Part shown: positions 1-64,000 of the stretch, in pieces
Layout: every line of letters starts with the position of its first letter
Position numbering within the stretch: position 1 is the first letter of the stretch
From: Gammaproteobacteria bacterium
GTDB lineage: Bacteria; Pseudomonadota; Gammaproteobacteria; Burkholderiales; SG8-41
Direction of reading: 5' to 3'
Assembly: GCA_041483135.1 (NCBI GenBank)
Contig: JBGPFE010000009.1
Location: 54,629 to 118,628, forward strand
DNA length: 64,000 nucleotides
Program-made: the position numbers and the translations under genes
The notes under the pieces: generated by a model
Told to the model about the DNA's origin: nothing
What the model saw: the letters and a program-made list of their open reading frames with translations, nothing else
Databases searched by the model: none

Positions 1-1046
1 ACGTGGTTGATGTCCTCGGGCCGGATGCGCGCTTCGAGGACCAGGCGCGGGTCGGCGGGCACGATGTCGAGCAGCATATCGCGCGGCCCGATCACGGCGC
101 CGACGCTGCCGACTTTCAGATCCACCACTTCGCCATCGACCGGCGCCACGACGCTCTGCCGCGTCGCTGCGTCCTTGCTCGGCCGCAGCCGCTCCTCGAT
201 CTCGAAAAGCTTGGCCGTGCTGTCCTTCAATTCGTCGGCGGCGGTCTGCGAAAACTGCGTGCGCAGGCTGATCTTGCGCAGCTCGGTTTCGGTGATGCGC
301 TGCCTGGATTTGGACAATTCCGCCTGGTGCTCGCCGACGCGGGCCTCGTAATCCAGCACCGCGCGCTGCACCGTCAGCACGCGCACCTTGCCGACGAAAT
401 TCTGCTTGAGCAGGTCCTCGTTGGCCTTCAACTCCTCGCGCTGGGAGGCAAGCGCTTCCATTTCGGCCTTGATCTGCGAAGCGGTCGCCGCCGATTCGAG
501 GCGCATTTCCTGGATTTGCCTGTCAAGCAGGTCGATCTGGCTCATGAGCGTCTCGCGGCGCGCGGTAAACAGCACCTGTTCACGGTGCAGGGTCTCGGCG
601 ACGCGCACATCGTTCTTGCGCGCCAGAAGATCGGCGCCGAAATCGATTCTCGGCGTGAGCGCCTTCTCCGCCGTCAGCCGCGCATTGCGCGCGCGTTCGG
701 CATCGTACTGCTGGAGCAGCAGGTCGAAGCTCGCGTCCACGCGCACATCGCCGATCACGATCAGCACCTGCCCGGCCTTGACGTGATCGCCGTCGCGCAC
801 GCGGATTTCCTTGACTATGCCGCCTTCCTGGTGTTGCACCGTCTTGCGGTTCATGTCGACTTTGATGAAGCCGGGCGCGACCACCGCGCCGGACAGCGGC
901 GCGAACACCATCCACAGGCCCAAGCCGCCGAACGCGACCGCGATCAACAGCAGCCCGGCGCGCACGATCGGCCATGCATCCGCGGCGTGCTCGACGTCGA
1001 TCGCCGGCACAAACAGCCCCCGCAGGCGTGCGATGAGCGCGCTCAT
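1..1046 (-). CDS. HlyD-family T1SS membrane-fusion protein (PrtE/AprE-like); 3' end beyond window
   Basis: Not in the ORF track because it is open to the window edge. My translation from ATG 1046 reads MSALIARLRGLFVPAIDVEHAADAWPIVRAGLLLIAVAFGGLGLWMVFAPLSGAVVAPGFIKVDMNRKTVQHQEGGIVKEIRVRDGDHVKAGQVL..., then a long coiled-coil, then ...VVAPVDGEVVDLKVGSVGAVIGPRDMLLDIVP. ATGA overlap with the upstream ABC gene stop. Confidence 0.85.
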   Translation of the reverse strand, partial: MSALIARLRGLFVPAIDVEHAADAWPIVRAGLLLIAVAFGGLGLWMVFAPLSGAVVAPGFIKVDMNRKTVQHQEGGIVKEIRVRDGDHVKAGQVLIVIGDVRVDASFDLLLQQYDAERARNARLTAEKALTPRIDFGADLLARKNDVRVAETLHREQVLFTARRETLMSQIDLLDRQIQEMRLESAATASQIKAEMEALASQREELKANEDLLKQNFVGKVRVLTVQRAVLDYEARVGEHQAELSKSRQRITETELRKISLRTQFSQTAADELKDSTAKLFEIEERLRPSKDAATRQSVVAPVDGEVVDLKVGSVGAVIGPRDMLLDIVPADPRLVLEARIRPEDINH

Positions 1047-2746
1047 ACCGCCGCTTGCCCGGAGTCAACCGCCTTGAGCGGCCCGCCCTGCGCCGGCCGC
1101 GGCGAGACGCGCGCCAGGACTTCGCTGCGCGGGCCGAACATCTCGACCGCGCCTTCGCGCAGCACCAGCACCTTGTCGACGCTCGCCAGCAGGCTCGGGC
1201 GGTGGGTGACGATGATAAGCGTCACGCCGAGCTCGCGCATGCCCGCGAGCGCCTTCATCAGCGCCGTCTCGCCCTCGGCGTCGAGGTTGGCGTTGGGCTC
1301 GTCGAGGACCACCAGCCGCGGCTCGCCGTACAGCGCGCGCGCAAGCGCGATCCGCTGGCGCTGGCCGCCGGAGAGCCCGGCGCCGCCTTCGCCGATCTGG
1401 GTGTCGTAGCCGTTGTGCAGGCGCAGGATCATGTCGTGCGCGTTGGCGCGCTGGGCCGCCGCGATCACGCCGTCCGCATCGACCGGGCCCAGGCGGGCGA
1501 TGTTTTCCGACACCGAACCGGAAAACAGCTCCACGTCCTGCGGCAGATAACCGATGTGCGCGCCGAGGCGCTCGCGCGGCCACGCCGATACGTCCGCGCC
1601 GTCGAGACGCACCACGCCCGAATTCGGCTTCCACACGCCGATCAAAAGCCGCGCCAGCGTCGATTTGCCCGACGCGCTCGGCCCGATCAGGCCCATCGCC
1701 TCGCCCGCCGCGAGCTGGAAGCTGACGCCCTTCAGGATGGCCTTGTCGGAGCCGCGCGCCGCGAACACCACGCGCTCCGCGGCGAGTTGTCCGCGCGGTG
1801 CCGGCAACTCGGTGACGTCGAGCGCCGCCGCGCGCGCATTCAGCAGCTTGTCGAGCCGCGCATACGCGCCGCGCGCATCGACCAGGCTTTTCCAGCCCGC
1901 GATCACCATTTCCACCGGCGCCAGCGCGCGCGACAGGATGATGGTGGAGGCTATCATCACGCCTGGGGTCACGTGCTGGTCGATCACCAGGTACGCGCCG
2001 ATGCCGAGCATCGCGGTCTGCACGAACTGGCGCACGAACTTGGTGAGCCCGCTGATCGAGCCCGCGACCTTGCTGGTCGCGATCTGCTGCCGCATCACGT
2101 CGCGATTCAACCGCTCCCACTGTCCGGTGACGCCTTTCAGCATGCCCAGCGCGCTCACCACATCGGCGTTGCGCAGGCTGGTGTCGATGTAGCGCGCGGC
2201 CTTGCGCGAACTCGCCTGCATTTTCTCCAGCGGCGCGCGCGACAGCCGCTCGTTCAGCACGCCCAGGCTCAGCAGCATTAGCGCCGAGACCAGCGCCGCG
2301 ATGCCGAGCACCGGGTGGAACATGAAGATCACGAAAATGTAGAACGGCAGCCACGGCGCGTCGAAAATCGAAAAAATGCCGCTGCCGGTGAGAAAGGTGC
2401 GCAGGATATTGACGTCGCGCAATCCATACACGTATTCCGTGCCGCCGAGCTTGGCGGCGTTGGCGAGCAGGCCGTCGAGCACCTGCGGCCCGAGCTTCAT
2501 GTCGAGCGCGATCGCGGCGGCGGCGAGCAGCCGCGCGCGCAGCAGGTCGAGCGCCGCCATGACCATCAGCGCAAAGGCGGCGGCGATGGTGAGCATCACC
2601 AGCGTCTCGTTGCTGCGGCTGGTAATGACGCGATCGAAAACCTGCAGCATGTACAGCGCCGGCACCAGCAACGCCAGGTTGATGAAGAAGCTGAACAGCC
2701 CGGCGTAAATGAAGAACGACCGGAAACGCAGCGCCAGTTCGCGCAT
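1043..2746 (-). CDS. T1SS ABC permease/ATPase, PrtD/AprD type (no N-terminal peptidase-like domain)
   Basis: 567-aa ORF. TM domain with LYMLQVFDRV, Walker A GPSASGKST, signature LSGGQRQR, Walker B LVVLDEP. Stop overlaps the MFP start (1043-1046). Confidence 0.93.
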   Translation of the reverse strand: MRELALRFRSFFIYAGLFSFFINLALLVPALYMLQVFDRVITSRSNETLVMLTIAAAFALMVMAALDLLRARLLAAAAIALDMKLGPQVLDGLLANAAKLGGTEYVYGLRDVNILRTFLTGSGIFSIFDAPWLPFYIFVIFMFHPVLGIAALVSALMLLSLGVLNERLSRAPLEKMQASSRKAARYIDTSLRNADVVSALGMLKGVTGQWERLNRDVMRQQIATSKVAGSISGLTKFVRQFVQTAMLGIGAYLVIDQHVTPGVMIASTIILSRALAPVEMVIAGWKSLVDARGAYARLDKLLNARAAALDVTELPAPRGQLAAERVVFAARGSDKAILKGVSFQLAAGEAMGLIGPSASGKSTLARLLIGVWKPNSGVVRLDGADVSAWPRERLGAHIGYLPQDVELFSGSVSENIARLGPVDADGVIAAAQRANAHDMILRLHNGYDTQIGEGGAGLSGGQRQRIALARALYGEPRLVVLDEPNANLDAEGETALMKALAGMRELGVTLIIVTHRPSLLASVDKVLVLREGAVEMFGPRSEVLARVSPRPAQGGPLKAVDSGQAAV

Positions 2747-2845
2747 GGCGCTACACCCTGCTCCGGTCAGTGCCCGTGTATTTGGTGGCTATATACAATG
2801 GATGGCGCCCCCAAGAATGCCCTTTTCCGAGCCGGAAAGTATACC

Positions 2846-3061
2846 TCAGGATGGGTAGCCAAGCCCCTGATTTTGCAGGGGGGTAGTGCACTGATTTGAA
2901 ACTCGCTCGGCCACTTCCTGCATAGACCGCAGGTTCCCGGCCACGCCGCCAGCCATGACCGGTGTAACGCGCACCGTCTTATGGACGCGCACGAAATGAT
3001 AGTGAGCGAAGTGCAGCGCGGCCGCTGCCCGGACTACGGCGATGCCGGCGGCCGGCGGCAC
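2846..3061 (-). pseudogene. C-terminal fragment of a DDE-type transposase/integrase
   Basis: 71-aa ORF containing LHFAHYHFVRVHKTVRVTPVMAGGV. This resembles the conserved C-terminal HYNF.R.HK.L..TPAMAAG block of transposases. No N-terminal catalytic part and no inverted repeats seen. Confidence 0.45.
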
Positions 3062-3091
3062 CGCGATCTTGTCTTGATCGCGGCCGCGCCG

Positions 3092-5758
3092 TCAGATGAT
3101 GTGAATGTCGGTAGCCGTGAGCGTCGGGTGGTTGGTCAGCGTCGCGACCTGGACCGCGGCCACTCCGCCCTGGCCGTCGGCGTCGTAATAGAGATTGCCG
3201 GTGGTCGTATTGTAGATCAGGTGATCGGTTGGGTTCTGCGCGGTGGTGAGGCCGGCGGCGGCGTGTAAGAACGAAGGATCGAGCGGGCCGGGCACGAGCC
3301 CCAGCGCGGTGAACACCGAATTCTCGAATTCCAGCGTATCACCGCCCACGCCGCCCGTGAAGTCGGTGATGGTGTCGACGTTGCTCGCGGCCGGCGCAGT
3401 GCTGAACACGAACGTGTCGGCGCCCGTGCCGCCCGTCAGTGTGTCTTTGCCGAGCCCGCCGTCGAGCGTGTCGGCGCCCGTGCCGCCGATCAGCTTGTCG
3501 AGGCCCAGGCCGCCGGCGAGCGTGTCGCCGTTGTCGTTGCCGGTGATCACGTTGTTGAGCGCGTTGCCGGTGCCCGTGATGGCCGCGCCGGCCGCCAGCG
3601 TGAGGTTTTCGACGTTCGCGTCCAGCACGTAGTTGTCGACCGTGGTCCTCACCGTATCGGCGGTGCCCCCATTGGCGAGCTCGACGATGGTGGCGCCCGC
3701 GCTGTTGACGACGTACGTATCGTTGCCGAGCCCGCCGGTCAGCGTGTCGGTGCCGCCGCCGCCGCCGTTGAGCGTGTCGTTACCGGCGAGTCCCGTCAGC
3801 GTGTCGTTGCCCAGGCCGCCGAGCAGAACGTTGGCCGACGCGTTGCCCGTCAGTATGTCGCCCAAGTCGTTGCCGGTGACGTTGAAGAGCCCGGTGCCCA
3901 ATATCGTCACGTTCTCGAAATTCGACAGATCCGGCGCGCCGCCTGCGCTCAGATCGACCGTGATCGGCGGGTTCACCGAAGGATTATTGAAGGCGATCTT
4001 CAGCGTGTCGTTGCCCTCGCCCAGGCTCTCGAACACCGTCCCGAGCTCGGACGCGTTGTCCAGCACATAGGTGTCGTTCCCCGCCTGGCCGTACATGAAA
4101 TCGTTGCCGGCGCCGCCGGTCAGCGTGTCGTTGCCGTTCCCGCCGTACAGCGTGTCGTTGCCCAGGCCGCCGTTGAGCGTGTCGTTGCCGTCGAAGCCGT
4201 TGAGCATGTCGTTGCCGGCGAGGCCGAGCAGAATGTTGTCGCCGCTGTTGTTGCCGATGACCTGGTTGTCCAGCGCGTTGCCGGTGCCGTTGGCGTTGCC
4301 CGCCGCATCGAGCAGCTGCAGGTATTCCACGTTCGCAGCGAGCACGTAGGTGCCGCTGCCGGAGAAGTCCACCTGGTCGGTGCCCGCGTTCAGCGCTTCC
4401 GTCACCATGTCGTAGGTCCCGTTGCTCGTGCCGTCCACCCCGTACGTGTCGTTGTCCGCGCCGCCCGCGAGCGTGCTCCTGCCGCTGCCGCTGGCCTCGA
4501 GATAATCGTTGCCGTTGCCGCCGTTGAGCTTGTCGTTGCCGCCTTCGCTGAAGAGCGAGTCGTTGCCGTCGCCGCCGTTCAGGATGTCGTTGCCGTCGCC
4601 GCCGATGAGAAAGTCGTTGCCGGTGCCGCCGTTGAGCGTGTCGTTGCCGCCGTACCCATAGAGCACGTCGCCGTTGTTGTTGCCGGTGATCACGTTGATG
4701 AGATTGTTGCCAAAGCCGTCGACCGCCGCGCCGGTCAGCGTGAGGTTCTCGACGTTCGCGACGGAGAACATCGAGAAGTCGACCGAGGCCACTACCGTGT
4801 CGGTGCCCTCGTTGAAGTTCTCGGTGATGGTCGCGTTCGTGTCGCCCACGAGGTAGGTGTCGTTGTTGAGGCCGCCGATCAGCGTGTCGAACCCCCCGCC
4901 GCCGTTGAGCGTGTCGTTGCCGGCGCCGCCGTTCAGCGTGTCGTTGCCGGCGTTGCCGTTCAGGATGTCGATGCCAATGCCGCCGAAGATCGTGTAAGCG
5001 TCGGCGGTCGTCACGGTGACCGTGTCGTTGCCGGCGCCCGCGTTGAGCGTCGCGCCGCCGGCCACGCTGGCGGTGATGGTGTCGTTGCCCGTCAGGAACG
5101 CGCCGCTCTGCGCCGCGTCAGCGACGTCGGTGAAAGAGTCGAAGAGCGAAACCTTCGCGACCGCCGGATTGAGCCCCATCATGTCGATCGAGTCGCCGTC
5201 GCTGTCGCTGAAGTGGATCTCCGTGAAGCCCCCCGTCACGGCGGTGCCGCCCGCGGTGAGCGTGAGCGCGCCCGTCAAGTCGAGTATATTGTCGCTCGTC
5301 TCGATGTGCGCGTGCGTGAGCGAGCCCGAGATCGCGCCCGCGCCCGAGATCGAGATGTGGCCGTCGAGCATCGCCTCCACGCCTCCCGCGTTGAAATGGC
5401 CGTGCGTGATGCTGCCGCTGGTGAGCGCGCCGGTGGTGGGGTTGAAATGCAGGCTGCCGATCATATCGAGCTCGTTCGCGCCGGTGCCGGTGAACGTCAG
5501 GGAAGTGACCGTGAACGCGCTCGGACTGAACGCGCCGAGCAGTATGAGCGTAGCGCCTGGATCGGAGGAGCCGGAGAGCAACGTGATGTCGAGTTCGGTC
5601 GGGCTAGAAAAGACGCTGTATGGATGACTGGGATTACTGAGGTCGGCATTGACCGCGTTAAACTGCGTCTGCGCGGCGCCGAGCTCGGTGATGACCTGAC
5701 TGACGTCGAAATCGAACGACGCCAGCGGCACGGTGCCGGTGAGATTGACGGTGGCCAT
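3092..5758 (-). CDS. RTX (GGxGxD nonapeptide) calcium-binding repeat protein, probable T1SS substrate
   Basis: 888 aa with dozens of GGAGNDTLNGG-type repeats and no N-terminal signal peptide. Acidic C-terminus ...LIYNTTTGNLYYDADGQGGVAAVQVATL...DIHII. GGGAG RBS before ATG 5758. Sits upstream of the ABC/MFP genes. Confidence 0.9.
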   Translation of the reverse strand: MATVNLTGTVPLASFDFDVSQVITELGAAQTQFNAVNADLSNPSHPYSVFSSPTELDITLLSGSSDPGATLILLGAFSPSAFTVTSLTFTGTGANELDMIGSLHFNPTTGALTSGSITHGHFNAGGVEAMLDGHISISGAGAISGSLTHAHIETSDNILDLTGALTLTAGGTAVTGGFTEIHFSDSDGDSIDMMGLNPAVAKVSLFDSFTDVADAAQSGAFLTGNDTITASVAGGATLNAGAGNDTVTVTTADAYTIFGGIGIDILNGNAGNDTLNGGAGNDTLNGGGGFDTLIGGLNNDTYLVGDTNATITENFNEGTDTVVASVDFSMFSVANVENLTLTGAAVDGFGNNLINVITGNNNGDVLYGYGGNDTLNGGTGNDFLIGGDGNDILNGGDGNDSLFSEGGNDKLNGGNGNDYLEASGSGRSTLAGGADNDTYGVDGTSNGTYDMVTEALNAGTDQVDFSGSGTYVLAANVEYLQLLDAAGNANGTGNALDNQVIGNNSGDNILLGLAGNDMLNGFDGNDTLNGGLGNDTLYGGNGNDTLTGGAGNDFMYGQAGNDTYVLDNASELGTVFESLGEGNDTLKIAFNNPSVNPPITVDLSAGGAPDLSNFENVTILGTGLFNVTGNDLGDILTGNASANVLLGGLGNDTLTGLAGNDTLNGGGGGTDTLTGGLGNDTYVVNSAGATIVELANGGTADTVRTTVDNYVLDANVENLTLAAGAAITGTGNALNNVITGNDNGDTLAGGLGLDKLIGGTGADTLDGGLGKDTLTGGTGADTFVFSTAPAASNVDTITDFTGGVGGDTLEFENSVFTALGLVPGPLDPSFLHAAAGLTTAQNPTDHLIYNTTTGNLYYDADGQGGVAAVQVATLTNHPTLTATDIHII

Positions 5759-6099
5759 GAGGCGGACTCCCTGTATGTAGAGTTGCCGGCGCGCCGCCGC
5801 TGCGGCGCGTCAAAAATTCCTGCCGGCGAATGCGCCGGCGGCACGCCGTCTTCTCCACGGCCGGCGCGCACGCCTGGCAATCCGCCTGCATTGCAGGCCA
5901 ATTATATAGTAGCGGTCCGGCCGGCTTGTTGATTTAACTCAAGGTTTGGGAAACTAACTACGGGTCGGACCACGCCATGACCCGGTATTTTCAAGAGTTT
6001 CCTCCCCCTGCGGCCGCTTCATTCCTTGGGTGACCGAATTGGCGTTGGGGACGTCGGGGAATTATGGCTGATGCAGGCGGCTCGCAGACAAACTTCCAA

Positions 6100-6272
6100 C
6101 CCGGATAGCTGCTGGCGTCAGAGAATCCCTTCCGCTCTTCAGTGAAGCCCGTTTTTTTGATCGGCGCGTCGTTCACGTTGATGACGCTCAGCGCAAACGT
6201 GTCCGGGGCGCTCGCCCCGGCGGAGTCGGTCACGGCCGGCGAGCGCGACGGCCGCAAGATGGTTCGTAACAA
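6100..6272 (-). pseudogene. Decayed fragment of a cadherin-like repeat from an RTX adhesin gene
   Basis: ORF 5991-6272 contains AVTDSAGASAPDTFALSVINVNDAPI. This matches the repeat ends of the giant protein ([25 protein letters not shown]). No credible start or remainder of the gene. Confidence 0.6.
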
Positions 6273-6297
6273 AGCCCGCTACGTGCGCGGATGAATC

Positions 6298-7068
6298 TCA
6301 GCGCCGCTGAAAATAGCGCTCGAGCGCGCGCAGCAGCACGTCGATTGCGAAGCCGACGATGCCGATCGCGATCATGCCCGACATCACGATCGCAGTGCTG
6401 ATGTTGCTCTGGCCTTTCACCATCAGATAGCCGATGCCGCTCGAGGCGACGATGAGCTCCGCGCCGATCAGCGATTGCCAGCCGAGGCCGGCGCTGACTC
6501 TGAGTCCCGCGACGACCGAGGGCAACGAAGCCGGCAACAGGACCTCGGTGATGACGAGCCAGCTGCCGGCGCCCAGGGTGCGGGCGGCCTCGATGTAGAG
6601 CTGTTCAACATAACGCGCGCCCCGGTATGTGTTGATCACGCACGGCGGAAACGCGCCCGTGAAAATCACGAGCACGGGCCCGCCGATGCCGGTGCCGAAC
6701 CACAGCGCCGCGAACGGCACCCACGCGATCGGCGCGACGAAGCGCAGCGCATCGAAAAGCGGCGTCACGATGCGGTCGAACCAGCGGAACCATCCCATCG
6801 CAAGCCCGAGCGGCACGCCGACCGCGACCGCCAGTCCGAATCCCATGCCGAAACGCCCGAACGAAGAAGCGAGATGCTGCTGCAGCGTGTAGCCGACGAA
6901 GGGCCGTTGGGTCAGGTCCCCGAACGTGTGCGCCACCGCGAGCGGCGACGGCAGAAAAAGCCGCGGCACGAGCCCGCTCGCCGCCGCGAGCGCCCACACC
7001 GCGAAGAATGCGCAACAGCCCGCGGCGCTCAGCAGGAAGAACGTGCGCGGAGGCAAAGGATCGTTCAT
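6298..7068 (-). CDS. ABC transporter permease (NitT/TauT family)
   Basis: 256 aa, multi-TM, EAA-loop IEAARTLGAGSWLVITEVLLPASLP. Last gene of a four-gene transporter operon. Confidence 0.9.
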   Translation of the reverse strand: MNDPLPPRTFFLLSAAGCCAFFAVWALAAASGLVPRLFLPSPLAVAHTFGDLTQRPFVGYTLQQHLASSFGRFGMGFGLAVAVGVPLGLAMGWFRWFDRIVTPLFDALRFVAPIAWVPFAALWFGTGIGGPVLVIFTGAFPPCVINTYRGARYVEQLYIEAARTLGAGSWLVITEVLLPASLPSVVAGLRVSAGLGWQSLIGAELIVASSGIGYLMVKGQSNISTAIVMSGMIAIGIVGFAIDVLLRALERYFQRR

Positions 7069-7075
7069 GCCCGCC

Positions 7076-7876
7076 TCATGCCGAACGCCACGGCATCGAA
7101 TAGGCTTCGAGCCATTCCAGCGCCCACGTCATCAACACGCCGGCCACCGCGACGCTCGCCATGCCGACCACGATCATCGCCGGAAACAGATCGAGCCCGG
7201 CCTGATACAGCACGTGCCCGAGTCCGGCGATCGCGCCGATCAACTCGCCCGCCACCAACGTCGTCCAGCACGCCTGCAGCGACAGCCGCAGCCCCGTGAA
7301 GATGAGCGGCAGCGCGCCGGGCACCAGCACTTCGCGCACCAGCATCCCGCGCGGCACGCCGAGCGTGCGCGCCGCCTCGATCAGATACGGCTCGATCGAG
7401 CGGACGCCCGCGTAAGTGTTAATCACGGCGGGCACAAACGCGGCGAACCAGATCACGAGCACTTTGGCCGCATCCCCGAGTCCGAGCCACACGATCGCGA
7501 GCGGAATCCAGGCGAGCGGCGGAATCGGCCGCAGCAGCAGGAACGTCGGGTTGAGCAGCGCTTCAGCCCGCCGGCTCCAGCCCATCAGCATCCCGAGCGG
7601 TGCGCCGACTGCCACCGCGGCCGCGAAGCCGAAGAGCACCAGCTGGCAACTGTGCAGAAAATGGCCGGGCAGCTTGCTGTCGGCGTAACCGTCGATGCTG
7701 ATCTGGCGCGCCGCGCTGAAAACTTCGGCGGGGTTCGGGAAGAACGCGGGCGAGATCGCCTGCGTGGCGACGGTCGCCCAGTACCACAGCGCGGCCAGCG
7801 CGACGAACGTCGCCACGCCGACCGCGGTGCGCAATCTGGCGCCGTTGCGGGATTCCCCGCCGAAACCGCCCGCCAT
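7076..7876 (-). CDS. ABC transporter permease (NitT/TauT family)
   Basis: 266 aa, multi-TM, EAA-loop IEAARTLGVPRGMLVREVLVPGALP. Confidence 0.9.
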   Translation of the reverse strand: MAGGFGGESRNGARLRTAVGVATFVALAALWYWATVATQAISPAFFPNPAEVFSAARQISIDGYADSKLPGHFLHSCQLVLFGFAAAVAVGAPLGMLMGWSRRAEALLNPTFLLLRPIPPLAWIPLAIVWLGLGDAAKVLVIWFAAFVPAVINTYAGVRSIEPYLIEAARTLGVPRGMLVREVLVPGALPLIFTGLRLSLQACWTTLVAGELIGAIAGLGHVLYQAGLDLFPAMIVVGMASVAVAGVLMTWALEWLEAYSMPWRSA

Positions 7877-7883
7877 CGCCGGT

Positions 7884-8930
7884 TCAGTTCGGATTATTCG
7901 CGAAGGCCTTCAGCTTCGGATCGCGGTCGACCATTTTCATGTAATCATCCATCACGTAGCGGCTTGCCGGCGGCACTTCCGGCATCGTGCCGCCGCTTTT
8001 CATGAACTCGGCGATCTGCGTCATCCACTTGTCGACGTCCGACGCGCCCGTGCCGCGGTTCATGATCTTCAGCTGTCCCGCGAGATCGTACGTAGGCCGC
8101 GTATCGAATTCCTTGCGCATCGATGCTTCGCTGATCGTGACGCCGCCGACCTCGTAGAATTTCTTCATCATCGCGATCGCCTCCGGACGGTGCGCGTTCA
8201 TCCACTTCCACGTGCGCAGATAGATCGCCAGGAACTTCGCGACGTTCTCGGGCTGCTCCTTCGCATAGTCCGCGCGCACGACGAGCGCCCCCGGCACGAT
8301 CGCGCCGGCGTCCTTGCCGGAACAGATGACCCGGGCGCCGACCTTTTCCTCGAGCGTGTAGATGTTCGGCGCCCACAGCCCGCCGTAGTCGGCGTTGTTG
8401 GACGACATCGCGGAAATAATCTCGGCCTGGCCCATGCTCTTGATCGTCACGTCGCTCTTTTTCAGGCCCCACTTGCCGAGGCAGGATTGAACCGCGTAGT
8501 CGCCGGTCGAGTTGGCGGTCAGCACGATGGTCTGGCCCTTGAGTATTTGCGGGTTCTTCAGCACGCTGTCAGCGGCCGTTTTGCTCGCCATCAGCGCGTT
8601 GCCGACCGACTCGTCGTTCGTGAGCCCGATCGTGAGCAGGTTATAGCGCACGGCGCCGAGAACCGCGGGCACTGAGCCGGTGCCGCCGACGTCCCACGAT
8701 TTCGAGGCGGACGCGGCGATCTGCGGCACACCGGCGGGGAAGATGCTGAAACTCGGCTTGAGACCGAGCTCCGCCCACCAGCCTTTTTCACTCGCCACGT
8801 AAAACGGCAGCGACCAGTAAAGCGCCGGCTGATAACTGACTTTGATTTCGGTCGGCGCCTGCGCTTGCGCTCCGGCCGCGCCCGCGGCGAATGCCGCTCC
8901 CAGCACGAGATTGCGAATGAATCTGAACAT
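7884..8930 (-). CDS. ABC transporter periplasmic substrate-binding protein (NMT1/SsuA-like)
   Basis: Start trimmed from ORF 7884-9104 to ATG 8930, preceded by AGGAGG. Signal peptide MFRFIRNLVLGAAFAAGAAGAQAQA. The upstream part of the ORF overlaps the ATPase gene. Confidence 0.88.
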   Translation of the reverse strand: MFRFIRNLVLGAAFAAGAAGAQAQAPTEIKVSYQPALYWSLPFYVASEKGWWAELGLKPSFSIFPAGVPQIAASASKSWDVGGTGSVPAVLGAVRYNLLTIGLTNDESVGNALMASKTAADSVLKNPQILKGQTIVLTANSTGDYAVQSCLGKWGLKKSDVTIKSMGQAEIISAMSSNNADYGGLWAPNIYTLEEKVGARVICSGKDAGAIVPGALVVRADYAKEQPENVAKFLAIYLRTWKWMNAHRPEAIAMMKKFYEVGGVTISEASMRKEFDTRPTYDLAGQLKIMNRGTGASDVDKWMTQIAEFMKSGGTMPEVPPASRYVMDDYMKMVDRDPKLKAFANNPN

Positions 8931-8946
8931 GGTGGCCCTCCTTTGG

Positions 8947-9750
8947 TCAGTGATTAACGTGATGCGGCGCCTGCTGTTCGCGCAATAAGCGCCAGATACT
9001 TGTCCGCAAATGCACGAACGAACCCTGGTCCATGACGTCCTCGATGCGCTCGTAGCGGTCCCAGTTCTCCGCTTTGCGCACCGCCGCGACGTCGATGATC
9101 TCACGAATGCGGCCCGGACGGCGCGTCATGACGACGACGCGGTCGGCAAGATACACCGCCTCCTCCACCGCGTGCGTGATGAAGAGCACCGTGCGCGGGA
9201 TCACCCGCGACAGTTTGATCAGCTCCTCCTGCATCACGACGCGCGTCTGCGCATCGAGCGCGCCGAACGGCTCGTCCATCAGCAGCACGTCGGGCCCGAG
9301 CACGTAGCTGCGTGCGATCGCGACGCGCTGCTGCATGCCGCCCGAGAGCTGGTGCGGGTAGGCCGATTCGTAACCCTGCAGTCCCATCAATTCGATGTGG
9401 CGCGCGACTTCGCGCTTGCGCTCTTCCGCAGCGACCCCCTTGGCGCGCAGGCCGAACTCGATGTTGTCGAAAACCGTCTTCCACGGAAAGAGCGCGAATT
9501 GCTGAAATACGACGGCGCGGTCGGGCCCCGGGCCGGCCACCCGTTTGCCGCCGACCGCCACCGTACCCGCGCTCGGAAATTCGAGCCCCGCAGCCATGCG
9601 CAGGCACGTGGTCTTGCCGCAGCCCGAGGGCCCGACGATGGCGACGAACTCCCGTTCGGCCACCCGGAAGCTTACCTCTTCCAGCGCCGGGAATTCCCGG
9701 CCGTCGCGTTTGAACACGCGGCTCACGCCATCGAATACGATGTCGCTCAT
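8947..9750 (-). CDS. ABC transporter ATP-binding protein (NitT/TauT family)
   Basis: 267 aa. Walker A GPSGCGKTT, signature LSGGMQQR, Walker B LLMDEP. Confidence 0.93.
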   Translation of the reverse strand: MSDIVFDGVSRVFKRDGREFPALEEVSFRVAEREFVAIVGPSGCGKTTCLRMAAGLEFPSAGTVAVGGKRVAGPGPDRAVVFQQFALFPWKTVFDNIEFGLRAKGVAAEERKREVARHIELMGLQGYESAYPHQLSGGMQQRVAIARSYVLGPDVLLMDEPFGALDAQTRVVMQEELIKLSRVIPRTVLFITHAVEEAVYLADRVVVMTRRPGRIREIIDVAAVRKAENWDRYERIEDVMDQGSFVHLRTSIWRLLREQQAPHHVNH

Positions 9751-9840
9751 TGCGGCTGCGCCACGTGCACCCCGGCGGCGGCGTCATGAACGCCGGCATC
9801 GGGCTGGTTCAATACCGTGCAAGGCGTCATTTTTTTGCAG

Positions 9841-10608
9841 CTATCCCGCGGAAAACCCGCCATCCACGAAGATCGTCTGCCCCGTCACATAATCCGACGC
9901 GCGGCTCGCCAGGTAAATCACGGTGCCCCGCAAGTCGGCGAGTTCGCCGTTGCGGCCGGCGAAAGTGCGCGCCGCGTTTTCCGCCCAGCGCGCGGGGTCG
10001 TTCACCACCGGCGCCGTGAGCGGCGTCGCGAAAAATCCCGGCGCGATCGCATTGGCGTTCACCCCGTGCCGCGACCACGCTTCGCCCTGCGCACGCGTCA
10101 ATTGTATGACGCCGCCCTTCGACACGCCGTACGCGCCGGAATTGTTAAATGCGCGCACGGCCTGCAGCGACGCGATGTTGATGATGCGGCCCCAGCGCCG
10201 GGCGATCATTGCGGGCGCGAGTTGCTGGGCGAGAAAAAACGGCGCCTCGAGATTGAGTTGCAGCGTGGCGTCCCAATCGGCCGCCGAGATATCCAGCATC
10301 GGTTTTCGGATGTTGACGCCCGCGGCCGACACCAGGATGTCGGGCGCGCCGAAGAACGTCGCGGCTTGCGCTGCACATGTGGCGATTGCGGCGCGATCGG
10401 TCAGGTCGCACGCCACCGCCGCGGCCCGGCCGCCCGTGGACTCGATTTCCTCCTGCGCCCGCGCGAGCCCGGCCTCCCGGCGCGCAACCAGCACGATCGA
10501 CGCGCCGGCTTCGGCCAGCGTCTTCGCGATCGCGTTGCCGATGCCCGAGCTTGCCCCCGTCACCAACGCAACTTTTCCCGCCAGATCGAACAGCGATTGG
10601 ACCGGCAT
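9841..10608 (-). CDS. SDR-family oxidoreductase
   Basis: 255 aa. TGASSGIG cofactor motif and YGVSK active-site motif. Lies 7 nt downstream of the HisD-like gene. Confidence 0.9.
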   Translation of the reverse strand: MPVQSLFDLAGKVALVTGASSGIGNAIAKTLAEAGASIVLVARREAGLARAQEEIESTGGRAAAVACDLTDRAAIATCAAQAATFFGAPDILVSAAGVNIRKPMLDISAADWDATLQLNLEAPFFLAQQLAPAMIARRWGRIINIASLQAVRAFNNSGAYGVSKGGVIQLTRAQGEAWSRHGVNANAIAPGFFATPLTAPVVNDPARWAENAARTFAGRNGELADLRGTVIYLASRASDYVTGQTIFVDGGFSAG

Positions 10609-10615
10609 CGCGCGC

Positions 10616-11932
<1,317 letters not shown>

Positions 11933-12065
11933 TCACCCTTGTCAAAGACGTGGCCGGCCGCCCGGAAGCCGGGCGCCGCAAGTGAGTCAGAGAATGGGGC
12001 AAACCGCGGCGAAAATCAACACGCCGCCTGCGTTCCGAGCGAGGCCGGTAGAATCCTTGCGCCGT

Positions 12066-12179
12066 TCACCGCTCGCGCCACGCATCATGCACGGTCTTTG
12101 GGATCGGAGACAGCAGGTATTCGATCACCGAGCGGTTGCCGAAATGGATCTCGGCTGCGACCTGCATGCCGGAGGTCAT
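12066..12179 (-). pseudogene. hlyD 3'-end remnant A (last 37 codons)
   Basis: Encodes MTSGMQVAAEIHFGNRSVIEYLLSPIPKTVHDAWRER*. By eye about 90% nt identity to the 3' end of intact hlyD (14871-14985). Confidence 0.85.
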
Positions 12180-12430
12180 TTCTTTGCGTTATCCATCCAC
12201 TCATGCATTTCACGATTTTCCTTTGCTGCTTCCCTGCGCCGCTCTCGGATAAACTCATCAACTAAAGATTTTTTCGTTCTGATACGCCTACGCACGAGCT
12301 GTTGCAAGCGCTTCAACATGCTCCTGCGAGTTAACATAGAGACGGTCATTGGAAGCGAGAATCAGATCAAGTTTGGAGAGAACGGATTTTAGATCAAATT
12401 GCTCCGCTTGCGTGGCGCAAACTAGACTGC
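12176..12430 (-). pseudogene. Frameshifted AbrB-type vapB-like antitoxin remnant
   Basis: One frame gives ...RRRIRTKKSLVDEFIRERRREAAKENRE..., compared with intact VapB IRRKRGKSLVDEFLAERRAETRRERAKR. The upstream frame gives LDLILASNDRLYVNSQEHVEALATA, compared with VVLILEPDSVRLMTHRAAIARAQ. Its TGA overlaps the ATG of remnant A. Confidence 0.6.
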
Positions 12431-12492
12431 TACCGCTCTGCACGATGGCTGTGGGACACCGGGCAGACTCAAGCGATGACGGAGCAGTATGG

Positions 12493-12521
12493 TTATGCTC
12501 TCTGCCCCAAACTGCTAGAAT
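12493..12521 (+). promoter_or_regulatory. Candidate extended -10 promoter for hicB-like gene
   Basis: TGcTAGAAT at 12513-12521, weak -35 TTATGC with a 17-nt spacer, about 26 nt upstream of ATG 12547. Confidence 0.4.
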
Positions 12522-12546
12522 GCGGCGAATCCGAACTCAGCGGTGC

Positions 12547-12729
12547 ATGTTTATGAAAACCTGCACCGCAGCGATCGAGCGCTGTCCGGATACCGGACTC
12601 TACGTCGGCTACATTCCCGGCTTTCCCGGCGCGCATTCGCAGGCCGCCACCCTGGATGAATTAGATGCTAATCTCAAAGAAGTCATCGAAATGTTGAGCC
12701 AGATCGAATCGCCGCGTATTGAATCTTAG
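12547..12729 (+). CDS. hicB: HicB-family (UPF0150) antitoxin-like protein, no adjacent HicA
   Basis: Trimmed from ORF 12349-12729. M(FM)KTCTAAIERCPDTGLYVGYIPGFPGAHSQAATLDELDANLKEVIEMLSQ matches the HicB N-terminal fold pattern (..Y.A.VP.LPGC.SQG.T.EEA..N..EAI). Confidence 0.7.
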   Translation: MFMKTCTAAIERCPDTGLYVGYIPGFPGAHSQAATLDELDANLKEVIEMLSQIESPRIES

Positions 12730-12741
12730 CAGGACGATTTA

Positions 12742-12927
12742 ATGACAAAGAGCGAGCTCAAAACCACACCTTACGATTCGGCGGAGTATCTTAGCGACGA
12801 AAAGGATATCGCCGTCTATCTTAATGCGGCGCACGAAGGCAATGATCCGGCGCTCATCCGCCATGCATTGAGTGTCGTTGCGCGGGCGCCAGGATTGCGG
12901 CGAGCGTCCATGAAGGACGAAGGGTGA
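12742..12927 (+). pseudogene. Truncated HigA-type 'addiction module antidote' protein (HTH half missing)
   Basis: MTKSELKTTPYDSAEYLSDEKDIAVYLNAAHEGNDPALIRHALSVVARA matches the N-terminal half of about 95-aa antidote proteins. The sequence then diverges and stops at 61 aa, abutting the RES gene 3' end. Confidence 0.6.
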
Positions 12928-12956
12928 TTTTCAGCAAGAAGTCCCTTCCTCGCCGC

Positions 12957-13424
12957 TCAATTCTTTTTCCACAGCCTTGGATCGAAAGAAAACGGCTCCG
13001 GTCGCAATACTTTTATGCGACTGAAATAGGGATGCCGGGGATTCAGAAGATAGTTGAACTCGTCTGCGACCAGCGCCGATGGAACTTTGAGCACCGCATG
13101 TCGCGCCGCGGCGCACCAACGGCTACCCAAATCCATGGTGGCGTCAATCGGAGGAGAGGATTTCCAGTGCCGGGGAAGAGTGGCGGAATCGACAGTTTCC
13201 AGGATCATATCGTCCGGAACTGTGGCGCGCACCGATACCAACGCTATCGCGGCGTCCCTGCGGCCCAGATGGACAAGGTACTCCAGCGCCGCGAGAGACA
13301 GCGTCGCGGCCGTGTATACGATCGGATGGCCCTTGTGATGCCAACGGCCTGAGGCATCCAGACCGCCTGTCCCTGAAAATACTGCTTTTGCGTATCGCTC
13401 CTTGCAGATCCTGTAGACGATCAT
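12957..13424 (-). CDS. RES-domain toxin (NAD+-targeting RES/ParT/MbcT family)
   Basis: Start trimmed to MIVYRICKERY... Contains GRWHHKGHPIVYTAATLSLAALEYLVH (R, E, S signature region). ATGA overlap with the upstream antitoxin (13421-13424). Confidence 0.88.
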   Translation of the reverse strand: MIVYRICKERYAKAVFSGTGGLDASGRWHHKGHPIVYTAATLSLAALEYLVHLGRRDAAIALVSVRATVPDDMILETVDSATLPRHWKSSPPIDATMDLGSRWCAAARHAVLKVPSALVADEFNYLLNPRHPYFSRIKVLRPEPFSFDPRLWKKN

Positions 13425-13861
13425 GCAACAAAGCCGTGCTCGATACGCTGCAGTTCTTCCTCCACCTCTCTCGTTCCTGCCTCGGTTTCGATCAGATCGA
13501 ATGGCATCCGATCCCCCAGGCCCGCCTGATTCGCGGACAGCCACTCCAGTGCCTGGCTCCGGCTTTCCAAAACCTCCTCGGCCAGCGCCACGATTTTGGC
13601 CGTGCGGTAGAGGCGGTCGCTCACCGCTGGCTTCATACGCGGGGTGCTTCGAAGGCCCACTAGCCGATCGATGGTCCGCGCGCTGACACCAAGCGCGCGC
13701 GACAGTATGGTGTTCGGAAGCTTGGTATTTGCTTTGAATTTCACGAAGACCTGCGAGCGGAAGCCGCGCCTGATCTCCTCATCGAAGTCCAGCTCGCGCT
13801 CCACCTTCGTCCCGATCACCCGCTCACCACCCAACAGATCGATTACGAGTTGTTCGCTCAT
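13421..13861 (-). CDS. Xre-type antitoxin with C-terminal DUF2384/ParS/MbcA toxin-binding domain
   Basis: 146 aa. HTH region LPNTILSRALGVSARTIDRL. C-terminal ALEWLSANQAGLGDRMPFDLIETEAGTREVEEELQRIEHG. Confidence 0.85.
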   Translation of the reverse strand: MSEQLVIDLLGGERVIGTKVERELDFDEEIRRGFRSQVFVKFKANTKLPNTILSRALGVSARTIDRLVGLRSTPRMKPAVSDRLYRTAKIVALAEEVLESRSQALEWLSANQAGLGDRMPFDLIETEAGTREVEEELQRIEHGFVA

Positions 13862-13895
13862 AGTGAACTCCGGACAGTGTCAGACATTTGTCGGT

Positions 13896-13924
13896 ATTAT
13901 ATACGTCATATGTCAGGGATGCAA
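13896..13924 (-). promoter_or_regulatory. Near-consensus sigma70 promoter of xre-RES, with operator-like palindromes just downstream
   Basis: Minus strand reads TTGCAT-17 nt-TATAAT. GACAgTGTC and GACAttTGTC palindromes lie at 13873-13892, between the -10 and the ATG. Confidence 0.6.
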
Positions 13925-13925
13925 A

Positions 13926-14105
13926 TTACCTCTCCCTCCACGCCTCGTGCACGGTCTTCTGGATTGGCGAGAGCAAGTATTCGATCACCGAGCGGTTGCC
14001 GAGCATGTCGACCGCCACAACGGCAGCGATTGCTGCGCCGTGCGCGAGCGCGAGGATCGCGGCCAGTATCGTCGAAAACCGCAGATTGATTCTCAGCGCC
14101 GACTA
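13926..14105 (-). pseudogene. hlyD remnant B (N-terminal TM-like segment fused to last about 24 codons)
   Basis: Encodes ...LRFSTILAAILALAHGAAIAAVVAVDMLGNRSVIEYLLSPIQKTVHEAWRER*. 27-nt and 25-nt blocks are identical to the intact hlyD 3' end. No start codon. Confidence 0.75.
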
Positions 14106-14155
14106 TGCATTCGTAAAAGGACGTCCGGACACATTATAGCTATGGCGCGCGCAGC

Positions 14156-14184
14156 TTGATTCCCTGAATATGGCCATTTATAAT
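14156..14184 (+). promoter_or_regulatory. Sigma70 promoter of phd-vapC module (possibly leaderless transcript)
   Basis: TTGATT (14156-14161), 17-nt spacer, TATAAT (14179-14184). ATG 14191 lies 7 nt after the -10. Confidence 0.55.
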
Positions 14185-14190
14185 ACACAA

Positions 14191-14436
14191 ATGGACATTT
14201 CAGTTACCGACTTCAAACACCGCTGTCTTGAGATAATCCGCAAAGTGGAGAAAACCGGCAAGCCTGTCACACTGACGCGCCGCGGCAAACCGGTTGCCCA
14301 TCTGGAAGCGAGCTCGGTGCATGGAGTCGCCAACAAGGCGAAGCCGTGGGAGCGCCTGCGCGCGCTGGGCGGCCGCCTGCTTGCCGGGCCGGGCGAGTCA
14401 GTGCTGCGCGACGAGGACTTCGAGGCGCTGCGCTGA
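14191..14436 (+). CDS. Phd/YefM-family antitoxin
   Basis: MDISVTDFKHRCLEIIRKVEKTGKPVTLTRRGKPVAHLE is a typical Phd/YefM N-terminus. The ORF-track start at 14170 lies inside the promoter spacer. Confidence 0.8.
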   Translation: MDISVTDFKHRCLEIIRKVEKTGKPVTLTRRGKPVAHLEASSVHGVANKAKPWERLRALGGRLLAGPGESVLRDEDFEALR

Positions 14437-14834
14437 AAGTACTGCTCGACACCCATGTCTGGGTATGGTGGCTGACGCCAAATTCGCCGCTGTCCGGCAC
14501 GGAACGTTCTGCGCTCGACACGAGCGCCGCGCGCCAGGGACTCTTTCTTTCAGCCGTGAGCCTGTGGGAGGCTCAGGTGCTGCACGCCAAAAATCGGTTG
14601 AAACTACCGTTGCCGTTCGCCGACTGGCTCCGCCGGGCAGCCGACGAGCGCATGATTTCAGTGGTGCCGCTCGATACGGACGTGATCCTTGCCCTCGATG
14701 CGCTGCCGGAAACTTTTCATGGCGATCCGGCTGACCGCTTGATTGTTGCTACGGCATGTGCACACAGTCTGCCGTTGGCCACTCACGATGCGGCAATTCG
14801 ACGCAGCCGCACCGTTACGCTCTGGAAACCGTGA
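14346..14834 (+). CDS. vapC: PIN-domain VapC-family toxin (start uncertain; conserved core begins about 14433)
   Basis: Core LKVLLDTHVWVWWL...FLSAVSLWEAQVL...DPADRLIVATA...LATHDAAI. The only in-frame starts are GTG 14346 (91-nt overlap with phd) or CTG 14433 at the position of a usual ATGA junction. Confidence 0.8.
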   Translation: MGAPARAGRPPACRAGRVSAARRGLRGAALKVLLDTHVWVWWLTPNSPLSGTERSALDTSAARQGLFLSAVSLWEAQVLHAKNRLKLPLPFADWLRRAADERMISVVPLDTDVILALDALPETFHGDPADRLIVATACAHSLPLATHDAAIRRSRTVTLWKP

Positions 14835-14870
14835 AGCCAAAGGCCGGCTGCTGACAAACGACCACGCTGG

Positions 14871-16244
14871 TCAGCGCTCCCGCCACGCCTCGTGCACGGT
14901 CTTCTGGATCGGGGACAGCAGGTATTCGATCACCGAGCGGTTGCCGAGATGGATCTCCGCCGCGACCTGCATGCCGGGGGTGAGCTTGTAGCGCAGGCCC
15001 TGCGCTTCGAGCTGCGATGAATTCAATGCCACGAGCGCGCGGTAGCTGAGGCTGGCTGGAGCATTCGCGCTGTCGGGCGGCGGCTTGCGGTCGCTGCTGG
15101 CATCCGCGTTCTTGTCGGTCGCGTCGTACGTGACATGACGCACCACTCCGTCGAGCATGCCGTACTTCTGGAACGGGTACGCTTCGAGCTTGATCTTGAC
15201 CTTCTGGTCGACTTCGACGAAGCCGGAATCGATGTTGCTGACCCAGACTTCCGCAAGCAAAGGCTCGTTGTGCGGCACCAGCGTCAGCAGCACGGTACCG
15301 GGAGATACCACCGTGCCCTGCGTATGCGTGGCGAGGTCCTTGACGATTCCGGCCTGCGGCGCCTTCAGCTCCAGCAAACCATGCTTGTATGTATTCTTCG
15401 CAAGCTCCTGGTTTAGCTTGCTGTACTGCGACTCGGCGTCGATCCGTTCGTTGTGCAACTGCTGCTGATAGTTGGAAGTGATCTGCGCGATGCGCTTGCT
15501 CGACTGCGCGATGGTCGCCTTGAGCGACTCGACGTTCTGGGTCTGCGCCTGCAGTTCCTGCTCGGTTTCGATGCGGCTGCGCGTGCGGTCGAGCGCCATC
15601 AGCTTGCCCGCGAACCCTTCCTTGGCGAGCTGGTTCCAGCCTTTTTCCTGCTCCTGGTAGATCGGCAGCGTCTGCTTGAGCTTGCTCTGCACTTCGATCG
15701 CGCTATTGAGATCGTGCTGCACTTTCGAAAGCGCCGCGCGTTCGGTGTCGAGCGCGTCCTGGTACGCCTGGCGGTGAGACCGAAACTGCGCGTCGACCTG
15801 CGCGTAAAGCGCCACGTCATCGCCTGCTTTTTTGGCGAGCGACACACCCTTGAGTTCCGCATCGATACGGCGCAGCTGCAGCACCCTCAACTGATAGTCG
15901 TTGTCGAGCACTTTGCGGTCCGCCACCGAAATGCTGGTGTCCATGCGCATGAGCGCCTGGCCGGCGACGACCTCGTCGCCTTCCTTCACCAGGATCTCCT
16001 TCACGACGCCCGAGTCCGCCGGCTGCACAACCTTGAGAAAGCTCTGCGGCACGAGCTTGCCCTGCGCGACCGCGACGATATCGAGCCTGCCGAACGTGGC
16101 CCAGACCAGCAACACTGCGAACAATGCCAGCAGCGCGTACAGAATCAGCCGCGGCAACGGCGAAGGCGGCGCGTGCTGCGCCTGCAGGATCGCGGGCGCG
16201 AAATCGAGCGCGTCGGCAGACAACTGCCGGATCCGGTTGATCAT
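14871..16244 (-). CDS. hlyD: HlyD-family T1SS membrane-fusion protein (HlyD type)
   Basis: Start trimmed to MINRIRQLSADALDFAPAILQAQHAPPSPLPRLILYALLALFAVLLVW.... Compare E. coli HlyD EFLPAHLELIETPVSRRPR followed by a TM helix. Long coiled coil. C-terminal LGNRSVIEYLLSPIQK. ATGA overlap with the vapC stop. Confidence 0.9.
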   Translation of the reverse strand: MINRIRQLSADALDFAPAILQAQHAPPSPLPRLILYALLALFAVLLVWATFGRLDIVAVAQGKLVPQSFLKVVQPADSGVVKEILVKEGDEVVAGQALMRMDTSISVADRKVLDNDYQLRVLQLRRIDAELKGVSLAKKAGDDVALYAQVDAQFRSHRQAYQDALDTERAALSKVQHDLNSAIEVQSKLKQTLPIYQEQEKGWNQLAKEGFAGKLMALDRTRSRIETEQELQAQTQNVESLKATIAQSSKRIAQITSNYQQQLHNERIDAESQYSKLNQELAKNTYKHGLLELKAPQAGIVKDLATHTQGTVVSPGTVLLTLVPHNEPLLAEVWVSNIDSGFVEVDQKVKIKLEAYPFQKYGMLDGVVRHVTYDATDKNADASSDRKPPPDSANAPASLSYRALVALNSSQLEAQGLRYKLTPGMQVAAEIHLGNRSVIEYLLSPIQKTVHEAWRER

Positions 16245-16621
16245 CGAATCAGTTCCAGATTGAAACGTTTTTTCAGCTTTGACCAGGCCCTGTCCGCCGT
16301 CAGAATGCGTCCTTTCAGATATTTGCCGGTCGCCAGGCACACGCGGTCCCCAAGCGACAGGCCGGCGCCGCGAATTCGTTCAAGACAACCCGCCTCGAAG
16401 GCGAGATCGGAATCGAGATCGAGCAGCTTCAGGCGCATGGCAAGTATCGAATTCCGCAGGGCGATGGTGTCAATCTCCCTGCGCGCAGCAAACCCAATGA
16501 CCTCGGCCAGATTCACGACGTTCATGTACGCCTGCTCGTCCATCGCGGCGGCGACTCTATCCGCCCCGTCCTCGCGCAGGATCAGCGCGAGCAACGCGGA
16601 CGCGTCGAGCACGAATATCAT
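16241..16621 (-). CDS. vapC: PIN-domain VapC toxin
   Basis: 126 aa. MIFVLDASALLA..., NLAEV, GDRVCLA, LTADRAW acidic-residue pattern of PIN nucleases. ATGA overlaps at both ends (16618-16621 with vapB, 16241-16244 with hlyD). Confidence 0.88.
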   Translation of the reverse strand: MIFVLDASALLALILREDGADRVAAAMDEQAYMNVVNLAEVIGFAARREIDTIALRNSILAMRLKLLDLDSDLAFEAGCLERIRGAGLSLGDRVCLATGKYLKGRILTADRAWSKLKKRFNLELIR

Positions 16622-16881
16622 CGCTTCGCGCGCTCCCGCCGCGTCTCGGCGCGGCGTTCAGCCAGAAACTCGTCAACCAGCGATTTGCCCCGCTTGCGCC
16701 TGATCGGCGCGCACAGAGTTTGCGCCCGCGCGATCGCCGCACGGTGCGTCATCAGCCTGACCGAATCCGGCTCCAGAATCAGCACCACGTCTTCCCCGGG
16801 ATTGATCGCCAGCGACCGCCGATACTCGGCTGGAATCACCACCCGTCCATGCGGACCCATCTTGATGTGTACCCTCGGCAT
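16618..16881 (-). CDS. vapB: AbrB/SpoVT-type VapB antitoxin
   Basis: Start trimmed to ATG 16881 with a GGGAG RBS. MPRVHIKMGPHGRVVIPAEYRRSLAINPGEDVVLILE is a swapped-hairpin AbrB-like motif. Confidence 0.82.
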   Translation of the reverse strand: MPRVHIKMGPHGRVVIPAEYRRSLAINPGEDVVLILEPDSVRLMTHRAAIARAQTLCAPIRRKRGKSLVDEFLAERRAETRRERAKR

Positions 16882-16940
16882 CGTTGCGCTCCCGTGTTGA
16901 TGTGTCAATTTTTTGTTATTAGGCCATAAATATAATAATC

Positions 16941-16964
16941 TGTCACTTATTTATAATAATGACA
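16941..16964. promoter_or_regulatory. Candidate VapB operator / promoter region
   Basis: TGTCA-N14(AT-rich)-TGACA inverted repeat. TATAATAAT occurs twice (16931-16939, 16952-16960) in the AT-rich gap upstream of vapB. Confidence 0.35.
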
Positions 16965-16982
16965 AATTAGCGCATTCCTGTC

Positions 16983-17019
16983 AAAAACGATGGGCGGACG
17001 CTGCGACGCGAAACCGCCC
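16983..17019 (-). terminator. Rho-independent terminator after the DUF3467-like gene
   Basis: Minus strand has GGGCGG...CCGCCC stem (17019-16992) followed by ATCGTTTTT. Confidence 0.55.
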
Positions 17020-17031
17020 CCGCCGGCGATA

Positions 17032-17385
17032 TCAGTGCTTGCTGTCTTTTTTCGCCGGCTCTGCCTTGGCCGCACCTTGCGCCTTGAGCCCGGCGACTAC
17101 CTGCCCCAGCTGCTGGTGCAGCGCGGCGAGCGTGTCGTAGCCGAGCGCAACGCGTACCGCGAGCTTGCCGGTCAGCGTCTCGGGAATTTTCCCGCCCGAG
17201 CGCGCGAGCTGCGACAGCGCCGCAAGCGCCGCCGGCTCGAGAAAACCGAAATCGACGAACACCATGCCCGGCGCGCCGTTGAGGCGCGTGAAGTTGGCGA
17301 GCACCGGCTGGTCGGAATTCCCGACCGGCGCGAGCCTGATGTTGAGGCCGACGGTTTTTTCCTGCTTTTCGTTCTGTTCTGCCAT
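17032..17385 (-). CDS. Small hypothetical protein, tentatively DUF3467-like
   Basis: Start trimmed to MAEQNEKQEKTVGLNIRL... (GGAAG RBS). The pattern LNI.L......LANFTRLNGAPGMVFVDFGFLEP....KLAVRVALGYDTLAALHQQL resembles DUF3467 (LNIEL..YSN...I.HS..EFV.DF....P...V..RI.L....AKRLL.AL). Confidence 0.7.
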   Translation of the reverse strand: MAEQNEKQEKTVGLNIRLAPVGNSDQPVLANFTRLNGAPGMVFVDFGFLEPAALAALSQLARSGGKIPETLTGKLAVRVALGYDTLAALHQQLGQVVAGLKAQGAAKAEPAKKDSKH

Positions 17386-17418
17386 GTAGTTGCTTCCTTG
17401 ATTAAGTACTCCGTTTTG

Positions 17419-17456
17419 CCCTTCACTCTTCACTCATTCACCCTTCACGTCACCTC
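17419..17456. repeat. Single array of TTCAC-containing 7/8-nt repeats
   Basis: TTCAC at 17422, 17429, 17437 and 17444, plus GTCAC at 17449. Lies between the giant gene stop and the next start. Confidence 0.7.
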
Positions 17457-20400
17457 AACCCAGTTTCACCAGCCCATCCTGCAATCCGGCGAGCGGCTGC
17501 AGGGTCTGCGGCGCGGAACCGAATTGCGCACTTGCCAATATGCTTTGCGCAGCATTAGTGGCAATGCCCGATAACGTTCCGTTCAACCCAAAGCGATACG
17601 CGAGATCGCCGCCGATAGCTTCAGTATCGCTGCCCGCGAGATGCGCATCGAGCAACGCGTTCATTACCGACCAGTGATTGGCATTGCTTGACGAAGCCGC
17701 CCGCGCCTGGTCGAATTTCTGCACGATCTTGCTGAAGTCGAACAGCTCGACTTTGTTGTCGCGCAACGTATCGGGGCCGCCCGGCGCGAAATCGCTCATC
17801 GCCTCGGCGATCACCTGCAGATTGAGCACGCTGCGGTTGTTCGCGTTCGCGTACCAATCCTTGAGCGTGACGTCTTCGTTGATCGCGGTCTGAAGCACAA
17901 GGCTGTTGCCCTGCTTGCTCAGGAACAGGTCGGCGTAGCGGATGCCGCCGCCGAGCGAGACCGTGTTGTCCTGCCCTGTGCTCGCCGCGACCGTGTCGTG
18001 GCCGTCGCCATGGTTGAACGCGATTACATCGGCGCCCGCGCCGGTCGTGATCGTGTCGTTGCCGGCTCCGCCAATGAACATCTCGTTGCCGGCGCCACCG
18101 GTCAGCGTGTCGTTGCCGTCTTTCGCGTAGAGCAGGTTGTTGCCGAATGCATCGGTCAATGTATCGTTGCCGTCATCGCCTTCGAGCAGGTCGTTGCCAC
18201 GGTCGCCGTTAAGCGCATCGTTGCCGCCGCCGCCGGCAAGGAAATCGTTACCGGCGCCGCCGAACAAGTCGTCGTTACCAAACCCGCCGAGCAGCACGTC
18301 ATCGCCGCTCGAAGCCCACAGCGCATCGTTGCCGTCGCCGCCGTCGAGCGTAACGTCACCGTAGGCGTAGTCCTGACTCGTCAGATCGATCACATCGTTG
18401 CCGGCGCCGCCTTCGATGCGCTCGATGCCGGAAATCCGCGGCACGCGGGTGCCGCCGGGGAATGCGCTGTAGCTATCGTCCAGCGCCAATACGTCATCGC
18501 CGCTCGTGCCGGTGAGCGTATCGTTGCCGCTGCCGCCATTGAATACATCGAACGAACGGTTCTTGCCGGCGATCACCGCGGTTTTATTGGTACTCGGATT
18601 TCCCGGGCTGCCGTCGTTGCGCGCGACAAACCCGCCATTCCATTTGCCGTCCGCATAGTAGATAAACCCATCGTCGCCGCCATTGCCGTTCAGCAGGTCC
18701 GTATTGCCAAGCCCATTCAGCGTGTCGTTGCCGGGCCCGCCGTTCAGCACATCGGGGTTCGGCGTGCCGACGAGGTTCAGGCCGCTACCCGTGCCGACCG
18801 TGACGTTGAATACATCGGATGCGCTCAGGCTGCCGCTATCAGTTGCGCCGACCTTGATCGATAACACCCCCGCGTCGGCGGCTGCCGGTGTACCGCTGAA
18901 GGTACGGGATGCAGCGTTAAATGCCAGCCACGACGGCAGCGGCGAGCCATCGGCCGACTGCGCGCTGTAGCTGAGCGTGTCGCCAATGTCGACGTCGGTA
19001 AACGTGTTGGCTGCGAACTGGAAGGCGAATGACGATCCCGCCGTGGCCGTCTGGTCCGCGATGGCATTCGAGAGCACCGGCGCATCGTTGGTGTTGGCGA
19101 CGCTGATATCGAAGGTATCGAACACCGAGGCGCCCGCAGTATCGGTCGCGGTGACCTTGATGCTGACGGCGCCAACGTCCGCATTCAGTGGCGTGCCGGT
19201 AAAAATGCGGGTTGCGGCATTGAACGTCAACCATGACGGCAGCGCACTGCCGTTGGCGCGCATGGCCGTATAGCCGAGTGTGTCGCCCACGTCCACGTCC
19301 GCGAACGTGTTGTCCGGAATCGTGAAACTGAATGCCGCGTCCTCGGTTGCTGCCTGGTCTGCAATAGCAGTGGCCAAAATCGGCGCATCGTTCGAATTGG
19401 CGACCGCCACGTCAAAAGTATCGAACGCGGAGGCGCCTGCCGTATCGGTTGCGGTCACCTTGACGCTTACCGTCCCGACGTCGGGATTCAACGGCGTGCC
19501 GGTAAAAGTATGGGTTGCGGCATTGAACGTCAGCCACGACGGCAGCGCACTGCCGTCTGCACGGTCGGCACCGTATGTCAGCGTGTCTCCCACATCAATA
19601 TCGGCGAACGTATTGGCTGGCAGCGTAAAGCTGAACACGCTGTCCTCGGTCGCCGCCTGATCCTCAATTGCGGTAGCCAGCATCGGCGCGTCGTTGGTGT
19701 TGGCTATCGTCACGTCAAACGTGTCGAACGCCGACGCGCCAGCTATGTCGGTTGCCGTGACCTTGATGCTCGCCGTGCCGACATCGGCGTTCAGCGGCGT
19801 TCCTGAGAACGTGCGCGTCGCTGCGTCGAACCCGAGCCAGTCCGGCAATGCCGATCCATCCACCGCCACCGCGCTGTAAGTCAAGGTATCGCCAACATCT
19901 ACATCGCTGAACGTGTTGGCAGGCAGCGTGAAGCTGAATGCGCTGTCCTCGCTTGCCACCTGATCCGCCATCGCATTGGCGAGAATTGGCGCGTTGTTGG
20001 TGTTGATGACTGTTAAATCGAACATATCAGTAGCGTTGAGGCTGCCTCCATCAGTCGCCGTGAGTTTGACACTGAACGTGCCGACGTCGTTGTTACCAGG
20101 CGTGCCGGTAAACGTTTCTGTCTCTGGATTAAACGCAAGCCATGCCGGGAGCGTTGAATCGTCGCTGAGCGAAACGGACAGCGTAAGCGTGTCACCAGCA
20201 TCCACGTCGGTAAACGTACCGACAGGCACAGTGAAATTGAATTGTGCATCCTCCAGCGCGCTCTGGTCGGAAACTGGGTTCGCCAACACCGGTTGGTGAT
20301 TTAAGGCAGTGCTGGTCACTGTTAGCTGGAACGTATCGGGTATCACGTACGTCCCAATGCTGGCGCCCGATACCTTCTCAGCAGCAGTAACCTTGACATC

Positions 20401-23400
20401 GATCGTACCGACATCCGTGCTGCCGGGCGTGCCGCCGAACGTCCGAGAATTACCGTCGAAGGTCAACCAACCGGGAAGCGCGCTACCGTCGGTCAGGCTG
20501 GCGGCATAGGCGTAGTCATGGCTGGAATCGAGGACATCAAAAAATGCGGTTGTCGAAAACTGTAGATTGAATGCGCTGCCTTGTGCGACGGTTTGATTAC
20601 CGATAGGGTCGGGTAGTGTGTGCAAGACGCCGGATGCGGCGCCGTTTGCCAATTGCTCGAGAGTTGTCGAATCCCAATACGAATGATCGGCAAATTGAAC
20701 ACGCTCTACGGCATAGCCAGAAAGCGGAAACCAGCGAATTGCCAGTTGGTCCTGAGTACCGTTGATTCCTATGTATATGTTGTCGTCGTCCCGCGTGATA
20801 GCCAGATCGGTTGAGGAGATGCCATCGCCCAACGCAATCTTGTCGAAATTCCCAAGATTCAGATCAAAATCGATAATAGAATCCTGGCCTGACCCGCGAC
20901 CGAATACATACGTGTCATTGCCCGCGTTCCCGCTTAACTTGTCGTTGCCGGCTCCACCATCCAGCACATCGTTCCCGTCCCATCCAAACAAGCTATCGTC
21001 GCCGCCGGATCCATTGACAATATCGTTACTGAATGTTCCGTAAAAGACATCAGAGCCGCTTGTAGGCAGAAACGCCTTGGCGTACAGATTATTGACTTGC
21101 CAGACTGTCCCGTCGCTGAATCGGACCTGCTCGACGTTATCTCCCTCGAAATCATTCAATGAAACTGAGAACCAGTGATCCAATATGACCTGATCGCTCG
21201 TGCCGCTGAGTGTAAGGAACAGCCGTCCCGCATTTGTCGAGGGCGGGTCGGCGGAAACAATGATATCTGCCGGTGCGATAGTAGCGCCGAACTCAATCGT
21301 GTCGACGCCTCCTGAACTATCACCCCTGTCGGAAGTAAAGCTGCGCGCGGTAAGGCCTGAAGGCGGTGCTTCGACGACCAGATCGTTCCCGAATCCGCGA
21401 TCGAAGCGGTAGACATCGTCGCCGAGGCCGCCATAGAGATCGTCGTTGCCGGGACCGCCTATCAAAATATCGTTGCCATCTCCCCCGTACAGGAAGTCAA
21501 CTCCATTCCCACCGGCAACGATATCGTTGCCCGCATCGGCAGCAATGCGATCGTTGCCGTCGTCCCCGGATAAATTGTCGTCACCATCACGGCCAGAAAT
21601 GTAGTCGTTTCCTGCGAGTCCCGCGATGACATCAGAGCTCGTAGTTCCGGAGAGAAAATCATTGCTAGCGCTGCCGATAGTATTCATGCGATTGGCCAGA
21701 TCGCTGAAGGACCAGCTAGTCCCGTCGCTGAATTGGACTGACGCTGGAATTGCAATGCTCGAAAGTCCACCCAGCGATGCGAGCCCGTTCTTGATCGTGA
21801 TCCGATCGGCGCCGGCCCCCACGATAATATTCAGATCGCCACTAGCGAAGCTATTGAATGTCGAAGTGATCGTTGCGGTCAGTTGGACATCTGCCGGAAG
21901 GATTCCGGTACCGAAAAAGATGCTGTTAGAACTGGCGGCGGTGCCGGTGCCACTACTATCCTGGTAGGTGTCCTGGCCGAAGCCGGGATTAAATATGTAG
22001 CGGTCATCACCGTCTCCGCCACGTAGCGTGTCATTGCCTGAGTTGCCCGTAATTGTGTCGTTGCCCGAGGCACCGGTTATTGTGTCATTGCCTGCCAGCC
22101 CGTCAATGACGGCATCCTTAAATGACGACGTAGTGGAAGCATTTATCGTGTCATTCCCGTTCGTTCCCGTGATGTAGTTTCTGTAATAGTCGGCAAGGTC
22201 CCACACTGTTCCATCGGAGAATTCAGCTCGCTCAACCCGATTTGCGCCAGGACTCGCAACCAGGGAAAGACGGTCGCTGCTACCGGCAAGATTGAAAAAA
22301 ACATGCGAGGCATCACCACTAACCGATATATCTTGCGGCCGAACACCCGCTGCGAAACGGATGGTATCTGTGTCGGTGAAGAATACCCCTTGACTGTACA
22401 GTTCATCTATTGTGTCGCGCCCCGAACCGTACCCAAATAAATAAATGTCATCGCCCTGCTCTCCCCAGAGCGTATCATCACCGGCTCCGCCATCGATTAT
22501 GTCGTTCCCGTCGCCGGCAAAACACTGATCGTTGCCGGCCTCGCCAAACAGAACATCATCCCCGGCCTCGCCCGTAAGCATATCGTTGCCGCTGCCACCG
22601 CTCAGTGTGTCATCACCATCCCCGCCATATAACCGGTCAATACCCGAGCCCGCCGCAAGTACATCGTTACCGTCGTTTCCCTGAATCGTGTAATCGCCGC
22701 CATCGACAGTGATCGAGTCGTCCGTTGATAGCCCATATAGATAGGTCCGGCCACTGATAATCAAAGGTCCGCTTGCTTGACGAATGTAATCCAGATCCCA
22801 TACCGTTCCATCGCTGAAATCCAAGGTGAAGCCGTCATCGCCGCGAAAGAGCGCGTCATACAGCATGATCTGATCTGTTGTGCCTTGGTGGTACAACGTG
22901 ATGACTTGATTGACGTCCGGGGCCCCGACAATAATATCGGCGGGCGCAATCCCGGCACCAAACACCAGCTTGTCCTGCCCTAACCCGCCGCCGAAATAAT
23001 CGTCGCTAATAATATCCTGCCCCCAACCCGCCTCGAAGAGCATTGTAGTGACCCCCGCGGCACCGCTGAGGAAGTCATTCCCCGCGCCGCCTTCGAGATA
23101 GTCATCTCCTGCACCGCCGATGAGAGTATCGTCGCCGCCGTCACCGTAGAGCAGATCATTCCCGTCGCCGCCTTTGAGCGTGTCGTTTGCGCTGCCTCCA
23201 AATAGTGTGTCATTCCCAGCTTGCCCGAGCAGCCGATTACTTTTGCTATCGACGGCAAGCACATCATCGGACGGTGTTCCCGAAATCGCTCCTCCGGATT
23301 CCAGCAATGCGTATTCGAGACGTTGTGCCACATCGTCTGGCGTGAGAACTGTGCCGTCGGCAAATACGAACCGCGAGATAGAAACATTCTTTGAAAATGT

Positions 23401-26400
23401 CGGATCGAACCACGACGTGATATTCAGTTCGTCATCAGTGCCGCGTATCCTGATACGTAATGAATAAGGGTCCACATTGGAATCGGACGTAGTCAATTCA
23501 TTACGCGTGAACATCACGTCATCAGGAGACACGCCAGTTTTGAAAATTACGGCGTCTTTCGTATAGTTCACACCGTTCGAAGTGCTGTCGATAACATCAT
23601 GGCCTGAACCCAACCCAAAGAGATACGTATTGGCGCCGGTGAAGCCGACTAACTTGTCGTCGCCTGGTCCGCCATCCAGGATATCGTCGCCACGGTCACC
23701 TTTGAGCGTGTCATTGCCGTTGCCGCCAAGAAGAAAGTCATCACCGATCCCGCCCACGAGTGTGTCGTTACCATCACCACCTTTGACTACATCGTTACCG
23801 CCGTTGCCGAAAATACTGTCATCCCCTCCCCCGCCATCCAGTCGGTCATCGCCCGCCTGCCCTATCATGAAGTCGGTGCCGCTGGTCGCGTTTTGCGCGG
23901 CAAACCACTTTTGCGTCAGGACTTGCTCGTTCCAGACCGTCCCGTCGGCGAAACGGACTTCCCTGATTGAATAGATCGGTGTGGCTACACGGGGCGGCGT
24001 TTCGATTTCGCCATACCAACTGAGAATCTTCAGCTGATCTGCGCCGCCGTTGAGTGAAAGAATCAGATTGTCCCGACCAGTAGCTGAATACGAGGGATCG
24101 ACGTCAGTAATAACAGTGACATCCGACGGTTGAACGCCCGGCAGCATCTGCACCACATTTCGTATAGTCCCGTAACCCGCGTTGCCGGATCCAGTGCTGA
24201 AATAGTCAAAAACCTGAACGGTGTCATGACCATAACCGTTGCCGAAAACTATCGTGTCGTTACCTCGGGAGCCGGAACTCACACCATCAAAAATGGTGTC
24301 GTCTCCGGGGCCACCGTCATGGGTATCTGCCCCCGGCGAACCGTTCAACTGGTCGTTGCCGTCACCGCCGCGAAGTGTACCCGTGCCGAAAAGTCGGTCG
24401 TCGCCATCGCCGCCCAGCAAAACGTTGATGCCTTGCAAATCGCTCAGGAGATCGTTTCCAGGCCCGCCATCCAGCGTGTCATTGCCGGTACTGTCGGAAA
24501 GGGTATCGTCGCCGCCCATGCCGGACAGAACGTTGTCGCTTGCATTGCCGCTGATAGTGTTATTTACCGCGTTGCCGGTGCCGACGCGCGCCGTGCCTGT
24601 AAGCGTCAATTTCTCAATTTCTCCCGACAATACATAATCACTGCTCGCTTGCACCTCATCGGTGCCCTCGCCTGGCAGTTCGGTCGCTACGTCGCTAGGA
24701 TTGTCGACTTTATAGATATCATTGCCGGGTCCGCCCACCATGGTGTCGATACCCGTTCCCCCGTCGAGAGTATCGTTCCCGCCTTGTCCTTCGAGTATGT
24801 CGTCGCCGGCCCCACCGGTAAGCGTATTCGGGTTCGCATTCCCGATGATGTGATTATTGTCAGCGCCGCCGCTCCCTGCCGTTGCCGACCCCGTAAGAAT
24901 CAAATCTTCGACGTTGGCCGACAACGCGAAGCTAACGCCGGCTTGTACGGTGTCATGACCTTCGTTCGCATTTTCGATTACGGTGTCGAAACCATTGTCG
25001 ACGATGTAATAATCATCGCCTCGACCTCCGCGCATCTGATCGAATCCGGTCCCGCCATCGAGCCGATCGTTGCCGTCCAGACCGTTCAGGATATCGTTCC
25101 CACCGAGACCCTCGATTTGATCGTCAGCTGGCGAACCCGTTAGCGTGTCATTGCCCGCCGTACCCTGGACGACTGTCAGCGCCTGGGCCAATAACGCGCT
25201 TCCGCTTAGCGTTGTCCCATCGGCAAACTCGTAGCTCTCGATTTGGATGCCGTCGGAAATATACAAACTATCACTGGTGCCGTAAGAAACCCTAAGCCAG
25301 GTTGCCCCTAATCCTTTTGTGGCGACAAGAGAGTTTGCAGTAATTCCCGGGCCAAAAACAACGCGGTCATTGCCGCCTGCGTCATCGGTGAGTTGGTCAT
25401 TGCCATCCCCGCTATTGAACAAGTAGGTATCGTCGCCGCTCTCCCCAATCAAAACATCATTGCCCGTACCGCCGATGAGCGTGTCATCGCCGGCTCGCGA
25501 CTGAATGAAGTCATTGCCGCCTTTGGCGTCTATGAAATCGGGATCGTTGACGCCGAACAGCACATCATCGTTACTGGTGCCGACGACGTTAAATCCAAGA
25601 CTCAGCAATTCTTCGTAATCAAGGCGCGTGCCGTCGACGAATTCGAAGAACTCTATCGTGTGTGGTCCGTGGACATCGTTTGGATCGACAGTTTCAAGAT
25701 GAATGGCATCGCCCTGATCGCCGACGTGGATGAGCAGCGACCCCCCTCCCAGCGACAGAGAATCCGGTGTAATGCCCTCTCCGAAAATCAGCGTATTGGG
25801 CGCACCGGAAGTGGACATGTCAGTAATGTGATCGACACCGTCGCCCAGATTGAACAGGTAGGTGTCGTTGCCGTCGCCACCGGTCAGCGTGTCGTTGCCG
25901 CGGCCTCCCGAGAACGTATCGTTGCCGCCGTTGCCGGTGAGCGTGTCGTCGGCCGTGCCGCCCATCAGATTGTCATCGCCAGCGGTGCCGGACAGATTCT
26001 GTGGCGTGATCAGGGTGTGGCCGAGGAACTGCGCCCAGGTCTCGACACTGCCGTCGGCGTATTCGACCGACTCGATGTTGCCCTGCAAGCCATCCTTGAC
26101 CGCGATGGTGTCGGTCGCAGTATATTGAATGCCTAAATACTGCGGATTTTCTTCTGGAACGAACGTGATAATGCTGGATGCCGATATGCCATCGCCGAAT
26201 TTGATGCGATCGACACCCCCCTCGTCTTCCAGCGTGTCGTTGCCATCACTCGCGTTGAAGCTATAGACATCGTCGCCAACTCCGCCCAACAGCGCATCGT
26301 TGCCGGAGTCACCCGCAAGCTGGTCGTTGCCATCTCCACCTTCGAGCTGATCGTCTCCTGTCCCTCCGAATAAAGTATCGTTGCCGCCGAATCCCTGGAG

Positions 26401-29400
26401 TACGTCGTTGCCCGCTTCCCCATCGAGGTAGTCGTCACCCTGGTAGGCAACCGGGATGTTGTCGCCGTCCCCGGCCATCTGGTCATCGCCATCACCACCG
26501 AAGAGGGTGTCGCTGCCGCCCTGACCGAGCAGGATGTCGTTGCCCGTGCCGCCATCGAGATAATCGTCACCGTGAAATTGGGCGTCGAGCAAATTACTGT
26601 CACCAGACAGCTGATCGTTGCCGTCGCCGCCGAAGAGGGTATCGTCGCCGCCGTCGCCGAAGAGCTTGTCGTCCCCCGCTTCGCCGTCGAGATAATCGTC
26701 GCCGTGAAATTGCTGGGCGAGCAGATCGTGGTCCCCGGAAAGCTCGTCGTTGCCGTCGCCACCGAACAATGTGTCCGACCCGCCCTGGCCGAACAGAAGA
26801 TCATCGCCGCCTTCGCCGTTGAGATAGTCCGCGCCGTCCGCCTGTGGATCGGAGTAGACAGCGCTGCTGACATCGTACGTCGCGGTGTCGCCGAGCAAGA
26901 CATCGTTGCCATCGCCGCCGAACAGCGTGTCGGCATCTTCCTGACCGACGAGCCGGTCGACGCCATCGCCGCCCAGCAGCAGATCGTCACCGGCGCCGGC
27001 CCAGATCACATCATCGCCGGCTCCGCCATCCAGCACATCGCTTTCATCCCCCGCCGCGCGCGGATCGCCGCCAAAGCCCGTGAACGAATAGAGCGGCGCA
27101 TCCGGCGTGCCCGATTGGATCACCGTCCAGCCCTGGCCTTCAGCTACGACGTTCCCGGTGTGGATGCCGCCAACGCCAACGGCAGTGTACCCATCCCCCC
27201 CAAACAGAAAATCGTTGCCGTCGCCGCCATTGATTACGTCGGAACCGGCGCCGCCAGCGGCAACATCGTTGCCTTCGTCACCGGTCAGGTAGTCATCATC
27301 TGCGCCACCTTGCAGCGCATCATTGTCGAGACCGCCATAGAGCTCGTCGTTGCCGCCGGAGGCGATCAGGATGTCGTTGCCTTCTTCGCCATATAGGTAT
27401 TGGTCACCATCATCGTTGGTGATGATGTCGTCGCCAAGTCCACCCCAGCCTTCGGCCTGCGCAAGGCTTACGCTGATGCGATCATTGCCACCAAAGCCGA
27501 ATATTTTTTGCAGGAATGAGGTGCTGGTAAGAGTGTCCGCGCCTTCCGTGCCGTCAAGTTCCGTTTTTTGAAGGGGATCGGGAAACAAAAGATGGATGCC
27601 GAGTTCGCCATCATGAAAATTCTGAACTACAACTTTTTCCGGGCTGCCGTCCTTGGTGATCGTCAATATTCCAGGGGAGTTTACTTTGCCCGTAAATTGA
27701 TACTGAAATCCGTTGCTATCCTGAAACTTCTTCGGGTCGTCGCCGGGCACCGCACTCTTGTCTCCGGTCAAGTCCTGGCCCTCAACAACGATCTTGCCCT
27801 GACCATCCCCCGCGCTCTGAGAGTTCAGCAATCCGGCGTAATCGATAATTTCATCGCTGTCCGAGCTGCGCTCGACAATATAAGTATCGAAGCCGCTGCC
27901 GCCCCGTATTACATCCTTACCCGATCCACCAGTGAGCGTGTCGTCACCCGCGCCGCCATCCAGGGTGTCGAAGCCACGCCCACCCACCAGCGTGTCAGAG
28001 CCGGTGCCTCCCGATATCGAGTCATAACCGTCATCGCCCTCGATGTAATCGTCACCGAATCCACCGCTGATCGTGTCTCCACCTCCGCCACCATACATGT
28101 GGTCATTCGCAATTCCACCGTTGATCGTTTCAGCGTTATCGCTACCAAAGATGAAACGATCGACTCCGATATTAGGACCGAAGGTGATTTTTCGTGGTAT
28201 GTCCTCAAAGTGAGCCTGGACTTGCGCTGAAAGCGCTCCGTCTACGCGGTTATAGCGAATATAGTTTGCCAACATCGTGGCTCGATCTTCGAGCCATTTA
28301 TCTGTAAGAGTGCCGCTGTCGTTGTTTACATCGTAAAGATTAAGTTCACCGCTCGCGTTGTGCTGCGTATAGATCGTGTTGTCGCCAACAATGGCAAATG
28401 GGTTAAGTTCCCTGAGCGCATAGCGGTACCCAAGCGCTTCCGAGCCTTGGGCGATATTGGAAAGATCGGTGGCATTGGTGCCAACAAGACTATCCAAGAA
28501 CAACGACGGGTTGGCTTTAACTAGATTTTCTAGCTCAAGCAATTTGTCAAAATATTTCCTGCGACCATTAATGTCGCCAGCACCGATTCCAGACAAACTA
28601 GATGCGTCTACCAACGGTAAGTCGGTTAAGCCTGTTGTCCGGTTTCCGAAGACTTTGTAGAGCGCATCAACCAGCTTTTCCTGGGTATCCTTGGCCTGGC
28701 GCGAGGCCGCCTCGAAAAGCGCGGTCATGTCTGAAAGTCCAAGCGCGTTGTTCATCCGGTACAACAGCGCTTGCAGCGCGAGGCTGTCCATAAACGGTTC
28801 AATCAGGTGGCTGTTGGCCTCGGTTGCAACCGGCTGCCGTGGACTTAAAGCTGTATCGTTGGTAATAACGCTTGATACTATGTTTATATCATCTCCGGGC
28901 GCCTCATCCTCGCTCTCGAAGTTGTGAATCGGAAGTCCATCAAACGTTGACGTTGGCGGCGTACCCAGGAAACGCCCGAAAAGGTCCACCAACTCATCGG
29001 TAAGTTTAAACGGTGCTGTGCCAATGGCAGTCGCAATCCCAGCAACGGGACTGCGGGAAAGAACTCCCACAAGGGTTCCCAGAATGACACTCGAATATTC
29101 TGGGTCAAACCCGGGAGCGTTGTATGTGTAAGCATCCTTCACTAAATCTGGAAACAATCTCGCGGCGAGTGCCGCGAGGTGTCCGCCCAAGCTGTGCCCA
29201 GTGACAACGATTTGTTCTCCAGAACCAATAAGATTCAACCCTTGCCCGGTGAAGTTTGGAGTGAAATACAAATACGCTGCACCGCCTCGCAATGGAATGC
29301 TCGGTAGGATGGAAGGTTGGGTTGTAGATACATTCCATTGAAGCTGAAGAACGTCCGTCTTAGTCTCAGGTGCTCGTAACCGCAAAATGAAATTGACCAT

Positions 29401-29823
29401 CGATACCGCTTGCGATAGCGCAAGACCGATGAAGCCTATCTGAGCGAGATCAGCAGCAAATAGGTCGAGCCCCAGTTGGGTCGTCGGTTCGGTTCCTCGA
29501 AATGCAAGCACTTTTTCACTCGTTCCACCAGATTGACGTTGGAAAAGGATTGCAGCAAAACCAGTTCCGTCATTTCCGTAGTAACCATTACGATTAGGGC
29601 CGAAGTCTGGGATGGCCCAGACGGGCTGGCTGCTGGCTTTGGCTTGGTCGGAGTCCTTGTCGAATGTCTGGTTCGCTAGCGCTGATGGAATGCGTTTCTG
29701 ATCGTCTGCATTTGCAAGCCTAGCAACTGTCGCGCCATCGAGAGGTTGTCCATCCAGAATCACGTAGGCAGCGGTGGCGAGCTTGGAAAACTCGTAGTAA
29801 TCAAGAATATTGGGCATGGCCAT
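17455..29823 (-). CDS. Giant (4122 aa) T1SS-type protein: N-terminal class-3-lipase-like alpha/beta hydrolase, RTX blocks, haemolysin-type Ca-binding-related modules, six cadherin-like repeats
   Basis: GHSLG nucleophile elbow (Ser211, nt 29191-29193) followed by YTYNAPGF. Many GGxGxD runs. About 11 modules of type Y.F..G.G.D.I.D......I.F..GI...D. Repeats NDAP(I/V)L...D.D.GDTL.Y......LP.WL.F....TF.GTP. No signal peptide. The likely true start is the second ATG (29817), 6 nt after AGGAGG. Confidence 0.93.
18790..20615 (-). repeat. Six tandem about 300-bp coding repeats (cadherin-like/dystroglycan-type domains)
   Basis: For example, attgaacgtca(a/g)cca(t/c)gacggcagcgcactgcc recurs at 19219 and 19519 (period 300). 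The protein repeats are about 100 aa each, and the first is divergent. Confidence 0.9.
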
Positions 29824-29827
29824 CCTC

Positions 29828-30556
29828 CTAACGTGGGCTAGCGGGTACTAATACATAGTGGTAAAGCAAATACCGAAGTTCAGGCGGCTTCGGTGCAGTT
29901 CCCTTGCAGGTAACCGCTCCACTCCCAAAAAATCGAACCCACAGACTTTCTACCCAACCCAGATAACGAGTGTAATGAATGTCACGGGCAATAACTTCAC
30001 CGGTCTGCGAATCAACTACGATGTCTTCTGTCTTCTCTAGTTTTAAGCCGACGGGTACCTCCTGACGTGGATCGGCAAACCTGTAGTGATACCTTGCCGT
30101 AGGATGGTCCAGGACGGTAATTCGCCATGTCCCGTCTGGATACTTTTCAAGGTGAGATATCTTTCCAGGCGCACTGCCAGATACACTCGTGTTCCTCTCC
30201 CTGAACCGGAATCCAGCTTTTTCATATTCGGCAACAAGCTGCTTATCCGTCACAATCTCCGCTTTGCTCCAGCCAGTAGTCGTGGCATCGTAATAGCCAT
30301 CCACCTCCACCTTGCGTGTAACATGCACCCCAGCGTCCTCGCAAAGCTTAGAGAACTGCCAAGCAATCCAGAACTCATCAGCATAGGGAAGGATCAACAG
30401 AATCAGCGCTAATGTACCGATCACCGATCCGCGCCACGGTTTTGCTGCCCATGCCAGCCACAACGGTCGCAATACGAATTTGTAGACAACAACCCATAAC
30501 GCTCCGGCAATGGCCAAGCCAATGGGATAGATTTGCAGAGCCTGCCAATAACTCAT
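29828..30556 (-). CDS. Hypothetical two-TM membrane protein
   Basis: 242 aa. TM helices [21 protein letters not shown] and [15 protein letters not shown], then a soluble domain of about 170 aa with no motif I recognise. Its TAG stop lies inside the RBS of the giant gene. Confidence 0.75.
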
Positions 30557-30582
30557 GGCTGTGCTCCCACATCGAGAGCTAT

Positions 30583-31517
30583 GGGGTCAGGTCTTGAATC
30601 TTGAATCATGCGATCCCTCCCGTTTGATGACCTTGCTCACCGATGAATAATGAAGCCCAAGATAGGCCGCGATCGCCGCTTGCGAGTAGCCATGGCGCAT
30701 TGCGGCTTCGACGATTGCGCGATTTCGCTGAGGACGTCCATTCAATACTTTCACCGTGAGAATCCCTCCCAGGCTGGGCCGGCCAAGAAAGCGCTGTTCG
30801 CGCCGCATCTCTCGCAGGCCGTGGCGGGGACGCTTCAATTTGGCGATGAACGCGGCACTTCCCAGGATGACCTGGGCTTCCAGCCCCTTCCATGGGCTGG
30901 GAGCCTTGATCCCCTCAGCTACGAATGCCCGATAGCGCTTCTGCGCAGCCGACTGATGCCTTCCGAATTGCCCGAGTATCCAATCGCAGGTCAGATAGCC
31001 GGGCGCAGGAGACAGGCCGGCGGTTGCACGATAGCTGCTCCATTGGTAGTCCTGCGCCCTTCCCACCATGCGCGCTCGCACGGGATTGAGTACGACGTAG
31101 CGGCAGAGTTCCAGAAGATAGCTGTCGCGATCCACCACGATCGCCTTGAATCGCCCCTGGAAAACATGCCCGACGCGATGATGCCGGCGATTAAACCTCT
31201 GGGTGTAGATCCCATTGAGCTGGCGCATGCCGGCACTCAAATTCGCCTCGGTGGTCTCGATCATGAGATGGTAGTGGTTGCCCATTAAGCAGTAGGCGTG
31301 AAGCAGCCAGTTAAATCGCGCGATCGTCTGCTCCAGCACGGACAGGAATTCGCCCCGATCGGCATCATCTTCGAAGATCTTCCTACGCGCATTCCCACGT
31401 GCCGTTACGTGATACACGGCTCCCGGAAACTCGATTCGAAGCGGCCTGACCATTCTTAGCGTTCCTTCGAATCAGCTCCCAAACTCACCATTAATTCAAG
31501 ATTCAAGACCTGACCCC
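30583..31517 (-). mobile_element. RAYT unit: Y1 transposase gene bracketed by perfect 24-bp inverted repeats
   Basis: GGGGTCAGGTCTTGAATCTTGAAT at 30583-30606. Its exact reverse complement is at 31494-31517. Confidence 0.8.
30587..31453 (-). CDS. REP-associated tyrosine transposase (IS200/Y1 HUH family) with C-terminal HTH
   Basis: 288 aa. GAVYHVTARGN, HUH motif GNHYHLMIE, Tyr motif RYVVLNPVRARMV. C-terminal GYSQAAIAAYLGLHYSSVSKVI resembles a DnaA-C-like HTH. Confidence 0.85.
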   Translation of the reverse strand: MVRPLRIEFPGAVYHVTARGNARRKIFEDDADRGEFLSVLEQTIARFNWLLHAYCLMGNHYHLMIETTEANLSAGMRQLNGIYTQRFNRRHHRVGHVFQGRFKAIVVDRDSYLLELCRYVVLNPVRARMVGRAQDYQWSSYRATAGLSPAPGYLTCDWILGQFGRHQSAAQKRYRAFVAEGIKAPSPWKGLEAQVILGSAAFIAKLKRPRHGLREMRREQRFLGRPSLGGILTVKVLNGRPQRNRAIVEAAMRHGYSQAAIAAYLGLHYSSVSKVIKREGSHDSRFKT

Positions 31518-31528
31518 TTTAGTATTGT

Positions 31529-32140
31529 TCATAGGGTCTTCAACATCGTGCATGCGTCGAGAGTGCGGTCTGAAAGCGTTGATTCAAGTGGCCGATTGAC
31601 TTCCTGGTTGTAGGACATAACCAAATGCTTCTTCTCGTTCTTGACCAGTCCACTGAGATCTTCCCAGCTGTCTCTGCCCCACGGGTTCGTTAGTAAATTG
31701 GCTTTCCCACCCTTAGGAAATTCATCCTTTTGGATCTGTGTCCAAGCATTTCCATCCCAACGAAAAAACACTGAGCTTGAGGGTGGATCGTTATATTTCT
31801 TGCACAAGTCGCGACTCCGAATATTTACCACCAAGTAGTCCTTACCTTCTCGCATCTCAAGGGCGAGCGGATGCTCCTGACCATTGCCTTTCCAAGACAC
31901 TCCATCAGGAAAAGTGATTTCCCATGAACGATATCCACCTCGGGGCGCAACTGGGAATCCGGATTTTTCCGCAACTGCAGCTCTCTTGACGATGACAATC
32001 TCTCCAGTCGCAAGTTGAACCTCCTCTCTCCATTCCGCGCGGTCAACCTTGCTGCATCCGCCCACAATAGGTACGAGGCATAACCAGCAACAGAGAAACG
32101 TCAGTGCGGTAGCTATGGGGTTAGGCTTGGCTAATTGCAT
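31529..32140 (-). CDS. Hypothetical lipoprotein
   Basis: Start trimmed to MQLAKPNPIATALTFLCCWLCLVPIVGGCSK (lipobox VGG|C). The mature part of about 175 aa has no recognisable motif. A/T-richer than its surroundings by eye. Confidence 0.7.
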   Translation of the reverse strand: MQLAKPNPIATALTFLCCWLCLVPIVGGCSKVDRAEWREEVQLATGEIVIVKRAAVAEKSGFPVAPRGGYRSWEITFPDGVSWKGNGQEHPLALEMREGKDYLVVNIRSRDLCKKYNDPPSSSVFFRWDGNAWTQIQKDEFPKGGKANLLTNPWGRDSWEDLSGLVKNEKKHLVMSYNQEVNRPLESTLSDRTLDACTMLKTL

Positions 32141-32153
32141 AACCCGGCGTAAG

Positions 32154-32169
32154 GGGGTCAGGTCTTGAA
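32154..32169. repeat. Third, partial copy of the REP-like repeat
   Basis: GGGGTCAGGTCTTGAA, same orientation as the 30583 copy. Together with 31494-31517 it brackets the lipoprotein gene. Confidence 0.7.
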
Positions 32170-32216
32170 ATATCACTTTTATCATTTCGATTGCCCCGCT
32201 TGATTGATCACTTTGC

Positions 32217-34349
32217 TCATTGTGTTTCTCCCAGCCGCACCACTTCATCGACCTTCAATCCTTTCGGCAACTGATGCGCGATGAACAGCATCGACACCTT
32301 CCCCTTGAGCTGATTTACGGTCTTTGCAAAACTCTCTGCGGTGGGCTCATCCAGACTGCTAGTCGCCTCGTCGAATATCAGTATCTTCGGCCGCTTGAGT
32401 AAGGCGCGCGCGATTGCGATGCGCTGTTTCTGTCCTCCTGAAAGTCCCACACCGTGCTCTCCGATCACGGTCTGGTAACCCTCGGGCAATTTCTCGATCG
32501 TCTCGTGTATCTCCGCGAGCTTGCATGCCTGGATCACCTGCTCGAAGGTCGCGTGCGGGTTGGCCAGGACCAGGTTGTCGTAGATCGTGCCTGAGAAAAG
32601 TATCGTCTCCTGCGGCACAACGCCGTAATGCTGTCGCAACTCGTTTGCGGAAAAATGACGGATGTCGCGGTCATCGATCAGAATCGCGCCGTCGTTCGGC
32701 AGGTAAAAACCCTGCATGAGCTTGGCGAGCGTGCTCTTGCCCGAGCCCGACGGACCCATCAGCGCGATGCATCGCCCTGGCTCTATCGTGAGATTCAAGT
32801 CGCGGTAAAGGAAAGGCAGGTTCTCGGCGTAGCGGAAGCTCAGGCCCTTGATCTCGAGCTTGCCTCTGCCCCCGCCTTCGCGTGCGGGAACCATCGAATA
32901 CGGCTCGGCCGGCGCGTTCATCACGTCACCGATGCGTTTCACTGCGACGCTCGCGTTCTGAAACTCCTGCCACAGGCTCACCATGCGCAGGAGCGGCCCC
33001 GACAAGCGGCTGGCGAACATCTGGAACGCGACCAGCATGCCGATCGTCATGTCAGTCGAGTTCATAACGATCCACGCGCCGACGCACAGTACGGTCAGCG
33101 TCACGAGCTGGTCGAGCATATTGGCGACCGAGTTGGCCGTGTTCGCGATCTGGCGCGTGTTGAACCCCGCGGCAAGGTACGCGGACAGGTATTCCCCGAA
33201 CCGGTCTTTCAACTGCGGCTCCATCTGCAATGACTTGACCGTCTCCATGCCGGCGACGTACTCGGTGAGAAACGCCTGGTTGCGCGCGCCGAGCAGGAAT
33301 TGCTGGTTCAATCGTTCGCGCAGCAGCGGGGTAGCAAAGAAACTGATCGCGGCGATACAGAGCAGGATCGCGAGCACGAGCAGCGTCAAGAGCCAGCTGT
33401 AATAGAACATGACGCCGAGGAAGATGAAGAGGAACGGAATGTCGAGGCAGAGCGTCACCGCCGCGCCGCTGATGAATTCGCGGATCGTCTCGACCCCATG
33501 CACTCGCGCGATCAGCACGCCGGTCGGCCGGTGCTCGAAAAACCGCGGCGGCAGCTTGAACAGGTGCTCGAACACCTGCAGGCCGAGCACGGCGTCGATG
33601 CGGTTTCCCGTATGCAGCACCAGGTATTGCCGCACCCAGGTCATGATGGTGCTGAAAAGCATGAATACAACGAGCCCGATGCCGATCACGGCCAGAGTGC
33701 TCGCCGTGTGATGCACGATGACCTTGTCGATCACGACCTGGGTGAAGACGGGGGTTGCCAGCGCCATCAGCTGGATCGCGAGCGAGGCGAGCAGCACGTC
33801 GCGCCAGATCTCCCTGTGCTTGAGCAGTTCGGGGATGAACCACCGGAAGCCGAATTCAGGCTTCTCCTGCAGCAGCGGATCGCCTTCGACGGCGCCTTTC
33901 GAGCTCGCCTGGAACAGGATGACCTGCCCCGAGTACTGCGCTGCGAATTCGGCCAGGGCAGCCTCGAATGGATTCTTGCTCTTCTCGTCGAAGAGCAGCA
34001 CACGCACGTCGTTCGCTTTCAGGACGAGCGCGAGACGATACGGCCGCGGCGCTTCGGATCGGGCCGCATCACCCGGGTCGTTCGCGGCGGAATCAGGGTG
34101 CGGCGCGGAAGCCGGCTTCAGCACCGCCAGGCACGGCAACGGCAGGTTCGCGAGGTCGGCCACCGAAGCCTGCTTGATGCCCGCTTTCAGCCCCAGCGCT
34201 TCAGCGGCCTGCTGCAATGAATTGAGGCTGTACGGCGGAGCGACCTGCTGCAGCACGAGATTGGGGGCAAACGGGACGCGCTGCAGATGACACATCCCCT
34301 GGAGTCCCCAGACGAAGGTGTCTGTCGCGAATAGCAGATTGCTATCCAA
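32217..34349 (-). CDS. hlyB: HlyB-type T1SS ABC transporter with N-terminal C39-like domain (CLD)
   Basis: 710 aa. TTG start after GGGAGG. The N-terminus MDSNLLFATDTFVWGLQGM aligns with E. coli HlyB MDSCHKIDYGLYALEIL and has no Cys at the catalytic position. Walker A GPSGSGKST, LSGGQKQR, ILIFDEA. Confidence 0.92.
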   Translation of the reverse strand: MDSNLLFATDTFVWGLQGMCHLQRVPFAPNLVLQQVAPPYSLNSLQQAAEALGLKAGIKQASVADLANLPLPCLAVLKPASAPHPDSAANDPGDAARSEAPRPYRLALVLKANDVRVLLFDEKSKNPFEAALAEFAAQYSGQVILFQASSKGAVEGDPLLQEKPEFGFRWFIPELLKHREIWRDVLLASLAIQLMALATPVFTQVVIDKVIVHHTASTLAVIGIGLVVFMLFSTIMTWVRQYLVLHTGNRIDAVLGLQVFEHLFKLPPRFFEHRPTGVLIARVHGVETIREFISGAAVTLCLDIPFLFIFLGVMFYYSWLLTLLVLAILLCIAAISFFATPLLRERLNQQFLLGARNQAFLTEYVAGMETVKSLQMEPQLKDRFGEYLSAYLAAGFNTRQIANTANSVANMLDQLVTLTVLCVGAWIVMNSTDMTIGMLVAFQMFASRLSGPLLRMVSLWQEFQNASVAVKRIGDVMNAPAEPYSMVPAREGGGRGKLEIKGLSFRYAENLPFLYRDLNLTIEPGRCIALMGPSGSGKSTLAKLMQGFYLPNDGAILIDDRDIRHFSANELRQHYGVVPQETILFSGTIYDNLVLANPHATFEQVIQACKLAEIHETIEKLPEGYQTVIGEHGVGLSGGQKQRIAIARALLKRPKILIFDEATSSLDEPTAESFAKTVNQLKGKVSMLFIAHQLPKGLKVDEVVRLGETQ

Positions 34350-34459
34350 CGCGTTCCTCCCGCGTACCGCTGAAGCTTTTCTTATTGATTACTGCTTCGG
34401 ATCTCGGCGGCCCCTCGAAGCCCTGAGGCTTCGTCCTATTTCCTCACTCCACCGCCTGT

Positions 34460-34510
34460 TTTATATTTAAGCCAACTAGTTCACGGATAGCAAGTCTATC
34501 AAAACGATAG
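34460..34510 (-). promoter_or_regulatory. Candidate hlyB promoter core plus GATAG/CTATC repeat operator
   Basis: Minus-strand TATAAA (34460-34465), 111 nt upstream of the hlyB start. GATAG-N5-CTATC-N5-GATAG at 34486-34510 covers the -35 region. No good -35 hexamer. Confidence 0.35.
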
Positions 34511-34847
34511 ATTTCGATTAATCGTCTTTTATTACAATAGGATGGAACCGGCTATCACCTTCGGCCTAGGCAATTATTTTTGCCAGGGCAGAAACCGGCA
34601 GTCACGAAATATTCTTAACAGACCGCAAAAATGAGTCTACCTAAAGGAAGGCAATCAAAGCTGTAGGGGGAAGCCGACACTTGGCGTCAGGTTTTTCCTG
34701 ACAAGCGCCGGCCGCACCGTGCGCCGGGAGAAAAATGGGGACTGCGAGTTACGGGAGGGAAGAAACTTTACCGGCGAGCGATCGCCGCTGGAGCGCTGGA
34801 TTCCGTACGAAAACTTAAAATCGTCGAAGGCGCAACAAACGGTGCCG

Positions 34848-35441
34848 TTATTTTTGCGGCCCGGTCCGCTTTGCGTCGTCCGTGGCGGTGACTTTCACTT
34901 CGGGTCCGCTGCGCTTTTCTTCATCCTTGGCGATGACTTTCACTTCCGGTCCGCTGCGCTTTGCGTCTTCCGTGATGATGACTTTCACATCGGGCGGGTT
35001 CGCTCGCGGCTCCTCCAGCGATACCGCTTTGTTCTGCTCCTCGACATGCCGCGTGACCGCCTGGACGTGCTCGAAGCGTACCGTATCGACCTGGCGCGCG
35101 AATTGCTGGTAGACGACGTAGGTGAGCACGGAAGCAAGTACCGCAAAAATCACGGCCTCGACGCCAAGCTTTTTGTGCGCGGTGGCGCCTTCCGGAAAGA
35201 ACATGAGCTGCACGCCGGTTTCGGCCGCATGAAGCTTGGCGTCGTACATCGCGCGCTTCTTCTGATCGGACAGGATCTTGTAACCCTCGCGGATCAGGGT
35301 GAGCTCGGTCATCGTCTCCGTGGTGCCGCGCATGCTCGTGGTCGCGCCCAGCTTCTGCGTCAGGCTCGCGTACGCACTGTCGATCTGGGCCTGATCTGCA
35401 TCGTGCGGCACGCCGAGCATTTCATAGAATGTCCTTTTCAT
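34848..35441 (-). CDS. J-domain-like membrane protein lacking HPD, with C-terminal 15-aa repeats
   Basis: Start trimmed to MKRTFYEMLGVPHDADQAQIDSAY... (GGAG RBS). J-like helices (...IREGYKILSDQKKRAMYD) but LTQKLGATT replaces K.HPD. TM helix VEAVIFAVLASVLTYVVY. Repeats PEVKV....D..KRSG x3. Confidence 0.75.
   Translation of the reverse strand: MKRTFYEMLGVPHDADQAQIDSAYASLTQKLGATTSMRGTTETMTELTLIREGYKILSDQKKRAMYDAKLHAAETGVQLMFFPEGATAHKKLGVEAVIFAVLASVLTYVVYQQFARQVDTVRFEHVQAVTRHVEEQNKAVSLEEPRANPPDVKVIITEDAKRSGPEVKVIAKDEEKRSGPEVKVTATDDAKRTGPQK
34863..34992 (-). repeat. Tandem 40/45/45-bp coding repeat
   Basis: The unit ggtccgct(g/t)(c/t)gc...gtgactttcac(t/a)tc(g/c) repeats three times. It encodes the P(E/D)VKV... 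repeats. Confidence 0.85.
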
Positions 35442-35458
35442 GGCGGCACTCCGTTGGC

Positions 35459-35743
35459 TCACGACTTATGTACTCCGGTGTGCTTAGGCATTACGTTGTG
35501 TTTTTTCGCGCGCTGCAGCAGGGATTGCGTCTGCAGGCCGTGGTCGTAGTTCGCGCGCGCAGCGGGATCCGACAGCGTGCGGTAGGCAAATTGCACGGCG
35601 ACGTATTGCTCGCGCGCAGTCGCGCTGTCTTTATTGGCGGGGTTGCTGGGATCGAATTTCCTGGCGAGCCTGAAAAACGATTGCTGGATTGCTTTTTGGC
35701 TCGCCTGCGGCGTGATGCCAAGCTGCTCGTATAACGTTTTCAT
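35459..35743 (-). CDS. Small J-domain-like protein lacking HPD
   Basis: 94 aa. MKTLYEQLGITPQASQKAIQQSFFRLARKFDPSNP...FAYRTLSDPAARANYD aligns with the DnaJ J-domain, but HPD is DPS. Its stop overlaps the alternative GTG start of the next gene. Confidence 0.75.
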   Translation of the reverse strand: MKTLYEQLGITPQASQKAIQQSFFRLARKFDPSNPANKDSATAREQYVAVQFAYRTLSDPAARANYDHGLQTQSLLQRAKKHNVMPKHTGVHKS

Positions 35744-35856
35744 GCGCCCCCTCCCCCGATACGCAACATGTAACTAGACATCGTTTTAGCATTAGAATCA
35801 AGGTTGTAATCTCGTGTCAAATCTGTCGATTTGATAGATTTTCTCTAAGCGGTTGA

Positions 35857-35886
35857 TTTATATTTAAATTTCTCTTACTTTGGCAA
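35857..35886 (-). promoter_or_regulatory. Sigma70 promoter of the J-like gene pair
   Basis: Minus strand reads TTGCCA (35886-35881), 18-nt spacer, TATAAA (35862-35857). It lies 114 nt upstream of ATG 35743. Confidence 0.5.
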
Positions 35887-36107
35887 AAAGCCCTGGTTAA
35901 ATATTTGTTTCAGCGTGCATTATTTCTCAGTTCCGCGGCAATCGGGGCACGCTGCGCCGCGACTGACTCCTGAACCCAAACCGGCAGACTCTCCTGAAAA
36001 CCGAGCCAGCAAACAGCAGACATACGGCGGTCAAGCACGGCCCCGAGATCGATGAACTGCGTGCCGCAAAATCAGCGACCGTCTTCGCGGATCTGAGCGA
36101 GTCCGGA

Positions 36108-36995
36108 TTGATCCATTTTTCCGGCGCGGACAGCGGAGCGTTCCTGCACGCTCAACTCAGTTGCGATGTCGAAAGCCTGCAGCCGGGGCAGGCCCGGTAC
36201 GGAAGCTACAACTCGCCGAAAGGCAGGATGCTCGCGAGCTTTCTGCTGTGGCGGAGCAACGCCGGATACGTGATGGACTTGCCGCGCGCCCTGCGCGAGC
36301 CGATACGCAAGCGGCTGGCGATGTATATCCTGCGCTCCAGGGTCACGGCGACCGACATCAGCGACGATCATGTATTGATCGGCATCTTCGGCGTGCGCGC
36401 GGAAGCGGCTTTGAAGCCCCTGTTCGATACGATCCCCGCGGCTCCGCTCACCATGACGACCGACCGGAACGCGAGCCTGCTGCGACTCGATGCCAATCGC
36501 TTTCTCATCATGGCCTCGCCCGCGCGAGCGCCGGAGCTGCGGGACGTGCTGGGCAAAGACGCGGTTCCCGTCACCCAAACAGTCTGGAACTGGACCGATA
36601 TCAGAGCGGGCATCCCGTATATCACGCTCGCCACGCAAGAGCAGTTCGTGCCGCAGATGGCGAATCTGGATCTGATCGGCGGCGTGAGCTTCACCAAAGG
36701 CTGCTACCCCGGGCAGGAGATCGTTGCGCGCATGCATTACCTCGGCAAGTTGAAGCAGCGCATGTATCTGGCCAATGTCGCCACCCGGGAAGCGCCGCAG
36801 CCGGGAGACAAGCTCTACAGCGCCGATACGGGAGATCAGTCGAGCGGCATGATCGTGAACGCCGCGCCCTCCCCCGACGGCGGGCACGATGTGCTGGCAG
36901 TGATCCAGATCGAAAGCGCCCGGCGCGGCGAGGTGCGCTGGAAGTCGCTCGACGGGCCGCTGCTCAAGTTTCTCGAATTGCCGTACGCGTCTTGA
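36108..36995 (+). CDS. ygfZ: Folate-binding tRNA-modification/Fe-S protein YgfZ (N-terminus uncertain)
   Basis: Signature FTKGCYPGQEIVARMHYLGKLKQRMY. The ORF-track start is TTG 36108, but conserved-looking sequence continues upstream (..ATVFADLSESG). Confidence 0.85.
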   Translation: MIHFSGADSGAFLHAQLSCDVESLQPGQARYGSYNSPKGRMLASFLLWRSNAGYVMDLPRALREPIRKRLAMYILRSRVTATDISDDHVLIGIFGVRAEAALKPLFDTIPAAPLTMTTDRNASLLRLDANRFLIMASPARAPELRDVLGKDAVPVTQTVWNWTDIRAGIPYITLATQEQFVPQMANLDLIGGVSFTKGCYPGQEIVARMHYLGKLKQRMYLANVATREAPQPGDKLYSADTGDQSSGMIVNAAPSPDGGHDVLAVIQIESARRGEVRWKSLDGPLLKFLELPYAS

Positions 36996-37125
36996 GCGGC
37001 TAATTTACCAACGGAAGCTTTGATTAAGCCTCGTCTACTGAACAGGGCTTCCCCTGACTTAGGGGATTTACAAGGGGGCATCGCCCTCTTGCTCAAACAT
37101 CATCGATCACGAATTCGAGGGCCGA

Positions 37126-37410
37126 GTGTCACATTCATACTATATTTACTACCGCGTCGATCCGGTGCAAGCCGAGGCAGCCGGTCCGCGCATCAAACAA
37201 CTGCTGGATGCGGTCAAAGGATCAACCGGGATCGCGGGCCGGATCATGCGAAAGCGCGGTGAACCGAATCTGTGGATGGAGGTCTATGAAAACATCGCCG
37301 ATGAAGCCCGGTTCGAGCGGGAGCTGGCGGAAGCCGTGGGTAAACTCAAAGTCGCCGAATTTTTACAGCCGGGCAGCGCGCGTCAAACCGAATGTTTTGA
37401 AGAGCCGTGA
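37126..37410 (+). CDS. DUF4936-family protein
   Basis: 94 aa, GTG start. YYIYYRV......LWMEVYENI..FERELAEAV.......GSARQTECF fits the DUF4936 pattern. Confidence 0.7.
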   Translation: MSHSYYIYYRVDPVQAEAAGPRIKQLLDAVKGSTGIAGRIMRKRGEPNLWMEVYENIADEARFERELAEAVGKLKVAEFLQPGSARQTECFEEP

Positions 37411-37416
37411 GCACAG

Positions 37417-37490
37417 ATGAAGGATGAGGGATGAAGGCAGCGATGTTGAATGCTGTTCACCATTCACGATTCACCATTAACCATTCACCA
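37417..37490. repeat. Inverted arrays of TGAA/TTCA heptamers
   Basis: Left arm ATGAAGG ATGAGGG ATGAAGG (37417-37437). Right arm TTCACCA TTCACGA TTCACCA TTAACCA TTCACCA (37456-37490). Confidence 0.8.
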
Positions 37491-37495
37491 AGTTC

Positions 37496-38287
37496 ATGTG
37501 CCTGATCCTTTTCGCGCATAAGGTTCACCCCCGCTATCCGCTGGTATTGGCGGCGAACCGGGACGAAGTGTACGTCCGCCCCACCGCTCCGGCGGCGTTC
37601 TGGGACGACCATCCGCAGATTTACGGCGGGCGCGATCTCGAGCATGGCGGCACCTGGCTCGGCATTACGCGCAGCGGCAAAATAGCTGCGGTCACGAACT
37701 TCCGCGACGGCTACGCAACCAAGAGTTCCATGCGCTCGCGCGGCGAATTGGTCAGCAACTTTCTGCGCGGCAACCAGGCGGCGGCCGAATACGTGAATCG
37801 CGTGGGCCGCGATGCCGATGCCTATAACGGCTTCAATCTGATTGCGGGCGATCTCGACGGGCTGCATTACATCACGAATCGCGGCGGCTATATATCGGCG
37901 ATCGCGCCCGGCATACACGGTCTGAGCAACCATCTGCTGGACACGCCGTGGCCCAAAGTCGAGCGCGGCAGGAAAATTCTTGCCGATCTGTTGCAGCAGG
38001 AAGTTCAGGAATTGATCGATGGCCTGTTTGCGGTACTCGCGGACCGCGCGATCGCAGCCGACGACGCGCTTCCCGACACCGGCGTGGGATTGCCGCGGGA
38101 GCGCGTTCTGTCCCCCGCTTTCATCGTCTCGCCGGCTTACGGCACGCGCTCGTCGACCGTGCTCCTGGTCGACAATCACGGCCAGGTGATTTTCATCGAG
38201 CGCAGTTTCGGCGAACGCGGCAAATCCGGCAAATCGGTAACCGGGCGCTTCGCGCTGGAGGCAACCCCTAGCCCCGCTTCGGCTTGA
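37496..38287 (+). CDS. NRDE-family (TANGO2-like, DUF833) protein
   Basis: MCLILFAHKVHPRYPLVLAANRDEVY. N-terminal Cys2 and NRDE motif. Confidence 0.88.
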   Translation: MCLILFAHKVHPRYPLVLAANRDEVYVRPTAPAAFWDDHPQIYGGRDLEHGGTWLGITRSGKIAAVTNFRDGYATKSSMRSRGELVSNFLRGNQAAAEYVNRVGRDADAYNGFNLIAGDLDGLHYITNRGGYISAIAPGIHGLSNHLLDTPWPKVERGRKILADLLQQEVQELIDGLFAVLADRAIAADDALPDTGVGLPRERVLSPAFIVSPAYGTRSSTVLLVDNHGQVIFIERSFGERGKSGKSVTGRFALEATPSPASA

Positions 38288-38720
38288 TCAATTCGAGCCG
38301 CATGGTGCGATGGGGTATGCCCGCATCCATGAATTCGTCGCTAATGACTGCAAAACCGAACCGCGCGTAGAACTGCAACGCGCGCGTCTGCGCGTTCAGC
38401 ACCGCACTCTCGAATCCCTTTTCCCTCGCAGCCGCGATCAGCTCCGTCAGTATCGCGCTACCGACACCCTTGCCGCGCCAGTGCCCGAGGACAGCCATGC
38501 GACCGATGTGCCCATCGGGCAGCAGGCGCCCGGTGCCGATCGCTTCGCCTGCCGCTGTTTGCGCCAGCACGTGGATGCATTGCCCGTCGAGACCGTCCCA
38601 TTCGAGCTCTGCGGGAACGTTCTGCTCGTCGACGAAAACGGTCTTGCGCACCGCCCTCAATAAATCGCCGGCTTCGTTCCAGCCGACGCGATTGATCTTA
38701 AATTGAGAAGAGCGGTTCAT
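38268..38720 (-). CDS. GNAT-family N-acetyltransferase
   Basis: 150 aa. RMAVLGHWRGKGVGSAIL (R/Q-x-x-G-x-G/A acetyl-CoA motif) and YARFGF. Confidence 0.85.
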   Translation of the reverse strand: MNRSSQFKINRVGWNEAGDLLRAVRKTVFVDEQNVPAELEWDGLDGQCIHVLAQTAAGEAIGTGRLLPDGHIGRMAVLGHWRGKGVGSAILTELIAAAREKGFESAVLNAQTRALQFYARFGFAVISDEFMDAGIPHRTMRLELIKPKRG

Positions 38721-38780
38721 CGCCGTGAATTATAATGGCAGCCTCCTCATTGCGAACGATTGATTCAGGGATACGGATCG

Positions 38781-40754
38781 ATGCAAAGCCTGTGGAACGA
38801 CCGGGATGCTGCCGGGCACAAGAGCGATCTGGCGCAGCGCGTTTACACGTCACGCCTGCTTGGCCGGGACAAGACGCTCGTGCTGCACGGCGGCGGCAAT
38901 ACTTCGGTCAAGATCCGCGAGCGCAATCTGGTCGGCGACGAGGAGGTAATCCTCTACGTCAAAGGCAGCGGCTGGGACCTCGAATCCATCGAGGAAGCCG
39001 GTTTCTCGCCGGTGCGCATGGCGCATTTGCTCAAGCTCGCGCAACTCAAAACGCTGAGCGATCCGCAAATGGTCAACGAGCTCGCGACGCACATGACGCG
39101 CGCCTCGGCGCCGGCGCCGTCGGTAGAGACCATCCTGCACGCGCTGCTGCCGCATAAATTCGTCGATCACACGCATGCCGACGCCGTGCTGGCGGTCGCC
39201 AATACCGCGGACGGCGAAAAGCGCATCGCGGAGATCTACGGCGACCAAGTGGTCGTCATCCCCTACGTCATGCCCGGCTTCGACCTGGCGCGGCTGTGCG
39301 CCGAGATATATCCCAAACACGCTGGTAAAAACACCATCGGCATGGTGTTAATGAAGCACGGCATTTTCTCGTTCGGCGCGACCGCCAGGGAATCCTACGA
39401 GCGCATGATCCGGCTCGTCGATCTCGCCGAGCGCTATCTCGAACGGCATGGCGCGTGGCAACTCAAGCACGCTGCGGAGCGCGCCGGCAAATCAGCGGAT
39501 CGCGCCGAAATCGCCGGACTGCGGCGAAACGTATCACGCGTGGCCGGCAATCCCATGGTCATGGCGACGCATCAAGACGCGCGCACTTCATCCTTCGTGC
39601 AACGCGCCGACATAGCGACCGTATCGCAGCAAGGGCCGGCGACGCCCGATCACGCAATCCGCACCAAGCGCGTGCCGCTGCTCGGCCGCGAGATCGAGAA
39701 TTATGCGCAGTCGTACCGCGCCTATTTCGAGCAACATGCGCCGCTTTCGAAAGAGCCGAAAACCATGCTCGACCCGGCGCCGCGCATCGTGCTCGACCCT
39801 GCGCTTGGCATGTGCGCAATCGGACGCGCGACCAGGGACGCCGCCATCGTCGCCGATCTTTATTCCCACACCATGGATGTGATCGAGCGCGCAACACTGC
39901 TTGGCGGCTATCAGGCCCTGCCGGCGCGCGATATTTTCGAGGTCGAATACTGGGACCTCGAGCAGGCCAAGCTGCGCAAAGCCGGCAAACCGCCGCTCTT
40001 CACCGGCGAAGTCGCGCTCGTCACCGGCGCGGCATCAGGCATCGGCAAGGCGTGCGTCGATGCGCTGCTCGCGCGCGGCGCTGCGGTGGTCGGGCTCGAT
40101 ATCGACGGCCGCATCGAAACCCTGCACCGGCGCGAGGATTTTCTTGGCATCCGCTGCGATGTAACGTCACCACAGGCCGTCAACACCGCGCTCGACAAAG
40201 CGGTGCGAACTTATGGCGGTCTCGACGTCCTGATACTCAATGCCGGCATCTTTCCCGGCGGCACGGCGATTGCGGCGCTCGACAACGACGCCTGGCGCAA
40301 AGTGATGAGCGTCAATCTCGACGCCAATCTGATGCTGCTGCGCGAATGTCACCCGCTGCTCAAGCTCGCGCCGCGCGGCGGGCGCGTCGTCGTGATCGGC
40401 TCCAAGAATGTACCCGCGCCCGGGCCCGGTGCCGCGGCCTATTCAGCGTCCAAGGCAGCCCTCACCCAGGTCGCGCGCGTCGCGGCGCTCGAATGGGGGG
40501 CAGACAACATCCGCATCAACACGCTGCATCCGAACGCGGTATTCGATACCGGTATCTGGACCGCCGAAGTGCTGCAGGCCCGCGCCGCGCAATACGACTT
40601 GAGCGTCGAGCAATACAAGAAAAAAAATGTGCTCAAAACCGAGGTCACCAGCCGCGACGTGGCGGAACTTGCCACCGAAATGTGCGGCCCGCTGTTTGCC
40701 AAGACCACCGGCGCGCAAGTGCCGATCGACGGCGGCAACGAGCGCGTGATCTGA
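38781..40754 (+). CDS. Bifunctional class II aldolase/adducin-domain plus SDR protein (YuxG/RhaEW-like)
   Basis: Start trimmed to MQSLWNDRDAAG. N-terminal half LVLHGGGNTSVK...HTHADAVLAV. C-terminal half TGAASGIGKA...YSASKAA. Confidence 0.88.
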   Translation: MQSLWNDRDAAGHKSDLAQRVYTSRLLGRDKTLVLHGGGNTSVKIRERNLVGDEEVILYVKGSGWDLESIEEAGFSPVRMAHLLKLAQLKTLSDPQMVNELATHMTRASAPAPSVETILHALLPHKFVDHTHADAVLAVANTADGEKRIAEIYGDQVVVIPYVMPGFDLARLCAEIYPKHAGKNTIGMVLMKHGIFSFGATARESYERMIRLVDLAERYLERHGAWQLKHAAERAGKSADRAEIAGLRRNVSRVAGNPMVMATHQDARTSSFVQRADIATVSQQGPATPDHAIRTKRVPLLGREIENYAQSYRAYFEQHAPLSKEPKTMLDPAPRIVLDPALGMCAIGRATRDAAIVADLYSHTMDVIERATLLGGYQALPARDIFEVEYWDLEQAKLRKAGKPPLFTGEVALVTGAASGIGKACVDALLARGAAVVGLDIDGRIETLHRREDFLGIRCDVTSPQAVNTALDKAVRTYGGLDVLILNAGIFPGGTAIAALDNDAWRKVMSVNLDANLMLLRECHPLLKLAPRGGRVVVIGSKNVPAPGPGAAAYSASKAALTQVARVAALEWGADNIRINTLHPNAVFDTGIWTAEVLQARAAQYDLSVEQYKKKNVLKTEVTSRDVAELATEMCGPLFAKTTGAQVPIDGGNERVI

Positions 40755-41809
40755 TGCCGGCTTTGGCGAGCAAAGTCGAAACGCTGCGCTGGCGTGACGG
40801 CCGGTTCGAGATGATCGACCAGCGCGCGCTCCCCGCTGTCATCCGCTACCTCCAGTTTGAATCCGCCGCCGCAGTCGCCGGCGGCATCCGCAGCATGGTG
40901 GTGCGCGGCGCGCCGGCAATCGGCTGCGCCGCCGCTTATGGCGTAGCACTCGAAGCGCTGCGCTTACAGAACAAAAAGCCCGCCGACTTCGGTACCGGAC
41001 TCGAAGCCGGATTTGCTGCGCTGGCGGCAAGCCGCCCTACGGCAGTCAATCTGTTCTGGGCGCTCGCGCGAATGCGCAATGCCTGGCAAACGTTCGGCGG
41101 CAGCACGCCTGCGCAGATTGCACCGATGCTGCTCGCCGAAGCGCACGCGATCTATGCTGCAGACATTGAAGCCAATCACCGCATGGGCGAGCATGGCGCC
41201 AAGCTGATCAAAGACGGCGCCCGGGTGTTGACCCATTGCAATGCCGGAGCGCTTGCCACGGCCGGTTACGGCACTGCGCTCGGCGTGATCCGCTCGGCGG
41301 TCGCGGCCGGCAAGCAAGTGAATGTATTCGCGAACGAGACGCGCCCGTTTTTGCAGGGCGCGCGGCTCACGGCATGGGAACTCATGCAGGACGATATCCC
41401 GGTGACGCTGATCGCCGACAGTGCGGCCGGTTTTCTGATGAGCCGCGGCGAAATCGACGTCATCGTGGTCGGCGCCGACCGCATAGCCGCCAACGGCGAC
41501 GTCGCCAACAAGATCGGCACTTATTCCGTCGCCGTGCTCGCGCAGCGGCATCGCGTCCCGTTCTACGTCGCCGCGCCGCTGTCGACGATCGATGCGAACG
41601 TTGCGCGCGGCGCCGACATTCCGATCGAGGAACGCAGCGCCGACGAGATCCGAGGCTATGGGGAAACGCGCTGGGCGCCAGATCACGCTACGGCGCGCAA
41701 CCCGGTGTTCGATGTGACGCCGGCGGAACTCGTCACCGGCCTGATCACGGAAAAGGGAGTGGTGCCGGCGCCCGACGCCGGTAAAATCAGAAAACTGCTG
41801 GGAAAATAA
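40754..41809 (+). CDS. mtnA: S-methyl-5-thioribose-1-phosphate isomerase
   Basis: MPALASKVETLRWRDGRFEMIDQRALP...VRGAPAIGCAAAYG...GADRIAANGDVANKIGTY. The ATG overlaps the preceding TGA by 1 nt (TGATG). The long ORF 39455-41809 is an artefactual upstream extension. Confidence 0.92.
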   Translation: MPALASKVETLRWRDGRFEMIDQRALPAVIRYLQFESAAAVAGGIRSMVVRGAPAIGCAAAYGVALEALRLQNKKPADFGTGLEAGFAALAASRPTAVNLFWALARMRNAWQTFGGSTPAQIAPMLLAEAHAIYAADIEANHRMGEHGAKLIKDGARVLTHCNAGALATAGYGTALGVIRSAVAAGKQVNVFANETRPFLQGARLTAWELMQDDIPVTLIADSAAGFLMSRGEIDVIVVGADRIAANGDVANKIGTYSVAVLAQRHRVPFYVAAPLSTIDANVARGADIPIEERSADEIRGYGETRWAPDHATARNPVFDVTPAELVTGLITEKGVVPAPDAGKIRKLLGK

Positions 41810-41842
41810 CCGGGCTAGTCTTAAAAACCCGGAAAACCTGTT

Positions 41843-41939
41843 AACCGCGGATTAACGCCGATAAAAATCCGCACCCATCAAAACAACCACCGGTATGGCT
41901 TTTGATTGTATCCGCGTTCATCTGCGTTCATCGGCGGTT
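41843..41939. repeat. Long imperfect palindrome with about 10-nt internal repeats between convergent genes
   Basis: AACCGCGGATTAACGCCGAT... pairs with ...GCGTTCATCT GCGTTCATCG GCGGTT. GCGTTCATC is repeated at 41914 and 41924. Confidence 0.6.
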
Positions 41940-41959
41940 GCGTTTTATTGAAATAGTCT

Positions 41960-42700
41960 CTAGATCGTGAGGCCGCCGCTGACTTCGATCACGGCGCCAT
42001 TGATATAGCTCGCCTCATCCGAAGCGAGCCACGCAAACGTGTTGGCGATTTCCTCCGGTTTGCCGAGACGGCCCATAGGCACTTTTTCTTCGAGCGCGCG
42101 CAGCACCTTTTGCGGGATCGTACCGAGGATGGTGGTGGCGATGTATCCGGGACACACGGCATTCGCCCGAATGCCCTTGCGGCCGAGCTCGCGCGCCCAG
42201 GTCTTGACCATGCCGATCACGCCGGCCTTGGTCGCGGCGTAATTGGTCTGGCCGAAATTGCCGTGGAGGCCGACAATTGAAGACGCATTGAGGATCACGC
42301 CTGATTGTTGCGCCAGCATGGTGTTGACCACGGCCTTGGTGCAGTTGAAGACGCCTTTCAGGTTGATCTCGATCACGCGGTCAAACTGGGCCTCGCTCAT
42401 GTTCTTCAACTGGGCGTCCTGCACGATGCCGGCATTGTTGACGAGACAATCGACGCGGCCCCATTTCGCGACGGTCGCCGCCACCATTCCCTCGAGCGAT
42501 TTGATGTCGCTCACGTCGGCCACATAACCCATGGCGTCGCCGCGGGTTTCCTTGCACATGATGACGGTTTCTTCGACACTTTCCGGGGTGAGGTCACAGA
42601 CAACTACCTTGGCGCCTTCGGTGGCAAATTTGACGGCAGTGGCCTGCCCGATGCCCCGGCCGGCGCCGGTGATAATCGCTACCTTGTCCTGAAGCCTCAT
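41960..42700 (-). CDS. FabG-like 3-oxoacyl-ACP reductase / SDR
   Basis: 246 aa. TGAGRGIG, NNAG, YAATKAG motifs. Confidence 0.85.
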   Translation of the reverse strand: MRLQDKVAIITGAGRGIGQATAVKFATEGAKVVVCDLTPESVEETVIMCKETRGDAMGYVADVSDIKSLEGMVAATVAKWGRVDCLVNNAGIVQDAQLKNMSEAQFDRVIEINLKGVFNCTKAVVNTMLAQQSGVILNASSIVGLHGNFGQTNYAATKAGVIGMVKTWARELGRKGIRANAVCPGYIATTILGTIPQKVLRALEEKVPMGRLGKPEEIANTFAWLASDEASYINGAVIEVSGGLTI

Positions 42701-42893
42701 TGGACCGCCTTTCCTGGAAATATTGAGCGTTTAGCGCCGTCGTTGCGGCGCACAATCCCGGCGATTTTAGTGCACCGCACAATGATTCTGCAACATTTTC
42801 GTAATGTGGCATATTGAGGCACTTGGTGAATTGCCGGGGATTGCAGCGTAGTGCCTCCGGGGATGCCCGAAGATAAGCATGGGCGCGTTGGGT

Positions 42894-43375
42894 TTAGTCG
42901 GTGATGAAGACTTCGTCGCCAGCCTCAACGCGCGCAAAAAAATCCAGCAAGTCCTTGTTATGCATACGAATGCATCCTATCGAGCCGGGTTTACCCATTA
43001 CCACGCTGTCAGGACTGCCGTGAATGTAGATAAAACGCCGCATGGTATCGACATCCCCCAGCCGGTTGAAACCGACCTCGCATCCGGATAGCCACAAAAT
43101 GCGCGTCAGGATCCAGTCGCGGCCAGGAAATTTTTCAGCCAATTCAGGCGTGTAGGTCTCACCGGTCGGGCGCCGCTCGACAAATACCGCGTTCATCGGC
43201 GCGCCCGCACCGATTTTGGCTCGAATGATGTGCTTACCGCGCGGGGTGCAGAAGCTGCCGTTGCGCTCGCCCGCTCCATGCCTGGAAGTTGAAACCGGAT
43301 AACGTTTGATTAGCCTACCGTTATTTCAAAACAGTTCAGCGTATTGCGTATATAAACTAATGTCGATTCTAGACA

Positions 43376-43376
<1 letters not shown>
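42894..43376 (-). pseudogene. L,D-transpeptidase (YkuD-domain) gene interrupted by an in-frame TGA at codon 17
   Basis: MSRIDISLYTQYAELF-TGA(43326-43328)-NNGRLIKRYPVSTSRHGAGERNGSFCTPRGKHIIRAKIG...HGSPDSVVMGKPGSIGCIRM. All in the same frame throughout. The ATG overlaps the tadA stop. Confidence 0.75.
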
Positions 43377-43940
<564 letters not shown>

Positions 43941-44334
43941 CGCAGCGCTATTCCCATTCAATTGTTTCTGAGGTCTGAAGACCCGCATGAATGCTAGCGT
44001 TCTTGAAGTTGAGCATCGACATTTACCATCGCTTTTACCGTAAAAGAACCACAGCTTTTACAGGCGCGGGAGATGGACTCAATTTGCGGGGCGGATACTC
44101 CTCGGCATCAATCGTCAACTAGGATCGTGCGCTGTCGGCATATTCTACCCTTCTGGAGTCCTCCTCCGCGGGGGCTCAATAGGTAGTTCCGCGGCAGTAA
44201 TCGGCTGGACGTTGCGTTCGGCTCGCAAGCGCAAATCCTGAGGCCATGCCGATTTACACATTTCATACCTAGGCGGATCGACCGTGGTTTGAAGAAGGGG
44301 TCGGCCCTGTGCCAAAAACTCGAATTTGGTGCCC

Positions 44335-45342
44335 TCAAATTTGGCCACTATTGTTTTTCCGCGGGCTTCCACGGCGAACGGCAGGCTTTCTTGATTTGCG
44401 CGCGATGGAGGGTTCACTGGGAGCCGCCATCCGCAATGACCACTCATCCCAGTACGCATTCTCGCCGAAGCGTTCAACGAGGAAATCCAGAAACGATCGA
44501 ACTTTCGCCGGCATGAATTTACGACTTGCGTATACCGCGAAGATTCCCAATTCGCCAGCATCGTAATCGGCCAGTACATGAACTAGGCGACCCGCTTTAA
44601 GGTCAGCGCCAACCAGAAAAGTAGGCAAAAGAACAATTCCGTGGCCATCCAACGCCAACTGCTGCAACAGGTCTCCGTTATTGACTTGCACGCAGCCCTC
44701 AACCTGAACGGTCTCCTCTTGACCTCCGTGCTTGAATACCCAGATCTTTGGTCGAGGATTGTAGAAGTAAGTAAGGCAATTTTGCTCGCGAAGTTGTTGT
44801 GGGGTTTTCGGCGCACCGCGCTGCTTCAGATAGGCAGGTGAAGCGCAAACCACCAGGCGGGTGGTAGCGAGCTTGCGCGCAATTAGCGTGCTTTGGTCGA
44901 GCGTGCCGATTCGGATGGCAAGATCAAAGCCCTCCTTGCCGATGTCAATAAAGCGGTCGCTCAGTTCCAGTTCTATGCTGACTTCGGGGTAACGCCCCAA
45001 AAATTCGCTGATTGCGTGCGAAAGGTGGCGCAATCCGAACGACAGTGCCGACGTGATCCGGATCTTTCCGCGAGGCACGACGGTCGACTGACCCGCTTCA
45101 AGCATTGCCTCATCCAATTCGCCGAGAGCCCGCTGGGCGCGCTCGTAAAACGCGCTGCCCAGTTCGGTCAAAGCGACCCGCCGTGTAGTTCGGTCCAAAA
45201 GCCGGGTGCCGATGCGCTCTTCCAAATACTTTATGTGCTTGCTGACAACGGCGCGCGACAGTTCAAGGCGATCAGCGGCCGCAGCAAAGCTGCCGTCGCC
45301 CGCTACGGCGATAAAAACCTTGAAACTCAGCAATGTATCCAT
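44335..45342 (-). CDS. LysR-family transcriptional regulator (unusually long C-terminal tail)
   Basis: N-terminal wHTH FIAVAGDGSFAAAADRLELSRAVVSKHIKYLEERIG. 335 aa. The last about 35 aa are a low-complexity, basic extension. Confidence 0.88.
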   Translation of the reverse strand: MDTLLSFKVFIAVAGDGSFAAAADRLELSRAVVSKHIKYLEERIGTRLLDRTTRRVALTELGSAFYERAQRALGELDEAMLEAGQSTVVPRGKIRITSALSFGLRHLSHAISEFLGRYPEVSIELELSDRFIDIGKEGFDLAIRIGTLDQSTLIARKLATTRLVVCASPAYLKQRGAPKTPQQLREQNCLTYFYNPRPKIWVFKHGGQEETVQVEGCVQVNNGDLLQQLALDGHGIVLLPTFLVGADLKAGRLVHVLADYDAGELGIFAVYASRKFMPAKVRSFLDFLVERFGENAYWDEWSLRMAAPSEPSIARKSRKPAVRRGSPRKNNSGQI

Positions 45343-45381
45343 TTTGGGGCGCGGTTTATTATATATGAATCGTGTTCAATA

Positions 45382-45413
45382 TATCAACGATTAGCATCTT
45401 TATCAACGCATTA
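45382..45413. promoter_or_regulatory. Direct repeats in LysR/pirin divergent region (candidate LysR site)
   Basis: TATCAACGATTA (45382-45393) and TATCAACGCATTA (45401-45413). Confidence 0.3.
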
Positions 45414-45495
45414 TGAACCCGTAGCATGTCGTCTCATCAGATCGATCAATTTGCTAATTGAAACCTCAAGAGATGCGGCAAGGAGAGAGACGGAC

Positions 45496-46194
45496 ATGTT
45501 TGAGATTCGCAAGAGCAATGAACGGGGTCATGCCGATTACGGCTGGCTGAATAGCTACCACTCGTTTTCATTCGCCGACTACTACGACTTGGACCACATG
45601 AATTTCGGGGCTTTGCGCGTGATTAACGAAGACCGTGTCCAGCCCGGGACGGGTTTCGGCACGCACGGCCACCGCGACATGGAGATCGTGAGCTACGTGC
45701 TGGACGGCGCCCTCGAACACAGGGACAGCATGGGAACGGGTTCGATTATCCGTCCAGGCGATGTGCAGCGCATGAGCGCCGGGCGGGGCGTCCTGCACAG
45801 TGAGTACAACCCCTCGGCAAGCGAAGAGACACACTTCCTGCAAATCTGGATCACACCCAAGTTCACGGGAACCCGTCCGAGTTACGAGCAGAAGCATTTC
45901 TCCGCCGACGAAAAACGCGGACGGCTCGCATTGGTCGCGTCAAGCGATGGCCGCGATGGATCGGTCACGATCAACCAGGATGTCGCGATCTACGCCGGAC
46001 TGTTCGATGAGGCGGAGCGCGCCGTTCACAAGATCGAACCGGGCCGTCGTGTCTATGTGCACGTCGTGCGCGGCAAGGTGACGGTCAACGCTAACCCGTT
46101 GGGCGCTGGGGATGCGCTCAAAGCAGTCGACCCCCACCAAGTTGCAATTGAAGACGGCAAGAACGCCGAGATACTGCTGTTCGATCTCGCGTAA
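45496..46194 (+). CDS. Pirin-family protein
   Basis: Start trimmed to MFEIRKSNERGHADYGWL... after AGGAGAGAG. HGHRDMEIVSYVLDGALEH cupin metal motif. Confidence 0.9.
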   Translation: MFEIRKSNERGHADYGWLNSYHSFSFADYYDLDHMNFGALRVINEDRVQPGTGFGTHGHRDMEIVSYVLDGALEHRDSMGTGSIIRPGDVQRMSAGRGVLHSEYNPSASEETHFLQIWITPKFTGTRPSYEQKHFSADEKRGRLALVASSDGRDGSVTINQDVAIYAGLFDEAERAVHKIEPGRRVYVHVVRGKVTVNANPLGAGDALKAVDPHQVAIEDGKNAEILLFDLA

Positions 46195-46227
46195 TTTTAA
46201 TCGTTACATCAACCCAAGGAGATATCC

Positions 46228-46869
46228 ATGAAAACAGACCTGCTCACCCCGCAAAATTCAGCGGTTATATTCATCGACCACCAGCCGCAAATGGCCTTTG
46301 GCGTGACATCGATTGATCGCCAAGTGCTGAAGAATAACGTCGTGGCGTTGGCCAAGACCGCCAAGACGTTTGGCCTGCCGACGATACTCACTTCGGTTGA
46401 AACCGAGAGCTTCAGCGGCTACATCTGGCCGGAATTGCTGGCGGTATTTCCGAATCTGAAACCGATCGAGCGCAGCAGCATGAACTCGTGGGAAGACGCG
46501 AAGTTTGTCGAGGCCGTGAAGAAGACGGGCAGGAAGAAGCTCGTGATCGCGGCACTCTGGACCGAAGTGTGCCTGCTGTTTCCGGCGCTTCACGCGCTCG
46601 CGGAAGGCTACGAGGTTTACGCCGTAGTTGATGCGTCAGGAGGAACTTCTCCGGTCGCGCACGATGCCGCTGTGCAGCGGATGATCCAGGCCGGCGTGAT
46701 CCCCGTGACCTGGCAGCAGGTCATGCTCGAATATCAACGCGACTGGGCGCGCAAGGAAACCTATGACGCCGTGATCAACATCGTTAAGCAACACAGCGGT
46801 GCTTACGGCATGGGCGTCGAATATGCCTATACGATGGTCCACAAGCAGCCCGCGACGAAAGTCGCCTGA
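46228..46869 (+). CDS. Isochorismatase-family hydrolase (YcaC-like)
   Basis: 213 aa. VIFIDHQPQM...LVIAALWTEVCL (catalytic Cys context). Confidence 0.85.
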   Translation: MKTDLLTPQNSAVIFIDHQPQMAFGVTSIDRQVLKNNVVALAKTAKTFGLPTILTSVETESFSGYIWPELLAVFPNLKPIERSSMNSWEDAKFVEAVKKTGRKKLVIAALWTEVCLLFPALHALAEGYEVYAVVDASGGTSPVAHDAAVQRMIQAGVIPVTWQQVMLEYQRDWARKETYDAVINIVKQHSGAYGMGVEYAYTMVHKQPATKVA

Positions 46870-46931
46870 GTGGATTGGAAAACCAAGTCGGGCAGGTTCC
46901 CTGCCCGACGAATGAACTCGATGGATGAGGC

Positions 46932-47894
46932 GTGATGGGCTATCTCCTTAATGGTGTGTGGAACGACGGCTGGTACGACACCGCGGGCACTGCGGGCGAA
47001 TTTGTCCGGCCAGACGCGAAGTTCCGCAGCCGCGTTACAGCCGACGGCTCAAGCGGCTATCCGGAAGAAGCGGGACGATACCATTTGTACGTGTCGCTGG
47101 CCTGCCCGTGGGCTCACCGCACGCTTATCTTTCGAAAACTCAAAAATCTTGAGGCCGCGATCTCGGTATCAATAGTAGAACCCGTGATGTCATCCGAGGG
47201 CTGGTCATTCAGTGCGCCGCTGCCCGATCACATCAATGGGTTCTCGTATCTGCACCAACTCTATACCAAGACAGAGCCGCGTCATTCGGGACGCGTGACT
47301 GTTCCAGTACTGTGGGACAAAGAACGCAATCTGATCGTTAACAACGAATCGGCCGAAATTATCCGCATGCTCAACAGTGAGTTCGCGGCGTATAACCCCC
47401 TCGGATACGACTACTACCCCGTCCGATTGCGTGGTGAGATCTACGATGTCAACGCTTTTATTTACAACAACATCAACAACGGCGTTTACCGCTGCGGTTT
47501 TGCCGGCACGCAAGCGGCCTACGAATCCGCGGCGAGGCGGCTTTTTCACGCGCTCGATACGCTAGAGGAACGGCTTTCGCGCACGCGCTATCTCATCGGC
47601 AACACGCTGACAGAAGCGGATTGGCGACTATTTACGACGCTCATCCGCTTCGACGCGGTCTATCACGGGCACTTCAAGTGCAACCTGCGGCGTATCGAAG
47701 ACTATCCCAATCTTTCCGCATACCTGCGCGATCTATACCAAATGCCGGGGATCGCGGAAACGGTGGATCTCGATCACATCAAGCGGCATTACTACATGAG
47801 CCATGAGCACATCAATCCGACCCGCATCGTGCCGCTGGGACCGGAACTGGATTTTCGGCGCCCGCATGATCGCGAGCGCTTCGCATGCAACTGA
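46932..47894 (+). CDS. Glutathionyl-hydroquinone reductase (Xi-class GST, YqjG/ECM4-like)
   Basis: RYHLYVSLACPWAHRTLIFRKL (CPWA motif). 320 aa. Confidence 0.88.
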   Translation: MMGYLLNGVWNDGWYDTAGTAGEFVRPDAKFRSRVTADGSSGYPEEAGRYHLYVSLACPWAHRTLIFRKLKNLEAAISVSIVEPVMSSEGWSFSAPLPDHINGFSYLHQLYTKTEPRHSGRVTVPVLWDKERNLIVNNESAEIIRMLNSEFAAYNPLGYDYYPVRLRGEIYDVNAFIYNNINNGVYRCGFAGTQAAYESAARRLFHALDTLEERLSRTRYLIGNTLTEADWRLFTTLIRFDAVYHGHFKCNLRRIEDYPNLSAYLRDLYQMPGIAETVDLDHIKRHYYMSHEHINPTRIVPLGPELDFRRPHDRERFACN

Positions 47895-47941
47895 GGTTTT
47901 GGCGATGGCGCAACTTTTCATTCACAAGGAGAGACAGAATC

Positions 47942-48394
47942 ATGCAAACCCGTAATACGACTCAAGGCGTCAACGCCGGTGCAGCCGGGATTCAACCCGA
48001 GCACATCGCCGACTGGACCGCTTTACTCGGCCGCATAGCGCTCGCGCTGCTCTTTCTGTGGTCCGGCTATGGCAAACTCGCCGACATTCCGAATACCGTG
48101 GGCTATATGAATGCGTACCACATGCCCATGGCCAATGTGCTGGTGTGGCCTGCGGCATTGCTCGAGCTTGTCGGCGCCGCCATGTTGCTCGCGGGGTGGA
48201 AGGCTCGGTGGGCGGCGCTGGCATTGGCCGCTTACAGCATCGTCTCCGCTGCGATCTTTCACAACTTCTGGGCCGCACCGCCCGACCAGGCGTTGAATCA
48301 GACCATACATTTCATGAAGAACGTTGCCATCGTGGGAGGCTTTCTCCAGGTATTCGCGTTTGGCGCCGGGCGCTATGCGGTCGACCGCCGATAG
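47942..48394 (+). CDS. DoxX-family membrane protein
   Basis: Start trimmed to MQTRNTT after AAGGAGA. LLGRIALALLFLWSGYGKL and four TM helices. Confidence 0.85.
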   Translation: MQTRNTTQGVNAGAAGIQPEHIADWTALLGRIALALLFLWSGYGKLADIPNTVGYMNAYHMPMANVLVWPAALLELVGAAMLLAGWKARWAALALAAYSIVSAAIFHNFWAAPPDQALNQTIHFMKNVAIVGGFLQVFAFGAGRYAVDRR

Positions 48395-48453
48395 TGTCTA
48401 AACAGCGTATAGCGCTATCGAGTTCGTGGCGCGAAATTGGTTTGGAGGCTCGT

Positions 48454-50376
48454 ATGGCTCAATTTGCAAGCGGATATACCCGACGCGAATTCATGAAAGC
48501 GAGTATTGCCATGGGTGCGTCGACATTGACAGGAGGATGTGCAATGACTATCGCTAATCCAGCGCCGGACAGTACTCCGGCCGACATGATTCTCGCCAAC
48601 GGCCGTATCGCGACACAGGATGAGCGGCGATCGTTCGTGAACGCACTGGCAATCAGGGACGGGCGCATCTCCGTAACTGGGGATACGGCGACAGTGATGA
48701 GATATCGTGGTCCCTCGACGCGTGTGATCGAACTCGGCGGGCGCACGGTTATTCCAGGCCTGATCGACTCGCACTCGCACCCCATACGCGGGGGCCTTTA
48801 CTACAACCTCGAATTGCGATGGGACGGCGTGCCGTCGTTGGCCGATGCCTTGCGCATGCTGCGCGAGCAGGCGCAACGCACGCCGCCCAATCACTGGGTT
48901 CGGGTAGTCGGCGGCTGGTCGGAATCCCAGTTCGCAGAGAAACGTATGCCGACACTTGATGAGATCAACGCTGCCGCGCCGGACACGCCAGTGTTCGTGC
49001 TCAATTTGTATGCTACTGCGCTACTTAACGGTGCGGCGCTGCGCGCTGCCGGCTATACCAAGGACACGCCGAATCCGCCGGGTGGTGAAATTCAGCGAGA
49101 CAAATCGGGGAACCCCACCGGGCTGCTCATTGCAAGGCCGAACGCAACGATTCTGTATGCGACGCTCGCCAAAGCGCCGAAGCTGCCGTTCGAGCAGCAG
49201 CTCAATTCAACGCGCCAGTTTATGCGAGAGCTGAACCGATTCGGAATCACCAGCGTGATCGACGCGGGCGGCGGCTTTCAGAACTACCCTCAGGACTACG
49301 AAGTGGTATCGGCGCTCCACCGCGACAATCTTTTGACGTTGCGCCTGGCCGCTAACCTCTTTACGCAGCGCCCGACTCAGGAGTTCGATGATTTTTCGAC
49401 GTGGGTGAAAGACGTGAAGGCCGGACAGGGCGATGACATGTACCGTATCAACGGTGCGGGTGAGATGCTCGTCTACTCCGCGGCAGATTTTGAAGATTTT
49501 CTCGAACCACGTCCCGATATGCCCGAGCGCATGGAGCGCGAACTTACTGCCATCGTGAGGCTGCTGGCGGAGCATCGCTGGCCATTCCGACTCCACGCCA
49601 CCTACGACGAGACGATCACGCGAGCGCTGAACGTTTTCGAATCGGTGAATCGCGAAATTTCGCTGAACGGGCTGCACTGGTTTATCGACCACGCCGAAAC
49701 CATTTCGCCGCGAAATATCGATCGCATCCGCGCATTGCAGGGTGGTATCGCCGTCCAACACCGGATGGCGTACCAGGGCGAATATTTCATCAACCGTTAC
49801 GGGAAGGCGAAAGCTGAGCAGTCGCCCCCGATCAGGCAGATGCTCGCGGCCGGCGTGCCCGTCGGGGCTGGCACAGACGCTACACGGGTCGCTAGTTACA
49901 ACCCGTTCGTATCGTTGTACTGGCTCGTGACGGGCAAAACTGTCGGCGGCACCCCGATGTATACGGCCGCGAACCGAATGGATCGTATGGAGGCTCTGCA
50001 TTTATGGACCGTCGGTAGCGCCTGGTTTTCCAGCGAAGAAAGTAACAAGGGCAGGCTCGTTCCAGGTCAACTTGCCGATCTGGCCGTCCTGGCCGCCGAT
50101 TACTTTTCGATACCCGAAGAGGACATCAAGCGCCTTGAAGCCGTCCTTACGATCGTCGGTGGCAAACCCGTATACGCGACGGCCGAGTTCAAGGATATGT
50201 CGCCGCCTTCGTTGCCTGTCGCGCCCGAATGGTCGCCGGTGGGCCGTTTCGGCGGATACCGGCAGAGCGCCACAAACGCAACCGCGGCGGTGGCGACCTC
50301 CGGAGTCGCGCACCAGCGGGCGCACTTGGCCAGCCACCTGTGGGGCCCGGGGGGCTGTTCCTGCTGGGCATTCTAA
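48454..50376 (+). CDS. Amidohydrolase-3 family metallohydrolase with Tat signal
   Basis: Start trimmed to MAQFASGYTRREFMKASIAMGAS (twin-Arg motif) after GGAGG. PGLIDSHSHP metal-binding motif. Confidence 0.85.
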   Translation: MAQFASGYTRREFMKASIAMGASTLTGGCAMTIANPAPDSTPADMILANGRIATQDERRSFVNALAIRDGRISVTGDTATVMRYRGPSTRVIELGGRTVIPGLIDSHSHPIRGGLYYNLELRWDGVPSLADALRMLREQAQRTPPNHWVRVVGGWSESQFAEKRMPTLDEINAAAPDTPVFVLNLYATALLNGAALRAAGYTKDTPNPPGGEIQRDKSGNPTGLLIARPNATILYATLAKAPKLPFEQQLNSTRQFMRELNRFGITSVIDAGGGFQNYPQDYEVVSALHRDNLLTLRLAANLFTQRPTQEFDDFSTWVKDVKAGQGDDMYRINGAGEMLVYSAADFEDFLEPRPDMPERMERELTAIVRLLAEHRWPFRLHATYDETITRALNVFESVNREISLNGLHWFIDHAETISPRNIDRIRALQGGIAVQHRMAYQGEYFINRYGKAKAEQSPPIRQMLAAGVPVGAGTDATRVASYNPFVSLYWLVTGKTVGGTPMYTAANRMDRMEALHLWTVGSAWFSSEESNKGRLVPGQLADLAVLAADYFSIPEEDIKRLEAVLTIVGGKPVYATAEFKDMSPPSLPVAPEWSPVGRFGGYRQSATNATAAVATSGVAHQRAHLASHLWGPGGCSCWAF

Positions 50377-50387
50377 GGAGGCGCCTC

Positions 50388-50945
50388 ATGGGGACCGATA
50401 CTGCGCCCTGCGCCGCTCGCGAGATGGTCCACGTCGCGATCATGAGGGTTGTCCGCGAAGGACGAGAAGCAGAATTCGAGACGCTCATCGAACAGTTCTT
50501 TCACGAAGCGGCTCGCCAGCCTGGTGTGTGTGGCGCGTACCTCATTCGCCCGTTTGCCGGGTCGAGTTCACGCGAATATGGAATTCTGCGCTCGTTCCAG
50601 AGCGTAGAGGATATGAATCGTTTCTACGAGTCTGACCTCTTCCGCAAGTGGAACGAGGCAATTCGGCCCCTTGTAGAGGGAGAGCCTCAAAGACGCGAGC
50701 TTCATGGCATGGAGGCGTTCTTCCGCGAGGGTGCCGCGCATCCTCCGAGATGGAAGATGGCCACCGTCACCTGGATTGGCGTCAGCCCCGCCGTTTATAT
50801 TTTCTCGAACGCAGTGCCTGCGGTGTTTGGCCATTTGTCGATGCTGATGAGCCTGCTGCTGGTCAATGCATTCGTCGTCGCAACGCTCACCTGGGTCTTT
50901 ATGCCGCTGCTTACAAAACTGTTCCGCCGCTGGCTACACACCTGA
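50388..50945 (+). CDS. ABM (antibiotic biosynthesis monooxygenase)-like domain fused to two TM helices
   Basis: Start trimmed to MGTDTAP after AAGGAGG. The ferredoxin-like ABM pattern VHVAIMRVVREGREAEFE...YGILRSFQSVEDMNRF is followed by hydrophobic helices. Confidence 0.7.
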   Translation: MGTDTAPCAAREMVHVAIMRVVREGREAEFETLIEQFFHEAARQPGVCGAYLIRPFAGSSSREYGILRSFQSVEDMNRFYESDLFRKWNEAIRPLVEGEPQRRELHGMEAFFREGAAHPPRWKMATVTWIGVSPAVYIFSNAVPAVFGHLSMLMSLLLVNAFVVATLTWVFMPLLTKLFRRWLHT

Positions 50946-50982
50946 AAGTCTTGATCGTCACGCCAGAAATGCGCGACTCCCC

Positions 50983-52548
50983 CTACTCCCATTCTATCGT
51001 CGCCGGCGGTTTGCTCGAGATGTCGTAGACGACGCGATTGATGCCGCGCACTTCGTTGATGATGCGATTCGCAACCTTGGACAACAGCGCGTGCGGCAGC
51101 TCCGCCCATTGCGCGGTCATGAAGTCCAGTGTTTGCACCGCGCGCAAGGCGACCACGTTTTCGTAAGTGCGGCCGTCACCCATCACGCCGACCGAGCGCA
51201 CCGGCAGGAAAACCGCGAATGCCTGCGCGGTTTTTTCATACCAGCCCGCCGCGCGCAGTTCGTCGATGAAAATTGCATCCGCACGCCGCAGCAACTCCGC
51301 GTATTCAGCCTTGACTTCGCCGAGGATGCGCACGCCGAGCCCCGGCCCCGGAAACGGATGACGAAATACCATGTCGTGCGGCAAACCAAGCGCCAACCCC
51401 AGTTCGCGCACTTCGTCCTTGAACAATTCGCGCAGCGGCTCGAGCAGCTTGAGGTGCAGGGTCTCCGGCAGCCCGCCGACGTTATGATGGGATTTGATGG
51501 TGTGAGCCTTCCTGGTTTTCGCGCCCGCCGATTCGATCACGTCGGGATAAATCGTGCCCTGCGCCAGCCACTTTACCTGCGGCAGCCTGGCTGCTTCGCG
51601 CTGGAACACCTCGACGAACACGCGGCCGATGATCTTGCGCTTCTCCTCCGGATCCATGATGCCGGCAAGCTCGCCGAGAAAGTGCCGGCGCGCATCGACG
51701 GGTATCACTTTGGCGCCGAGATTCCTGGCCAGGGTCTGCATCACCTGCTCGGCTTCGTTGAGCCGCAGCAGACCGTTGTCGACGAACACGCACGTGAGTT
51801 GCTTGCCGATCGCGCGGTGGATCAGTGCCGCCGCCACCGCCGAATCGACCCCGCCGGACAGCCCGAGCAGAACTTCTTCCTTGCCAACCTCGGAACGGAT
51901 GCGGCCGATTGCCTCGTCGGCATAACCAGGCATGCTCCAGTCGCCAGCAAGGCCGCAGATGTCGCGCACGAAGCGCTCGATGATCGCCTTGCCCTGCAAC
52001 GTATGCGTGACTTCGGGATGAAACTGCACCGCGTAGAAACGGCGTGATTCGTCGGCCATTCCCGCAACCGGTGTCGCCGCGTTGCCCGCGATCACCCTGA
52101 ATCCCGGCGGCAGTTCGGTCACCTTGTCGCCGTGACTCATCCACACGTCGAGCAGGCCGTGGCCTTCCCCGCTGATGCGGTCCTGAATGTCCCGTAACAG
52201 CGCCGAATGGCCGCGTGCGCGCACTTCGGCATAACCAAACTCGCGGACCTTGCCGCTCTCGACCTTGCCGCCCAGCTGCTCGGCCATCGTCTGCATGCCG
52301 TAGCAGATGCCGAGCACCGGCACGCCGAGCTCGAATACGGACTTGGGCGCGCGCGGTGTGCCACCCTCCCACACCGACGCCGGGCCGCCCGACAGGATCA
52401 CGCCCCGCGGCGCGAACTCCCTTATGAAGTCATCGGAAACGTCGTACGGGTGCAGCTCGCAATAAACGCTGGTTTCGCGGACCCGGCGCGCGATCAACTG
52501 GGTGTACTGCGCGCCGAAATCGAGAATGAGGATTTTTTGGTGCTGCAT
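50983..52548 (-). CDS. guaA: GMP synthase (glutamine-hydrolysing)
   Basis: 521 aa. [33 protein letters not shown]-terminal ATIEWE. Confidence 0.98.
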
Positions 52549-52654
52549 AGTGAATGAGTGAATATGTGAATGGGTGAATGCGTATTTAAAACTCGCCTGC
52601 GTTTAGTCGCGCCCGTTTACTCCTTCACTCCTTCACTCCTTCACCTTTTCACTC
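52549..52654. repeat. Inverted arrays of GTGAA/TTCAC with exact 8-nt phasing
   Basis: GTGAA at 52550, 52558, 52566, 52574. TTCAC at 52624, 52632, 52640, 52648. Mirror-symmetric about 52601. Confidence 0.85.
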
Positions 52655-54112
52655 GGTTCTATAATTCGGCGCTTCCTTGGTGATTTGCACGTCGTGCACG
52701 TGCGATTCGCGGACGCCGGCGTGCGTGATTTCGACAAATTCGGCCTTGCTGCGCAGTTCGTCGATCGAGTTGCAGCCGGTGTAACCCATGCTGGCGCGCA
52801 GCCCGCCCATCAGTTGCTGTATCAGCGGCACCACGCCGCCTTTGTACGGCACGCGGCCCTCGACGCCCTCCGGCACCAGTTTCTCGGTCGCTTCCTCGGC
52901 GTCCTGGAAATAGCGGTCGGCCGCGCCCTGCTGCATCGCGCCGAGCGAGCCCATGCCGCGATACAGTTTGTAGGAACGCCCCTGGTAGAGCTCGGTTTCA
53001 CCGGGCGCCTCCTCGGTGCCGGCGAAAAGCCCGCCGATCATGATCGAGTAGCCGCCCGCGGCAATCGCTTTCGCGATATCGCCGGAAAAACGGATGCCGC
53101 CGTCCGCCACCAGCGGCACGTCGGTTTTGGCGAGCGCCTTGGCGACGTTCTGCACCGCGGTGATCTGCGGCACGCCGACACCGGCGATAATGCGCGTGGT
53201 GCAAATCGAACCTGGGCCGATGCCGACCTTCACCGCATCGGCGCCGTGTTCAACGAGCGCTCTGGCGGCGTCGGCGGTCGCGATGTTGCCGCCGATCACC
53301 TGCGTTCTCGGATAATTCTTCTTCATCCACTTGACGCGGTCGAGCACGCCCTGCGCGTGACCGTGAGCGGTGTCGACTACAATCACGTCAACGCCTGCTT
53401 CAATGAGCGCTTCGGCCCGTTCCTCGGTGCCTTCGCCGACACCGATTGCCGCGCCGACGCGCAGCCGCCCGAGCTTGTCCTTGCAGGCGAGCGGATGCTC
53501 GGTCGACTTCTGGATATCCTTGACCGTGATCAGACCGCGCAACTCGAATTTCTTGTTGATCACCAGCACGCGCTCGAGCCGGTACTTGTGCATCAGCGAC
53601 ATCGCCTCTTCGCGGCTCGCGCCTTCGCGCACCGTGACGAGCCTCGAGCGCGGCGTCATGATGTTCTTGACCGGCTGGCCGAGATTGGTTTCGAAACGCA
53701 GATCGCGGTTGGTGACGATGCCGACCACCCGTCCGCCGGCATCGATCACCGGCAGGCCAGAGATCTTGTGCTGGGCCGTGAGGTTCAGCACATCGCGCAC
53801 TTTCATGTTCTGGGTGATCGTGATCGGGTCCTTGACCACCCCGCTCTCGAAGCGCTTGACCTTGGCGACTTCCACGGCTTGCGCGCGTGACGCCATGTTC
53901 TTGTGAATGATGCCGATGCCGCCTTCCTGCGCGATCGCGATCGCGAGGCGGGATTCGGTAACAGTGTCCATGGCGGCGGACACCAGCGGGATATTGAGAC
54001 TGATCGTGCGCGTCAGCCTGGTTTTGAGGCTGACGTCGCGAGGCAGAATTTTGGAATGAGCGGGAACCAGCAGGACATCGTCGAAGGTTAGGGCTTTTTG
54101 CATCACGCGCAT
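52649..54112 (-). CDS. guaB: IMP dehydrogenase
   Basis: 487 aa. [13 protein letters not shown] pair, [11 protein letters not shown] catalytic loop. Confidence 0.98.
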
Positions 54113-54289
54113 CTTGTGATCCTTCGCAAAACAGCATTATACGCAAGTCGCCGTAAACCGCCAACCGACCGAGTGCGTTAAATGCCCGAGATCATTGACG
54201 AAATGCCCCAAACTCGCTAACTTGGGGCAAACCATATCTCGATCTGCCGAATGGGCCGCAGCGGCCCTGAAAACTAGGATGACGCGACG

Positions 54290-54757
54290 ATGATACGACT
54301 ATTGATGGGTTGCGCAGCGATGCTACTGGCCGGTGCAGCCGCCGGCCAGATCATGGAATGCGTGGATGCCAAGGGCAACAAGGAGTACGCGCAAACCTGT
54401 CCGCCCGGCACGGCCAAGGAAACCAGGCTCATGAAAAGCGGCGCGGGCGCCGCCAGCTCCGGAGCCGGATCTGCGGCACCTGCCGGCAAGTCGCTGGCCG
54501 AGCGCGAAGCCGAGTTCAAGAAACGCAACCTTGAGCGCCAGGAGGCCGAAACCAAGGCGGCAAAACAAAAGTCCGACGCCAAAGACACAGATCGCGGCTG
54601 CAATGATGCACGCGCTCAGCTTAGATCATTGCAGGAGGGACAACGGATTTCTCGCGTCGATCCCAACACCGGCGAACGCTCGTTCCTGGAAGACAAGGAT
54701 CGTCCCGGCGAGATCGCGAACGCCCAGAAAGCCGTCGACAACTGGTGCAAGAAGTAA
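54290..54757 (+). CDS. DUF4124-like secreted protein
   Basis: 155 aa. Signal peptide, then ECVDAKGNKEYAQTCP, a charged coiled region and a C-terminal Cys. Confidence 0.65.
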   Translation: MIRLLMGCAAMLLAGAAAGQIMECVDAKGNKEYAQTCPPGTAKETRLMKSGAGAASSGAGSAAPAGKSLAEREAEFKKRNLERQEAETKAAKQKSDAKDTDRGCNDARAQLRSLQEGQRISRVDPNTGERSFLEDKDRPGEIANAQKAVDNWCKK

Positions 54758-54774
54758 CAGCAGGCTGCGCCAGT

Positions 54775-55083
54775 TCAGCGTACGGCTTTAGCTACCCGCC
54801 GCGCGCGCTTGCGGCGTGCCTGTTTCGGATCCGCAAGCAACGGCCGGTAAATTTCGACCCGGTCATTTGCGCGCAGCATCGTCGATAGCGAAGCGCGTTT
54901 GCCGAAAATTCCCATTACTGCCGAATTCCAGTCGATCCCGGGGTGTTGCGCAGCGATGCCCGACATCGCAATCGCTTCCTTGATGCGGGTTCCAACGGGC
55001 ACCTGCAGAATCACCACCGTTTGCGCTTGCGGCAGCGCGTAGACGACTTCGATCTCGATCAAGCCGGCCCGCGCGTCAACCAT
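54775..55083 (-). CDS. rnfH: RnfH-family ubiquitin-like protein
   Basis: Start trimmed to MVDARAGLIEIEVVYALPQAQ. C-terminal DRVEIYRPLLADPKQARRKRA matches E. coli RnfH. Overlaps the ratA 3' end. Confidence 0.88.
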   Translation of the reverse strand: MVDARAGLIEIEVVYALPQAQTVVILQVPVGTRIKEAIAMSGIAAQHPGIDWNSAVMGIFGKRASLSTMLRANDRVEIYRPLLADPKQARRKRARRVAKAVR

Positions 55084-55507
55084 AAATGCTTTGCGCGCGC
55101 TTGACGAAGGCATCGACCAGGCTGTTCGCGATGTGGCTGAACACCGGGCCGACCAGCTTTTCTAGCAGACGGCTGGAAAATTCGTAGCGCAGATTGAAAT
55201 CGATCTTGCAGCCGCTGCCGCCGAGATCGGTGAAGCGCCAGCTACCTTCGAGCGTCTTGAACGGCCCTTCGATCAATTTGATGCGCATCCACTGCGGCTC
55301 GCTCTTGGCATTCTCGGTGCTGAAACTCTGCCGGATGCCGCGGTAATTGATATGGATAGTCGCGCGGATGACTTGCGCGTCGCGGAAAAGAAGCTCAGTG
55401 CCGCCGCACCACGGCAGGAACTCGGGATATTTTTCCACGGCGTCGACCAGAGCAAACATGCGCGGCGCGGAATGCGCGACCAGCACTGATTTATTCACTT
55501 CAGCCAT
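55076..55507 (-). CDS. ratA: SRPBCC/RatA (YfjG, CoQ-binding Coq10-like) protein
   Basis: 143 aa. YPEFLPWC motif. Conserved ratA-rnfH pair divergent from smpB. Confidence 0.88.
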   Translation of the reverse strand: MAEVNKSVLVAHSAPRMFALVDAVEKYPEFLPWCGGTELLFRDAQVIRATIHINYRGIRQSFSTENAKSEPQWMRIKLIEGPFKTLEGSWRFTDLGGSGCKIDFNLRYEFSSRLLEKLVGPVFSHIANSLVDAFVKRAQSIYG

Positions 55508-55596
55508 GAATGTGATCGGGCACGGCAGCAGGCAATATCGATGGCCGGATGACGCTTGCTGCTACAATTCCGGATTGACGGCAACTATACCGCGAC

Positions 55597-56040
55597 ATGA
55601 GTATTGCGCAAAATAAAAAAGCCTTCCACGATTATTTCGTAGAGCAGAAATTCGAGGCGGGGATCGCGCTCGAAGGCTGGGAAGTGAAAGCGATACGCGC
55701 CGGCCGCGTGCAGCTCAAGGAAGCCTACGTGATCGTGCGCAACGGTGAAATCTTTCTGATCGGCTGTCACATCAGTCCGTTGCTGAGCGCATCGACCCAT
55801 TTTCAACCGGACCCGGTCCGCACGCGCAAACTGCTTCTGCATGCCGAGGAAATCAACCGCTTGATCGGCAGCGTCGAGCGCGCGGGATATACCCTGCTGC
55901 CGCTCGACATGCACTACGCACGCGGCCGCATCAAGCTCGAGGTCGGGCTCGCCAAGGGCAAAAAACAGCACGACAAGCGCCAAGCCGAAAAGGAGCGCGA
56001 GTGGCAGCGCGAGAAGCAGCGCTTGCTGAAGATGAAGTAA
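55597..56040 (+). CDS. smpB: SsrA-binding protein
   Basis: 147 aa. [19 protein letters not shown], basic C-terminal tail. Confidence 0.97.
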
Positions 56041-56059
56041 CCATACTGCCGACAAGGAA

Positions 56060-56136
56060 TGGGGTGGCTGATGGGACTCGAACCCACGACAACCGGAATC
56101 ACAATCCGGGACTCTACCAACTGAGCTACAGCCACC
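56060..56136 (-). tRNA. tRNA-His (GTG)
   Basis: Reverse complement is GGTGGCTGTAGCTCAGTTGGTAGAGTCCCGGATTGTGATTCCGGTTGTCGTGGGTTCGAGTCCCATCAGCCACCCCA. It has the extra 5' G, anticodon loop TTGTGAT and an encoded CCA. Confidence 0.95.
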
Positions 56137-56161
56137 ATCGAAACCATGCGGCGCGCAACCA

Positions 56162-56238
56162 TGGCGCGCCCGGCGGGACTCGAACCCACAACCCCCGGCT
56201 TAGAAGGCCGGTGCTCTATCCGATTGAGCTACGGGCAC
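56162..56238 (-). tRNA. tRNA-Arg (TCT)
   Basis: Reverse complement is GTGCCCGTAGCTCAATCGGATAGAGCACCGGCCTTCTAAGCCGGGGGTTGTGGGTTCGAGTCCCGCCGGGCGCGCCA. Anticodon loop CTTCTAA. Confidence 0.93.
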
Positions 56239-56252
56239 TCTATCGGGCAATC

Positions 56253-56329
56253 TGGTCGGGGTGGAGAGATTTGAACTCCCGACATCCTGGTCCCAAACCA
56301 GGCGCGCTACCAGGCTGCGCTACACCCCG
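56253..56329 (-). tRNA. tRNA-Pro (TGG)
   Basis: Reverse complement is CGGGGTGTAGCGCAGCCTGGTAGCGCGCCTGGTTTGGGACCAGGATGTCGGGAGTTCAAATCTCTCCACCCCGACCA. Anticodon loop TTTGGGA. Confidence 0.93.
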
Positions 56330-56521
56330 AAAACTACCGTTTCAGTGTAGGCTAACATCGGCTGCACGCCGATCTTACGCCGGAACCAAAGGCGCGTAAT
56401 ATAACCCCAGCGCTGCACAGGGTCAACGTGAAACCGGTAAAAAACGCCCCCGGCATAATTACTTGCACCCCCACCGGATTTCTGCTATTAAAGCACCTTT
56501 TTTGAACAATTGGAAAGCCTC

Positions 56522-56944
56522 ATGGCAGCAGAATTACAGAAGCCGTTCCCGCCCTACAAAGCGAAAGCGCGGGAGGAATACATGAACCCGAAGCAGCTCG
56601 CGCATTTCAAGAAAATGCTCGAGGAAATGAAGCGCGGGCTCTCGCAGGATATCGACCGCACGGTGCATACCATGCAGGATGAGGCGACCATCTTTGCGGA
56701 TCCGAACGACCGCGCCAGCCAGGAATCCGACATGTCGCTCGAGTTGCGCAACCGGGACCGCGAGCGCAAGCTGATCAAGAAGATCGACGAAACCATTGTC
56801 AAAATCGATGCCGGCGAATACGGCTACTGCGACAGCTGCGGCGTCGAAATCGGGCTCAAACGGCTGGAAGCACGCCCGACCGCCACGCTGTGCATCGACT
56901 GCAAGACGCTCGATGAACTCAGGGAAAAGCAGGTCGCAAAATAA
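56522..56944 (+). CDS. dksA: RNA polymerase-binding transcription factor DksA
   Basis: ATG 56522 (the ORF-track TTG at 56510 is less likely). Coiled-coil with DPNDRASQE, zinc finger [25 protein letters not shown]. Confidence 0.95.
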
Positions 56945-57050
56945 ACGCGTATTTTCGACCTGCTTTCAGTGCAGACTCACTTTTTCGAATGAAAAAGTTA
57001 TGTCGTAACTAAAAACAGGTAGCAAGATAAGCGGCCCGCACGCCGCAATT

Positions 57051-57084
57051 AAAAAGGGCAGCCGCCGGCTGCCCTCATATTTTT
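57051..57084. terminator. Bidirectional rho-independent terminator (dksA / pnp)
   Basis: AAAAA-GGGCAGCC-GCC-GGCTGCCC-TCATATTTTT. Confidence 0.65.
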
Positions 57085-57097
57085 ACCTGCCTGCCGA

Positions 57098-59209
57098 CTA
57101 CTGCACGGTCTGTGGCTGTTTCGCCTCGGCGGCGGCGGCTTTCATGCTCAAGCGCAGCCGGCCTTTCTCGTCGGCTTCGATCACTTTGACACGCACCGTC
57201 TGCCCTTCCTTCAGATGGTCGGAGACGGCATTGACGCGCTCATTGGCGATTTGCGATATGTGCAGCAGCCCGTCCTTGCCCGGCAGCACGCTGACGATGG
57301 CCCCGAAGTCGAGCAATTTCAGCACGGTGCCTTCGTATATGCGCCCAACCTCGACGTCCGCGGTGATCTCCTCGATGCGCTTCCTGGCAAGCTCGCCGCC
57401 CTCGGACGACACACAGGCAATCGTCACGGTGCCGTCGTCGGCGATGTCGATCGAAGTGCCGGTTTCCTCGGTCAACGCCCGAATCACCGCCCCGCCCTTG
57501 CCGATCACGTCGCGAATTTTCTCCGTCTTGATCTTGATCGTGATCATGCGCGGAGCGTAGGCCGAGAGTTCGGTCCGCGCGCTCTGCAGTACATCCTTCA
57601 TCTTCCCGAGAATATGCATGCGGCCTTCACGTGCCTGCACCAGCGCGGCGTGCATGATTTCCTTCGTGATGCCGGTGATCTTGATGTCCATCTGCAAAGC
57701 GGTGACGCCTTTCTCGGTGCCGGCAACCTTGAAATCCATGTCCCCGAGATGGTCCTCATCGCCGAGAATATCGGATAGCACCGCAAAACGCTTGCCTTCC
57801 TTGATCAGTCCCATCGCGATGCCGGCGACATGCGCCTTGAGCGGCACGCCGGCATCCATCAGCGCCAGACAGCCTCCGCACACCGACGCCATCGAGCTCG
57901 AGCCGTTCGACTCCGTGATCTCCGACACTACGCGCATCGAATAAGCGAACTCCTCAGGCGTCGGCAGCACCGCAAGCAATGCGCGCTTGGCAAGCCGGCC
58001 ATGGCCGATCTCGCGCCGTTTCGGCGAACCGACGCGGCCGGTCTCGCCGGTCGCATATGGCGGCATGTTGTAATGAAGCATGAAGCGATCTGTGTACTCG
58101 CCCTGCAGCGCATCGATCCGCTGCTCATCGCGCGAGGTGCCGAGAGTGGCGACTACCAGCGCCTGCGTCTCGCCACGCGTGAACAGTGCCGAGCCGTGCG
58201 CGCGCGGCAGGATGCCGGGACGGATGGTGATCGGGCGCACGGTGCGCGTATCGCGCCCGTCGATGCGCGGCTCGCCGTTCAGAATCTGCCCGCGCACAAT
58301 TTTAGATTCGAGCGCGAAACAGATTTCCTTTACCGCGTTGGCGTCCGGGCCGCCTTCCGTGCCGACACCGACCTCGGTGAACACGCGCGTCCAGATGTTG
58401 TCAATCGCCTCGGAACGGGCCTGTTTCTGCTTGAGCTCGAATGCCGCGCGCAATTCCTTCTCGGACAATTCTGCGATGCGCGCGATCAGCGCCTCGTCCT
58501 TCACCGGCGGCGCCCAATCCCGCAGCGGGGTATTCACCTCATCGGCAAGCTGGTTGATGAGTTCGATTACCGCTTGCATCTGCTGGTGCCCATGTACGAC
58601 AGCGCCCAGCATCACGTCCTCGGACAACTCGTTTGCTTCCGATTCGACCATCAGCACCGCCTGCTGTGTTCCCGCGACCACCAGATTGAGTTGCGACGAT
58701 TTAAGCTCGGTCGCAGTAGGGTTCAGCAGATACTGGCCATCGACGTAACCGACGCGCGCGGCGCCGATCGGACCATTGAACGGGATGCCGGAAATCGCCA
58801 GCGCCGCGGAGGCGCCGATCATCGCCGGAATGTCCGAGTCGATTTCGTTGTTCGACGACACCACGGTGGCGACCACCTGCACCTCGTTGTAGTAACCGTC
58901 CGGAAACAACGGACGAATCGGCCGGTCGATCAGGCGCGAAGTCAGAATTTCCTTTTCCGAAGGACGGCCTTCGCGCTTGAAAAAGCCGCCGGGAATTTTG
59001 CCGGCGGCGTAAGTGCGCTCCTGGTAATCCACGGTGAGCGGCAGAAAATCTTTCCCTTCCACCGCCGTTTTGGCGCCGACGACAGTCACCAGCACCACCG
59101 TGTCCTCCAGATTCACCAGCACTGCGCCACTGGCCTGGCGTGCGATTTCGCCCATTTCGAGCGTCAGCTTGTGGCGCCCCCACATGATAGTTTTCTTTAT
59201 TGGATTCAA
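57098..59209 (-). CDS. pnp: Polyribonucleotide nucleotidyltransferase (PNPase)
   Basis: 703 aa. Two RNase PH domains plus KH plus S1 ([30 protein letters not shown]). Confidence 0.98.
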
Positions 59210-59280
59210 GGTCTTATCCTTTATGCCACGGTTTGGCCACGCTTTTGAGTGCGGGCAAAGAGTATCAAATTTCAGACGCT

Positions 59281-59322
59281 ACAAACAAACATGGCCGCGC
59301 CGGGCACCATGCCCGGCCGGCC
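59281..59322 (-). terminator. rpsO terminator / pnp leader hairpin
   Basis: Minus strand has GGCCGGCCGGGCA-TGG-TGCCCGGCGCGGCC followed by ATGTTTGTTTGT. The position matches the classical rpsO-pnp intergenic hairpin. Confidence 0.6.
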
Positions 59323-59367
59323 ACTCATCAACAGTTAAAGTCGTTACCCACCGGCACACCGGCGGTA

Positions 59368-59637
59368 TCACTTGCGCAGACCGAGACGGTCGATCAGCGC
59401 GCGATATTTTTCGACGTTGGAGCGTTTCAAATAATCCAGCAGCTTGCGGCGCTGGCTCACCATGCGCAGCAAACCGCGTCGTGAATGATGATCCTTGACG
59501 TGGGTTTTGAAATGCTCGGCCAGTTCAGTGATGCGTGCCGACAGCAGCGCAATCTGCACTTCCGGCGAACCGGTGTCGGCTTGCTTGCGCTGGTAATCCT
59601 TGACGATCTGGGCTTTTTGCGTGCCGCTTGTTGCCAT
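59368..59637 (-). CDS. rpsO: 30S ribosomal protein S15
   Basis: 89 aa. [27 protein letters not shown]. Confidence 0.98.
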
Positions 59638-59690
59638 TCCCTGCCTCCACTTGCAAAGTTTGCTATTTTAACCTGCAACTACCGGCTTTC

Positions 59691-60650
59691 TCAAGCAATT
59701 TTAGGCGCTTGCAGACTCTCCTCGGAGCCTCCGACCAGCCCTGCGACAGGCGTTGCCACCAGGCGTTTCGGCAGCAGCAGCCCCCCCGGTTGCAAAGCGC
59801 CCAGCCCCAGGAAACGCCGGTTCTGGTCGTAGAGGCGGACTAATCCAGCATATCCCGGAGCCTCAACCCGGCCAGCCTGCCCCATCAGTATGCGCCGCAC
59901 CAAGTCTGCCGCGAGCACCAATTCAGGTAGCGCCGATACCAAGGCATCGACCGGTAGTAAGCAGGCGGGCCTTTGCAGCGCTGGCATTGACTCGACCTGC
60001 GCTAGCGTTACCGCGTGCTCGAGACTGAATCCGCCTACCGCCGTGCGCCTTAAGCCCGCCAGCGTGGCCCCGCAGCCGAGTGCGTAGCCGATGTCCTCGG
60101 CCAGCACACGGATATAAGTGCCTTTGCTGCAGCGCACGCCGATTTTGAGCCGCTCCGCGGCAAAATCATGCAAGGTAATGTCATGGATGGTGATACTGCG
60201 CGGCTTGCGATCAACCGTCTGCCCAGCGCGTGCATAAGCGTAGAGTGGTTTGCCGTCGCGCTTGAGCGCGCTATACATCGGCGGAGTTTGCTCGATGTTG
60301 CCGACAAAACCGCGTAGCACCGTCTCCACCTGCTCACGCGTGGCAGCAACGGTCTGCCGCGAGGTCACCTCGCCTTCGGTATCGCCGGTGGCGGTCGTCA
60401 CGCCCAGCAGGATCTCCGCGTCATAGCTTTTGTCGGCGCCGAAGGTAGCGGTCGAAAACTTGGTGGCTTCGCCCAGACACACCGGCAGTAAGCCGCTGGC
60501 GAGCGGATCGAGCGTGCCGACATGACCGATTTTAGCGGCATTGAACAGCCGCTTGACGCGCTGGATCGCCGCGTTCGACGTGATACCGATTGGCTTGTCA
60601 AGCAACAACACGCCGTCGACCGGCTGGGTGGCGAGAGCAGTCCGCGTCAA
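59691..60650 (-). CDS. truB: tRNA pseudouridine(55) synthase
   Basis: 319 aa. GVLLLDKPIGITSN, GHVGTLDPLASGLL catalytic Asp motif. Confidence 0.96.
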   Translation of the reverse strand: MTRTALATQPVDGVLLLDKPIGITSNAAIQRVKRLFNAAKIGHVGTLDPLASGLLPVCLGEATKFSTATFGADKSYDAEILLGVTTATGDTEGEVTSRQTVAATREQVETVLRGFVGNIEQTPPMYSALKRDGKPLYAYARAGQTVDRKPRSITIHDITLHDFAAERLKIGVRCSKGTYIRVLAEDIGYALGCGATLAGLRRTAVGGFSLEHAVTLAQVESMPALQRPACLLPVDALVSALPELVLAADLVRRILMGQAGRVEAPGYAGLVRLYDQNRRFLGLGALQPGGLLLPKRLVATPVAGLVGGSEESLQAPKIA

Positions 60651-60669
60651 AATTCCGCCCAGGACAGGG

Positions 60670-61047
60670 TCAGCGGCGTTTTTTCTTGCCGCGGACAGCG
60701 GTACCCACCGCCTCGTCGATCAACTGCGACAGCCGTATGCCGCGCTCGACCGATTCGTCGTAGACGAAATGCAGTTGGGGGACGCCGCGCAACTTGACGC
60801 GCTGACCAAGCTCATGCCGCAAGAAACCGGCGGCATGATTGAGACCTGCAGTTGCCGCTGCAATCTGGTCATCGTCGCCAAGGGTGGTGAAAAAAACTTT
60901 AGCATGCGCATAATCGGCACTGACCTCAACGTCGGTCAATGTCACCATGCCGACGCGCGGATCCTTGACCTCGAGCCGGATCATGTCCGCGAGCTCACGC
61001 TGAATCTGCTCGGCCACGCGCAGCGTGCGTGAATAATCGCGGGGCAT
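60670..61047 (-). CDS. rbfA: Ribosome-binding factor A
   Basis: 125 aa. R..RVAEQIQRELA.....VKDPR.G.VT.TDVEVS.D...AKV. Confidence 0.95.
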   Translation of the reverse strand: MPRDYSRTLRVAEQIQRELADMIRLEVKDPRVGMVTLTDVEVSADYAHAKVFFTTLGDDDQIAAATAGLNHAAGFLRHELGQRVKLRGVPQLHFVYDESVERGIRLSQLIDEAVGTAVRGKKKRR

Positions 61048-61055
61048 CGCAAATC

Positions 61056-61148
61056 CAGTTTCGAGTTTTGCGTTTAGAGTTTTGAGACGTTAGTTCCGGG
61101 CTCTGCTCGTCACCGGATTAACTCGCAACCCGCAACTCCAAACTGCCG
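61056..61148. repeat. Inverted heptamer arrays forming a long imperfect hairpin between infB and rbfA
   Basis: Left arm CAGTTTC GAGTTTT GCGTTTA GAGTTTT GAGACGT. Right arm ACTCGCA ACCCGCA ACTCCAA ACTGCCG. Pairing blocks are 61056-61/61140-45, 61063-67/61134-38 and 61077-81/61120-24. Confidence 0.8.
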
Positions 61149-63695
61149 TTACAAGGTTCTCGCCACTTCGACGACCTCGTAGGCTTCGAGCTGGTCGCCG
61201 ACCTTGATGTCGTCGAAGTTCTTGACCGACAGACCGCACTCGAAGCCGGCCTTGACTTCACGCGCATCGTCCTTGAAGCGCTTGAGCGAATCGAGTTCGC
61301 CGTCGTGAATCACGACGTTGTCGCGCAACACCCGCACTCTGGCGCTGCGGCGCACCAGACCTTCAGTTACGTAGCAGCCTGCGACCGTGCCGACTTTGGA
61401 GATCTTGAACACTTGACGCACCTCGACCATGCCGAGCACGCTTTCCTTCTTCTCGGGTGCCAGCATGCCGGACAGCGCGGCTTTCACTTCATCGACGGCT
61501 TCGTAAATGATGTCGTAGTACCGGATATCGACGCCCGAGGATTCGGCAAGCTTGCGCGCCATCGCGTCGGCGCGCGCGTTGAAACCGATGATCACGGCTT
61601 TGGATGCAAGCGCGAGATTAACGTCGGACTCCGTAATGCCGCCGACGCCGCAGTGCACGATGTTAACCTTGACCTCGTCGGTCGAAAGTTTCGGCAGCGT
61701 ATGCGACAGCGCCTCATAGGAGCCCTGCACGTCAGACTTGATGATGATCGACAGCGTCTTCGCCCCCGCCTCGCCGATCTGCTCGAACATGTTCTCGAGC
61801 TTGCTCGACTGCTGCTGCGCGAGCTTGACGTCGCGGAATTTGCCCTGCCGGAACAGTGCGATTTCGCGTGCCTTGCGTTCGTCGCCAAGCACCAACACTT
61901 CGGAACCGGCGGCCGGCACGTCCGACATGCCCTGGATTTCAACCGGGATCGACGGCCCGGCGCTGTCGACAGCCTTGCCGTTTTCGTCGAGCATCGCGCG
62001 CACCCGTCCGAACACGGCACCCGCCAGCACGACATCACCTCGCTTCAGCGTACCCGACTGCACCAGCACGGTTGCGACCGGACCGCGGCCCTTGTCGAGC
62101 CGCGCTTCGATCACGATACCCTTCGCCGGTACATCCTTGGCGGCTTTCAGTTCCAGCACTTCAGCCTGCAACAGCACGCTTTCCAGCAACTGATCGATGC
62201 CCTGGCCCGTCTTGGCCGACACCGGTACAAACATGGTGTCGCCGCCCCATTCTTCAGGCACGACCTCCTGCCCCGCGAGATCCTGCTTGATTCGATCTGG
62301 ATTCGCTTCCGGCTTGTCGATCTTGTTGAGCGCCACCACCATCGGCACTTTGGCTGCCTTGGCGTGGTGGATCGCCTCGATGGTCTGCGGCATCACGCCG
62401 TCATCCGCCGCCACCACCAGAATCACGAGATCGGTGATTTTCGCACCACGCGCGCGCATTGCCGTGAATGCCTCGTGGCCCGGCGTATCGAGAAACGTAA
62501 TCATGCCGCGCGGCGTTTCGACATGGTAAGCGCCAATGTGCTGCGTGATGCCGCCGGCTTCACCGCTCGCCACGCGCGTGCGGCGTACGTGATCGAGCAG
62601 CGACGTCTTGCCGTGATCGACGTGCCCCATCACGGTGACCACCGGCGCGCGCGGCTCGAGTGTGACCTGCACGGGCGCAGCCGTTTCAGCGAGAAACGCG
62701 TCGGGATCGTCGAGCTTGGCACGCACCGGCTTATGCCCCATTTCCTCGACTACGATCATCGCGGTTTCCTGGTCCAGGACCTGGTTGATCGTGACCATCG
62801 TGCCGAGCTTCATCATCGCCTTGATGACCTCGGCCGCTTTCACCGACATTTTCTGTGCCAGCGTGGCAACCGTGATCGTCTCGGGCACGCTGATATCGCG
62901 CACGATCGGCTCGGTCGGCGCCGCAAACACATGCTCACCGCCCTGAGCCTCCTCGCCTTCGTGCTTCACGTGACGGTCTTTGCGCGTGCGCCATCCCATG
63001 CCGCCGCTCATGTCGCCACGCGTTTTAATAGAGCGACGCTTGACGCTTTCGTCTCTCCAGACGACTTCCCTGACCGGTTTCTTGGCTTTTTTCTCGGTCT
63101 TGGGCTTATCGCCGGGCTTGAGTGCCGGCTTATGCAGCGTGCCTTCCGTAAGCACCGCGGTCGCGGGTTTCGCCTCGGCAACCGGGGCCGTCGAGGCTTC
63201 GGGCGCCGCCTCTACCGCGGCCGACGCCGCCTCCGCGTCGGCTTTCTTGCGCTTCTGACGCGTTTGTTTCTGCTGCGCCTCCTCGCTTTGCCGCGCGATC
63301 AGTTCGGCCTGCTTTTTCGCCTCCGCTTCACGGATCGCGACTTGCTCGGCATCGAGCACCGGCGCCTTAGGCTCGGCCGGTGCGGTTTCAGCCGCATCAC
63401 GTTTGACCAGCACGCGCTTTTTGCGCACTTCGACCTGGATGGTACGCGCCTTGCCGGTGCCGTCGGATTTCTTGATCTCGGTCGTTTGCTTGCGCGTCAG
63501 AGTGATCTTGTTCTTGGCTTCTTTAGCACCGTGCGCATGCCGCAGATAATCGAGCAGCTGCGTCTTGTCCTTTTCGGTCAGGACGGTATCGTCAGCGAGT
63601 TTTTTCTTGACACCGGCAGTCTGCAGCTGTTCCAGCAGCAACTCTACCGGCAATCCGAGATCCTTCGCAAATTGTGTGACGTTGATCTGTGCCAT
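61149..63695 (-). CDS. infB: Translation initiation factor IF-2
   Basis: 848 aa. [13 protein letters not shown]1 motif, [13 protein letters not shown]. Confidence 0.98.
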
Positions 63696-63713
63696 GGTGA
63701 ACTCCGGGAATAA

Positions 63714-64000
63714 TTATGCGAACCACGGCGCGCGAGCGGTCATGATCAGCTGTTTGGCACGCTCGGCGTCTATGCCGGTCATTTCGACCAGATCATCCAT
63801 TGCGAGATCGGCGAGATTTTCTTTCGTGATCACGCCTTTCTCCGCCAGCAGGCGCGCAGTCTGATTGTCCATGCCCTCGAGGGTCAGCAGATCCTCGACG
63901 TCGTGCTCGAGCTTTTCTTCAGTTGCAATTGCCTGTGTCAACAACGCGTTTCGTGAGCGGCTGCGCAGCTCGTTGACCGTGTCTTCATCGAAAGATTCGA
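63714..64000 (-). CDS. nusA: Transcription termination/antitermination factor NusA, C-terminal part (5' end beyond window)
   Basis: The frame is open to the window edge: ...ESFDEDTVNELRSRSRNALLTQAIATEEKLE...LEGMDNQTARLLAEKGV...AERAKQLIMTARAPWFA (acidic repeat HhH region). Located upstream of infB. Confidence 0.93.
   Translation of the reverse strand, partial: ESFDEDTVNELRSRSRNALLTQAIATEEKLEHDVEDLLTLEGMDNQTARLLAEKGVITKENLADLAMDDLVEMTGIDAERAKQLIMTARAPWFA

Follow-up and report, generated by a model that had tools for sequence, protein, structure and literature searches.

The T1SS gene cluster in the window (the whole stretch of 64,000 nucleotides of DNA analyzed here) borders on three same-orientation copies of the 3′ end of hlyD, and this array is probably the fossil trace of alleles that were replaced additively at that border, on the 3′ side of the cluster. 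Tail C (14871–14984, minus strand, as are all three) comprises the last 37 codons and the stop of the intact gene. Tail B (13926–14003) holds the last 25 codons and the TAA stop of a putative displaced hlyD allele, and tail A (12066–12176) holds the last 36 codons and the stop of another, which would be the oldest and is decaying. A threefold occurrence in one orientation had been claimed in a preliminary description of this DNA, and it is confirmed by blastn against the intact gene and by alignment, with the limits of the copies refined to those given above. Tail A matches intact hlyD at 90% over 111 nt (E 1e-39) and tail B at 93% over 72 nt (E 1e-26). As for the 25–27-nt blocks said to be shared by all copies, a 24-nt block, ATTCGATCACCGAGCGGTTGCCGA, is indeed common to the three (exactly three occurrences versus zero expected), whereas a 27-nt block, CCACGCCTCGTGCACGGTCTTCTGGAT, is confined to tails B and C and is missing from A. 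Over 12050–14300, the GC content falls from ~0.67 to 0.50–0.56. An assembly artefact was considered as the source of the array and rejected, because the array recurs in independent assemblies from several samples.

The intact gene (14871–16244, minus strand) encodes a 457-aa membrane-fusion protein (MFP) with the Pfam domains HlyD_3 and HlyD_D23, and an identical protein is present in six contigs. It is linked to an ABC exporter gene (32217–34349) whose product has a weak C39-like match (E 7e-4, below Pfam’s threshold) and to a gene for a 4,122-aa protein with calcium-binding repeats of the GGxGxD type (17455–29823). Given its HlyD domains, the linked exporter, and the RTX substrate, the gene belongs to the HlyD family of T1SS proteins.

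The history that we propose would begin with donor DNA from a related strain that brings in an hlyD allele together with its downstream DNA. On the left side, a homologous crossover would occur within or upstream of hlyD. On the right side, an illegitimate joint would form into the resident hlyD a few dozen codons ahead of its stop, through homology-facilitated illegitimate recombination (HFIR) or an equivalent insertion followed by deletion. The body of the resident gene would be lost, and its last 25–36 codons and all downstream DNA would be retained one step farther from the intact gene. Two such events are envisaged for the window. In the older, inferred event, a “B-type” allele carrying xre-RES and other toxin–antitoxin (TA) genes would have displaced an “A-type” hlyD beside the hpsN operon, leaving tail A behind an abrB′ pseudogene. 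In the younger event, for which both flanks can be traced, a “C-type” fragment resembling the related locus L089 would have replaced nt ~170–1296 of a resident hlyD resembling that of contig L108. This fragment would extend from hlyD nt ~170 through the stop codon and phd-vapC1 to codon 31 of cptA, and its product would be the chimera cptA′::tail B followed by xre-RES. The TA cassettes would be passengers, that is, compact self-promoted modules that settled in the post-hlyD spacer of different strains, and not agents of recombination.

Evidence for the younger event comes from both of its flanks. Next to tail B lies cptA′ (14004–14095, minus strand), which covers ~31 codons at the start of a gene for a cptA/ygfX-like membrane protein, has lost the start codon, and is 77% identical in nucleotides to the cptA start in L088 and L089. 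This segment had been described as part of an hlyD deletion derivative reaching to 14105, and it is instead the 5′ end of a different gene. A cptA-like gene is found downstream of hlyD in 11 loci, immediately adjoining it in L087–L091, L016, and L013, and the L089 and L090 products match Pfam Cpta_toxin. In the window, cptA′ is joined in frame to tail B, which creates a 58-aa chimera, and no more than 1–3 nt are common to both partners at this joint. Because cptA′ precedes tail B but directly follows hlyD in the closest strains, the order is reversed, as would be expected if two different molecules had been joined illegitimately. The cptA′::tail B fusion appears to be the illegitimate joint of the younger event.

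An uninterrupted ancestor had been suggested as something to look for in related genomes, and a counterpart was found for tail B with xre-RES, although no reference was found for tail A. In the metagenomic contig L108, an intact hlyD is followed by a spacer with the same promoter and then by xre (93% aa) and RES; the spacer measures 64 nt both there and after tail B. The nucleotide match of L108 to the window runs from 14007 to 13264 at 88.6% identity and thus starts at joint B. L108 serves as a proxy for the resident only, since its own hlyD tail is ~79% identical to tail B (counted on aligned sequences), and the tail of its orf133, the gene that adjoins hlyD in the relatives, is only 77% identical to the window. 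At the other flank, sliding identity reveals that the window’s hlyD is a mosaic that is L086-like at nt 1–40, L108-like at nt ~100–170, and L089-like from nt 170 to the end, with the switch from L108-like to L089-like sequence at ~16077–16085. Informative sites are L108-like versus L089-like at 24:9 before column ~170 and at 32:255 after it (Fisher P 7e-14, for a breakpoint picked post hoc). Two positions distinguish tail C from the tail of L088/L089 when the sequences are compared by reading. The mosaic structure and the L108-like DNA past joint B together place L108-like DNA on both flanks of an L089-like insert.

Tails B and C are 90% identical, and their homology stops at the stop codon. 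Seven of the 75 sense nucleotides differ and all seven differences are synonymous (simulation P about 9e-5), such that the encoded HlyD C terminus is identical in the two. This suggests that the tails diverged as parts of functional genes and not as duplicates made in situ. If the tail had been copied in place by slippage or unequal crossing-over, with TA cassettes inserted later, one could readily understand why the copies in the window are 83–90% alike and closer to each other than to the tails of most other genomes. However, a noncoding duplicate should change regardless of codon position, the placement of cptA′ before tail B gives the “wrong” order for such copying, and in L108 the same cassette stands downstream of an intact gene. 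We find local duplication scarcely credible. Judged from their sequences, the tails are relics of formerly resident hlyD alleles, being neither target duplications nor parts of TA cassettes.

Tail A differs from tail C in 10 codons, of which six changes are synonymous and four are nonsynonymous, a proportion that fits an older pseudogene. The replacements L to F and Q to P occur at those positions in none of the tails listed from related loci. Homology of tail A extends 11 nt beyond its stop into an L089-type post-hlyD spacer, after which a joint marks the edge of the variable region (12028–12065, minus strand). DNA common to other genomes, namely an hpsN/hisD-like operon, begins at ~12028, and L092 and L094 are 93% identical from there. 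On its other side, tail A abuts abrB′ (12176 to ~12470, minus strand), an AbrB/MazE-type antitoxin pseudogene that is missing from the list in the preliminary description and has in-frame stops in the upstream frame. It was recognized by tblastn with the window’s AbrB (43% identity over residues 47–92, E 5e-9 in a search of that stretch alone), and its stop overlaps, in the sequence ATGA, the codon with which the tail A ORF begins. No intermediate or ancestral state of the older event was found, nor any strain with hlyD_A directly beside the hpsN flank, and another neighbor lies upstream in the closest relatives by hpsN (L092).

Joint A could equally reflect a later internal deletion of an abrB′-vapC′-hlyD unit. 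A broader form of this idea is that two or three complete tandem hlyD genes or T1SS loci, each with downstream TA genes, collapsed through two deletions that removed the surplus copies, one spanning cptA codon 31 to hlyD_B codon −25 and the other the vapC′ start to hlyD_A codon −36. The final joints would be exactly alike. Moreover, the arrangement abrB′-(ATGA)-tail A resembles the present-day abrB-vapC2-hlyD operon, where an ATGA overlap is also found, and this makes a deletion in an older abrB′-vapC′-hlyD unit plausible for joint A. For the array, we regard such a collapse as unlikely, if worth keeping in mind, because two acquisitions and two deletions are more events than replacement requires, and no two complete hlyD copies occur, within the flanks covered, in any of 80 related loci or in the metagenome contigs. 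Furthermore, the window contains just one further MFP gene, at 24% identity, and the L108-like patch in intact hlyD fits a replacement and not a downstream deletion. Within the preferred history of additive replacement, one-step HFIR and insertion with later deletion would both fit the sequence. The joints link cptA codon 31 to hlyD codon −25 and the abrB′ stop to hlyD codon −36, and a further joint, in locus L008, lies at hlyD codon −46 (140 nt). That all of them fall within the last 140 nt of hlyD counts against a purely random illegitimate joint.

Additive replacement in L008 appears to have proceeded independently and to have involved no TA gene. Locus L085 has the gene order hlyD-GST, whereas L008 carries a divergent hlyD (80% to L085), TctC, a 140-nt hlyD remnant, and GST, and the two loci are 96.4% identical from the remnant onward. 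The pair is apparently an independent replicate of displacement. The remnant (L008b) has sites in common with both L008a and L085, and gene conversion between copies may therefore blur their origins.

The TA assignments made earlier for the genes between the hlyD copies are borne out by Pfam. The phd-vapC1 cassette (14170–14834, plus strand; Pfam PhdYeFM and PIN) consists of phd (14170–14436; Pfam Phd, with gene calls of 85–92 aa for the cassette) and the PIN-domain gene vapC1 (14436–14834), and it is transcribed convergently with hlyD. The vapC1 gene has no canonical start codon and a CTGA overlap at 14433. The xre-RES cassette (12957–13925, minus strand; 88.6% identical to L108) comprises xre of the Xre/MbcA type (13421–13861), RES (12957–13424), and a promoter/operator region (13896–13925). 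The near-consensus promoters noted previously correspond to promoter-like sites with 10/12 matches ahead of phd (14156–14184) and xre (13925–13896). Based on these sites and on matches above Pfam gathering scores, Phd-VapC, Xre-RES, and AbrB/MazE-VapC are predicted type II TA modules. Two fragments on the plus strand lie between xre-RES and abrB′. One is higA′ (12742–12927), the N-terminal 61 aa of a HigA-type antitoxin (Pfam dnstrm_HI1420, profile positions 2–49 of 90), for which no toxin partner is present. The other is hicB′ (12553–12729), a 58-aa HicB/UPF0150-like fragment (Pfam UPF0150 and HicB_lk_antitox, positions 4–43 of 123) beside which no hicA was found in frame translations of 12330–12560.

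The preliminary description interpreted the array as serial insertion or recombination at the hlyD terminus. Serial recombination agrees with our reading, in which each tail would be the 3′ end of a former resident allele that still carries the downstream DNA of that allele. The idea that TA units were inserted one after another at an hlyD site finds no support, given that the joints lie at differing codons, are fused to unrelated gene fragments, and come with no recombinase. It is also at odds with the displacement in L008, which has TctC and no TA gene, and with the distribution of xre-RES. This cassette (13916–12960 in the window) occupies the same position after hlyD in L108, but in L109, L110, and L112 it is located elsewhere, in unrelated contexts that include no hlyD tail, and no common flanking site is evident at its boundaries across the four contexts.

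Site-specific or Campbell-type integration would have small circles with an hlyD tail as attachment site integrate and rebuild the gene. Elements e14 and phage 21 at icd, and islands that target tRNA or tmRNA genes, use an integrase and a fixed crossover core. As in the hlyD array, they restore the intact gene and leave direct repeats of its 3′ end that vary at synonymous sites. The tails likewise flank cargo as direct repeats, and a circle composed of tail, vapC1, phd, and cptA′(1–31) would yield the same map through one crossover in the tail. However, positions 12000–17000 contain no integrase or other recombinase, all ORFs there being TA components or debris, and the sole transposase-like gene of the window is a RAYT (30587–31453). 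No crossover core is shared at the repeat boundaries, as the left ends lie 75, 108, and 140 nt from the stop and abut unrelated gene fragments. In addition, one crossover in the tail would not yield an L089-like replacement of the 1.2-kb hlyD body, and xre-RES exists without a tail, as described above. An origin by integration is consequently very improbable.

The tails are most likely functionless. One might argue that they were retained as small ORFs (37 aa at A and the 58-aa chimera at B) or as signals that serve the TA genes in transcription or translation. Indeed, gene callers predict the 37-aa ORF with its ATG overlapping the upstream stop, and the −35 hexamer of xre begins immediately after the tail B stop. 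We give this view almost no weight, because the L-to-F and Q-to-P replacements in tail A are unusual, the chimera at B lacks the cptA start codon, and xre-RES appears to work elsewhere behind other upstream sequences, in which the −35 region differs. Moreover, Rfam families and terminator-like elements were not found in the tails.

Additive replacement leaves a known type of genome scar, encountered here at a new place. Sequential displacement with HFIR has been proposed for the arrays of orphan effector tails and immunity genes in the Vibrio cholerae T6SS, and the same model has been proposed for Rhs/CDI orphans (Kirchberger et al. 2017, PMC5361080). In the T6SS arrays, as in the hlyD array, a conserved upstream gene acts as the homologous anchor, the new module comes to lie beside the machinery genes, the former module is moved downstream together with the 3′ end of the former gene, and repeats of this process build the array (PMC5361080). 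The window conforms to this pattern in that 3′ fragments of the same gene family lie in one orientation behind a full-length gene (tails C, B, and A), and the DNA downstream of a fragment follows an intact copy elsewhere (xre-RES of tail B in L108 and GST of L008b in L085). Likewise, tails B and C represent diverged functional alleles, a mosaic breakpoint lies on the anchor side (hlyD 16077–16085, chosen post hoc), and the illegitimate joint varies in position and has little or no microhomology. What differs is the material. In V. cholerae, the gene that is displaced encodes a polymorphic toxin, and retaining its immunity gene as cargo offers an obvious benefit, whereas the hlyD array displaces a conserved adaptor of the secretion machinery whose tails are near-identical in protein sequence, and its cargo consists of type II TA cassettes or, in L008, of a solute-binding protein.

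Rhs/CdiA orphans (Jackson 2009; Poole 2011; cited in PMC5361080) are also same-orientation 3′ fragments after a full-length gene, each with partner genes. They carry a short part of the conserved core and then a variable toxin domain, and recombination can reactivate them. A variable domain is lacking in the hlyD tails, so that recombining with them would gain nothing, and their neighbors are type II TA genes in place of a cognate immunity gene. HFIR (de Vries & Wackernagel 2002; Prudhomme et al. 2002; Meier & Wackernagel 2003; E. coli conjugation, PMC3240628) likewise pairs a single homologous anchor with a single illegitimate joint that shows little or no microhomology, and foreign DNA is gained as recipient DNA is deleted. 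Those cases are laboratory events, whereas the hlyD event is reconstructed from its product alone in an uncultured betaproteobacterium.

TA cassettes of chromosomal integrons and genomic islands stabilize flanking DNA (Szekeres 2007; Wozniak & Waldor 2009; reviewed in PMC7167474). The hlyD region similarly combines dense, self-promoted type II TA modules and decaying debris in a low-GC stretch acquired horizontally. Unlike integron cassettes, its cassettes end at a promoter/operator and a stop codon and have no flanking repeats; neither attC sites nor imperfect inverted repeats were found around them, and there is no intI among the scanned ORFs. One additional TA cassette, abrB-vapC2 (16241–16908, minus strand; Pfam MazE_antitoxin and PIN), is located between orf133 and hlyD, where the vapC2 stop overlaps the hlyD start as ATGA. 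It shares the plastic neighborhood yet is none of the tail units. The cassette is missing in all relatives, in which orf133 adjoins hlyD, and a remnant of it is present in L086.

The type I secretion (T1SS) cluster bordering the array includes an ABC exporter (32217-34349), a 4122-aa RTX protein (17455-29823), the conserved small ORF orf133 (17032-17433) and an intact hlyD gene (14871-16244), all on the minus strand. The 3′ end of this hlyD gene (tail C, 14871-14984) recurs in the same orientation as tail B (13926-14003) and tail A (12066-12176). The preliminary description of three same-orientation hlyD ends is confirmed by blastn matches of tail A (90% identity over 111 nt) and tail B (93% over 72 nt) to the intact gene, and by a 24-nt block that occurs exactly three times against an expectation of zero. 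The description also held that the copies have identical blocks in common, which is true of this 24-nt block, but the 27-nt block it listed is present in B and C only. The toxin-antitoxin (TA) genes it placed between the tails are backed by Pfam assignments: phd-vapC1 (14170-14834, plus strand), xre-RES (12957-13861, minus strand), a HigA-type N-terminal fragment (higA′, 12742-12927) and a HicB-like short ORF (hicB′, 12553-12729). Moreover, a promoter scan places 10/12-match promoter-like sites 5′ of phd and of xre. GC content is ~0.67 in the flanking DNA and drops to 0.50-0.56 within the array. An assembly artefact is excluded, since independent assemblies made from several samples contain the same array, which was also the sole return of exact-protein look-ups with HlyD, Xre and Phd.

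The origin of the stretch 5′ of tail B (14004-14095) became evident from strains in which hlyD is directly followed by a 144-aa gene matching Pfam Cpta_toxin. These were found through a pattern scan of metagenome contigs, which yielded 4 loci only, two of them key, and through look-ups of close HlyD homologues (93% amino acid identity). The stretch has 77% identity to the first ~93 nt of this cptA-like gene. Its start codon is lost, and its reading frame continues from codon 31 into the last 25 hlyD codons (tail B). Thus, the hlyD tail precedes cptA in those strains, whereas cptA′ precedes the hlyD tail in the window. Remnant B, previously taken for an hlyD deletion derivative, is instead a cptA′::hlyD chimera. 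Assignment of 14004-14095 to the HlyD N-terminal transmembrane segment, as in an internal deletion derivative, was rejected since the related loci L088 and L089 reveal a cptA start. Given that a cptA-like gene lies downstream of hlyD in 11 loci of the family and directly adjoins it in the closest ones, it is the usual hlyD neighbor.

The DNA on the other side of the B joint also has a counterpart. The closest homologue of the window Xre (93% amino acid identity) is encoded on metagenome contig L108, where an intact 464-aa hlyD is followed by a 64-nt spacer with the same promoter and then by xre and RES. Nucleotide homology between L108 and the window (88.6% identity) extends from 14007 to 13264, and so starts at the B joint. 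L108 indicates that a predicted B-state, in which the allele behind tail B is intact, exists in nature. The TA genes of the window were not found near hlyD in any of 80 related genome loci. More distant xre-RES copies reside in three unrelated contexts (L109, 9904-10862; L110, 2033-2975; L112, 1140-2084) with no adjoining hlyD tail. The cassette (window 12957-13916, minus strand) spans 0.95 kb from a palindromic operator/promoter (GACATnTGnCGTATATAAT...CGACAAATGTC) to the RES stop codon, and no flanking repeats were found in the four unrelated genomic contexts compared. The tail-less copies suggest that xre-RES is a self-contained passenger of which the hlyD tail is no part.

The window hlyD was aligned with the L089 (cptA-type) and L108 (xre-RES-type) alleles, and sites differing between these references were counted. 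L108-like and L089-like sites of the window number 24 and 9, respectively, up to column ~170, against 32 and 255 beyond it (Fisher P 7e-14, with the breakpoint chosen post hoc). This post hoc breakpoint maps to 16077-16085. The L089-like block starts inside hlyD and runs through the stop codon and phd-vapC1 to cptA codon 31. Together with the L108 homology at the B joint, the mosaic places L108-like DNA on both sides of the L089-like block. We propose that most of the resident hlyD, of the xre-RES type, was replaced by a linear fragment derived from a cptA-type strain. The left border would be a homologous crossover within the 5′ portion of hlyD, and the right border an illegitimate joint with at most 1-3 nt in common. 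The process at the hlyD border would be homology-facilitated illegitimate recombination (HFIR; PMC3240628), a mechanism proposed for T6SS effector-immunity arrays and Rhs/CDI orphans (PMC5361080).

Additive replacement through one homologous and one illegitimate joint is the best explanation for the array. The original suggestion of serial recombination at the hlyD terminus holds in broad terms. The TA cassettes act as passengers, not as the agents of insertion, and remnant B is the chimera described above. The same product could be reached in two steps, by formation of tandem copies and subsequent deletion, yet this route is improbable: it requires more events, no intermediate was seen, and it leaves the mosaic inside hlyD unexplained.

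Substitution patterns also bear on how the tails arose. Of 75 sense nucleotides, 7 are different between tails B and C, and every one of these changes is synonymous, an outcome reached in 9 of 100,000 trials of a random-substitution simulation. B therefore diverged from C as part of a working gene. Drift of a locally duplicated hlyD tail is disfavored by this synonymous-only divergence and by the L108 locus. Tail A differs from C in ten codons, four of them non-synonymously, and these changes make it look like an older pseudogene. Its L-to-F and Q-to-P replacements occur at those positions in none of the tails listed from related loci. It is unlikely that the tails are kept for some function, given the unusual replacements in A, a B chimera that has no start codon, and tails that contain neither an RNA family nor a terminator; an Rfam scan of 11000-18000 returned nothing relevant. 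In annotation, both the 37-aa “gene” of tail A and the ORF of tail B are best marked as fragments of pseudogenes. The window has a single further membrane-fusion gene (12-1037), which at 24% identity cannot be the source of the tails. This gene belongs to a second, unrelated T1SS at the left end of the window (12-5758, minus strand), with an ABC exporter (1043-2746) and an 888-aa RTX protein (3092-5758).

An independent, comparable displacement is evident in a pair of related loci. In L085, hlyD is followed by a GST gene. L008 carries a divergent hlyD (80% identity to that of L085 over the last 259 nt), a TctC-family gene, a 140-nt hlyD remnant and then the same GST gene, with 96.4% identity to L085 from the remnant onward. 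Informative sites in the remnant give a mixed pattern as to its origin. Because a TctC-family gene, a distant relative of the one in L008 (67% over 182 nt), also lies just after hlyD in L086, such a neighbor recurs. One more hlyD tail, in a decayed state, is found in the rearranged locus L054, where it is joined to a truncated gene for an ABC substrate-binding protein. Since the process took place in L008 without TA genes, displacement is tied to the hlyD border rather than to TA genes. Site-specific or Campbell-type integration is disfavored because 12000-17000 holds no recombinase, repeat boundaries vary, pieces of unrelated genes are fused at the joints, and cassettes lacking a tail exist in other places.

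Two further observations concern these loci. In L008 (12480-12620), the interval from the TctC gene to the hlyD remnant contains nested palindromes (AGCAGCCTGT...ACAGGCTGCT and GTCGGACTTA...TAAGTCCGAC), which may represent a REP-like element or a terminator at this joint. In L054 (a MAG; 3085-3153 and 9046-11164), hlyD is split, with codons 1-356 on one strand and the C-terminal ~100 codons inverted beside an IS3-like transposase fragment.

As no A-state reference was found, we infer the older step, in which a B-type segment (hlyD_B, xre-RES, higA′, hicB′, abrB′ and possibly more) would have displaced an A-type hlyD. A search for the A-state through hpsN homologues recovered the operon in other contexts, without a T1SS. 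Tail A keeps 11 nt of L089-type spacer, and near 12028 it borders DNA that matches the hpsN (hisD-like) operon of another genome at 93% identity; in that genome, the operon has a different upstream neighbor. In the window, the “hisD” gene beside the array (10616-11929, minus strand) is named sulfopropanediol 3-dehydrogenase (HpsN) by JGI and heads an operon with an SDR gene and a NitT/TauT-type ABC transporter. In L087, hlyD-cptA directly adjoins the ABC ATPase, with no hpsN-SDR.

Before tail A lies abrB′ (12176 to ~12470), a decayed AbrB/MazE-type antitoxin gene with in-frame stops, whose terminal stop shares an ATGA with the initial codon of the tail A ORF. Joint A could instead be a later deletion within an abrB′-vapC′-hlyD unit, since an abrB-vapC2-hlyD layout with this overlap is present today 5′ of the intact hlyD and a relic persists in L086. 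From RES to tail A (12176-12927) there is antitoxin debris only (higA′, hicB′ and abrB′), none with a toxin partner, a pattern consistent with toxin genes disappearing earlier than antitoxin genes. A hicA pseudogene 5′ of hicB′ was considered and rejected; the frames give the abrB′ pseudogene on the opposite strand.

The present-day abrB-vapC2 TA pair (16241-16908, minus strand) separates orf133 from hlyD within the T1SS operon, and an ATGA joins the stop codon of vapC2 with the start codon of hlyD. All relatives other than L086 have orf133 directly before hlyD. L086 (2872-2943) has no orf133, and its vapC2 homologue is reduced to the final 16 codons, fused through the same ATGA to an hlyD whose MINRI N-terminus is also that of the window gene. 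The orf133 product has 78-86% amino acid identity in L005, L007 and L008, and matches no Pfam family.

All hlyD remnants are short (~70-140 nt), even though joints placed at random could arise at any point along ~1.3 kb. One candidate explanation is survivorship, wherein longer direct repeats would recombine and be lost. The cargo between the window tails consists exclusively of TA genes or antitoxin debris. We speculate, as a rather doubtful proposition, that TA addiction acts as a ratchet that turns allele replacement into allele addition. Clean replacement would lose the antitoxin gene of a cassette directly 3′ of hlyD and the recombinant would be killed, so that survivors would have their right-hand joint 5′ of the cassette promoter, in the hlyD tail or spacer. 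Stabilization of chromosomal regions by TA systems is established (PMC7167474). The logic resembles that of retained orphan immunity genes, but the driver would be post-segregational killing. If true, this ratchet would account for the TA-only cargo and make TA cassettes the cause of fossil gene tails. However, TA genes are not required, as L008 underwent displacement without one.

The hlyD tail array represents a known evolutionary process in a new case that could be traced in unusual detail. A literature search found no paper combining T1SS, TA and illegitimate recombination. Displacement scars are not confined to polymorphic toxin genes, as they also occur at a conserved secretion-machinery gene. 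For one event, donor-type and recipient-type sequences can both be recognized at either side, an uncommon situation for HFIR-like events in nature. The array identifies the 3′ border of the RTX/T1SS cluster as an exchange hot spot among soil betaproteobacterial strains, and offers a natural setting in which to ask whether TA cassettes bias recombination outcomes.

Several other features of the TA genes and T1SS cluster merit description. VapC1 (14433-14834, plus strand) has an intact PIN domain, but its gene begins at a CTGA overlap with the phd stop, without ATG, GTG or TTG, and gene callers report no more than 85-92 aa. Translation of the toxin may be poor, or it may be heading to inactivation. 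The promoter-like site of phd (TTGATT-17-TATAAT, in the region 14156-14191, plus strand) overlaps the first ATG (14170), and use of the second ATG (14191, MDISVTDFK) would give a leaderless or near-leaderless mRNA. Within the T1SS cluster, between the ABC exporter and giant RTX genes, lies a REP-associated-type Y1 transposase gene (RAYT; 30587-31453, minus strand; Pfam Y1_Tnp plus a C-terminal HTH), with a homologue in L034 (60% amino acid identity). RTX repeats made up most of the output of a whole-window repeat search, in which no REP-like family emerged that could be connected with this RAYT gene. Finally, the giant RTX gene contains at least 4 tandem 303-nt repeats (19038-20150, minus strand; 64-77% identical), which encode ~100-aa repeated domains upstream of the nonapeptide blocks.

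Follow-up and report, generated by a model that had tools for sequence, protein, structure and literature searches.

The vapBC toxin-antitoxin (TA) pair described here is joined through a shared stop/start tetranucleotide to hlyD, the gene of the T1SS periplasmic adaptor, and the vapBC-hlyD fusion is present in several bacteria of soil and groundwater that are only distantly related to one another. We compared the window, that is, the whole 64,000-nucleotide stretch of DNA analysed, with related loci. From these comparisons we think it probable (about 0.6) that a functional, autoregulated VapBC module is lodged at the 5' boundary of hlyD with hlyD as its third cistron, and that this module spreads by recombination, was imported into this locus and persists as a selfish element. 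A preliminary description of the same DNA had reported the gene arrangement and interpreted it as a regulatory and addictive one. The observation was confirmed, and the interpretation is partly supported.

Genes of the locus and their two overlaps

The three genes lie on the minus strand as follows.

16881 to 16618, minus strand: vapB, antitoxin of 87 aa with an AbrB/MazE/SpoVT DNA-binding fold
16621 to 16241, minus strand: vapC, toxin, a PIN-domain RNase of 126 aa (PF01850, E=6.4e-15)
16244 to 14871, minus strand: hlyD, T1SS periplasmic adaptor (MFP) of 457 aa (TIGR01843)

The identities first proposed for these genes were correct. The vapB product matched PF04014 in Pfam (E=2e-6) and TIGR01439 (AbrB) in NCBIfam with 28.6 bits, above the cut-off. 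VapC matched PF01850 in Pfam with 56.3 bits (cut-off 23.6) and no model in NCBIfam. In an alignment of nine VapC sequences (A3), the residues D6, E40, D92 and D110 were invariant, and a profile built from this alignment matched M. tuberculosis VapC30 (4xgq, E=0.001). HlyD scored 330.5 bits against TIGR01843 in NCBIfam (cut-off 208.65; residues 29-457 covered), and it also matched HlyD_3 and Biotin_lipoyl_2 of Pfam. That is, the locus has the characteristics of a type II VapBC system: a PIN toxin of about 120-140 aa, acidic active-site residues, and an overlapping DNA-binding antitoxin upstream. The dN/dS values against relatives were 0.12-0.21 for vapB and 0.10-0.19 for vapC, close to those of hlyD. 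Both TA genes are under purifying selection, and we read the module as functional and VapC as probably toxic.

The two ATGA overlaps reported earlier were found exactly, one shared by the vapB stop and the vapC start (16621-16618) and the other by the vapC stop and the hlyD start (16244-16241). The upstream limit of the pair was drawn too far in the preliminary description; its position 16908 is the TTG start of a mechanical ORF, and vapB most likely begins at ATG 16881, which has the SD sequence GGGAG 7 nt to its 5' side. For hlyD, the ATG lies within the final codon and the stop of vapC (CGA TGA), and its SD sequence, GGAA, is weak. A different hlyD start, which would have abolished the coupling, was ruled out by two observations. 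The N-terminus MINRIRQLSADALDF is common to the HlyD of the window and the vapBC-linked HlyD of two relatives (L087 and L088), and in codons 2-9 six of the eight codons differ from those of L087 only synonymously, with the residues kept. Thus the ATGA at 16244-16241 is most likely the true start. Since the SD is weak and the ATG is built from the last codon and stop of vapC, HlyD would be made mainly by ribosomes that terminate at the end of vapC and reinitiate, with a smaller share from independent initiation; in other words, translation of hlyD is probably coupled to that of vapC.

In the window, hlyD is accompanied by genes for a T1SS ABC transporter and an RTX substrate. The RTX protein (4122 aa) is encoded upstream of hlyD by a gene of about 12 kb (17455-29823). 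The ABC transporter (32217-34349) has ABC_membrane and ABC_tran domains in Pfam, and its score against TIGR01846 (618.8 bits) is under the curated cut-off of 725.55. Here hlyB is upstream of the RTX gene and hlyD alone is downstream of it. Beyond the other end of hlyD, we found at least three more TA-type sets, namely a phd/PIN set, an xre/RES set and a HicB-like/HI1420-like pair. Searches of Rfam and PADLOC and single-sequence searches of the PDB gave no matches.

Recurrence, import and loss of the vapC-hlyD junction

Comparison with related loci showed that the junction recurs. In L087 and L088, VapC is 79% and HlyD 68-75% identical to ours, and the ATGA overlap is present. In L089/L090, the overlap is also ATGA at identities of 60% for VapB, 54% for VapC and 54% for HlyD. 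A second (B-type) VapC, 36% identical, shares ATGA with hlyD in L172 and GTGA in L174. Thus at least five lineages that have diverged from one another keep the vapC-hlyD overlap, and they do so with two VapC types, in loci that all come from metagenome assemblies and of which L174 has frameshifts. A one-off recent insertion is ruled out by this recurrence.

The arrangement is also not a trait of the VapC family at large. Among 78 generic VapC relatives, hlyD was downstream in none. The C-terminal ending ...IR* (CGA TGA) is family-wide, and ATGA occurred at the vapC stop in 5 of the 78, but none of these opened an ORF of more than 18 aa. The comparison confirms that the vapC/hlyD overlap exceeds chance. 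Conversely, about 70-72 evaluable hlyD loci of other species had no vapBC or other TA pair upstream, and Pfam detected no PIN or antitoxin domain in 24 upstream ORFs that were small or had no assignment, so other TA types directly 5' of hlyD were likewise not found there. Full-text literature searches retrieved no paper that describes vapBC fused to hlyD, or a TA pair fused to a T1SS operon.

The following two features bear on how the module came to this locus.

17032 to 17385, minus strand: orf117, a conserved small gene whose tblastn relatives adjoin hlyD
16190 to 16244, minus strand: 5' end of hlyD that was imported together with vapBC, about codons 1-18 (~50 nt)

The preliminary description had treated the arrangement as native. 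Our results contradict this view. In L085 and L086, whose hlyD is 93% identical to ours, orf117 lies 8 nt before hlyD and vapBC is absent; orf117 is directly before hlyD in L005, L008 and L009 as well. The orf117 relatives in these five loci are 79-89% identical by tblastn, and orf117 had no match in Pfam, NCBIfam or PADLOC. Since orf117 is directly upstream of hlyD in the nearest relatives without vapBC, the insertion has its left edge at this gene. Moreover, hlyD of the window is a mosaic. In 60-nt windows, nucleotides 0-60 showed 57% identity to L085 versus 75-76% to L087/L088, and from about nucleotide 60 on the identity to L085 was 90-98%. From the orf117-hlyD adjacency and the mosaic hlyD, a native ancestral arrangement is ruled out, and we conclude from these alignments that vapBC and the first ~50 nt of hlyD were brought into the window locus as one block. 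The right-hand crossover falls in the conserved DFAPAIL codons of hlyD. At the left junction, from the orf117 stop to the hairpin described below, there is no recognisable homology arm, and the recombination model is therefore shown for the right side only.

The characteristics of a TA islet are present: a mosaic hlyD flank, no adjacent mobile-element gene, and a patchy distribution. The interval from orf117 to hlyD contains no transposase or integrase gene, and no integrase or excision machinery was found at the locus. In an NJ tree of HlyD, the vapBC-positive loci occupied three to four separate places; this tree carries no support values, and both several transfers and an ancient presence with many losses fit it. 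The dS between the window and L087 was similar for vapBC and hlyD, and part of the pattern could thus be vertical.

Loss was seen on either side of the junction. In L013 and L171 the last 47 nt of vapC are left before an intact hlyD, and in L173 about 24 nt of the vapC end are left, hlyD again being intact. These scars represent two independent deletions, each of which spared the vapC tail. On the other side, L091 keeps vapBC and has lost the RTX gene and hlyD, and L175 probably also has vapBC without hlyD. These results indicate that neither partner needs the other. They also indicate that the initiation region of hlyD can work uncoupled, since the lineages with scars keep an intact hlyD although vapC is not translated there.

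Promoter region and possible control of hlyD

Between orf117 and vapB we distinguished the following elements.

16983-16979, 16964-16960, 16945-16941 and 16907-16903, minus strand: operator-like array of four TGACA/TGTCA half-sites
16946-16918, minus strand: candidate vapBC promoter (-35 GTGACA at 16946-16941, 17-nt spacer, -10 CCTAAT at 16923-16918)
16956-16984, minus strand: second, window-specific sigma-70-like promoter predicted by the promoter scan (TTGACA, 17-nt spacer, (TG)CATTAT; 10/12 match)
17024-16983, minus strand: GC-rich hairpin after the orf117 stop, with AUCG and a UUUUU run on its 3' side

The AT-rich region with a TGTCA-N14-TGACA palindrome, reported in the preliminary description, is present. 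The palindrome at 16964-16941 occurs once in the 64 kb against 0.03 expected, and the inverse arrangement TGACA-N14-TGTCA at 16983-16960 occurs once against 0.00 expected. The four boxes, spaced 19, 19 and 38 nt apart, all lie within 105 nt (Poisson P about 8e-6), and the GC content of this region is 0.33 versus 0.59-0.65 in the flanking genes. N14-spaced motifs were also found upstream of vapB in L088, L091, L175, L134, L109, L126 and L143, and in L087 with one mismatch.

The -35 of the candidate vapBC promoter coincides with one operator-like half-site, and the second promoter overlaps boxes 1 and 2. In the aligned sequences of L087, L088 and L091, GTGACA/ATGACC, a 17-nt spacer and CATAAT are at the same place. 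We infer that the candidate promoter drives vapBC, and that transcription would begin at this sigma-70 promoter within the TGACA/TGTCA array. With the module lodged at the 5' boundary of hlyD, vapB, vapC and hlyD would form one transcription unit and be co-transcribed. VapB or a VapB-VapC complex would be expected to bind the half-sites. Because the boxes lie over the conserved -35/-10 and relatives also have them before vapB, extension of VapB autoregulation to hlyD, as first proposed, is plausible. No sigma-70-like promoter was predicted on the minus strand within vapBC by a scan that covers the sigma-70 consensus only, and vapBC may contain a promoter of another type.

The terminator named in the preliminary description held up in part. 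A GC-rich hairpin with a U-run is indeed there, but the terminator scan made no call at it and its stability (-24.1 kcal/mol, z=-0.69) is ordinary for its composition. We therefore rejected a canonical intrinsic terminator after orf117, and the hairpin is possibly a weak or non-canonical one. It is absent in the relatives without vapBC, where the gap from orf117 to hlyD is 8-35 nt (L085, L005, L008 and L009); in L087 and L088 an upstream hairpin without a U-run is present. A long-range RNA helix over the hlyD start was also predicted (z=-1.15, consensus -6.7 kcal/mol). Its covariation term was unfavourable, and a conserved helix that masks the hlyD start until vapC is translated is kept as an idea only.

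In RTX operons of the E. coli hlyCABD type, the substrate gene ends in a terminator that lowers transcription of the transport genes. The present locus is similar in that a hairpin comes after the substrate gene, with a transport gene beyond it in the same orientation. It differs in that hlyB is upstream of the RTX gene with only hlyD downstream, and in that a predicted TA promoter, instead of antitermination control, lies between the hairpin and hlyD.

Origin, persistence and meaning of the arrangement

Canonical VapBC modules, such as Shigella mvpAT/VapBC and M. tuberculosis VapBC30, are bicistronic and end after the toxin, and so do all 78 generic VapC relatives sampled. The present module resembles them in the AbrB-type antitoxin before a PIN toxin, the ATGA overlap, the palindromic half-sites over the predicted promoter and the acidic PIN residues, but here an unrelated 457-aa secretion gene begins inside the toxin stop at a conserved junction. 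In tripartite TA systems (TAC, which is a HigBA-type TA with a SecB-like chaperone, and paaR-paaA-parE), the third product acts on the TA pair as a chaperone or regulator. Our locus likewise has three cistrons, probably linked in translation, including a toxin-antitoxin pair. However, its third gene encodes a T1SS adaptor, and the TA and hlyD each survive alone, vapBC without hlyD in L091 and hlyD without vapBC in L013, L171, L173 and about 72 other loci; we therefore do not place it among these systems.

The locus also resembles TA islets, which enter genomes through homologous recombination in the core genes beside them and whose linkage to neighbours is short-lived (Belot et al. 2026, PMC13617665). 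The lack of an adjoining mobile-element gene, the mosaic flank, the patchy distribution, the frequent deletion and the clustering of TA modules are shared. In contrast to TA islets, the linkage here is to one host gene, lasts to about 54% protein identity, and is physical, through the shared start/stop tetranucleotide. We propose that one block, consisting of the promoter, both TA genes and the initial ~18 codons of hlyD, recombined between orf117 and hlyD. The module would be a selfish element that prefers one site, the junction between the RTX gene and hlyD in the T1SS operons of betaproteobacteria, and would spread via homology in the conserved flanks, in agreement with the islet study. It would persist through addiction, and also because hlyD stays expressible only after a deletion that leaves the vapC tail in place, so that a clean deletion is hard. 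Against this selfish rationale stands the long association (to 54% identity), which fits a benefit to the host at least as well as pure selfishness.

The TA pair could instead be a domesticated regulator that gives hlyD a VapB-gated, stress-responsive promoter independent of the RTX gene, so that the supply of adaptor, and with it secretion capacity, would track antitoxin stability and growth state. The long co-divergence of vapBC and hlyD in L089, the purifying selection on both TA genes, the use of two VapC types at the same junction (ATGA or GTGA) and the overlap of the boxes with the promoter speak for this idea, and the upstream hairpin with its U-run could insulate hlyD from RTX transcription. 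We consider it unlikely all the same, since most hlyD orthologues, even the 93%-identical ones, work without a TA, vapBC has been lost at least twice with hlyD kept, vapBC occurs without hlyD in L091 and probably L175, and the U-run is missing in L087 and L088.

The preliminary description had instead suggested that loss of this end of the island would be toxic. If vapBC and the neighbouring TA pairs killed cells that lose the T1SS/RTX locus or its end, a costly and deletion-prone region would be stabilised. TA genes in or at the edge of accessory DNA, with several pairs clustered, are seen here as in TA-stabilised islands, ICEs and superintegrons, as documented for HipAB on Shewanella CGI48 (PMC8978831) and sgiAT on SGI1 (PMC5006074), and in L091 the TA outlives its neighbours. 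But a TA guards only DNA that is inseparable from it. The scars of L013/L171 and L173 show that vapBC was cleanly removed twice while hlyD survived, L091 shows that vapBC stays when the RTX gene and hlyD are lost, and most hlyD orthologues have no TA. In addition, unlike in such islands, integrase or excision machinery is absent, loss occurs on both sides of the TA, and the link is to one precise junction, not to island ends generally; chromosomal TAs also do not conserve neighbourhoods (Belot et al. 2026). The addiction of an island thus seems very improbable to us. Equally improbable is a coincidental adjacency, in which the ATGA is a by-product of the ...IR* ending and hlyD uses its own signals without a functional connection. 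The family-wide ending, its chance ATGA in 5 of 78 unrelated members and the expression of hlyD that the scar lineages allow without vapC translation would fit it. Against it stand the zero intergenic space without a predicted internal promoter, the overlap that two VapC types and no fewer than five diverged lineages have kept, the lack of ATGA overlaps opening an ORF of more than 18 aa among generic relatives, the entry of the junction into the window locus as one block, and the vapC tail that deletions always spared.

Chromosomal TA pairs are usually viewed as autonomous two-gene units whose linkage to neighbours is short-lived. The VapBC lineage described here shares a start/stop tetranucleotide with a host gene and has kept this junction to about 54% protein identity, a durability that is unusual for a normally footloose selfish element. 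In moving it took the 5' end of hlyD along, and its loss leaves scars. A simple route to deletion resistance is thereby suggested, in which a selfish module hosts the initiation region of a useful gene. The lineage also offers a tractable case for the question of whether chromosomal TAs are purely selfish or can be wired into host operons as regulators. For the T1SS, the arrangement means that some bacteria may make the adaptor separately from the giant substrate, with an antitoxin in control of its synthesis.

We speculate further, while thinking it quite unlikely, that the VapBC lineage is a dedicated, heritable control cassette for the T1SS, in which the VapB operators gate hlyD and translation of the toxin licenses that of the adaptor. 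If so, assembly of the secretion channel would depend on how fast the antitoxin turns over and on the activity of VapC, the export of a giant RTX adhesin, for example, could be shut down or primed under stress, and the two VapC types would have converged on the 4-nt junction because the wiring was selected.

Gene order and the region upstream of vapB

The window is part of a betaproteobacterial metagenome bin. An hlyD identical to that of the window, amid the same neighbours, is carried by GCA_041491195.1 and by three JGI contigs. The following features were located.

34349..32217, minus: hlyB (ABC_membrane and ABC_tran)
31529-32248 and 29828-30556, minus: two small genes without family match
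30587-31453, minus: small gene between these two; product IS200/Y1-transposase-like, C-terminal HTH (PF01797, E=5e-14)
29823..17455, minus: RTX protein, 4122 aa
17385..17032, minus: orf117, without family match
150 nt: spacer from orf117 to vapB
16984-16956: predicted window-specific promoter, TTGACA-17-CATTAT
16983-79, 16964-60, 16945-41, 16907-03: four TGACA/TGTCA boxes, spaced by 19, 19 and 38 nt
16946-41 and 16923-18, minus: candidate promoter of conserved position, -35 GTGACA and -10 CCTAAT
16881..16618, minus: vapB (AbrB/MazE domain)
16621..16241, minus: vapC (PIN protein, all four acidic residues conserved)
16244..14871, minus: hlyD (T1SS adaptor model TIGR01843, score far over cut-off)

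The ATGA overlaps of vapB with vapC and of vapC with hlyD lie exactly where the preliminary description had placed them, and its gene identities held; by every sequence criterion the pair belongs to VapBC and HlyD to the type I secretion (T1SS) adaptors. vapB likely starts at the ATG at 16881, which the Shine-Dalgarno sequence GGGAG precedes by 7 nt, rather than at the TTG at 16908. The Shine-Dalgarno-like GGAA of hlyD at -13..-10 is weak, as is the RNA helix predicted around its start. Because hlyD codons 2-9 differ from those of the close relative L087 mainly by synonymous changes, we consider the ATG within ATGA to be the true hlyD start, a point on which the proposed coupling depended. Both vapB and vapC are under purifying selection (dN/dS 0.12-0.21 and 0.10-0.19; hlyD, 0.13-0.21), and all three genes have comparable dS values between the window and L087.

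The spacer at 16882-16985 has a GC content of 0.33, versus 0.59-0.65 in the genes. Its four boxes compare with about 0.12 expected per 105 nt (Poisson P ~8e-6). The TGTCA-N14-TGACA palindrome reported there was confirmed, and each of the two N14 palindromic arrangements occurs once in the 64-kb window. The N14 arrangement was also found upstream of vapB in the close relatives L088 and L091, with one mismatch in L087, and in four distant relatives (L134, L109, L126, L143), as well as upstream of the L175 module, which has a second VapC type (B type). Such a pattern would be expected of the operator of this VapB family. The -35 element of the conserved candidate promoter sits within a half-site, and relatives carry CATAAT at its -10.

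Promoters and terminators were called by consensus scans. An internal promoter would have separated hlyD from vapBC; none was predicted on the minus strand inside vapBC. An antisense sigma-70-like match (TTGACC-16-CAGAAT, 9/12; 16279-16306, plus), in the 3' part of vapC near the hlyD start, could reflect chance or an antisense transcript. The terminator described upstream corresponds to a GC-rich hairpin with AUCG-UUUUU after it, plausible as a terminator of non-canonical kind; the scan left it uncalled and its stability is ordinary. Rfam and PADLOC searches gave no match.

Recurrence and loss of the vapC-hlyD junction

The vapC-hlyD junction is old and recurrent. In all close VapC relatives found, hlyD comes next and overlaps vapC by 4 nt. 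These are L087 and L088 (VapC 79% identical) and L089/L090 (VapB 60%, VapC 54%, HlyD 54%). B-type VapC, 36% identical to that of the window, also overlaps hlyD. The L172 junction is ATTCGATGA; L174 has GTGA, and its hlyD is of the other N-terminal type. The L085 pair lies ahead of orf117-hlyD, and the L175 pair directly after the RTX stop. The B-type AbrB/PIN pairs at the RTX-hlyD junction are as follows.

L085, 2-623
L172, 1-282
L174, 7744-8375
L175, 193-838

In L172 the body of hlyD resembles that of the window, but its N-terminus is L087-like. This combination suggests that TA (toxin-antitoxin) alleles are exchanged at the RTX-hlyD site.

The comparison loci are metagenome assemblies throughout. 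The 78 generic VapC relatives sampled from metagenomes (34-47% identity) all belong to stand-alone pairs without hlyD downstream; in five of them the gene ends with ATGA, and no ORF of more than 18 aa opens there. A survey of hlyD genes preceded by PIN/AbrB pairs had been proposed earlier. Such pairs precede hlyD in L087, L088, L089/L090, L172 and L174, and tblastn detected no vapBC upstream of hlyD among the ~72 evaluable of 80 other-species loci (50-79% identity). There the upstream gene is hlyB, an RTX gene or orf117, and 24 small or unassigned upstream ORFs showed no PIN or antitoxin domain.

Several loci have lost vapBC. L013 and L171 share a scar, in which the RTX stop with its hairpin ('...gcagcatga') runs directly into the final 47 nt of vapC, then ATGA and hlyD; the scar of L173 is distinct and retains only ~24 nt of vapC. 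Every scar thus keeps a vapC tail, and clean loss of vapBC may be constrained because the hlyD initiation region lies in that tail. In a HlyD NJ tree (no support values) the scars group with L087 and L088 in a single clade, which implies that the ancestor had vapBC and that at least two deletions occurred independently. Conversely, L091 has intact vapBC, flanked by an RTX 3'-end fragment and the first four hlyD codons only. From the scars and L091, neither vapBC nor hlyD needs the other. Rough NJ trees, which carry no support values, place A-type (window) and B-type VapC in separate clades and vapBC-positive loci at 3-4 separate places among HlyD sequences.

Import of vapBC, and copies of the hlyD 3' end

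vapBC is an insertion in the window lineage. In L085 and L086 (hlyD 93% identical) orf117 ends 8 nt ahead of hlyD, and in L005, L008 and L009 (71-79%) it also precedes hlyD, with gaps of 14-35 nt. The codon-aligned hlyD is a mosaic: its first ~55 nt (MINRIRQLSADALDFAPAI) are 75-76% identical to L087/L088 and 57% to L085, and from the conserved CCCGCGATCCTGCAGGCGCAGCAC on it is 90-98% identical to L085. Taken together, these results indicate that promoter, vapB, vapC and ~18 hlyD codons came in as a single block, with the right-hand crossover within the DFAPAIL codons. The left junction, from the orf117 stop to the hairpin, showed no recognisable homology.

The conserved 117-aa protein of orf117 (79-89% identity in L005, L008, L009, L085 and L086) had no match in Pfam, NCBIfam or PADLOC. 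In its clade the gene always has the giant RTX gene on one side and hlyD on the other, and the protein is a candidate T1SS accessory factor.

The hlyD 3' end is present in three copies, listed here with a PIN gene that lies near the true end.

14871-14981, minus: true end
13932-14003, minus: 72 nt, 93% nt identity, TAA end
12060-12176, minus: 117 nt, 89%, TGA end
14433-14834, plus: PIN gene of a convergent phd/PIN pair, ending 37 nt from the hlyD stop

The copies cease to be homologous immediately past their stop codons. Copies 1 and 2 are separated by the phd/PIN pair, and copies 2 and 3 by xre/RES together with a HicB-like/HI1420-like pair. It looks as if TA cassettes were inserted one after another at the stop codon of hlyD, with the end of the gene duplicated each time. 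The GC content of this cluster (12100-14400) is 0.49-0.59, versus 0.65-0.70 in the flanking hisD/ABC genes, consistent with foreign cassettes. Similar duplicates lie downstream of hlyD in L009, L014 and L047. The start and intactness of the 14433-14834 PIN gene are uncertain, because it is a 133-aa ORF in the window and gene callers give 85-92 aa on identical contigs.

Interpretation

The best-supported reading is that a functional, autoregulated VapBC module carries hlyD as its distal cistron, and that the junction of the RTX substrate gene and hlyD would be the preferred address of this module. The vapB-vapC-hlyD unit falls outside the tripartite TA systems of the TAC kind, and our full-text literature search turned up no published case in which a T1SS adaptor gene is fused to a TA. 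Island addiction, which had also been proposed, is weakly supported, since losses occur to either side of the TA genes.

The host may exploit this wiring for VapB-gated, RTX-independent hlyD expression. The long co-divergence of vapBC with hlyD, together with the occurrence of two VapC types at a single junction, points to some benefit or a strong mechanistic bias, whereas the many hlyD orthologues without TA, which are the majority, and the survival of hlyD in scar lineages argue against necessity.

For the autoregulated module with hlyD as distal cistron, we think that spread may have occurred via conserved flanks, because such a route fits the mosaic structure of hlyD and agrees with the Belot et al. 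2026 model (PMC13617665). In that study the linkage of TA genes with their neighbours is usually short-lived; in contrast, the linkage of vapBC with hlyD is durable.

Follow-up and report, generated by a model that had tools for sequence, protein, structure and literature searches.

What purpose is served by a small membrane protein whose gene runs directly into that of a giant RTX protein with a lipase-like head? The question is raised by an open reading frame at positions 29828..30556 (minus strand) of the window, the 64,000-nucleotide stretch of DNA analysed here. The frame opens with an ATG and encodes the 242 aa stated in a preliminary description that had proposed the product as a candidate immunity or secretion-accessory factor. 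The answer to which we lean, with slightly better than even confidence and on the basis of sequence comparisons, is that the 242-aa protein is the cognate, inner-membrane-anchored and periplasm-facing partner of the head, most likely the immunity (inhibitor) protein of a lipase module exported by a type I secretion system (T1SS). The 242-aa family is previously uncharacterised, and no description of such a pair was found in the literature on T1SS, RTX proteins, lipases and immunity.

The junction and its two proteins

The two genes meet on the minus strand in the sequence ...CCA CGT TAG GAG GAT GGC CAT GCC C..., where the stop codon TAG (29830-29828) of the upstream gene lies partly inside the ribosome-binding site AGGAGG (29829-29824) of the giant gene, two bases being common to both; the overlapping element TAGGAGG spans 29824..29830 (minus strand). 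This overlap had been read correctly in the preliminary description, while the gap of 4 nt given there holds for the first ATG of the giant open reading frame (29823) and probably not for the true start. The ATG at 29823 abuts AGGAGG with no spacer, 6 nt lie between AGGAGG and a second in-frame ATG at 29817, and homologous heads begin with the pattern M-x-(I/L)-(L/I)-D-Y-Y, the methionine standing one or two residues ahead of the conserved ILDYY. From the spacers and this start pattern, the giant gene probably starts at 29817 rather than 29823, leaving a gap of 10 nt. Tight coupling of the two genes stands even with the wider gap: in 42 of 44 relatives with the same arrangement the projected head start lies -12 to +20 nt from the stop of the upstream gene, and at +59 nt in the other two.

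The 242-aa reading frame is not a chance occurrence, since 36 homologues were retrieved at E≤1e-15 in an indexed search and 593 representative clusters at E≤1e-3 in an exhaustive search with the family profile, and since eleven residues (E61, F68, C72, A75, G76, G87, R155, D182, R197, G211 and C217) are invariant in the family alignment. Most family members are from Betaproteobacteria. The AlphaFold2 model (pLDDT 91.4, pTM 0.84) has two helices, H11-35 and H42-72, in keeping with the two N-terminal transmembrane (TM) helices proposed earlier, followed by a mainly beta domain. Model helices and loop charge together delimit a membrane hairpin (30383..30529, minus strand) made up of TM1 (~aa 10-27), a K/R-rich loop predicted to be cytoplasmic and TM2 (~aa 43-58). 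Across the family the loop holds 4.25 K/R against 0.19 D/E per sequence, the segment past TM2 is acidic, and the C-terminal domain contains exactly two cysteines in 35 of 36 sequences, both of them invariant. On account of this charge distribution and the two invariant cysteines we place the domain of ~180 aa (~aa 59-242; 29831..30382, minus strand), as delimited by the alignment and cysteine counts, on the periplasmic side of the membrane, and the envelope location suggested earlier fits the same features.

The predicted periplasmic domain opens with an interfacial helix bearing the signature P-[WY]-A-[DE]-E-x-W-I-A-W-x-F-x-x-x-C-x-D-A-G, continues with the motifs PTARYHY and VVDSxTGE, and ends in a tail that is variable after ~aa 150. 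The earlier remark that this soluble part carries no recognised motif was borne out: searches of Pfam, NCBIfam and PADLOC returned 0 families each, PDB sequences gave a best E-value of 0.26 with the single sequence and nothing with the family profile, and Foldseek searches of the model against PDB and BFVD gave nothing significant. The best Foldseek neighbours are weak, namely PelC (E 0.03) and a viral 'LPS-assembly protein' (E 6e-3, probability 0.63), both with TM scores below 0.33. These two proteins have an LptE-like fold in common, which is a weak lead only. A scan of the longer family members revealed no fused domains; the lack of an added domain, together with the lack of a cytoplasmic domain and of any enzyme-like match, supports the immunity reading.

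The giant protein downstream comprises 4122 aa (17455..29823, minus strand), and by Pfam its order is head, RTX blocks, HCBP_related, He_PIG and Big_9 Ig-like repeats, and C-terminal RTX. Invariant columns, profile and model all identify the head (aa 1-419; 28567..29823, minus strand) as a lipase/phospholipase-like alpha/beta-hydrolase. G209-H-S211-L-G-G (GHSLGG), Asp312 and His339 are invariant in 26 heads, making Ser211, Asp312 and His339 a candidate catalytic triad. The head profile matches class-3 lipases and the T6SS lipase effector chain 7UBZ_B (E 0.02) in PDB, Lipase_3 (PF01764) scores 22.3 against a cutoff of 22 on the nucleophile elbow only, and homologues of the head carry the precomputed Pfam assignment PF26363, 'Phospholipase-like'. 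The AF2 model of the head (pLDDT 88.6) has alpha/beta-hydrolase structural matches with probabilities above 0.9. The head thus has the fold, GxSxG elbow and Ser-Asp-His residues of class-3 lipases and 'Phospholipase-like' proteins, with a lipid or other ester as putative substrate, and looks from its sequence like an active enzyme.

Pairing, orphan copies and mosaic genes

Co-occurrence with lipase-RTX genes elsewhere, on which the proposed link to the lipase hinged, was strong in both directions. Among 62 informative family genes, defined as distinct, near full length and followed by at least 300 nt of DNA, a head reading frame lies directly downstream in 44, counts that are not phylogenetically independent because a single conserved peptide pattern served to retrieve the loci, many of which derive from related metagenomes. 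In the reverse direction, searches with the head alone gave six head homologues, and each of them is immediately preceded by a family gene, including those with head identities of 28-31%. A general mark of toxin-immunity pairs, a partner gene that adjoins the toxin domain and is conserved in relatives, is therefore present in these loci. The reading frame that follows the family gene may encode a head only (397-449 aa; L018, L086, L087, L088), a lipase-RTX protein of ~900 aa (L016) or a giant of more than 3000 aa, for example 4000 aa. As genes for the head only are also preceded by a family gene, the pairing partner is the head and not the RTX stalk or the transporter. The comparison across genomes, joined with the envelope-type topology, supports the earlier proposal of a functional partner of the lipase head, be it for immunity or as an accessory.

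The pairing is repeated within single loci. In Sulfurisoma sediminicola BSN1 (L016) a single ABC gene is followed by four family-then-head pairs in a row, and each of its two divergent heads (29% identity) stands behind one of its two divergent family copies (E 1e-8 and 4e-5). Compared with the window, family protein and head in the same loci are 32-45% identical and the ABC transporter 58-63%, a faster divergence of the pair that speaks for the immunity reading. A mirror-tree comparison of family segments with head distances gave Spearman coefficients of 0.68 for the C-half and 0.58-0.59 for other segments, values that were not used as evidence of contact since linked genes co-vary anyway and the measure discriminates weakly.

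Family genes are also found apart from a complete head, as judged from single contigs. In L001 four family copies (weakest E 1e-19) lie in the company of TctC, asparaginase and MFS genes; an IS is close by and a lipase is lacking. L030 has a family gene with a head fragment and then three further family copies past the end of the giant gene. Solitary family copies occur in L015, L050, L051, L060 and L064, the last of which is also counted among the orphan copies or arrays without lipase. The family gene is followed by a head truncated at ~codon 80 in L007 and L086, and by a head fragment in L036 and L048. Orphans, truncated toxin fragments and multiple pairs per locus, which are further general marks of toxin-immunity systems, are accordingly all present.

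Mosaicism was observed in one lineage, where repeat assembly could contribute. Residues 1-150 of the family variants P0002, P0003 and P0007 are 100% identical, and identity falls to 46-54% thereafter, which suggests a breakpoint inside the family gene and, in this lineage, a 3' half that travels with the 5' end of the head. Between tandem units, again of a single lineage and with the same possible contribution from repeat assembly, head codons 1-42 diverge and codons 43-84 are 96.7% identical.

Immunity weighed against other roles

If the 242-aa protein confers immunity, its TM hairpin (N-out, loop-in, C-out) would anchor a disulfide-bonded domain of ~180 aa on the periplasmic face of the inner membrane, where the domain would bind the head and block its hydrolase activity. 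The heads to be blocked would be those arriving from sister cells and also the producer's own, provided that type I secretion, in which the C-terminus leads, ends with the head exposed to the periplasm. The conserved half with its interfacial helix, PTARYHY and VVDSxTGE may contact the invariant parts of the head, and the variable C-terminal third may set specificity. Owing to the overlap of stop codon and Shine-Dalgarno sequence, the immunity gene would be translated just ahead of the toxin gene. Several considerations count against such a role. Classical type I secretion leads from the cytoplasm to the outside without a periplasmic intermediate, so that it is not obvious where the head and a periplasmic inhibitor would meet, and we know of no route by which such a giant RTX protein would enter the periplasm of a target cell. 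The Ig-like/RTX stalk resembles those of surface adhesins rather than known antibacterial toxins. The strong conservation of the polar residues E61, R155, D182 and R197 is unusual for immunity proteins, which evolve fast, and these residues could belong to an active site or to a docking surface for the secretion machine.

The main rival is an accessory in secretion, folding or retention, a role that we regard as unlikely, if deserving of weight, and in which the periplasmic domain captures the N-terminal head, the last part to leave the transporter. Such a protein could be a steric chaperone or activator, as Lif is for family I.1/I.2 lipases or Tli for the Tle of E. cloacae, or it could be an inner-membrane tether that retains the giant protein, in the way suggested by LapA-type adhesins and their N-terminal retention module; its conserved half would then contact the conserved T1SS machine and its variable half the head. 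The strict adjacency and coupled junction with the head would be expected of an accessory as well, and the strongly conserved motifs, the membrane-interface helix and the adhesin-like stalk of the giant protein all speak for it, as does a T1SS ABC gene at ≤4 kb upstream in 10 of the 36 family genes with enough DNA. Immunity and an accessory role are compatible in principle, given the precedent of a Tli immunity protein that also activates its Tle lipase (bioRxiv 10.1101/2023.03.28.534661; PMC10294624). Orphans and arrays without a nearby client lipase (L001, L030, L064, L015, L050, L060) would nevertheless be surprising if the protein were a dedicated chaperone or tether, head-only genes with neither RTX nor a C-terminal secretion region are preceded by a family gene as well, and no similarity to Lif, LapG, LapD or HlyC was found in Pfam or NCBIfam. 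The exchange of mosaic 3' halves, seen in one lineage, is moreover typical of specificity diversification in toxin-antidote pairs. By comparative reasoning, the copies without lipase in L001, L030 and L064, the four pairs of L016 and the mosaic 3' halves thus favour immunity over an accessory function.

Two further explanations dispense with binding of the head. The conserved polar residues, of which E61 lies at the boundary of membrane and periplasm, would suit a membrane-interface enzyme or lipid-binding protein that acts on the envelope by modifying or shielding phospholipid or LPS, or by preparing the substrate, and the sole, weak structural neighbours of the model, PelC and the viral protein, are LptE-like folds that handle lipids. 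We consider this improbable, as those structural matches are not significant, a generic modifier needs neither co-diversification nor a joint swap of 3' halves with the adjacent head, and one copy per genome would suffice where L016 has four pairs. The family gene might also be a passenger of a mobile Y1_Tnp (RAYT-like) cassette that came to lie beside the giant gene through insertion of the element, with no functional link to the lipase. A Y1_Tnp gene with a perfect 24-nt inverted repeat does stand 30 nt upstream in the window, and Y1_Tnp recurs beside family genes and truncated heads (L007, L015, L027, L039, L074, L086, L090). Among loci with enough DNA, Y1_Tnp is nevertheless found at ≤1.5 kb upstream in only 5 of 36 and at ≤1 kb downstream in 4 of 45, compared with a head after 44 of 62 family genes, and the spacing at the family-head junction varies by a few nucleotides only, whether Y1_Tnp is present or not. 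These counts largely refute the passenger idea, to which we assign a very low probability.

Known systems and surrounding genes

A close parallel is offered by the T6SS phospholipase effectors and their immunity proteins, the Tle1-5/Tli1-5 pairs, such as E. cloacae Tle-Tli, AIEC Tle3-Tli3 and P. aeruginosa Tle1-Tli1 (bioRxiv 10.1101/2023.03.28.534661; PMC9860674; PMC13133936). As in those pairs, a GxSxG alpha/beta-hydrolase toxin module is encoded beside a small envelope-located partner that faces the periplasm (here by prediction), where membrane lipids are attacked; immunity copies may be multiple or orphan in both, and the head profile touches the T6SS effector chain 7UBZ_B. The systems differ in that the module at the present loci would leave the cell by T1SS, at the N-terminus of an RTX protein, and that VgrG, PAAR and Hcp are missing from the context. 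Here the partner is anchored by a TM hairpin instead of carrying a Sec signal or lipobox, and its gene lies upstream and is translationally coupled. Antibacterial activity of the present heads is putative. Membership of Tli1-Tli5 was not indicated by Pfam or NCBIfam (0 families), by Foldseek against PDB including Tli complexes (best E 0.03, PelC) or by the family profile against PDB (nothing), and no T6SS genes were found in the loci, whose context is that of a T1SS (HlyB-type ABC, HlyD and RTX). Export of an antibacterial cargo by T1SS with a membrane immunity protein in the same locus is known from the contact-dependent bacteriocin CdzC/CdzD-CdzI of Caulobacter (PMC5380434). The Cdz cargo is a pair of small glycine-zipper proteins and not an enzyme on an RTX stalk, and the two systems share no homology.

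Sequence and Foldseek searches of the head against solved family I.3 lipases gave no match above noise, while the ~900-aa Sulfurisoma proteins (L016) have the general layout of that family. Family I.3 lipases (Pseudomonas TliA/PML, Serratia LipA) are T1SS-secreted proteins of 480-620 aa with an N-terminal GHSLGG lipase domain, RTX repeats and a C-terminal T1SS signal, and to our knowledge they have no dedicated partner gene; the stalk of the present proteins can exceed 3500 aa. Lif (LipB/LipH, PF03280) is an inner-membrane-anchored periplasmic foldase that is encoded in an operon with, and is specific for, its cognate family I.1/I.2 lipase, and the 242-aa protein is likewise encoded with a lipase-like partner and predicted to be inner-membrane-anchored and periplasmic. 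Lif has one TM segment, is all-alpha, is encoded downstream of the lipase and serves T2SS substrates, and orphan arrays are not among its features. With no Pfam match, two TM helices and a mainly beta domain, the 242-aa protein was rejected as a Lif. The cytoplasmic RTX-toxin acyltransferase HlyC (PF02794) was rejected as well, there being no Pfam match and the 242-aa protein being a membrane protein. In the LapA-LapG-LapD system the N-terminal module of a giant Ig/RTX T1SS substrate can stay periplasmic under the control of envelope proteins. The protein of the window is a giant Ig/RTX T1SS substrate too, differing in that its N-terminal module is a conserved hydrolase with intact triad residues; no Peptidase_C93 or HAMP-GGDEF-EAL was found in the 242-aa protein or in the flanking open reading frames (12957-16340 and 30587-36887), and LapG and LapD were rejected on that ground.

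In CDI (cdiA-CT/cdiI) and Rhs systems, which have orphan toxin-tip/immunity arrays, toxin-domain/immunity cassettes are exchanged at breakpoints in conserved flanks, and truncated toxin fragments are kept together with immunity genes. The present loci share the cassettes, the truncated fragments accompanied by family genes and, in one lineage, apparent breakpoints in conserved flanks, with the polarity inverted: the variable module is N-terminal, and the immunity gene and the orphans lie upstream. It is tempting, though at a confidence short of even, to see in them an undescribed class of polymorphic toxins delivered by type I secretion, in which an N-terminal phospholipase-like module on a giant RTX/Ig stalk is neutralised by a hairpin-anchored periplasmic immunity protein of new fold encoded upstream, as a mirror image of CDI/Rhs. 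In such a class the variable tip, the immunity gene and the orphan cassettes would be grouped at the 5' end, the arrangement to be expected if the C-terminus has to remain the T1SS signal, and recombination would generate new specificities, one breakpoint lying in the immunity gene (~codon 150) and the other in the conserved stretch of the head (codons 43-84).

Adhesins, cytolysins and small bacteriocins are the main known cargoes of type I secretion. Should the immunity reading be true, T1SS would gain a widespread enzyme-toxin/immunity system, a function would be at hand for a family of at least 593 sequence clusters without annotation or structural relative, and rescue by co-expression would be an experimentally simple way to approach what the lipase heads do on the giant RTX proteins of environmental Betaproteobacteria. 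It would also raise the matter of where a T1SS substrate meets a periplasmic protein, a matter relevant to the two-step behaviour debated for giant T1SS substrates. An accessory function, if true, would likewise be new, as T1SS substrates would then have a periplasmic component that acts at their N-terminus.

The T1SS genes of the window flank the pair, with a membrane-fusion protein of HlyD type at 14871..16340 (minus strand; TIGR01843, 330 bits against a cutoff of 209) and an ABC transporter of HlyB type at 32217..34349 (minus strand; TIGR01846, E 1e-185; ABC_membrane and ABC_tran). Directly upstream of the family gene lies a REP-associated tyrosine transposase-like gene (30587..31453, minus strand) with a Y1_Tnp domain (Pfam E 5e-14; NCBIfam NF047646, 80.2 against a cutoff of 80) and a C-terminal HTH. 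A repeat search showed that it is bracketed by a perfect 24-nt inverted repeat, with a left arm at 30583..30606, ~27 nt upstream of the family ATG, and a right arm at 31494..31517. The Y1 domain and flanking inverted repeats are those of a REP-associated tyrosine transposase, with REP copies seen at this locus only: the 16-nt core of the repeat has three copies in the window, all at this locus, against 0.03 expected, and elsewhere it was found in copies of the locus from the same organism and once in L075, so that it is not common to the related loci. A similar Y1_Tnp gene recurs in L007, L011, L015, L018, L027, L039, L074, L086 and L090, and in some lineages the RAYT-like Y1 recombinase gene stands between cassettes. 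Between the transposase-like gene and the ABC gene a lipoprotein-like gene with the lipobox VGGC, delimited from translation and repeats (31529..32140, minus strand), gave no family match in Pfam or NCBIfam. Its mechanical open reading frame extends to 32248, the likely start being a methionine at ~32140, past the third copy of the repeat core (32154-32169), and weak homologues of this gene are found in L030 and L074.

Junction, predicted fold and topology of the upstream gene

The open reading frame described at 29828..30556 (-) was present, with an ATG start and 242 aa, and its 3' end on the minus strand reads ...CGT TAG GAG GAT GGC CAT GCC.... As the preliminary description had claimed, the TAG stop (29830-29828) lies within the ribosome binding site of the giant RTX gene (17455..29823, -), having two bases in common with the AGGAGG (29829-29824), and the gap to the first ATG (29823) of the 4122-aa ORF is 4 bases. 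This ATG follows the AGGAGG Shine-Dalgarno with zero spacer, and for the in-frame ATG at 29817 the spacer is a normal 6 nt and the product would begin MPNILDYY.... Since homologous heads also start one or two residues ahead of the conserved ILDYY, the real start of the giant gene is probably 29817 rather than 29823, a choice that leaves the tight coupling of the two genes unaffected.

The upstream gene belongs to a real protein family. An indexed search gave 36 homologues with 33-69% identity and lengths of about 185-260 aa, none of them named, and one extra match that was an identical sequence, while an exhaustive profile search gave 593 representative clusters at E≤1e-3, of which 258 reached E≤1e-10, with no extra domains in those examined. 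Carrier genomes are mostly Betaproteobacteria, and include Azospira, Sulfuritalea, Sulfurisoma, Dechloromonas, Azonexus, Thiobacillaceae, Zoogloeaceae and Nitrosomonadales. The soluble domain had been said to lack any recognisable motif, and zero families were indeed matched by the protein in Pfam, NCBIfam and PADLOC; PDB sequence searches with the single protein and the family profile returned noise only, and Foldseek searches of the protein model against PDB and BFVD gave no match with E <1e-3. The alignment holds eleven invariant residues, C72 and C217 among them, the signature P-[WY]-A-[DE]-E-x-W-I-A-W-x-F-x-x-x-C-x-D-A-G where TM2 ends, and the further motifs PTARYHY and VVDSxTGE.

An AlphaFold2 model built with the 36-sequence alignment was confident (pLDDT 91.4, pTM 0.84) and placed long helices at 11-35 and 42-72, in agreement with the two N-terminal TM helices first proposed, followed by a mostly beta C-terminal domain. 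Counted across the family, K/R and D/E occur 0.31 and 0.11 times per sequence in the short N-terminus, 4.25 and 0.19 times in the inter-helix loop, and 1.44 and 3.61 times in the first 18 residues past TM2. By the positive-inside rule these counts suggest an N-out, loop-in, C-out topology, and a signalling role is unlikely for a protein thus predicted to have no cytoplasmic domain. Exactly two cysteines, both invariant, occur in the C-terminal domain in 35 of 36 sequences, consistent with one periplasmic disulfide.

Directly upstream, a Y1_Tnp/RAYT-like gene (30587..31453, -) is found between the arms of a perfect 24-nt inverted repeat, GGGGTCAGGTCTTGAATCTTGAAT (30583-30606 / 31494-31517). The 16-nt core of this repeat occurs three times in 64 kb against 0.03 expected, always inside the operon of the family gene. 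The third copy (32154-32169) is just upstream of a lipoprotein-like gene, which is therefore bracketed by an inverted pair as well. This ORF (31529-32248, -) is located between the ABC transporter and Y1_Tnp genes and has a lipoprotein-type signal, …LCLVPIVGGCSK; it had no family match, and weak homologues are found at the similar loci L030 (14493-15221) and L074 (3487-4203).

The lipase-like head and its pairing with the family gene

Residues 1-419 of the giant protein form a module of their own, the head, beyond which RTX, HCBP_related, He_PIG and Big_9 repeats follow. Among the residues invariant in 26 homologous heads are G209-H-S211-L-G-G, D312 and H339, making S211/D312/H339 a plausible Ser-Asp-His triad. 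The head profile matches class-3 lipases (1DT3, E 0.006) as well as feruloyl esterase A and the T6SS lipase effector 7UBZ_B (E 0.02), the nucleophile elbow scores at threshold with Pfam Lipase_3, and head homologues bear the precomputed Pfam family PF26363 'Phospholipase-like'. The AF2 model (pLDDT 88.6, pTM 0.91) resembles alpha/beta hydrolases with probabilities >0.9, the membrane phospholipase PlaF included. From the conserved triad and these profile, Pfam and model matches, we infer that the head is probably a conserved, active alpha/beta hydrolase of lipase/phospholipase type. The locus is flanked by genes for an HlyB-type ABC transporter (32217..34349) and for an adaptor of HlyD type (14871..16340). 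Another T1SS set, distinct from this one, occupies 3-5758 (-) and comprises an HlyD-like ORF (3..1064), an ABC transporter (1043..2746) and an RTX protein of 888 aa (3092..5758), with neither lipase head nor family gene.

For the analysis of co-occurrence, 22 genome and 51 metagenome loci were fetched by a family pattern, together with contigs of individual homologues, and six-frame ORFs of all loci were annotated with family and head HMMs; retrieval by a single conserved peptide pattern confines the sample to closer relatives. There were 70 distinct near-full-length family genes, 62 of them with at least 300 nt of downstream DNA. Co-occurrence with lipase-RTX genes had been set beforehand as one check on which the proposed partnership could fail, and a head ORF was directly downstream in 44 of the 62, a count that does not represent independent events, as many contigs are short and from related communities. 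The projected spacing from family stop to head residue 1 was -12 to +20 nt in 42 of these and +59 nt in two. What follows the family gene may be a giant of >3000 aa (L011, L020, L026, L049), a lipase-RTX protein of 900-1700 aa (L016, L021, L043) or just a head, about 400-450 aa long (L018, L086, L087, L088), so that it is the head, rather than the RTX stalk, that is the conserved partner. In the reverse direction, six of the matches to a head-only search, all on long contigs and including the most distant (28-31% identity), were inspected, and a family member was directly upstream in all six.

Arrays, orphans and mosaic copies

In Sulfurisoma sediminicola BSN1 (L016) one ABC gene is followed by four consecutive family and lipase-RTX pairs, in which the two divergent family copies stand ahead of the two divergent heads. 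Judged per contig and not per genome, orphan family copies also occur: L001 has four within 11 kb (weakest E 1e-19), interspersed with TctC, asparaginase, MFS and IS genes and with no lipase on the contig, and solitary copies are found in L015, L050, L051, L060 and L064. Past the end of its giant gene, L030 harbours a family gene with a 164-aa head fragment and then three further family copies, and in L007 and L086 the intact pair is preceded by a family gene with a head cut off near codon 80. The family proteins P0002, P0003 and P0007 agree at every position of residues 1-150 (100% identity), and their identity in the remainder is 46-54% (one lineage, repeat-rich assemblies).

Tandem units of Y1_Tnp, family gene and the first ~84 codons of the head precede the 5' end of the giant gene in L007 (1-2621), L036, L037 and L086 (4987-9848). 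Within L007, L036 and L037, which are of one lineage and from repeat-rich assemblies, the DNA of head codons 43-84 and of the 5' half of the family gene is nearly identical between units, whereas head codons 1-42 and the 3' half of the family gene differ, as if cassettes had been replaced at the putative toxin end of the giant gene. Identity to the window in shared loci is 58-63% for the ABC transporter, against 32-45% for the family protein and the head. The four pairs, orphans, truncated heads, mosaicism and faster divergence resemble toxin-immunity cassettes, and a dedicated chaperone, tether or secretion factor would not readily account for them. In the distant relative L089 (2156-9149 of a 2.67-Mb contig), a ~99-aa coiled-coil-like protein stands ahead of each divergent family-plus-head module, as three repeats of high identity.

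Candidate immunity function and known systems

The preliminary description had left the choice between an immunity and a secretion-accessory factor. A partnership with the head is supported by the comparative genomics, and of the two roles immunity is favoured: the balance tips slightly towards the family protein being the cognate immunity (inhibitor) protein of the head. The TM hairpin would anchor it in the inner membrane on the periplasmic side, and the overlapping stop and Shine-Dalgarno may ensure that it is made just ahead of the toxin. The main weakness is where the immunity protein and the head would meet, because classical T1SS substrates bypass the periplasm. The head of toxin arriving from sister cells may act from the periplasm, in the manner of T6SS Tle lipases, or the N-terminal head, last out in C-terminus-first secretion, may be transiently or stably exposed in the producer periplasm, as has been suggested for LapA-type adhesins and their retention modules.

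A role in secretion, folding or retention is less likely but deserves consideration, as the adjacency, conserved motifs and adhesin-like stalk all fit, and immunity and activation can coexist in one protein, as in Tli of E. cloacae (10.1101/2023.03.28.534661; PMC10294624); it leaves the orphans and the pairs with head-only genes unexplained. The invariant polar residues and the LptE-like, albeit non-significant, structural neighbours would also suit an envelope-modifying or lipid-binding protein, which we find improbable. That the gene is a mere passenger of the Y1_Tnp element is least credible of all and contradicted by the counts, with Y1_Tnp ≤1.5 kb upstream of just 5 of the 36 family genes that have enough DNA.

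Among known systems, Family I.3 T1SS lipases have the same lipase-RTX layout, and we know of no partner gene for them. Lif foldases are alike in membrane anchor and operon logic and differ in fold, gene order and orphan behaviour. Closest in function to the putative immunity pair are the T6SS Tle/Tli pairs (PMC9860674, PMC13133936), which also combine a GxSxG lipase with an adjacent antidote located in the periplasm (here predicted). The family protein has no sequence or fold similarity to Tli, however, and differs by its T1SS context, TM hairpin anchor and upstream gene position. CdzCD/CdzI (PMC5380434) offers a precedent in which an antibacterial cargo of a T1SS is accompanied by an immunity protein in the membrane, and the closest genetic analogy is with CDI/Rhs orphan arrays, with inverted polarity here. 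We found no description of such a T1SS/RTX lipase and partner pair in the literature. What would be new is the T1SS/RTX setting, hitherto unreported for effector-immunity logic, with the toxin module N-terminal, and a family and fold without characterised relative.

Two further ORFs between the giant gene and hlyD, recognised by eye from sequence and not by domain search, are PIN/VapC-like (16241..16621, -) and AbrB/MazE-like (16618..16908, -), and overlap by 4 nt; PIN-type toxin-antitoxin pairs adjoin T1SS genes also in the relatives L009 (PhdYeFM/PIN) and L086 (MazE/PIN). About 1.3 kb beyond hlyD lies a RES-domain protein (12957-13544, -; E 1e-27), the RES domain being the toxin part of RES-Xre toxin-antitoxin pairs.

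Follow-up and report, generated by a model that had tools for sequence, protein, structure and literature searches.

Proteins that carry a J fold without the HPD tripeptide are known chiefly from organelles. In the mitochondrial import motor, Pam16 (Tim16) and Pam18 (Tim14) are two small J-fold proteins at a membrane, one of them held by a single helix. Their J folds pair with each other, and one member of the pair is HPD-less (J-like), whereas Pam18 keeps the HPD and stimulates mtHsp70. The chloroplast NDH subunits NdhT (DJC75) and NdhU (DNAJD15) likewise form a J/J-like pair with membrane helices, and they act as structural subunits of a membrane complex, not as chaperones (PMC9407819). In ARC6 and cyanobacterial Ftn2 (ZipN), which are much larger, multi-domain membrane proteins, an N-terminal HPD-less J-like domain serves protein-protein contacts in FtsZ ring assembly. 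At the proteobacterial inner membrane, E. coli DjlB and DjlC combine an N-terminal J-domain with a C-terminal membrane anchor (PMC8215388); they have HPD or HPE, stimulate HscC and are encoded near hscC. AtcJ of Shewanella (NF050028), a protein of about 94 aa with a J-domain and a short tail, is the product of the first gene of a small operon, and its J-domain is a functional one with HPD (PMC6715715). Comparable by layout is the sdhE (ygfY/cptB)-ygfX (cptA) locus of Gammaproteobacteria: in E. coli K-12, ygfX and sdhE share a strand, and ygfZ diverges from them on the opposite one. E. coli CptA/YgfX has been reported to affect FtsZ and MreB.

Here, we describe two adjacent J-like genes, J1 and J2, within the window, i.e. 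the whole 64-kb stretch of DNA that was analyzed. Both minus-strand open reading frames were found where they had been placed, at 34848-35743. J1 (35459..35743, minus strand) encodes a soluble, basic protein of 94 aa (pI 10.1) and was assigned as J-like from its reading frame and its match to PF00226, while J2 (34848..35441, minus strand) encodes a single-pass membrane J-like protein of 197 aa, as judged by reading frame, Pfam, family alignment, AlphaFold model and hydropathy. The longest reading frame of J2 opens at a GTG at 35462 and would give 204 aa. Because all J2 homologues begin at an ATG equivalent to 35441 (MKR(S/T)FYEML), and the ATG at 35441 has a GGAG 7 nt upstream, the length of 197 aa was adopted, which leaves a gap of 17 nt between the J1 stop codon and the J2 start. 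A plus-strand reading frame of 276 aa at 34719-35549 was dismissed as an antisense artefact of J2.

The J-domain similarity proposed in the original prediction was borne out by the profile search, since both proteins exceeded the curated cut-off of 27.8 bits for PF00226 (DnaJ), J1 scoring 54.4 bits with an E-value of 1.3e-14 and J2 39.5 bits with an E-value of 5.9e-10. Each match runs from position 2 to position 63 of the 63-residue profile and thus spans the four-helix domain, and the J-like domain of J2 comprises residues 1-75 (35217-35441, minus strand). PF00226 was the sole family returned by the Pfam scan of the two proteins, without any Sdh5/SdhE match, and an NCBIfam search of both gave sub-threshold matches only, confined to the J-domain. 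Membership in the AtcJ family (NF050028) was rejected, as J1 reaches 27.4 bits and J2 18.4 bits vs. a cut-off of 150. At the structural level, the J1 profile matched solved J-domains with E-values down to 5.6e-13, and the AlphaFold model of J1 shows four helices with a pLDDT >90 across residues 1-70. The Foldseek matches of the J2 model were J-domains with a target TM-score of up to 0.87, NdhU (9grx_U) being among them. J1 and J2 are 28% identical to each other over 69 residues, and the 28 J1 homologues, all of about 88-106 aa, share 51-78% identity.

Alignment to E. coli DnaJ places H33-P34-D35 opposite D-P-S in J1 and G-A-T in J2, in full agreement with the predicted DPS in the 94-aa protein and the absence of HPD from the protein of about 197 aa. 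[quoted passage not shown] Taken together, the DnaJ residues R22/K23/K26/H33/P34/D35/R36 read Q/Q/F/D/P/S/N in J1 and D/S/A/G/A/T/T in J2. The basic face of helix II that docks on Hsp70 (R22, K23 and K26 in DnaJ) is thereby turned into Q20/Q21/F24 in J1 and D21/S22/A25 in J2. J1 retains R25, R28 and K29 on helix II; helix II of J2 is neutral to acidic. These substitutions are kept across both families: all 28 J1 relatives have D-P-x at the HPD position and never a histidine, nothing like HPD occurs in the 48 J2 relatives, the J1 family never varies at Q21, and the J2 family hardly does at D21. Substitutions of the HPD abolished ATPase stimulation in all systems tested (PMC8215388), and no Hsp70 gene was present in any of the fetched J1/J2 neighbourhoods. 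As the HPD and the basic helix II face, i.e. the elements by which an Hsp70 co-chaperone docks and stimulates, are both missing in the two families, J1 and J2 are most likely not DnaK co-chaperones and would function independently of Hsp70.

The larger protein had also been predicted to carry a membrane helix and three repeats, and both features were recovered. The predicted helix spans residues 92-114 (35100-35168, minus strand), with a Kyte-Doolittle 19-residue mean of 2.24 for residues 92-110, and a conserved LMFFP linker connects it to the J-like domain. In the AlphaFold model, residues 86-140 form one long helix, followed by a disordered C-terminal tail with a pLDDT <50 over the repeat region. 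This region corresponds to a 45-bp tandem repeat at 34867..34994 on the minus strand (Tandem Repeats Finder, period 45, 2.8 copies, 83% matches), which encodes three P(D/E)VKV..(D/E)..KR(S/T)G units. The number of PxVKV..D..KRxG units varies in the protein comparison, with one in P0004, two in P0002 and three in the J2 of the window.

Unlike in Pam16/Pam18, neither J1 nor J2 has the HPD; the sequence kinship does not go further than the J fold, a translocase context is missing, and J1:J2 pairing is hypothetical. NdhT and NdhU differ in being eukaryotic or plastid proteins, in that NdhT retains a J-domain, and in that NDH is unrelated to the J1-J2 loci. In contrast to DjlB and DjlC, J2 has GAT, no Hsp70 neighbour and a sizeable region past its membrane helix, and J1 lacks the HPD that AtcJ has. 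The homology to ARC6 and Ftn2 does not extend beyond the J fold, and a cell-division link of J1-J2 would be pure analogy.

The J1-J2 pair was found in approximately 19 distinct loci, all from uncultured Betaproteobacteria; genomes were scanned with a 20-sequence subset of the 48-sequence alignment for J2. In the typical cassette, TANGO2 and ygfZ occupy one strand, and the opposite strand carries J1, J2, ygfX (PF07254), the gene of an LVIVD protein and cobW. J1-J2 and ygfZ diverge in 15 loci, and in 15 distinct loci ygfX follows J2 within about 120 bp (PF07254 matches of 55.9 and 37.3 bits by hmmscan, cut-off 27.3). J1-J2-ygfX is kept in L051/L052 although ygfZ is absent. In the window, the divergent neighbour of J1 is a gene for a ygfZ-like folate-binding protein with a GCV_T domain (36108..36995, plus strand), assigned by Pfam and by its synteny in 15 loci. 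As J1-J2 lies between ygfZ and ygfX, it occupies the position of E. coli sdhE, and the layout is identical to that of the gammaproteobacterial locus, with the gene or genes for small cytoplasmic proteins preceding ygfX and diverging from ygfZ. However, the likeness is positional only: SdhE, which has five helices and serves FAD assembly, shows no relation to the J fold, one gene stands against two, and in the window ygfX is displaced by the secretion cluster. A search of the 64 kb for homologues of ygfX (PF07254), the LVIVD gene and cobW found none; the three genes would have been displaced and, if kept, lie elsewhere in the genome. Since the pair persists in the window clade without an adjacent ygfX, and no PF07254 protein is encoded in the window, a partnership of the J-like proteins with YgfX may not be obligatory. 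Single J2 paralogues without J1 or ygfX have argF and argG on either side or adjoin the gene of another membrane protein with two helices.

Instead of ygfX, a type I secretion cluster follows J2 in the window. Its first gene (32217..34349, minus strand) encodes an ABC transporter of the HlyB type, the N-terminal domain of which is C39-like but degenerate (ABC_membrane, ABC_tran and, weakly, Peptidase_C39 in Pfam; TIGR01846, 618.8 bits). Further downstream on the same strand are the genes for an RTX protein of 4122 aa (17455..29823), presumed from its domain matches to be the secretion substrate, with 37 HemolysinCabind stretches as well as He_PIG, Big_9 and HCBP_related domains, and for an HlyD-family membrane-fusion protein (14871..16340; TIGR01843, 330 bits, cut-off 208.65). 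Two proteins of 239 and 242 aa from the cluster are a lipoprotein-like and a membrane protein without J similarity. Also present in the region are a RAYT transposase, toxin-antitoxin cassettes and duplications of the hlyD 3' end, features that accessory DNA would be expected to show.

J1, J2 and hlyB all lie on the minus strand, so that the co-orientation of the pair with the secretion genes stands. The tie to type I secretion had, in addition, been made to depend on its conservation in other genomes, and there it failed for most of the family, with at least 15 other distinct loci lacking the linkage. Both hlyB and hlyD were absent from all 18 J1 loci fetched from metagenomes, and no secretion gene occurred within up to 10 kb of the pair in these 18 loci and in most genome loci. 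Secretion genes or an hlyB leader adjoin J2 only in the window organism and in three other loci: in L050 and L035 an hlyB-type leader follows J2, and in L021, which lacks J1, hlyB precedes J2, so the adjacency survives rearrangement. In a different context (L013), a single J2 paralogue is located two genes beyond hlyD and separated from the cluster by two unrelated genes. In the YgfZ tree, one clade comprises the window, L035 and L021, while L050 was left out of the tree because its YgfZ fragment was too short; by identity, L050 is the closest relative of the window (83% for J2, 81% for YgfZ). Both observations fit a single juxtaposition of J1-J2 and the secretion genes, and such an event is what the distribution looks like.

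Upstream of J1, the operator-like palindrome ATCTATC-N5-GACAGAT (35821..35839, minus strand) directly abuts the -35 box of a putative J1-J2 promoter (35791..35820, minus strand), which would consist of TTGACA (35815-35820), an 18-nt spacer and TCTAAT (35791-35796). The promoter is part of the block CTTGATTCTAATGC, is conserved in at least 20 loci and was assigned from this cross-locus conservation; a strict sigma-70 consensus scan called no promoter. A second copy, ATCTATC-N5-GATAGAC followed by TTGCTA, was found at 34494..34512 on the minus strand, approximately 145 nt upstream of hlyB. With 0.17 sites expected by chance, the 19-bp palindrome ATCTATC-N5-GATAGAT has exactly these two sites in the 64-kb window, which substantiates the promoter motif that J1-J2 and hlyB were predicted to share. 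In most related loci the palindrome abuts the -35 box of J1, with a constant spacing of 72-77 nt to the J1 start codon. Where J1 is lacking, the conserved site precedes J2 instead, and L014 is a locus that has kept the operator but not J1; upstream of the single J2 paralogues, none was found. Across approximately 600 kb of fetched loci, the only other sites precede hlyB, namely in the window, in L050 and in L035; the copy downstream of J2 is a perfect match in L050 and has 3 mismatches in L035. The half-sites resemble those of tetO, but with a wider centre, and the palindrome does not correspond to the known Fur, Zur, FNR, NsrR, OxyR or LexA boxes. No conserved regulator gene was found in the J1-J2 neighbourhoods, and an Rfam search of the two intergenic regions and the hlyB leader gave no match. 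Directly 3' of the J2 stop codon, a terminator-like hairpin (34829..34846) was called on the plus strand; the minus strand offers the same stem with an imperfect T-tract, and the hairpin would keep the J1-J2 transcript apart from hlyB. The proposed A/T-richer tract is visible as a GC content of 0.56-0.57 at 34-36 kb vs. 0.61-0.63 on either side, but it is weak and largely made up of the two AT-rich intergenic regions.

With regards to secretion, the same strand and the cis element common with hlyB remain from the original prediction, while the linkage turned out to be confined to one clade, plus L013 at a distance. J1 and J2 as dedicated accessory factors, e.g. for holding or targeting the RTX substrate or for docking on the C39-like domain of HlyB, would agree with the location directly upstream of hlyB, with a palindrome that precedes J1 and hlyB and has no other site in the 64 kb, with the leaders in L050 and L035 and the rearranged L021, and with the paralogue near hlyD in L013. 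Nevertheless, we regard this as improbable: outside the one clade it is ygfZ and ygfX that constantly accompany the pair, the operator is an ancestral element of the J promoter without specificity for secretion, the L013 cluster has another context and intervening genes, and the hairpin and a separate promoter split the J1-J2 and hlyB units. A full-text literature search for a link between J-domain proteins and type I secretion found no relevant paper. A dedicated role of J1-J2 in secretion is not plausible, whereas co-regulation with the secretion operon is plausible in the window lineage. The adjacencies in L021 and L013 and the common operator go beyond bare coincidence and leave room for a functional tie to secretion.

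We give just as little credence to J1 and J2 as non-stimulating parts of an Hsp70 system, be it as membrane-tethered decoys or recruiters that would use a non-canonical surface to contact DnaK, HscA or HscC, or as regulators of a true J-protein, in the way Pam16 restrains Pam18. The strongly preserved fold, modelled with a pLDDT >90 for both proteins, the basic residues left on helix II of J1 and the precedent of eukaryotic J-like proteins (PMC11349236; PMC9407819) would suit such a role, but with both partners HPD-less the pair contains no active J-domain to be regulated, helix II of J2 has lost its basic character, and the neighbourhoods are free of Hsp70 genes. Slightly more doubtful still is a toxin-antitoxin-like module of the CptA/YgfX type (type IV), in which J1-J2 would replace SdhE/CptB as the antidote. 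It is disputed whether CptBA is a toxin-antitoxin system in the first place (PMC8621075), J1-J2 has outlasted ygfX in the window clade, Pfam gave no SdhE/Sdh5 match for J1, and a PADLOC search with J1, J2, YgfX and the uncharacterized proteins from the secretion cluster returned nothing; the position relative to ygfX and ygfZ equals that of E. coli sdhE/cptB, and toxin-antitoxin operons that regulate themselves typically have a palindrome close to the promoter. Finally, J1 could be a DNA-binding autoregulator of the palindrome and thereby tie hlyB to the J operon. Its pI and basic tail, an operator that always accompanies J1 or J2, and the missing regulator gene nearby point in this direction, and the J-protein CbpA binds DNA. 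Against it, the J fold is not among the folds that bind DNA in a sequence-specific manner, half-sites resembling those of the palindrome are read by helix-turn-helix dimers such as TetR, and L014 keeps the operator without J1, which makes this role highly improbable.

On the basis of the observed fold, motif loss, conservation, synteny and operator distribution, we rate the chances as somewhat better than even that J1-J2 is an Hsp70-independent operon acting at the inner membrane, with YgfX as its ancestral partner, which was secondarily placed beside an RTX secretion operon and is probably co-regulated with it. J1 would be a small basic cytoplasmic protein, and J2 an inner-membrane protein anchored by one helix, its J-like domain presumably facing the cytoplasm. 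The J fold of both may be used as a protein-protein interaction module at the membrane, and, if Pam16/Pam18 and NdhT/NdhU are taken as analogues, a J1:J2 complex is probable. The likely ancestral genomic partner is YgfX, a membrane protein with two helices that belongs to the CptA family; as J1-J2-ygfX diverges from ygfZ in the way sdhE-ygfX does in E. coli, J1-J2 is proposed to partner YgfX in this lineage, in the cytoplasm or at the membrane. A putative dimeric regulator would bind the palindrome by the -35 box and control the operon. In the window clade, an accessory RTX secretion cluster appears to have come directly downstream of J2 and replaced ygfX, and since hlyB carries the same operator as J1, the two units are probably co-regulated, not mechanistically interdependent. 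A more daring version, which we put forward tentatively and consider rather unlikely in full, sees, in a lineage of uncultured Betaproteobacteria, an Hsp70-free heterodimer of a soluble and a membrane-anchored J-like protein in the SdhE slot, as a bacterial equivalent of the Pam16/Pam18 kind of pairing; the heterodimer would partner YgfX, and its own regulator, with tetO-like half-sites, would have been recruited to the secretion operon of a giant RTX adhesin in one clade.

The secretion angle is the less important one: the pair and the secretion genes seem to have been juxtaposed in a lineage-specific way and may be co-regulated. Public records label genes of the J1/J2 type as 'molecular chaperone DnaJ', 'CbpA' or 'Sec63'. 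These labels are almost certainly wrong, which is a lesson for annotation. Large surveys of J-domain proteins drop non-HPD sequences at the outset (PMC10410713), so that bacterial J-like proteins are essentially uncharted. J1-J2 provides a clean, conserved case, with two J-like genes in one operon, a defined promoter and operator, and YgfX as a constant neighbour, and it offers a route both into the biology of YgfX, the function of which is disputed, and into a J fold uncoupled from Hsp70.

The J-like pair originally predicted upstream of hlyB is real, as both open reading frames were recovered head-to-tail on the minus strand, J1 at 35459-35743 (94 aa) and J2 from an ATG at 35441 to 34848. 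The mechanical ORF of J2 begins upstream at a GTG (35462); since all homologues start at the ATG (MKR(S/T)FYEML), with a GGAG in front of it, J2 is a protein of 197 aa starting 17 nt past the J1 stop. Both proteins cover the full 63-residue profile of PF00226 (Pfam DnaJ), J1 reaching 54.4 and J2 39.5 bits at a curated cut-off of 27.8 bits, and are 28% identical over 69 residues. A J1-family profile matched solved J-domains with E-values down to 5.6e-13, the AlphaFold models of both proteins contain the four J helices at pLDDT >90, and superposition of the J2 model on solved J-domains gave a target TM-score of up to 0.87. Behind its J-like domain, J2 carries a conserved LMFFP linker and the expected membrane helix (residues 92-110, Kyte-Doolittle mean 2.24), with a single long helix modelled over residues 86-140. 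The tail is disordered and bears three P(D/E)VKV..D..KR(S/T)G units, encoded by the tandem repeat that had likewise been anticipated (34867-34994, minus strand, 45 bp x 2.8). Related proteins possess one (P0004) or two units (P0002), and the array in J2 therefore grew recently. A 276-aa ORF on the plus strand (34719-35549), antisense to J2 and J1, found no support as a gene and was dismissed as a GC-rich antisense artefact.

For motif positions, both proteins were aligned with E. coli DnaJ from the K-12 record. H33-P34-D35, the Hsp70-activating HPD tripeptide, is replaced by D-P-S in J1 and G-A-T in J2, and the basic face of helix II (R22, K23, K26) by Q, Q, F and D, S, A, respectively. The suspected lack of HPD thus holds for both proteins and extends to their relatives, with D-P-x and no histidine in all 28 J1 relatives, where Q21 is invariant, and no HPD-like motif in any of the 48 J2 relatives, where D21 is nearly invariant. 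Both losses mark the families as a whole and are no chance feature of a single sequence. Substitution of the H or D ends ATPase stimulation in all systems tested (PMC8215388). J1 and J2 belong to the J-domain fold family and to the descriptive class of J-like proteins but, lacking HPD and the basic face, not to the functional co-chaperones. J1 scores 27 bits against the AtcJ cut-off of 150, the pair differs from DjlB/DjlC in having neither HPD nor HPE nor hscC, and it falls outside SdhE by that family's defining test.

When 1.84 billion cluster representatives were searched exhaustively by profile, only 29 J2-type clusters emerged at E <= 1e-30; a looser set beyond these combines a J-like domain lacking HPD at the N-terminus with a membrane helix and a charged tail. 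All placeable loci, sourced from soil, peat, groundwater and lakes, are in MAGs of uncultured organisms labelled Betaproteobacteria or Burkholderiales, bar two whose bins carry the labels Streptomyces and Chitinophaga and look mislabelled or contaminated. Public names of these proteins include 'molecular chaperone DnaJ', 'CbpA' and 'Sec63'. In L016 (9950-10350), a J2 copy is cut short (115 aa, 63% identical) and has no J1 ORF before it, only sequence resembling the 3' end of J1 and the J2 ribosome-binding site of the window; this copy is probably a decayed duplicate.

The neighbourhood was compared by tblastn of window and neighbour proteins onto 15 genome and 18 metagenome loci, plus several contigs retrieved via exact protein look-up. 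One strand of a recurring cassette carries TANGO2, in some cases DUF4936, and ygfZ; the other has J1, J2, a gene of PF07254 (Cpta_toxin/YgfX), one for an LVIVD-repeat protein, and cobW. In an hmmscan, the cassette YgfX proteins reached 55.9 and 37.3 bits (cut-off 27.3; E. coli YgfX 169 bits). Subject to contig ends, ygfZ is divergent from the pair at 15 distinct loci and ygfX follows J2 within ~120 bp at 15 distinct loci. J1-J2-ygfX is the core unit, because it is kept after sucAB-lpd-zapE in L051 and L052, where ygfZ is absent; L014 retains J2-ygfX without J1. In E. coli K-12, ygfX and sdhE share one strand with ygfZ divergent on the other, and J1-J2 therefore fill the slot held by sdhE in Gammaproteobacteria. 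Homologues of ygfX, LVIVD and cobW were not found within the 64-kb window. L051 and L052, two independent assemblies of one organism, both have J1 frameshifted in an A8 run (9650-9910 and 3050-3310) with J2 and ygfX intact; the run may be a slippery homopolymer, the gene a pseudogene, or the sequence in error. Downstream of ygfX, the LVIVD-repeat protein of 420 aa (L027 11053-12315; homologues in L014, L018, L019, L025 and L028) is unusually conserved, with 92-96% identity between MAGs versus only 50-80% for adjoining genes, and a cobW-type GTPase always comes next.

Distant single J2 paralogues without J1 occupy two contexts, either between argF and argG (L005-7, L017) or among TctC genes before an unrelated 130-aa two-helix membrane protein (L001-4, L012, L015, L030). 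A pair and a single copy can share one MAG (L015 with L024, L012 with L026). The 130-aa protein is conserved and has no Pfam family (L001 10560-10952, L015 10826-11227, L030 6469-6870); as it consistently follows the single J2, what comes after a J2-type gene tends to be a small membrane protein with two helices, either YgfX or this one.

In the window, a hairpin after J2 (34829-34846) and a 498-bp spacer lead to the secretion cluster, which comprises hlyB (32217-34349), a lipoprotein-like ORF, a RAYT-type Y1 transposase gene (30587-31453, minus strand), a membrane protein, an RTX protein of 4122 aa with 37 HemolysinCabind stretches, a 122-aa ORF and hlyD. The predicted conserved linkage to type I secretion did not stand family-wide, hlyB and hlyD being absent from 18 of 18 metagenome loci, but it does within the window's clade. 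Outside the window, secretion genes or the hlyB leader lie by a J gene in four places only: the closest relative L050 (J2 83% identical), whose downstream spacer is homologous to the window's hlyB leader; L035, with the same leader; L021, with ygfZ followed by hlyB and J2, J1 missing; and L013, where hlyD is followed, beyond two unrelated genes, by a single J2. In neighbour-joining trees on short proteins, the YgfZ sequences of the window, L021, L033, L034/L037 and L035 form one clade with all ygfX-linked loci outside, as a single juxtaposition in one ancestor would predict. The secretion region looks accessory, with the RAYT gene and with toxin-antitoxin-like cassettes (Phd/PIN-like, 14170-14834; Xre-like/RES-like, 12957-13861) bracketed by two extra hlyD 3'-end copies. 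These copies lie downstream of the intact hlyD, whose last ~75-130 nt they repeat with a nucleotide identity of 90-93% (13929-14003, 12066-12194), and recur in L013 (9014-9160) and L021 (7479-7571), as if cassettes insert at the hlyD 3' end and duplicate the target. The RAYT-like gene combines an IS200-type Y1 transposase domain with a C-terminal helix-turn-helix, and a degenerate copy lies behind J2 in L021. The 122-aa ORF (17035-17400, minus strand) shares 86% identity with its counterpart in L013, versus 70% for hlyD and 65-70% for the RTX protein; it has no match in Pfam or PADLOC and is possibly a secretion accessory protein not yet characterised.

The promoter motifs said to be common to the J genes and hlyB were traced to a palindrome, ATCTATC-N5-GATAGAT, upstream of J1 (35821-35839) and hlyB (34494-34512), the only matches in 64 kb at <=3 mismatches (0.17 expected). 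It precedes J1 in 16 of 22 related loci with 0-3 mismatches, ends 72-77 nt before the J1 ATG and always directly abuts TTGACA. Next comes an 18-nt spacer, closed by the invariant block CTTGATTCTAATGC, in which TCTAAT would fit a -10 box. The palindrome is retained without ygfZ (L051) and without J1 (L014), is missing upstream of single J2 paralogues, and occurs elsewhere in ~600 kb of fetched DNA only ahead of hlyB (window, L050, L035). As the J1 and hlyB promoters differ outside it, the palindrome is a shared putative binding site and not a duplicated promoter, and nothing else argues as strongly that the J and secretion operons are co-regulated in the window's lineage. The half-sites (TCTATC/GATAGA) resemble those of tetO with a wider centre, which suggests a helix-turn-helix dimer as regulator; no conserved regulator gene was found near J1-J2 among the fetched loci. 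Three genomes show nucleotide-level conservation of the ~145-nt hlyB leader (34350-34493, minus strand; L050 1825-1976; L021 ~1900-2050), which includes the hairpin GAAGCCTCAGGGCTTCG at 34416-34433. The leader matched nothing in Rfam and might act as a regulatory 5' UTR.

Several other roles can be considered for the pair. A dedicated secretion accessory factor is improbable, given the metagenome loci and the few J-secretion adjacencies. Equally doubtful is that J1-J2 bind Hsp70 without stimulating it, or act as its decoy, and we give slightly less credence to a stand-in for a CptB-like antidote. That J1 itself binds the operator is very unlikely, as the half-sites point to a helix-turn-helix dimer.

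Large J-protein surveys discard non-HPD sequences (PMC10410713), and we found no description in the literature of a bacterial operon with two J-like proteins, nor of a J-like/YgfX association. The tie to secretion, to which the finding owed its appeal, appears to be an arrangement specific to one lineage. [quoted passage not shown] We lean, with little more than even confidence, towards an Hsp70-independent J1 and J2 acting together with YgfX under one regulator. Hsp70 would not be stimulated, and the J fold would serve as an interaction module. In genomic terms the pair comes closest to the sdhE-ygfX operon, and in working terms to Pam16/Pam18 and NdhT/NdhU, in whose manner soluble J1 (pI 10.1) may work with membrane-anchored J2, its J-like domain facing the cytoplasm. 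YgfX would be the conserved functional partner of the pair, and a single regulator would govern J1-J2 and, in the window's clade, hlyB too.
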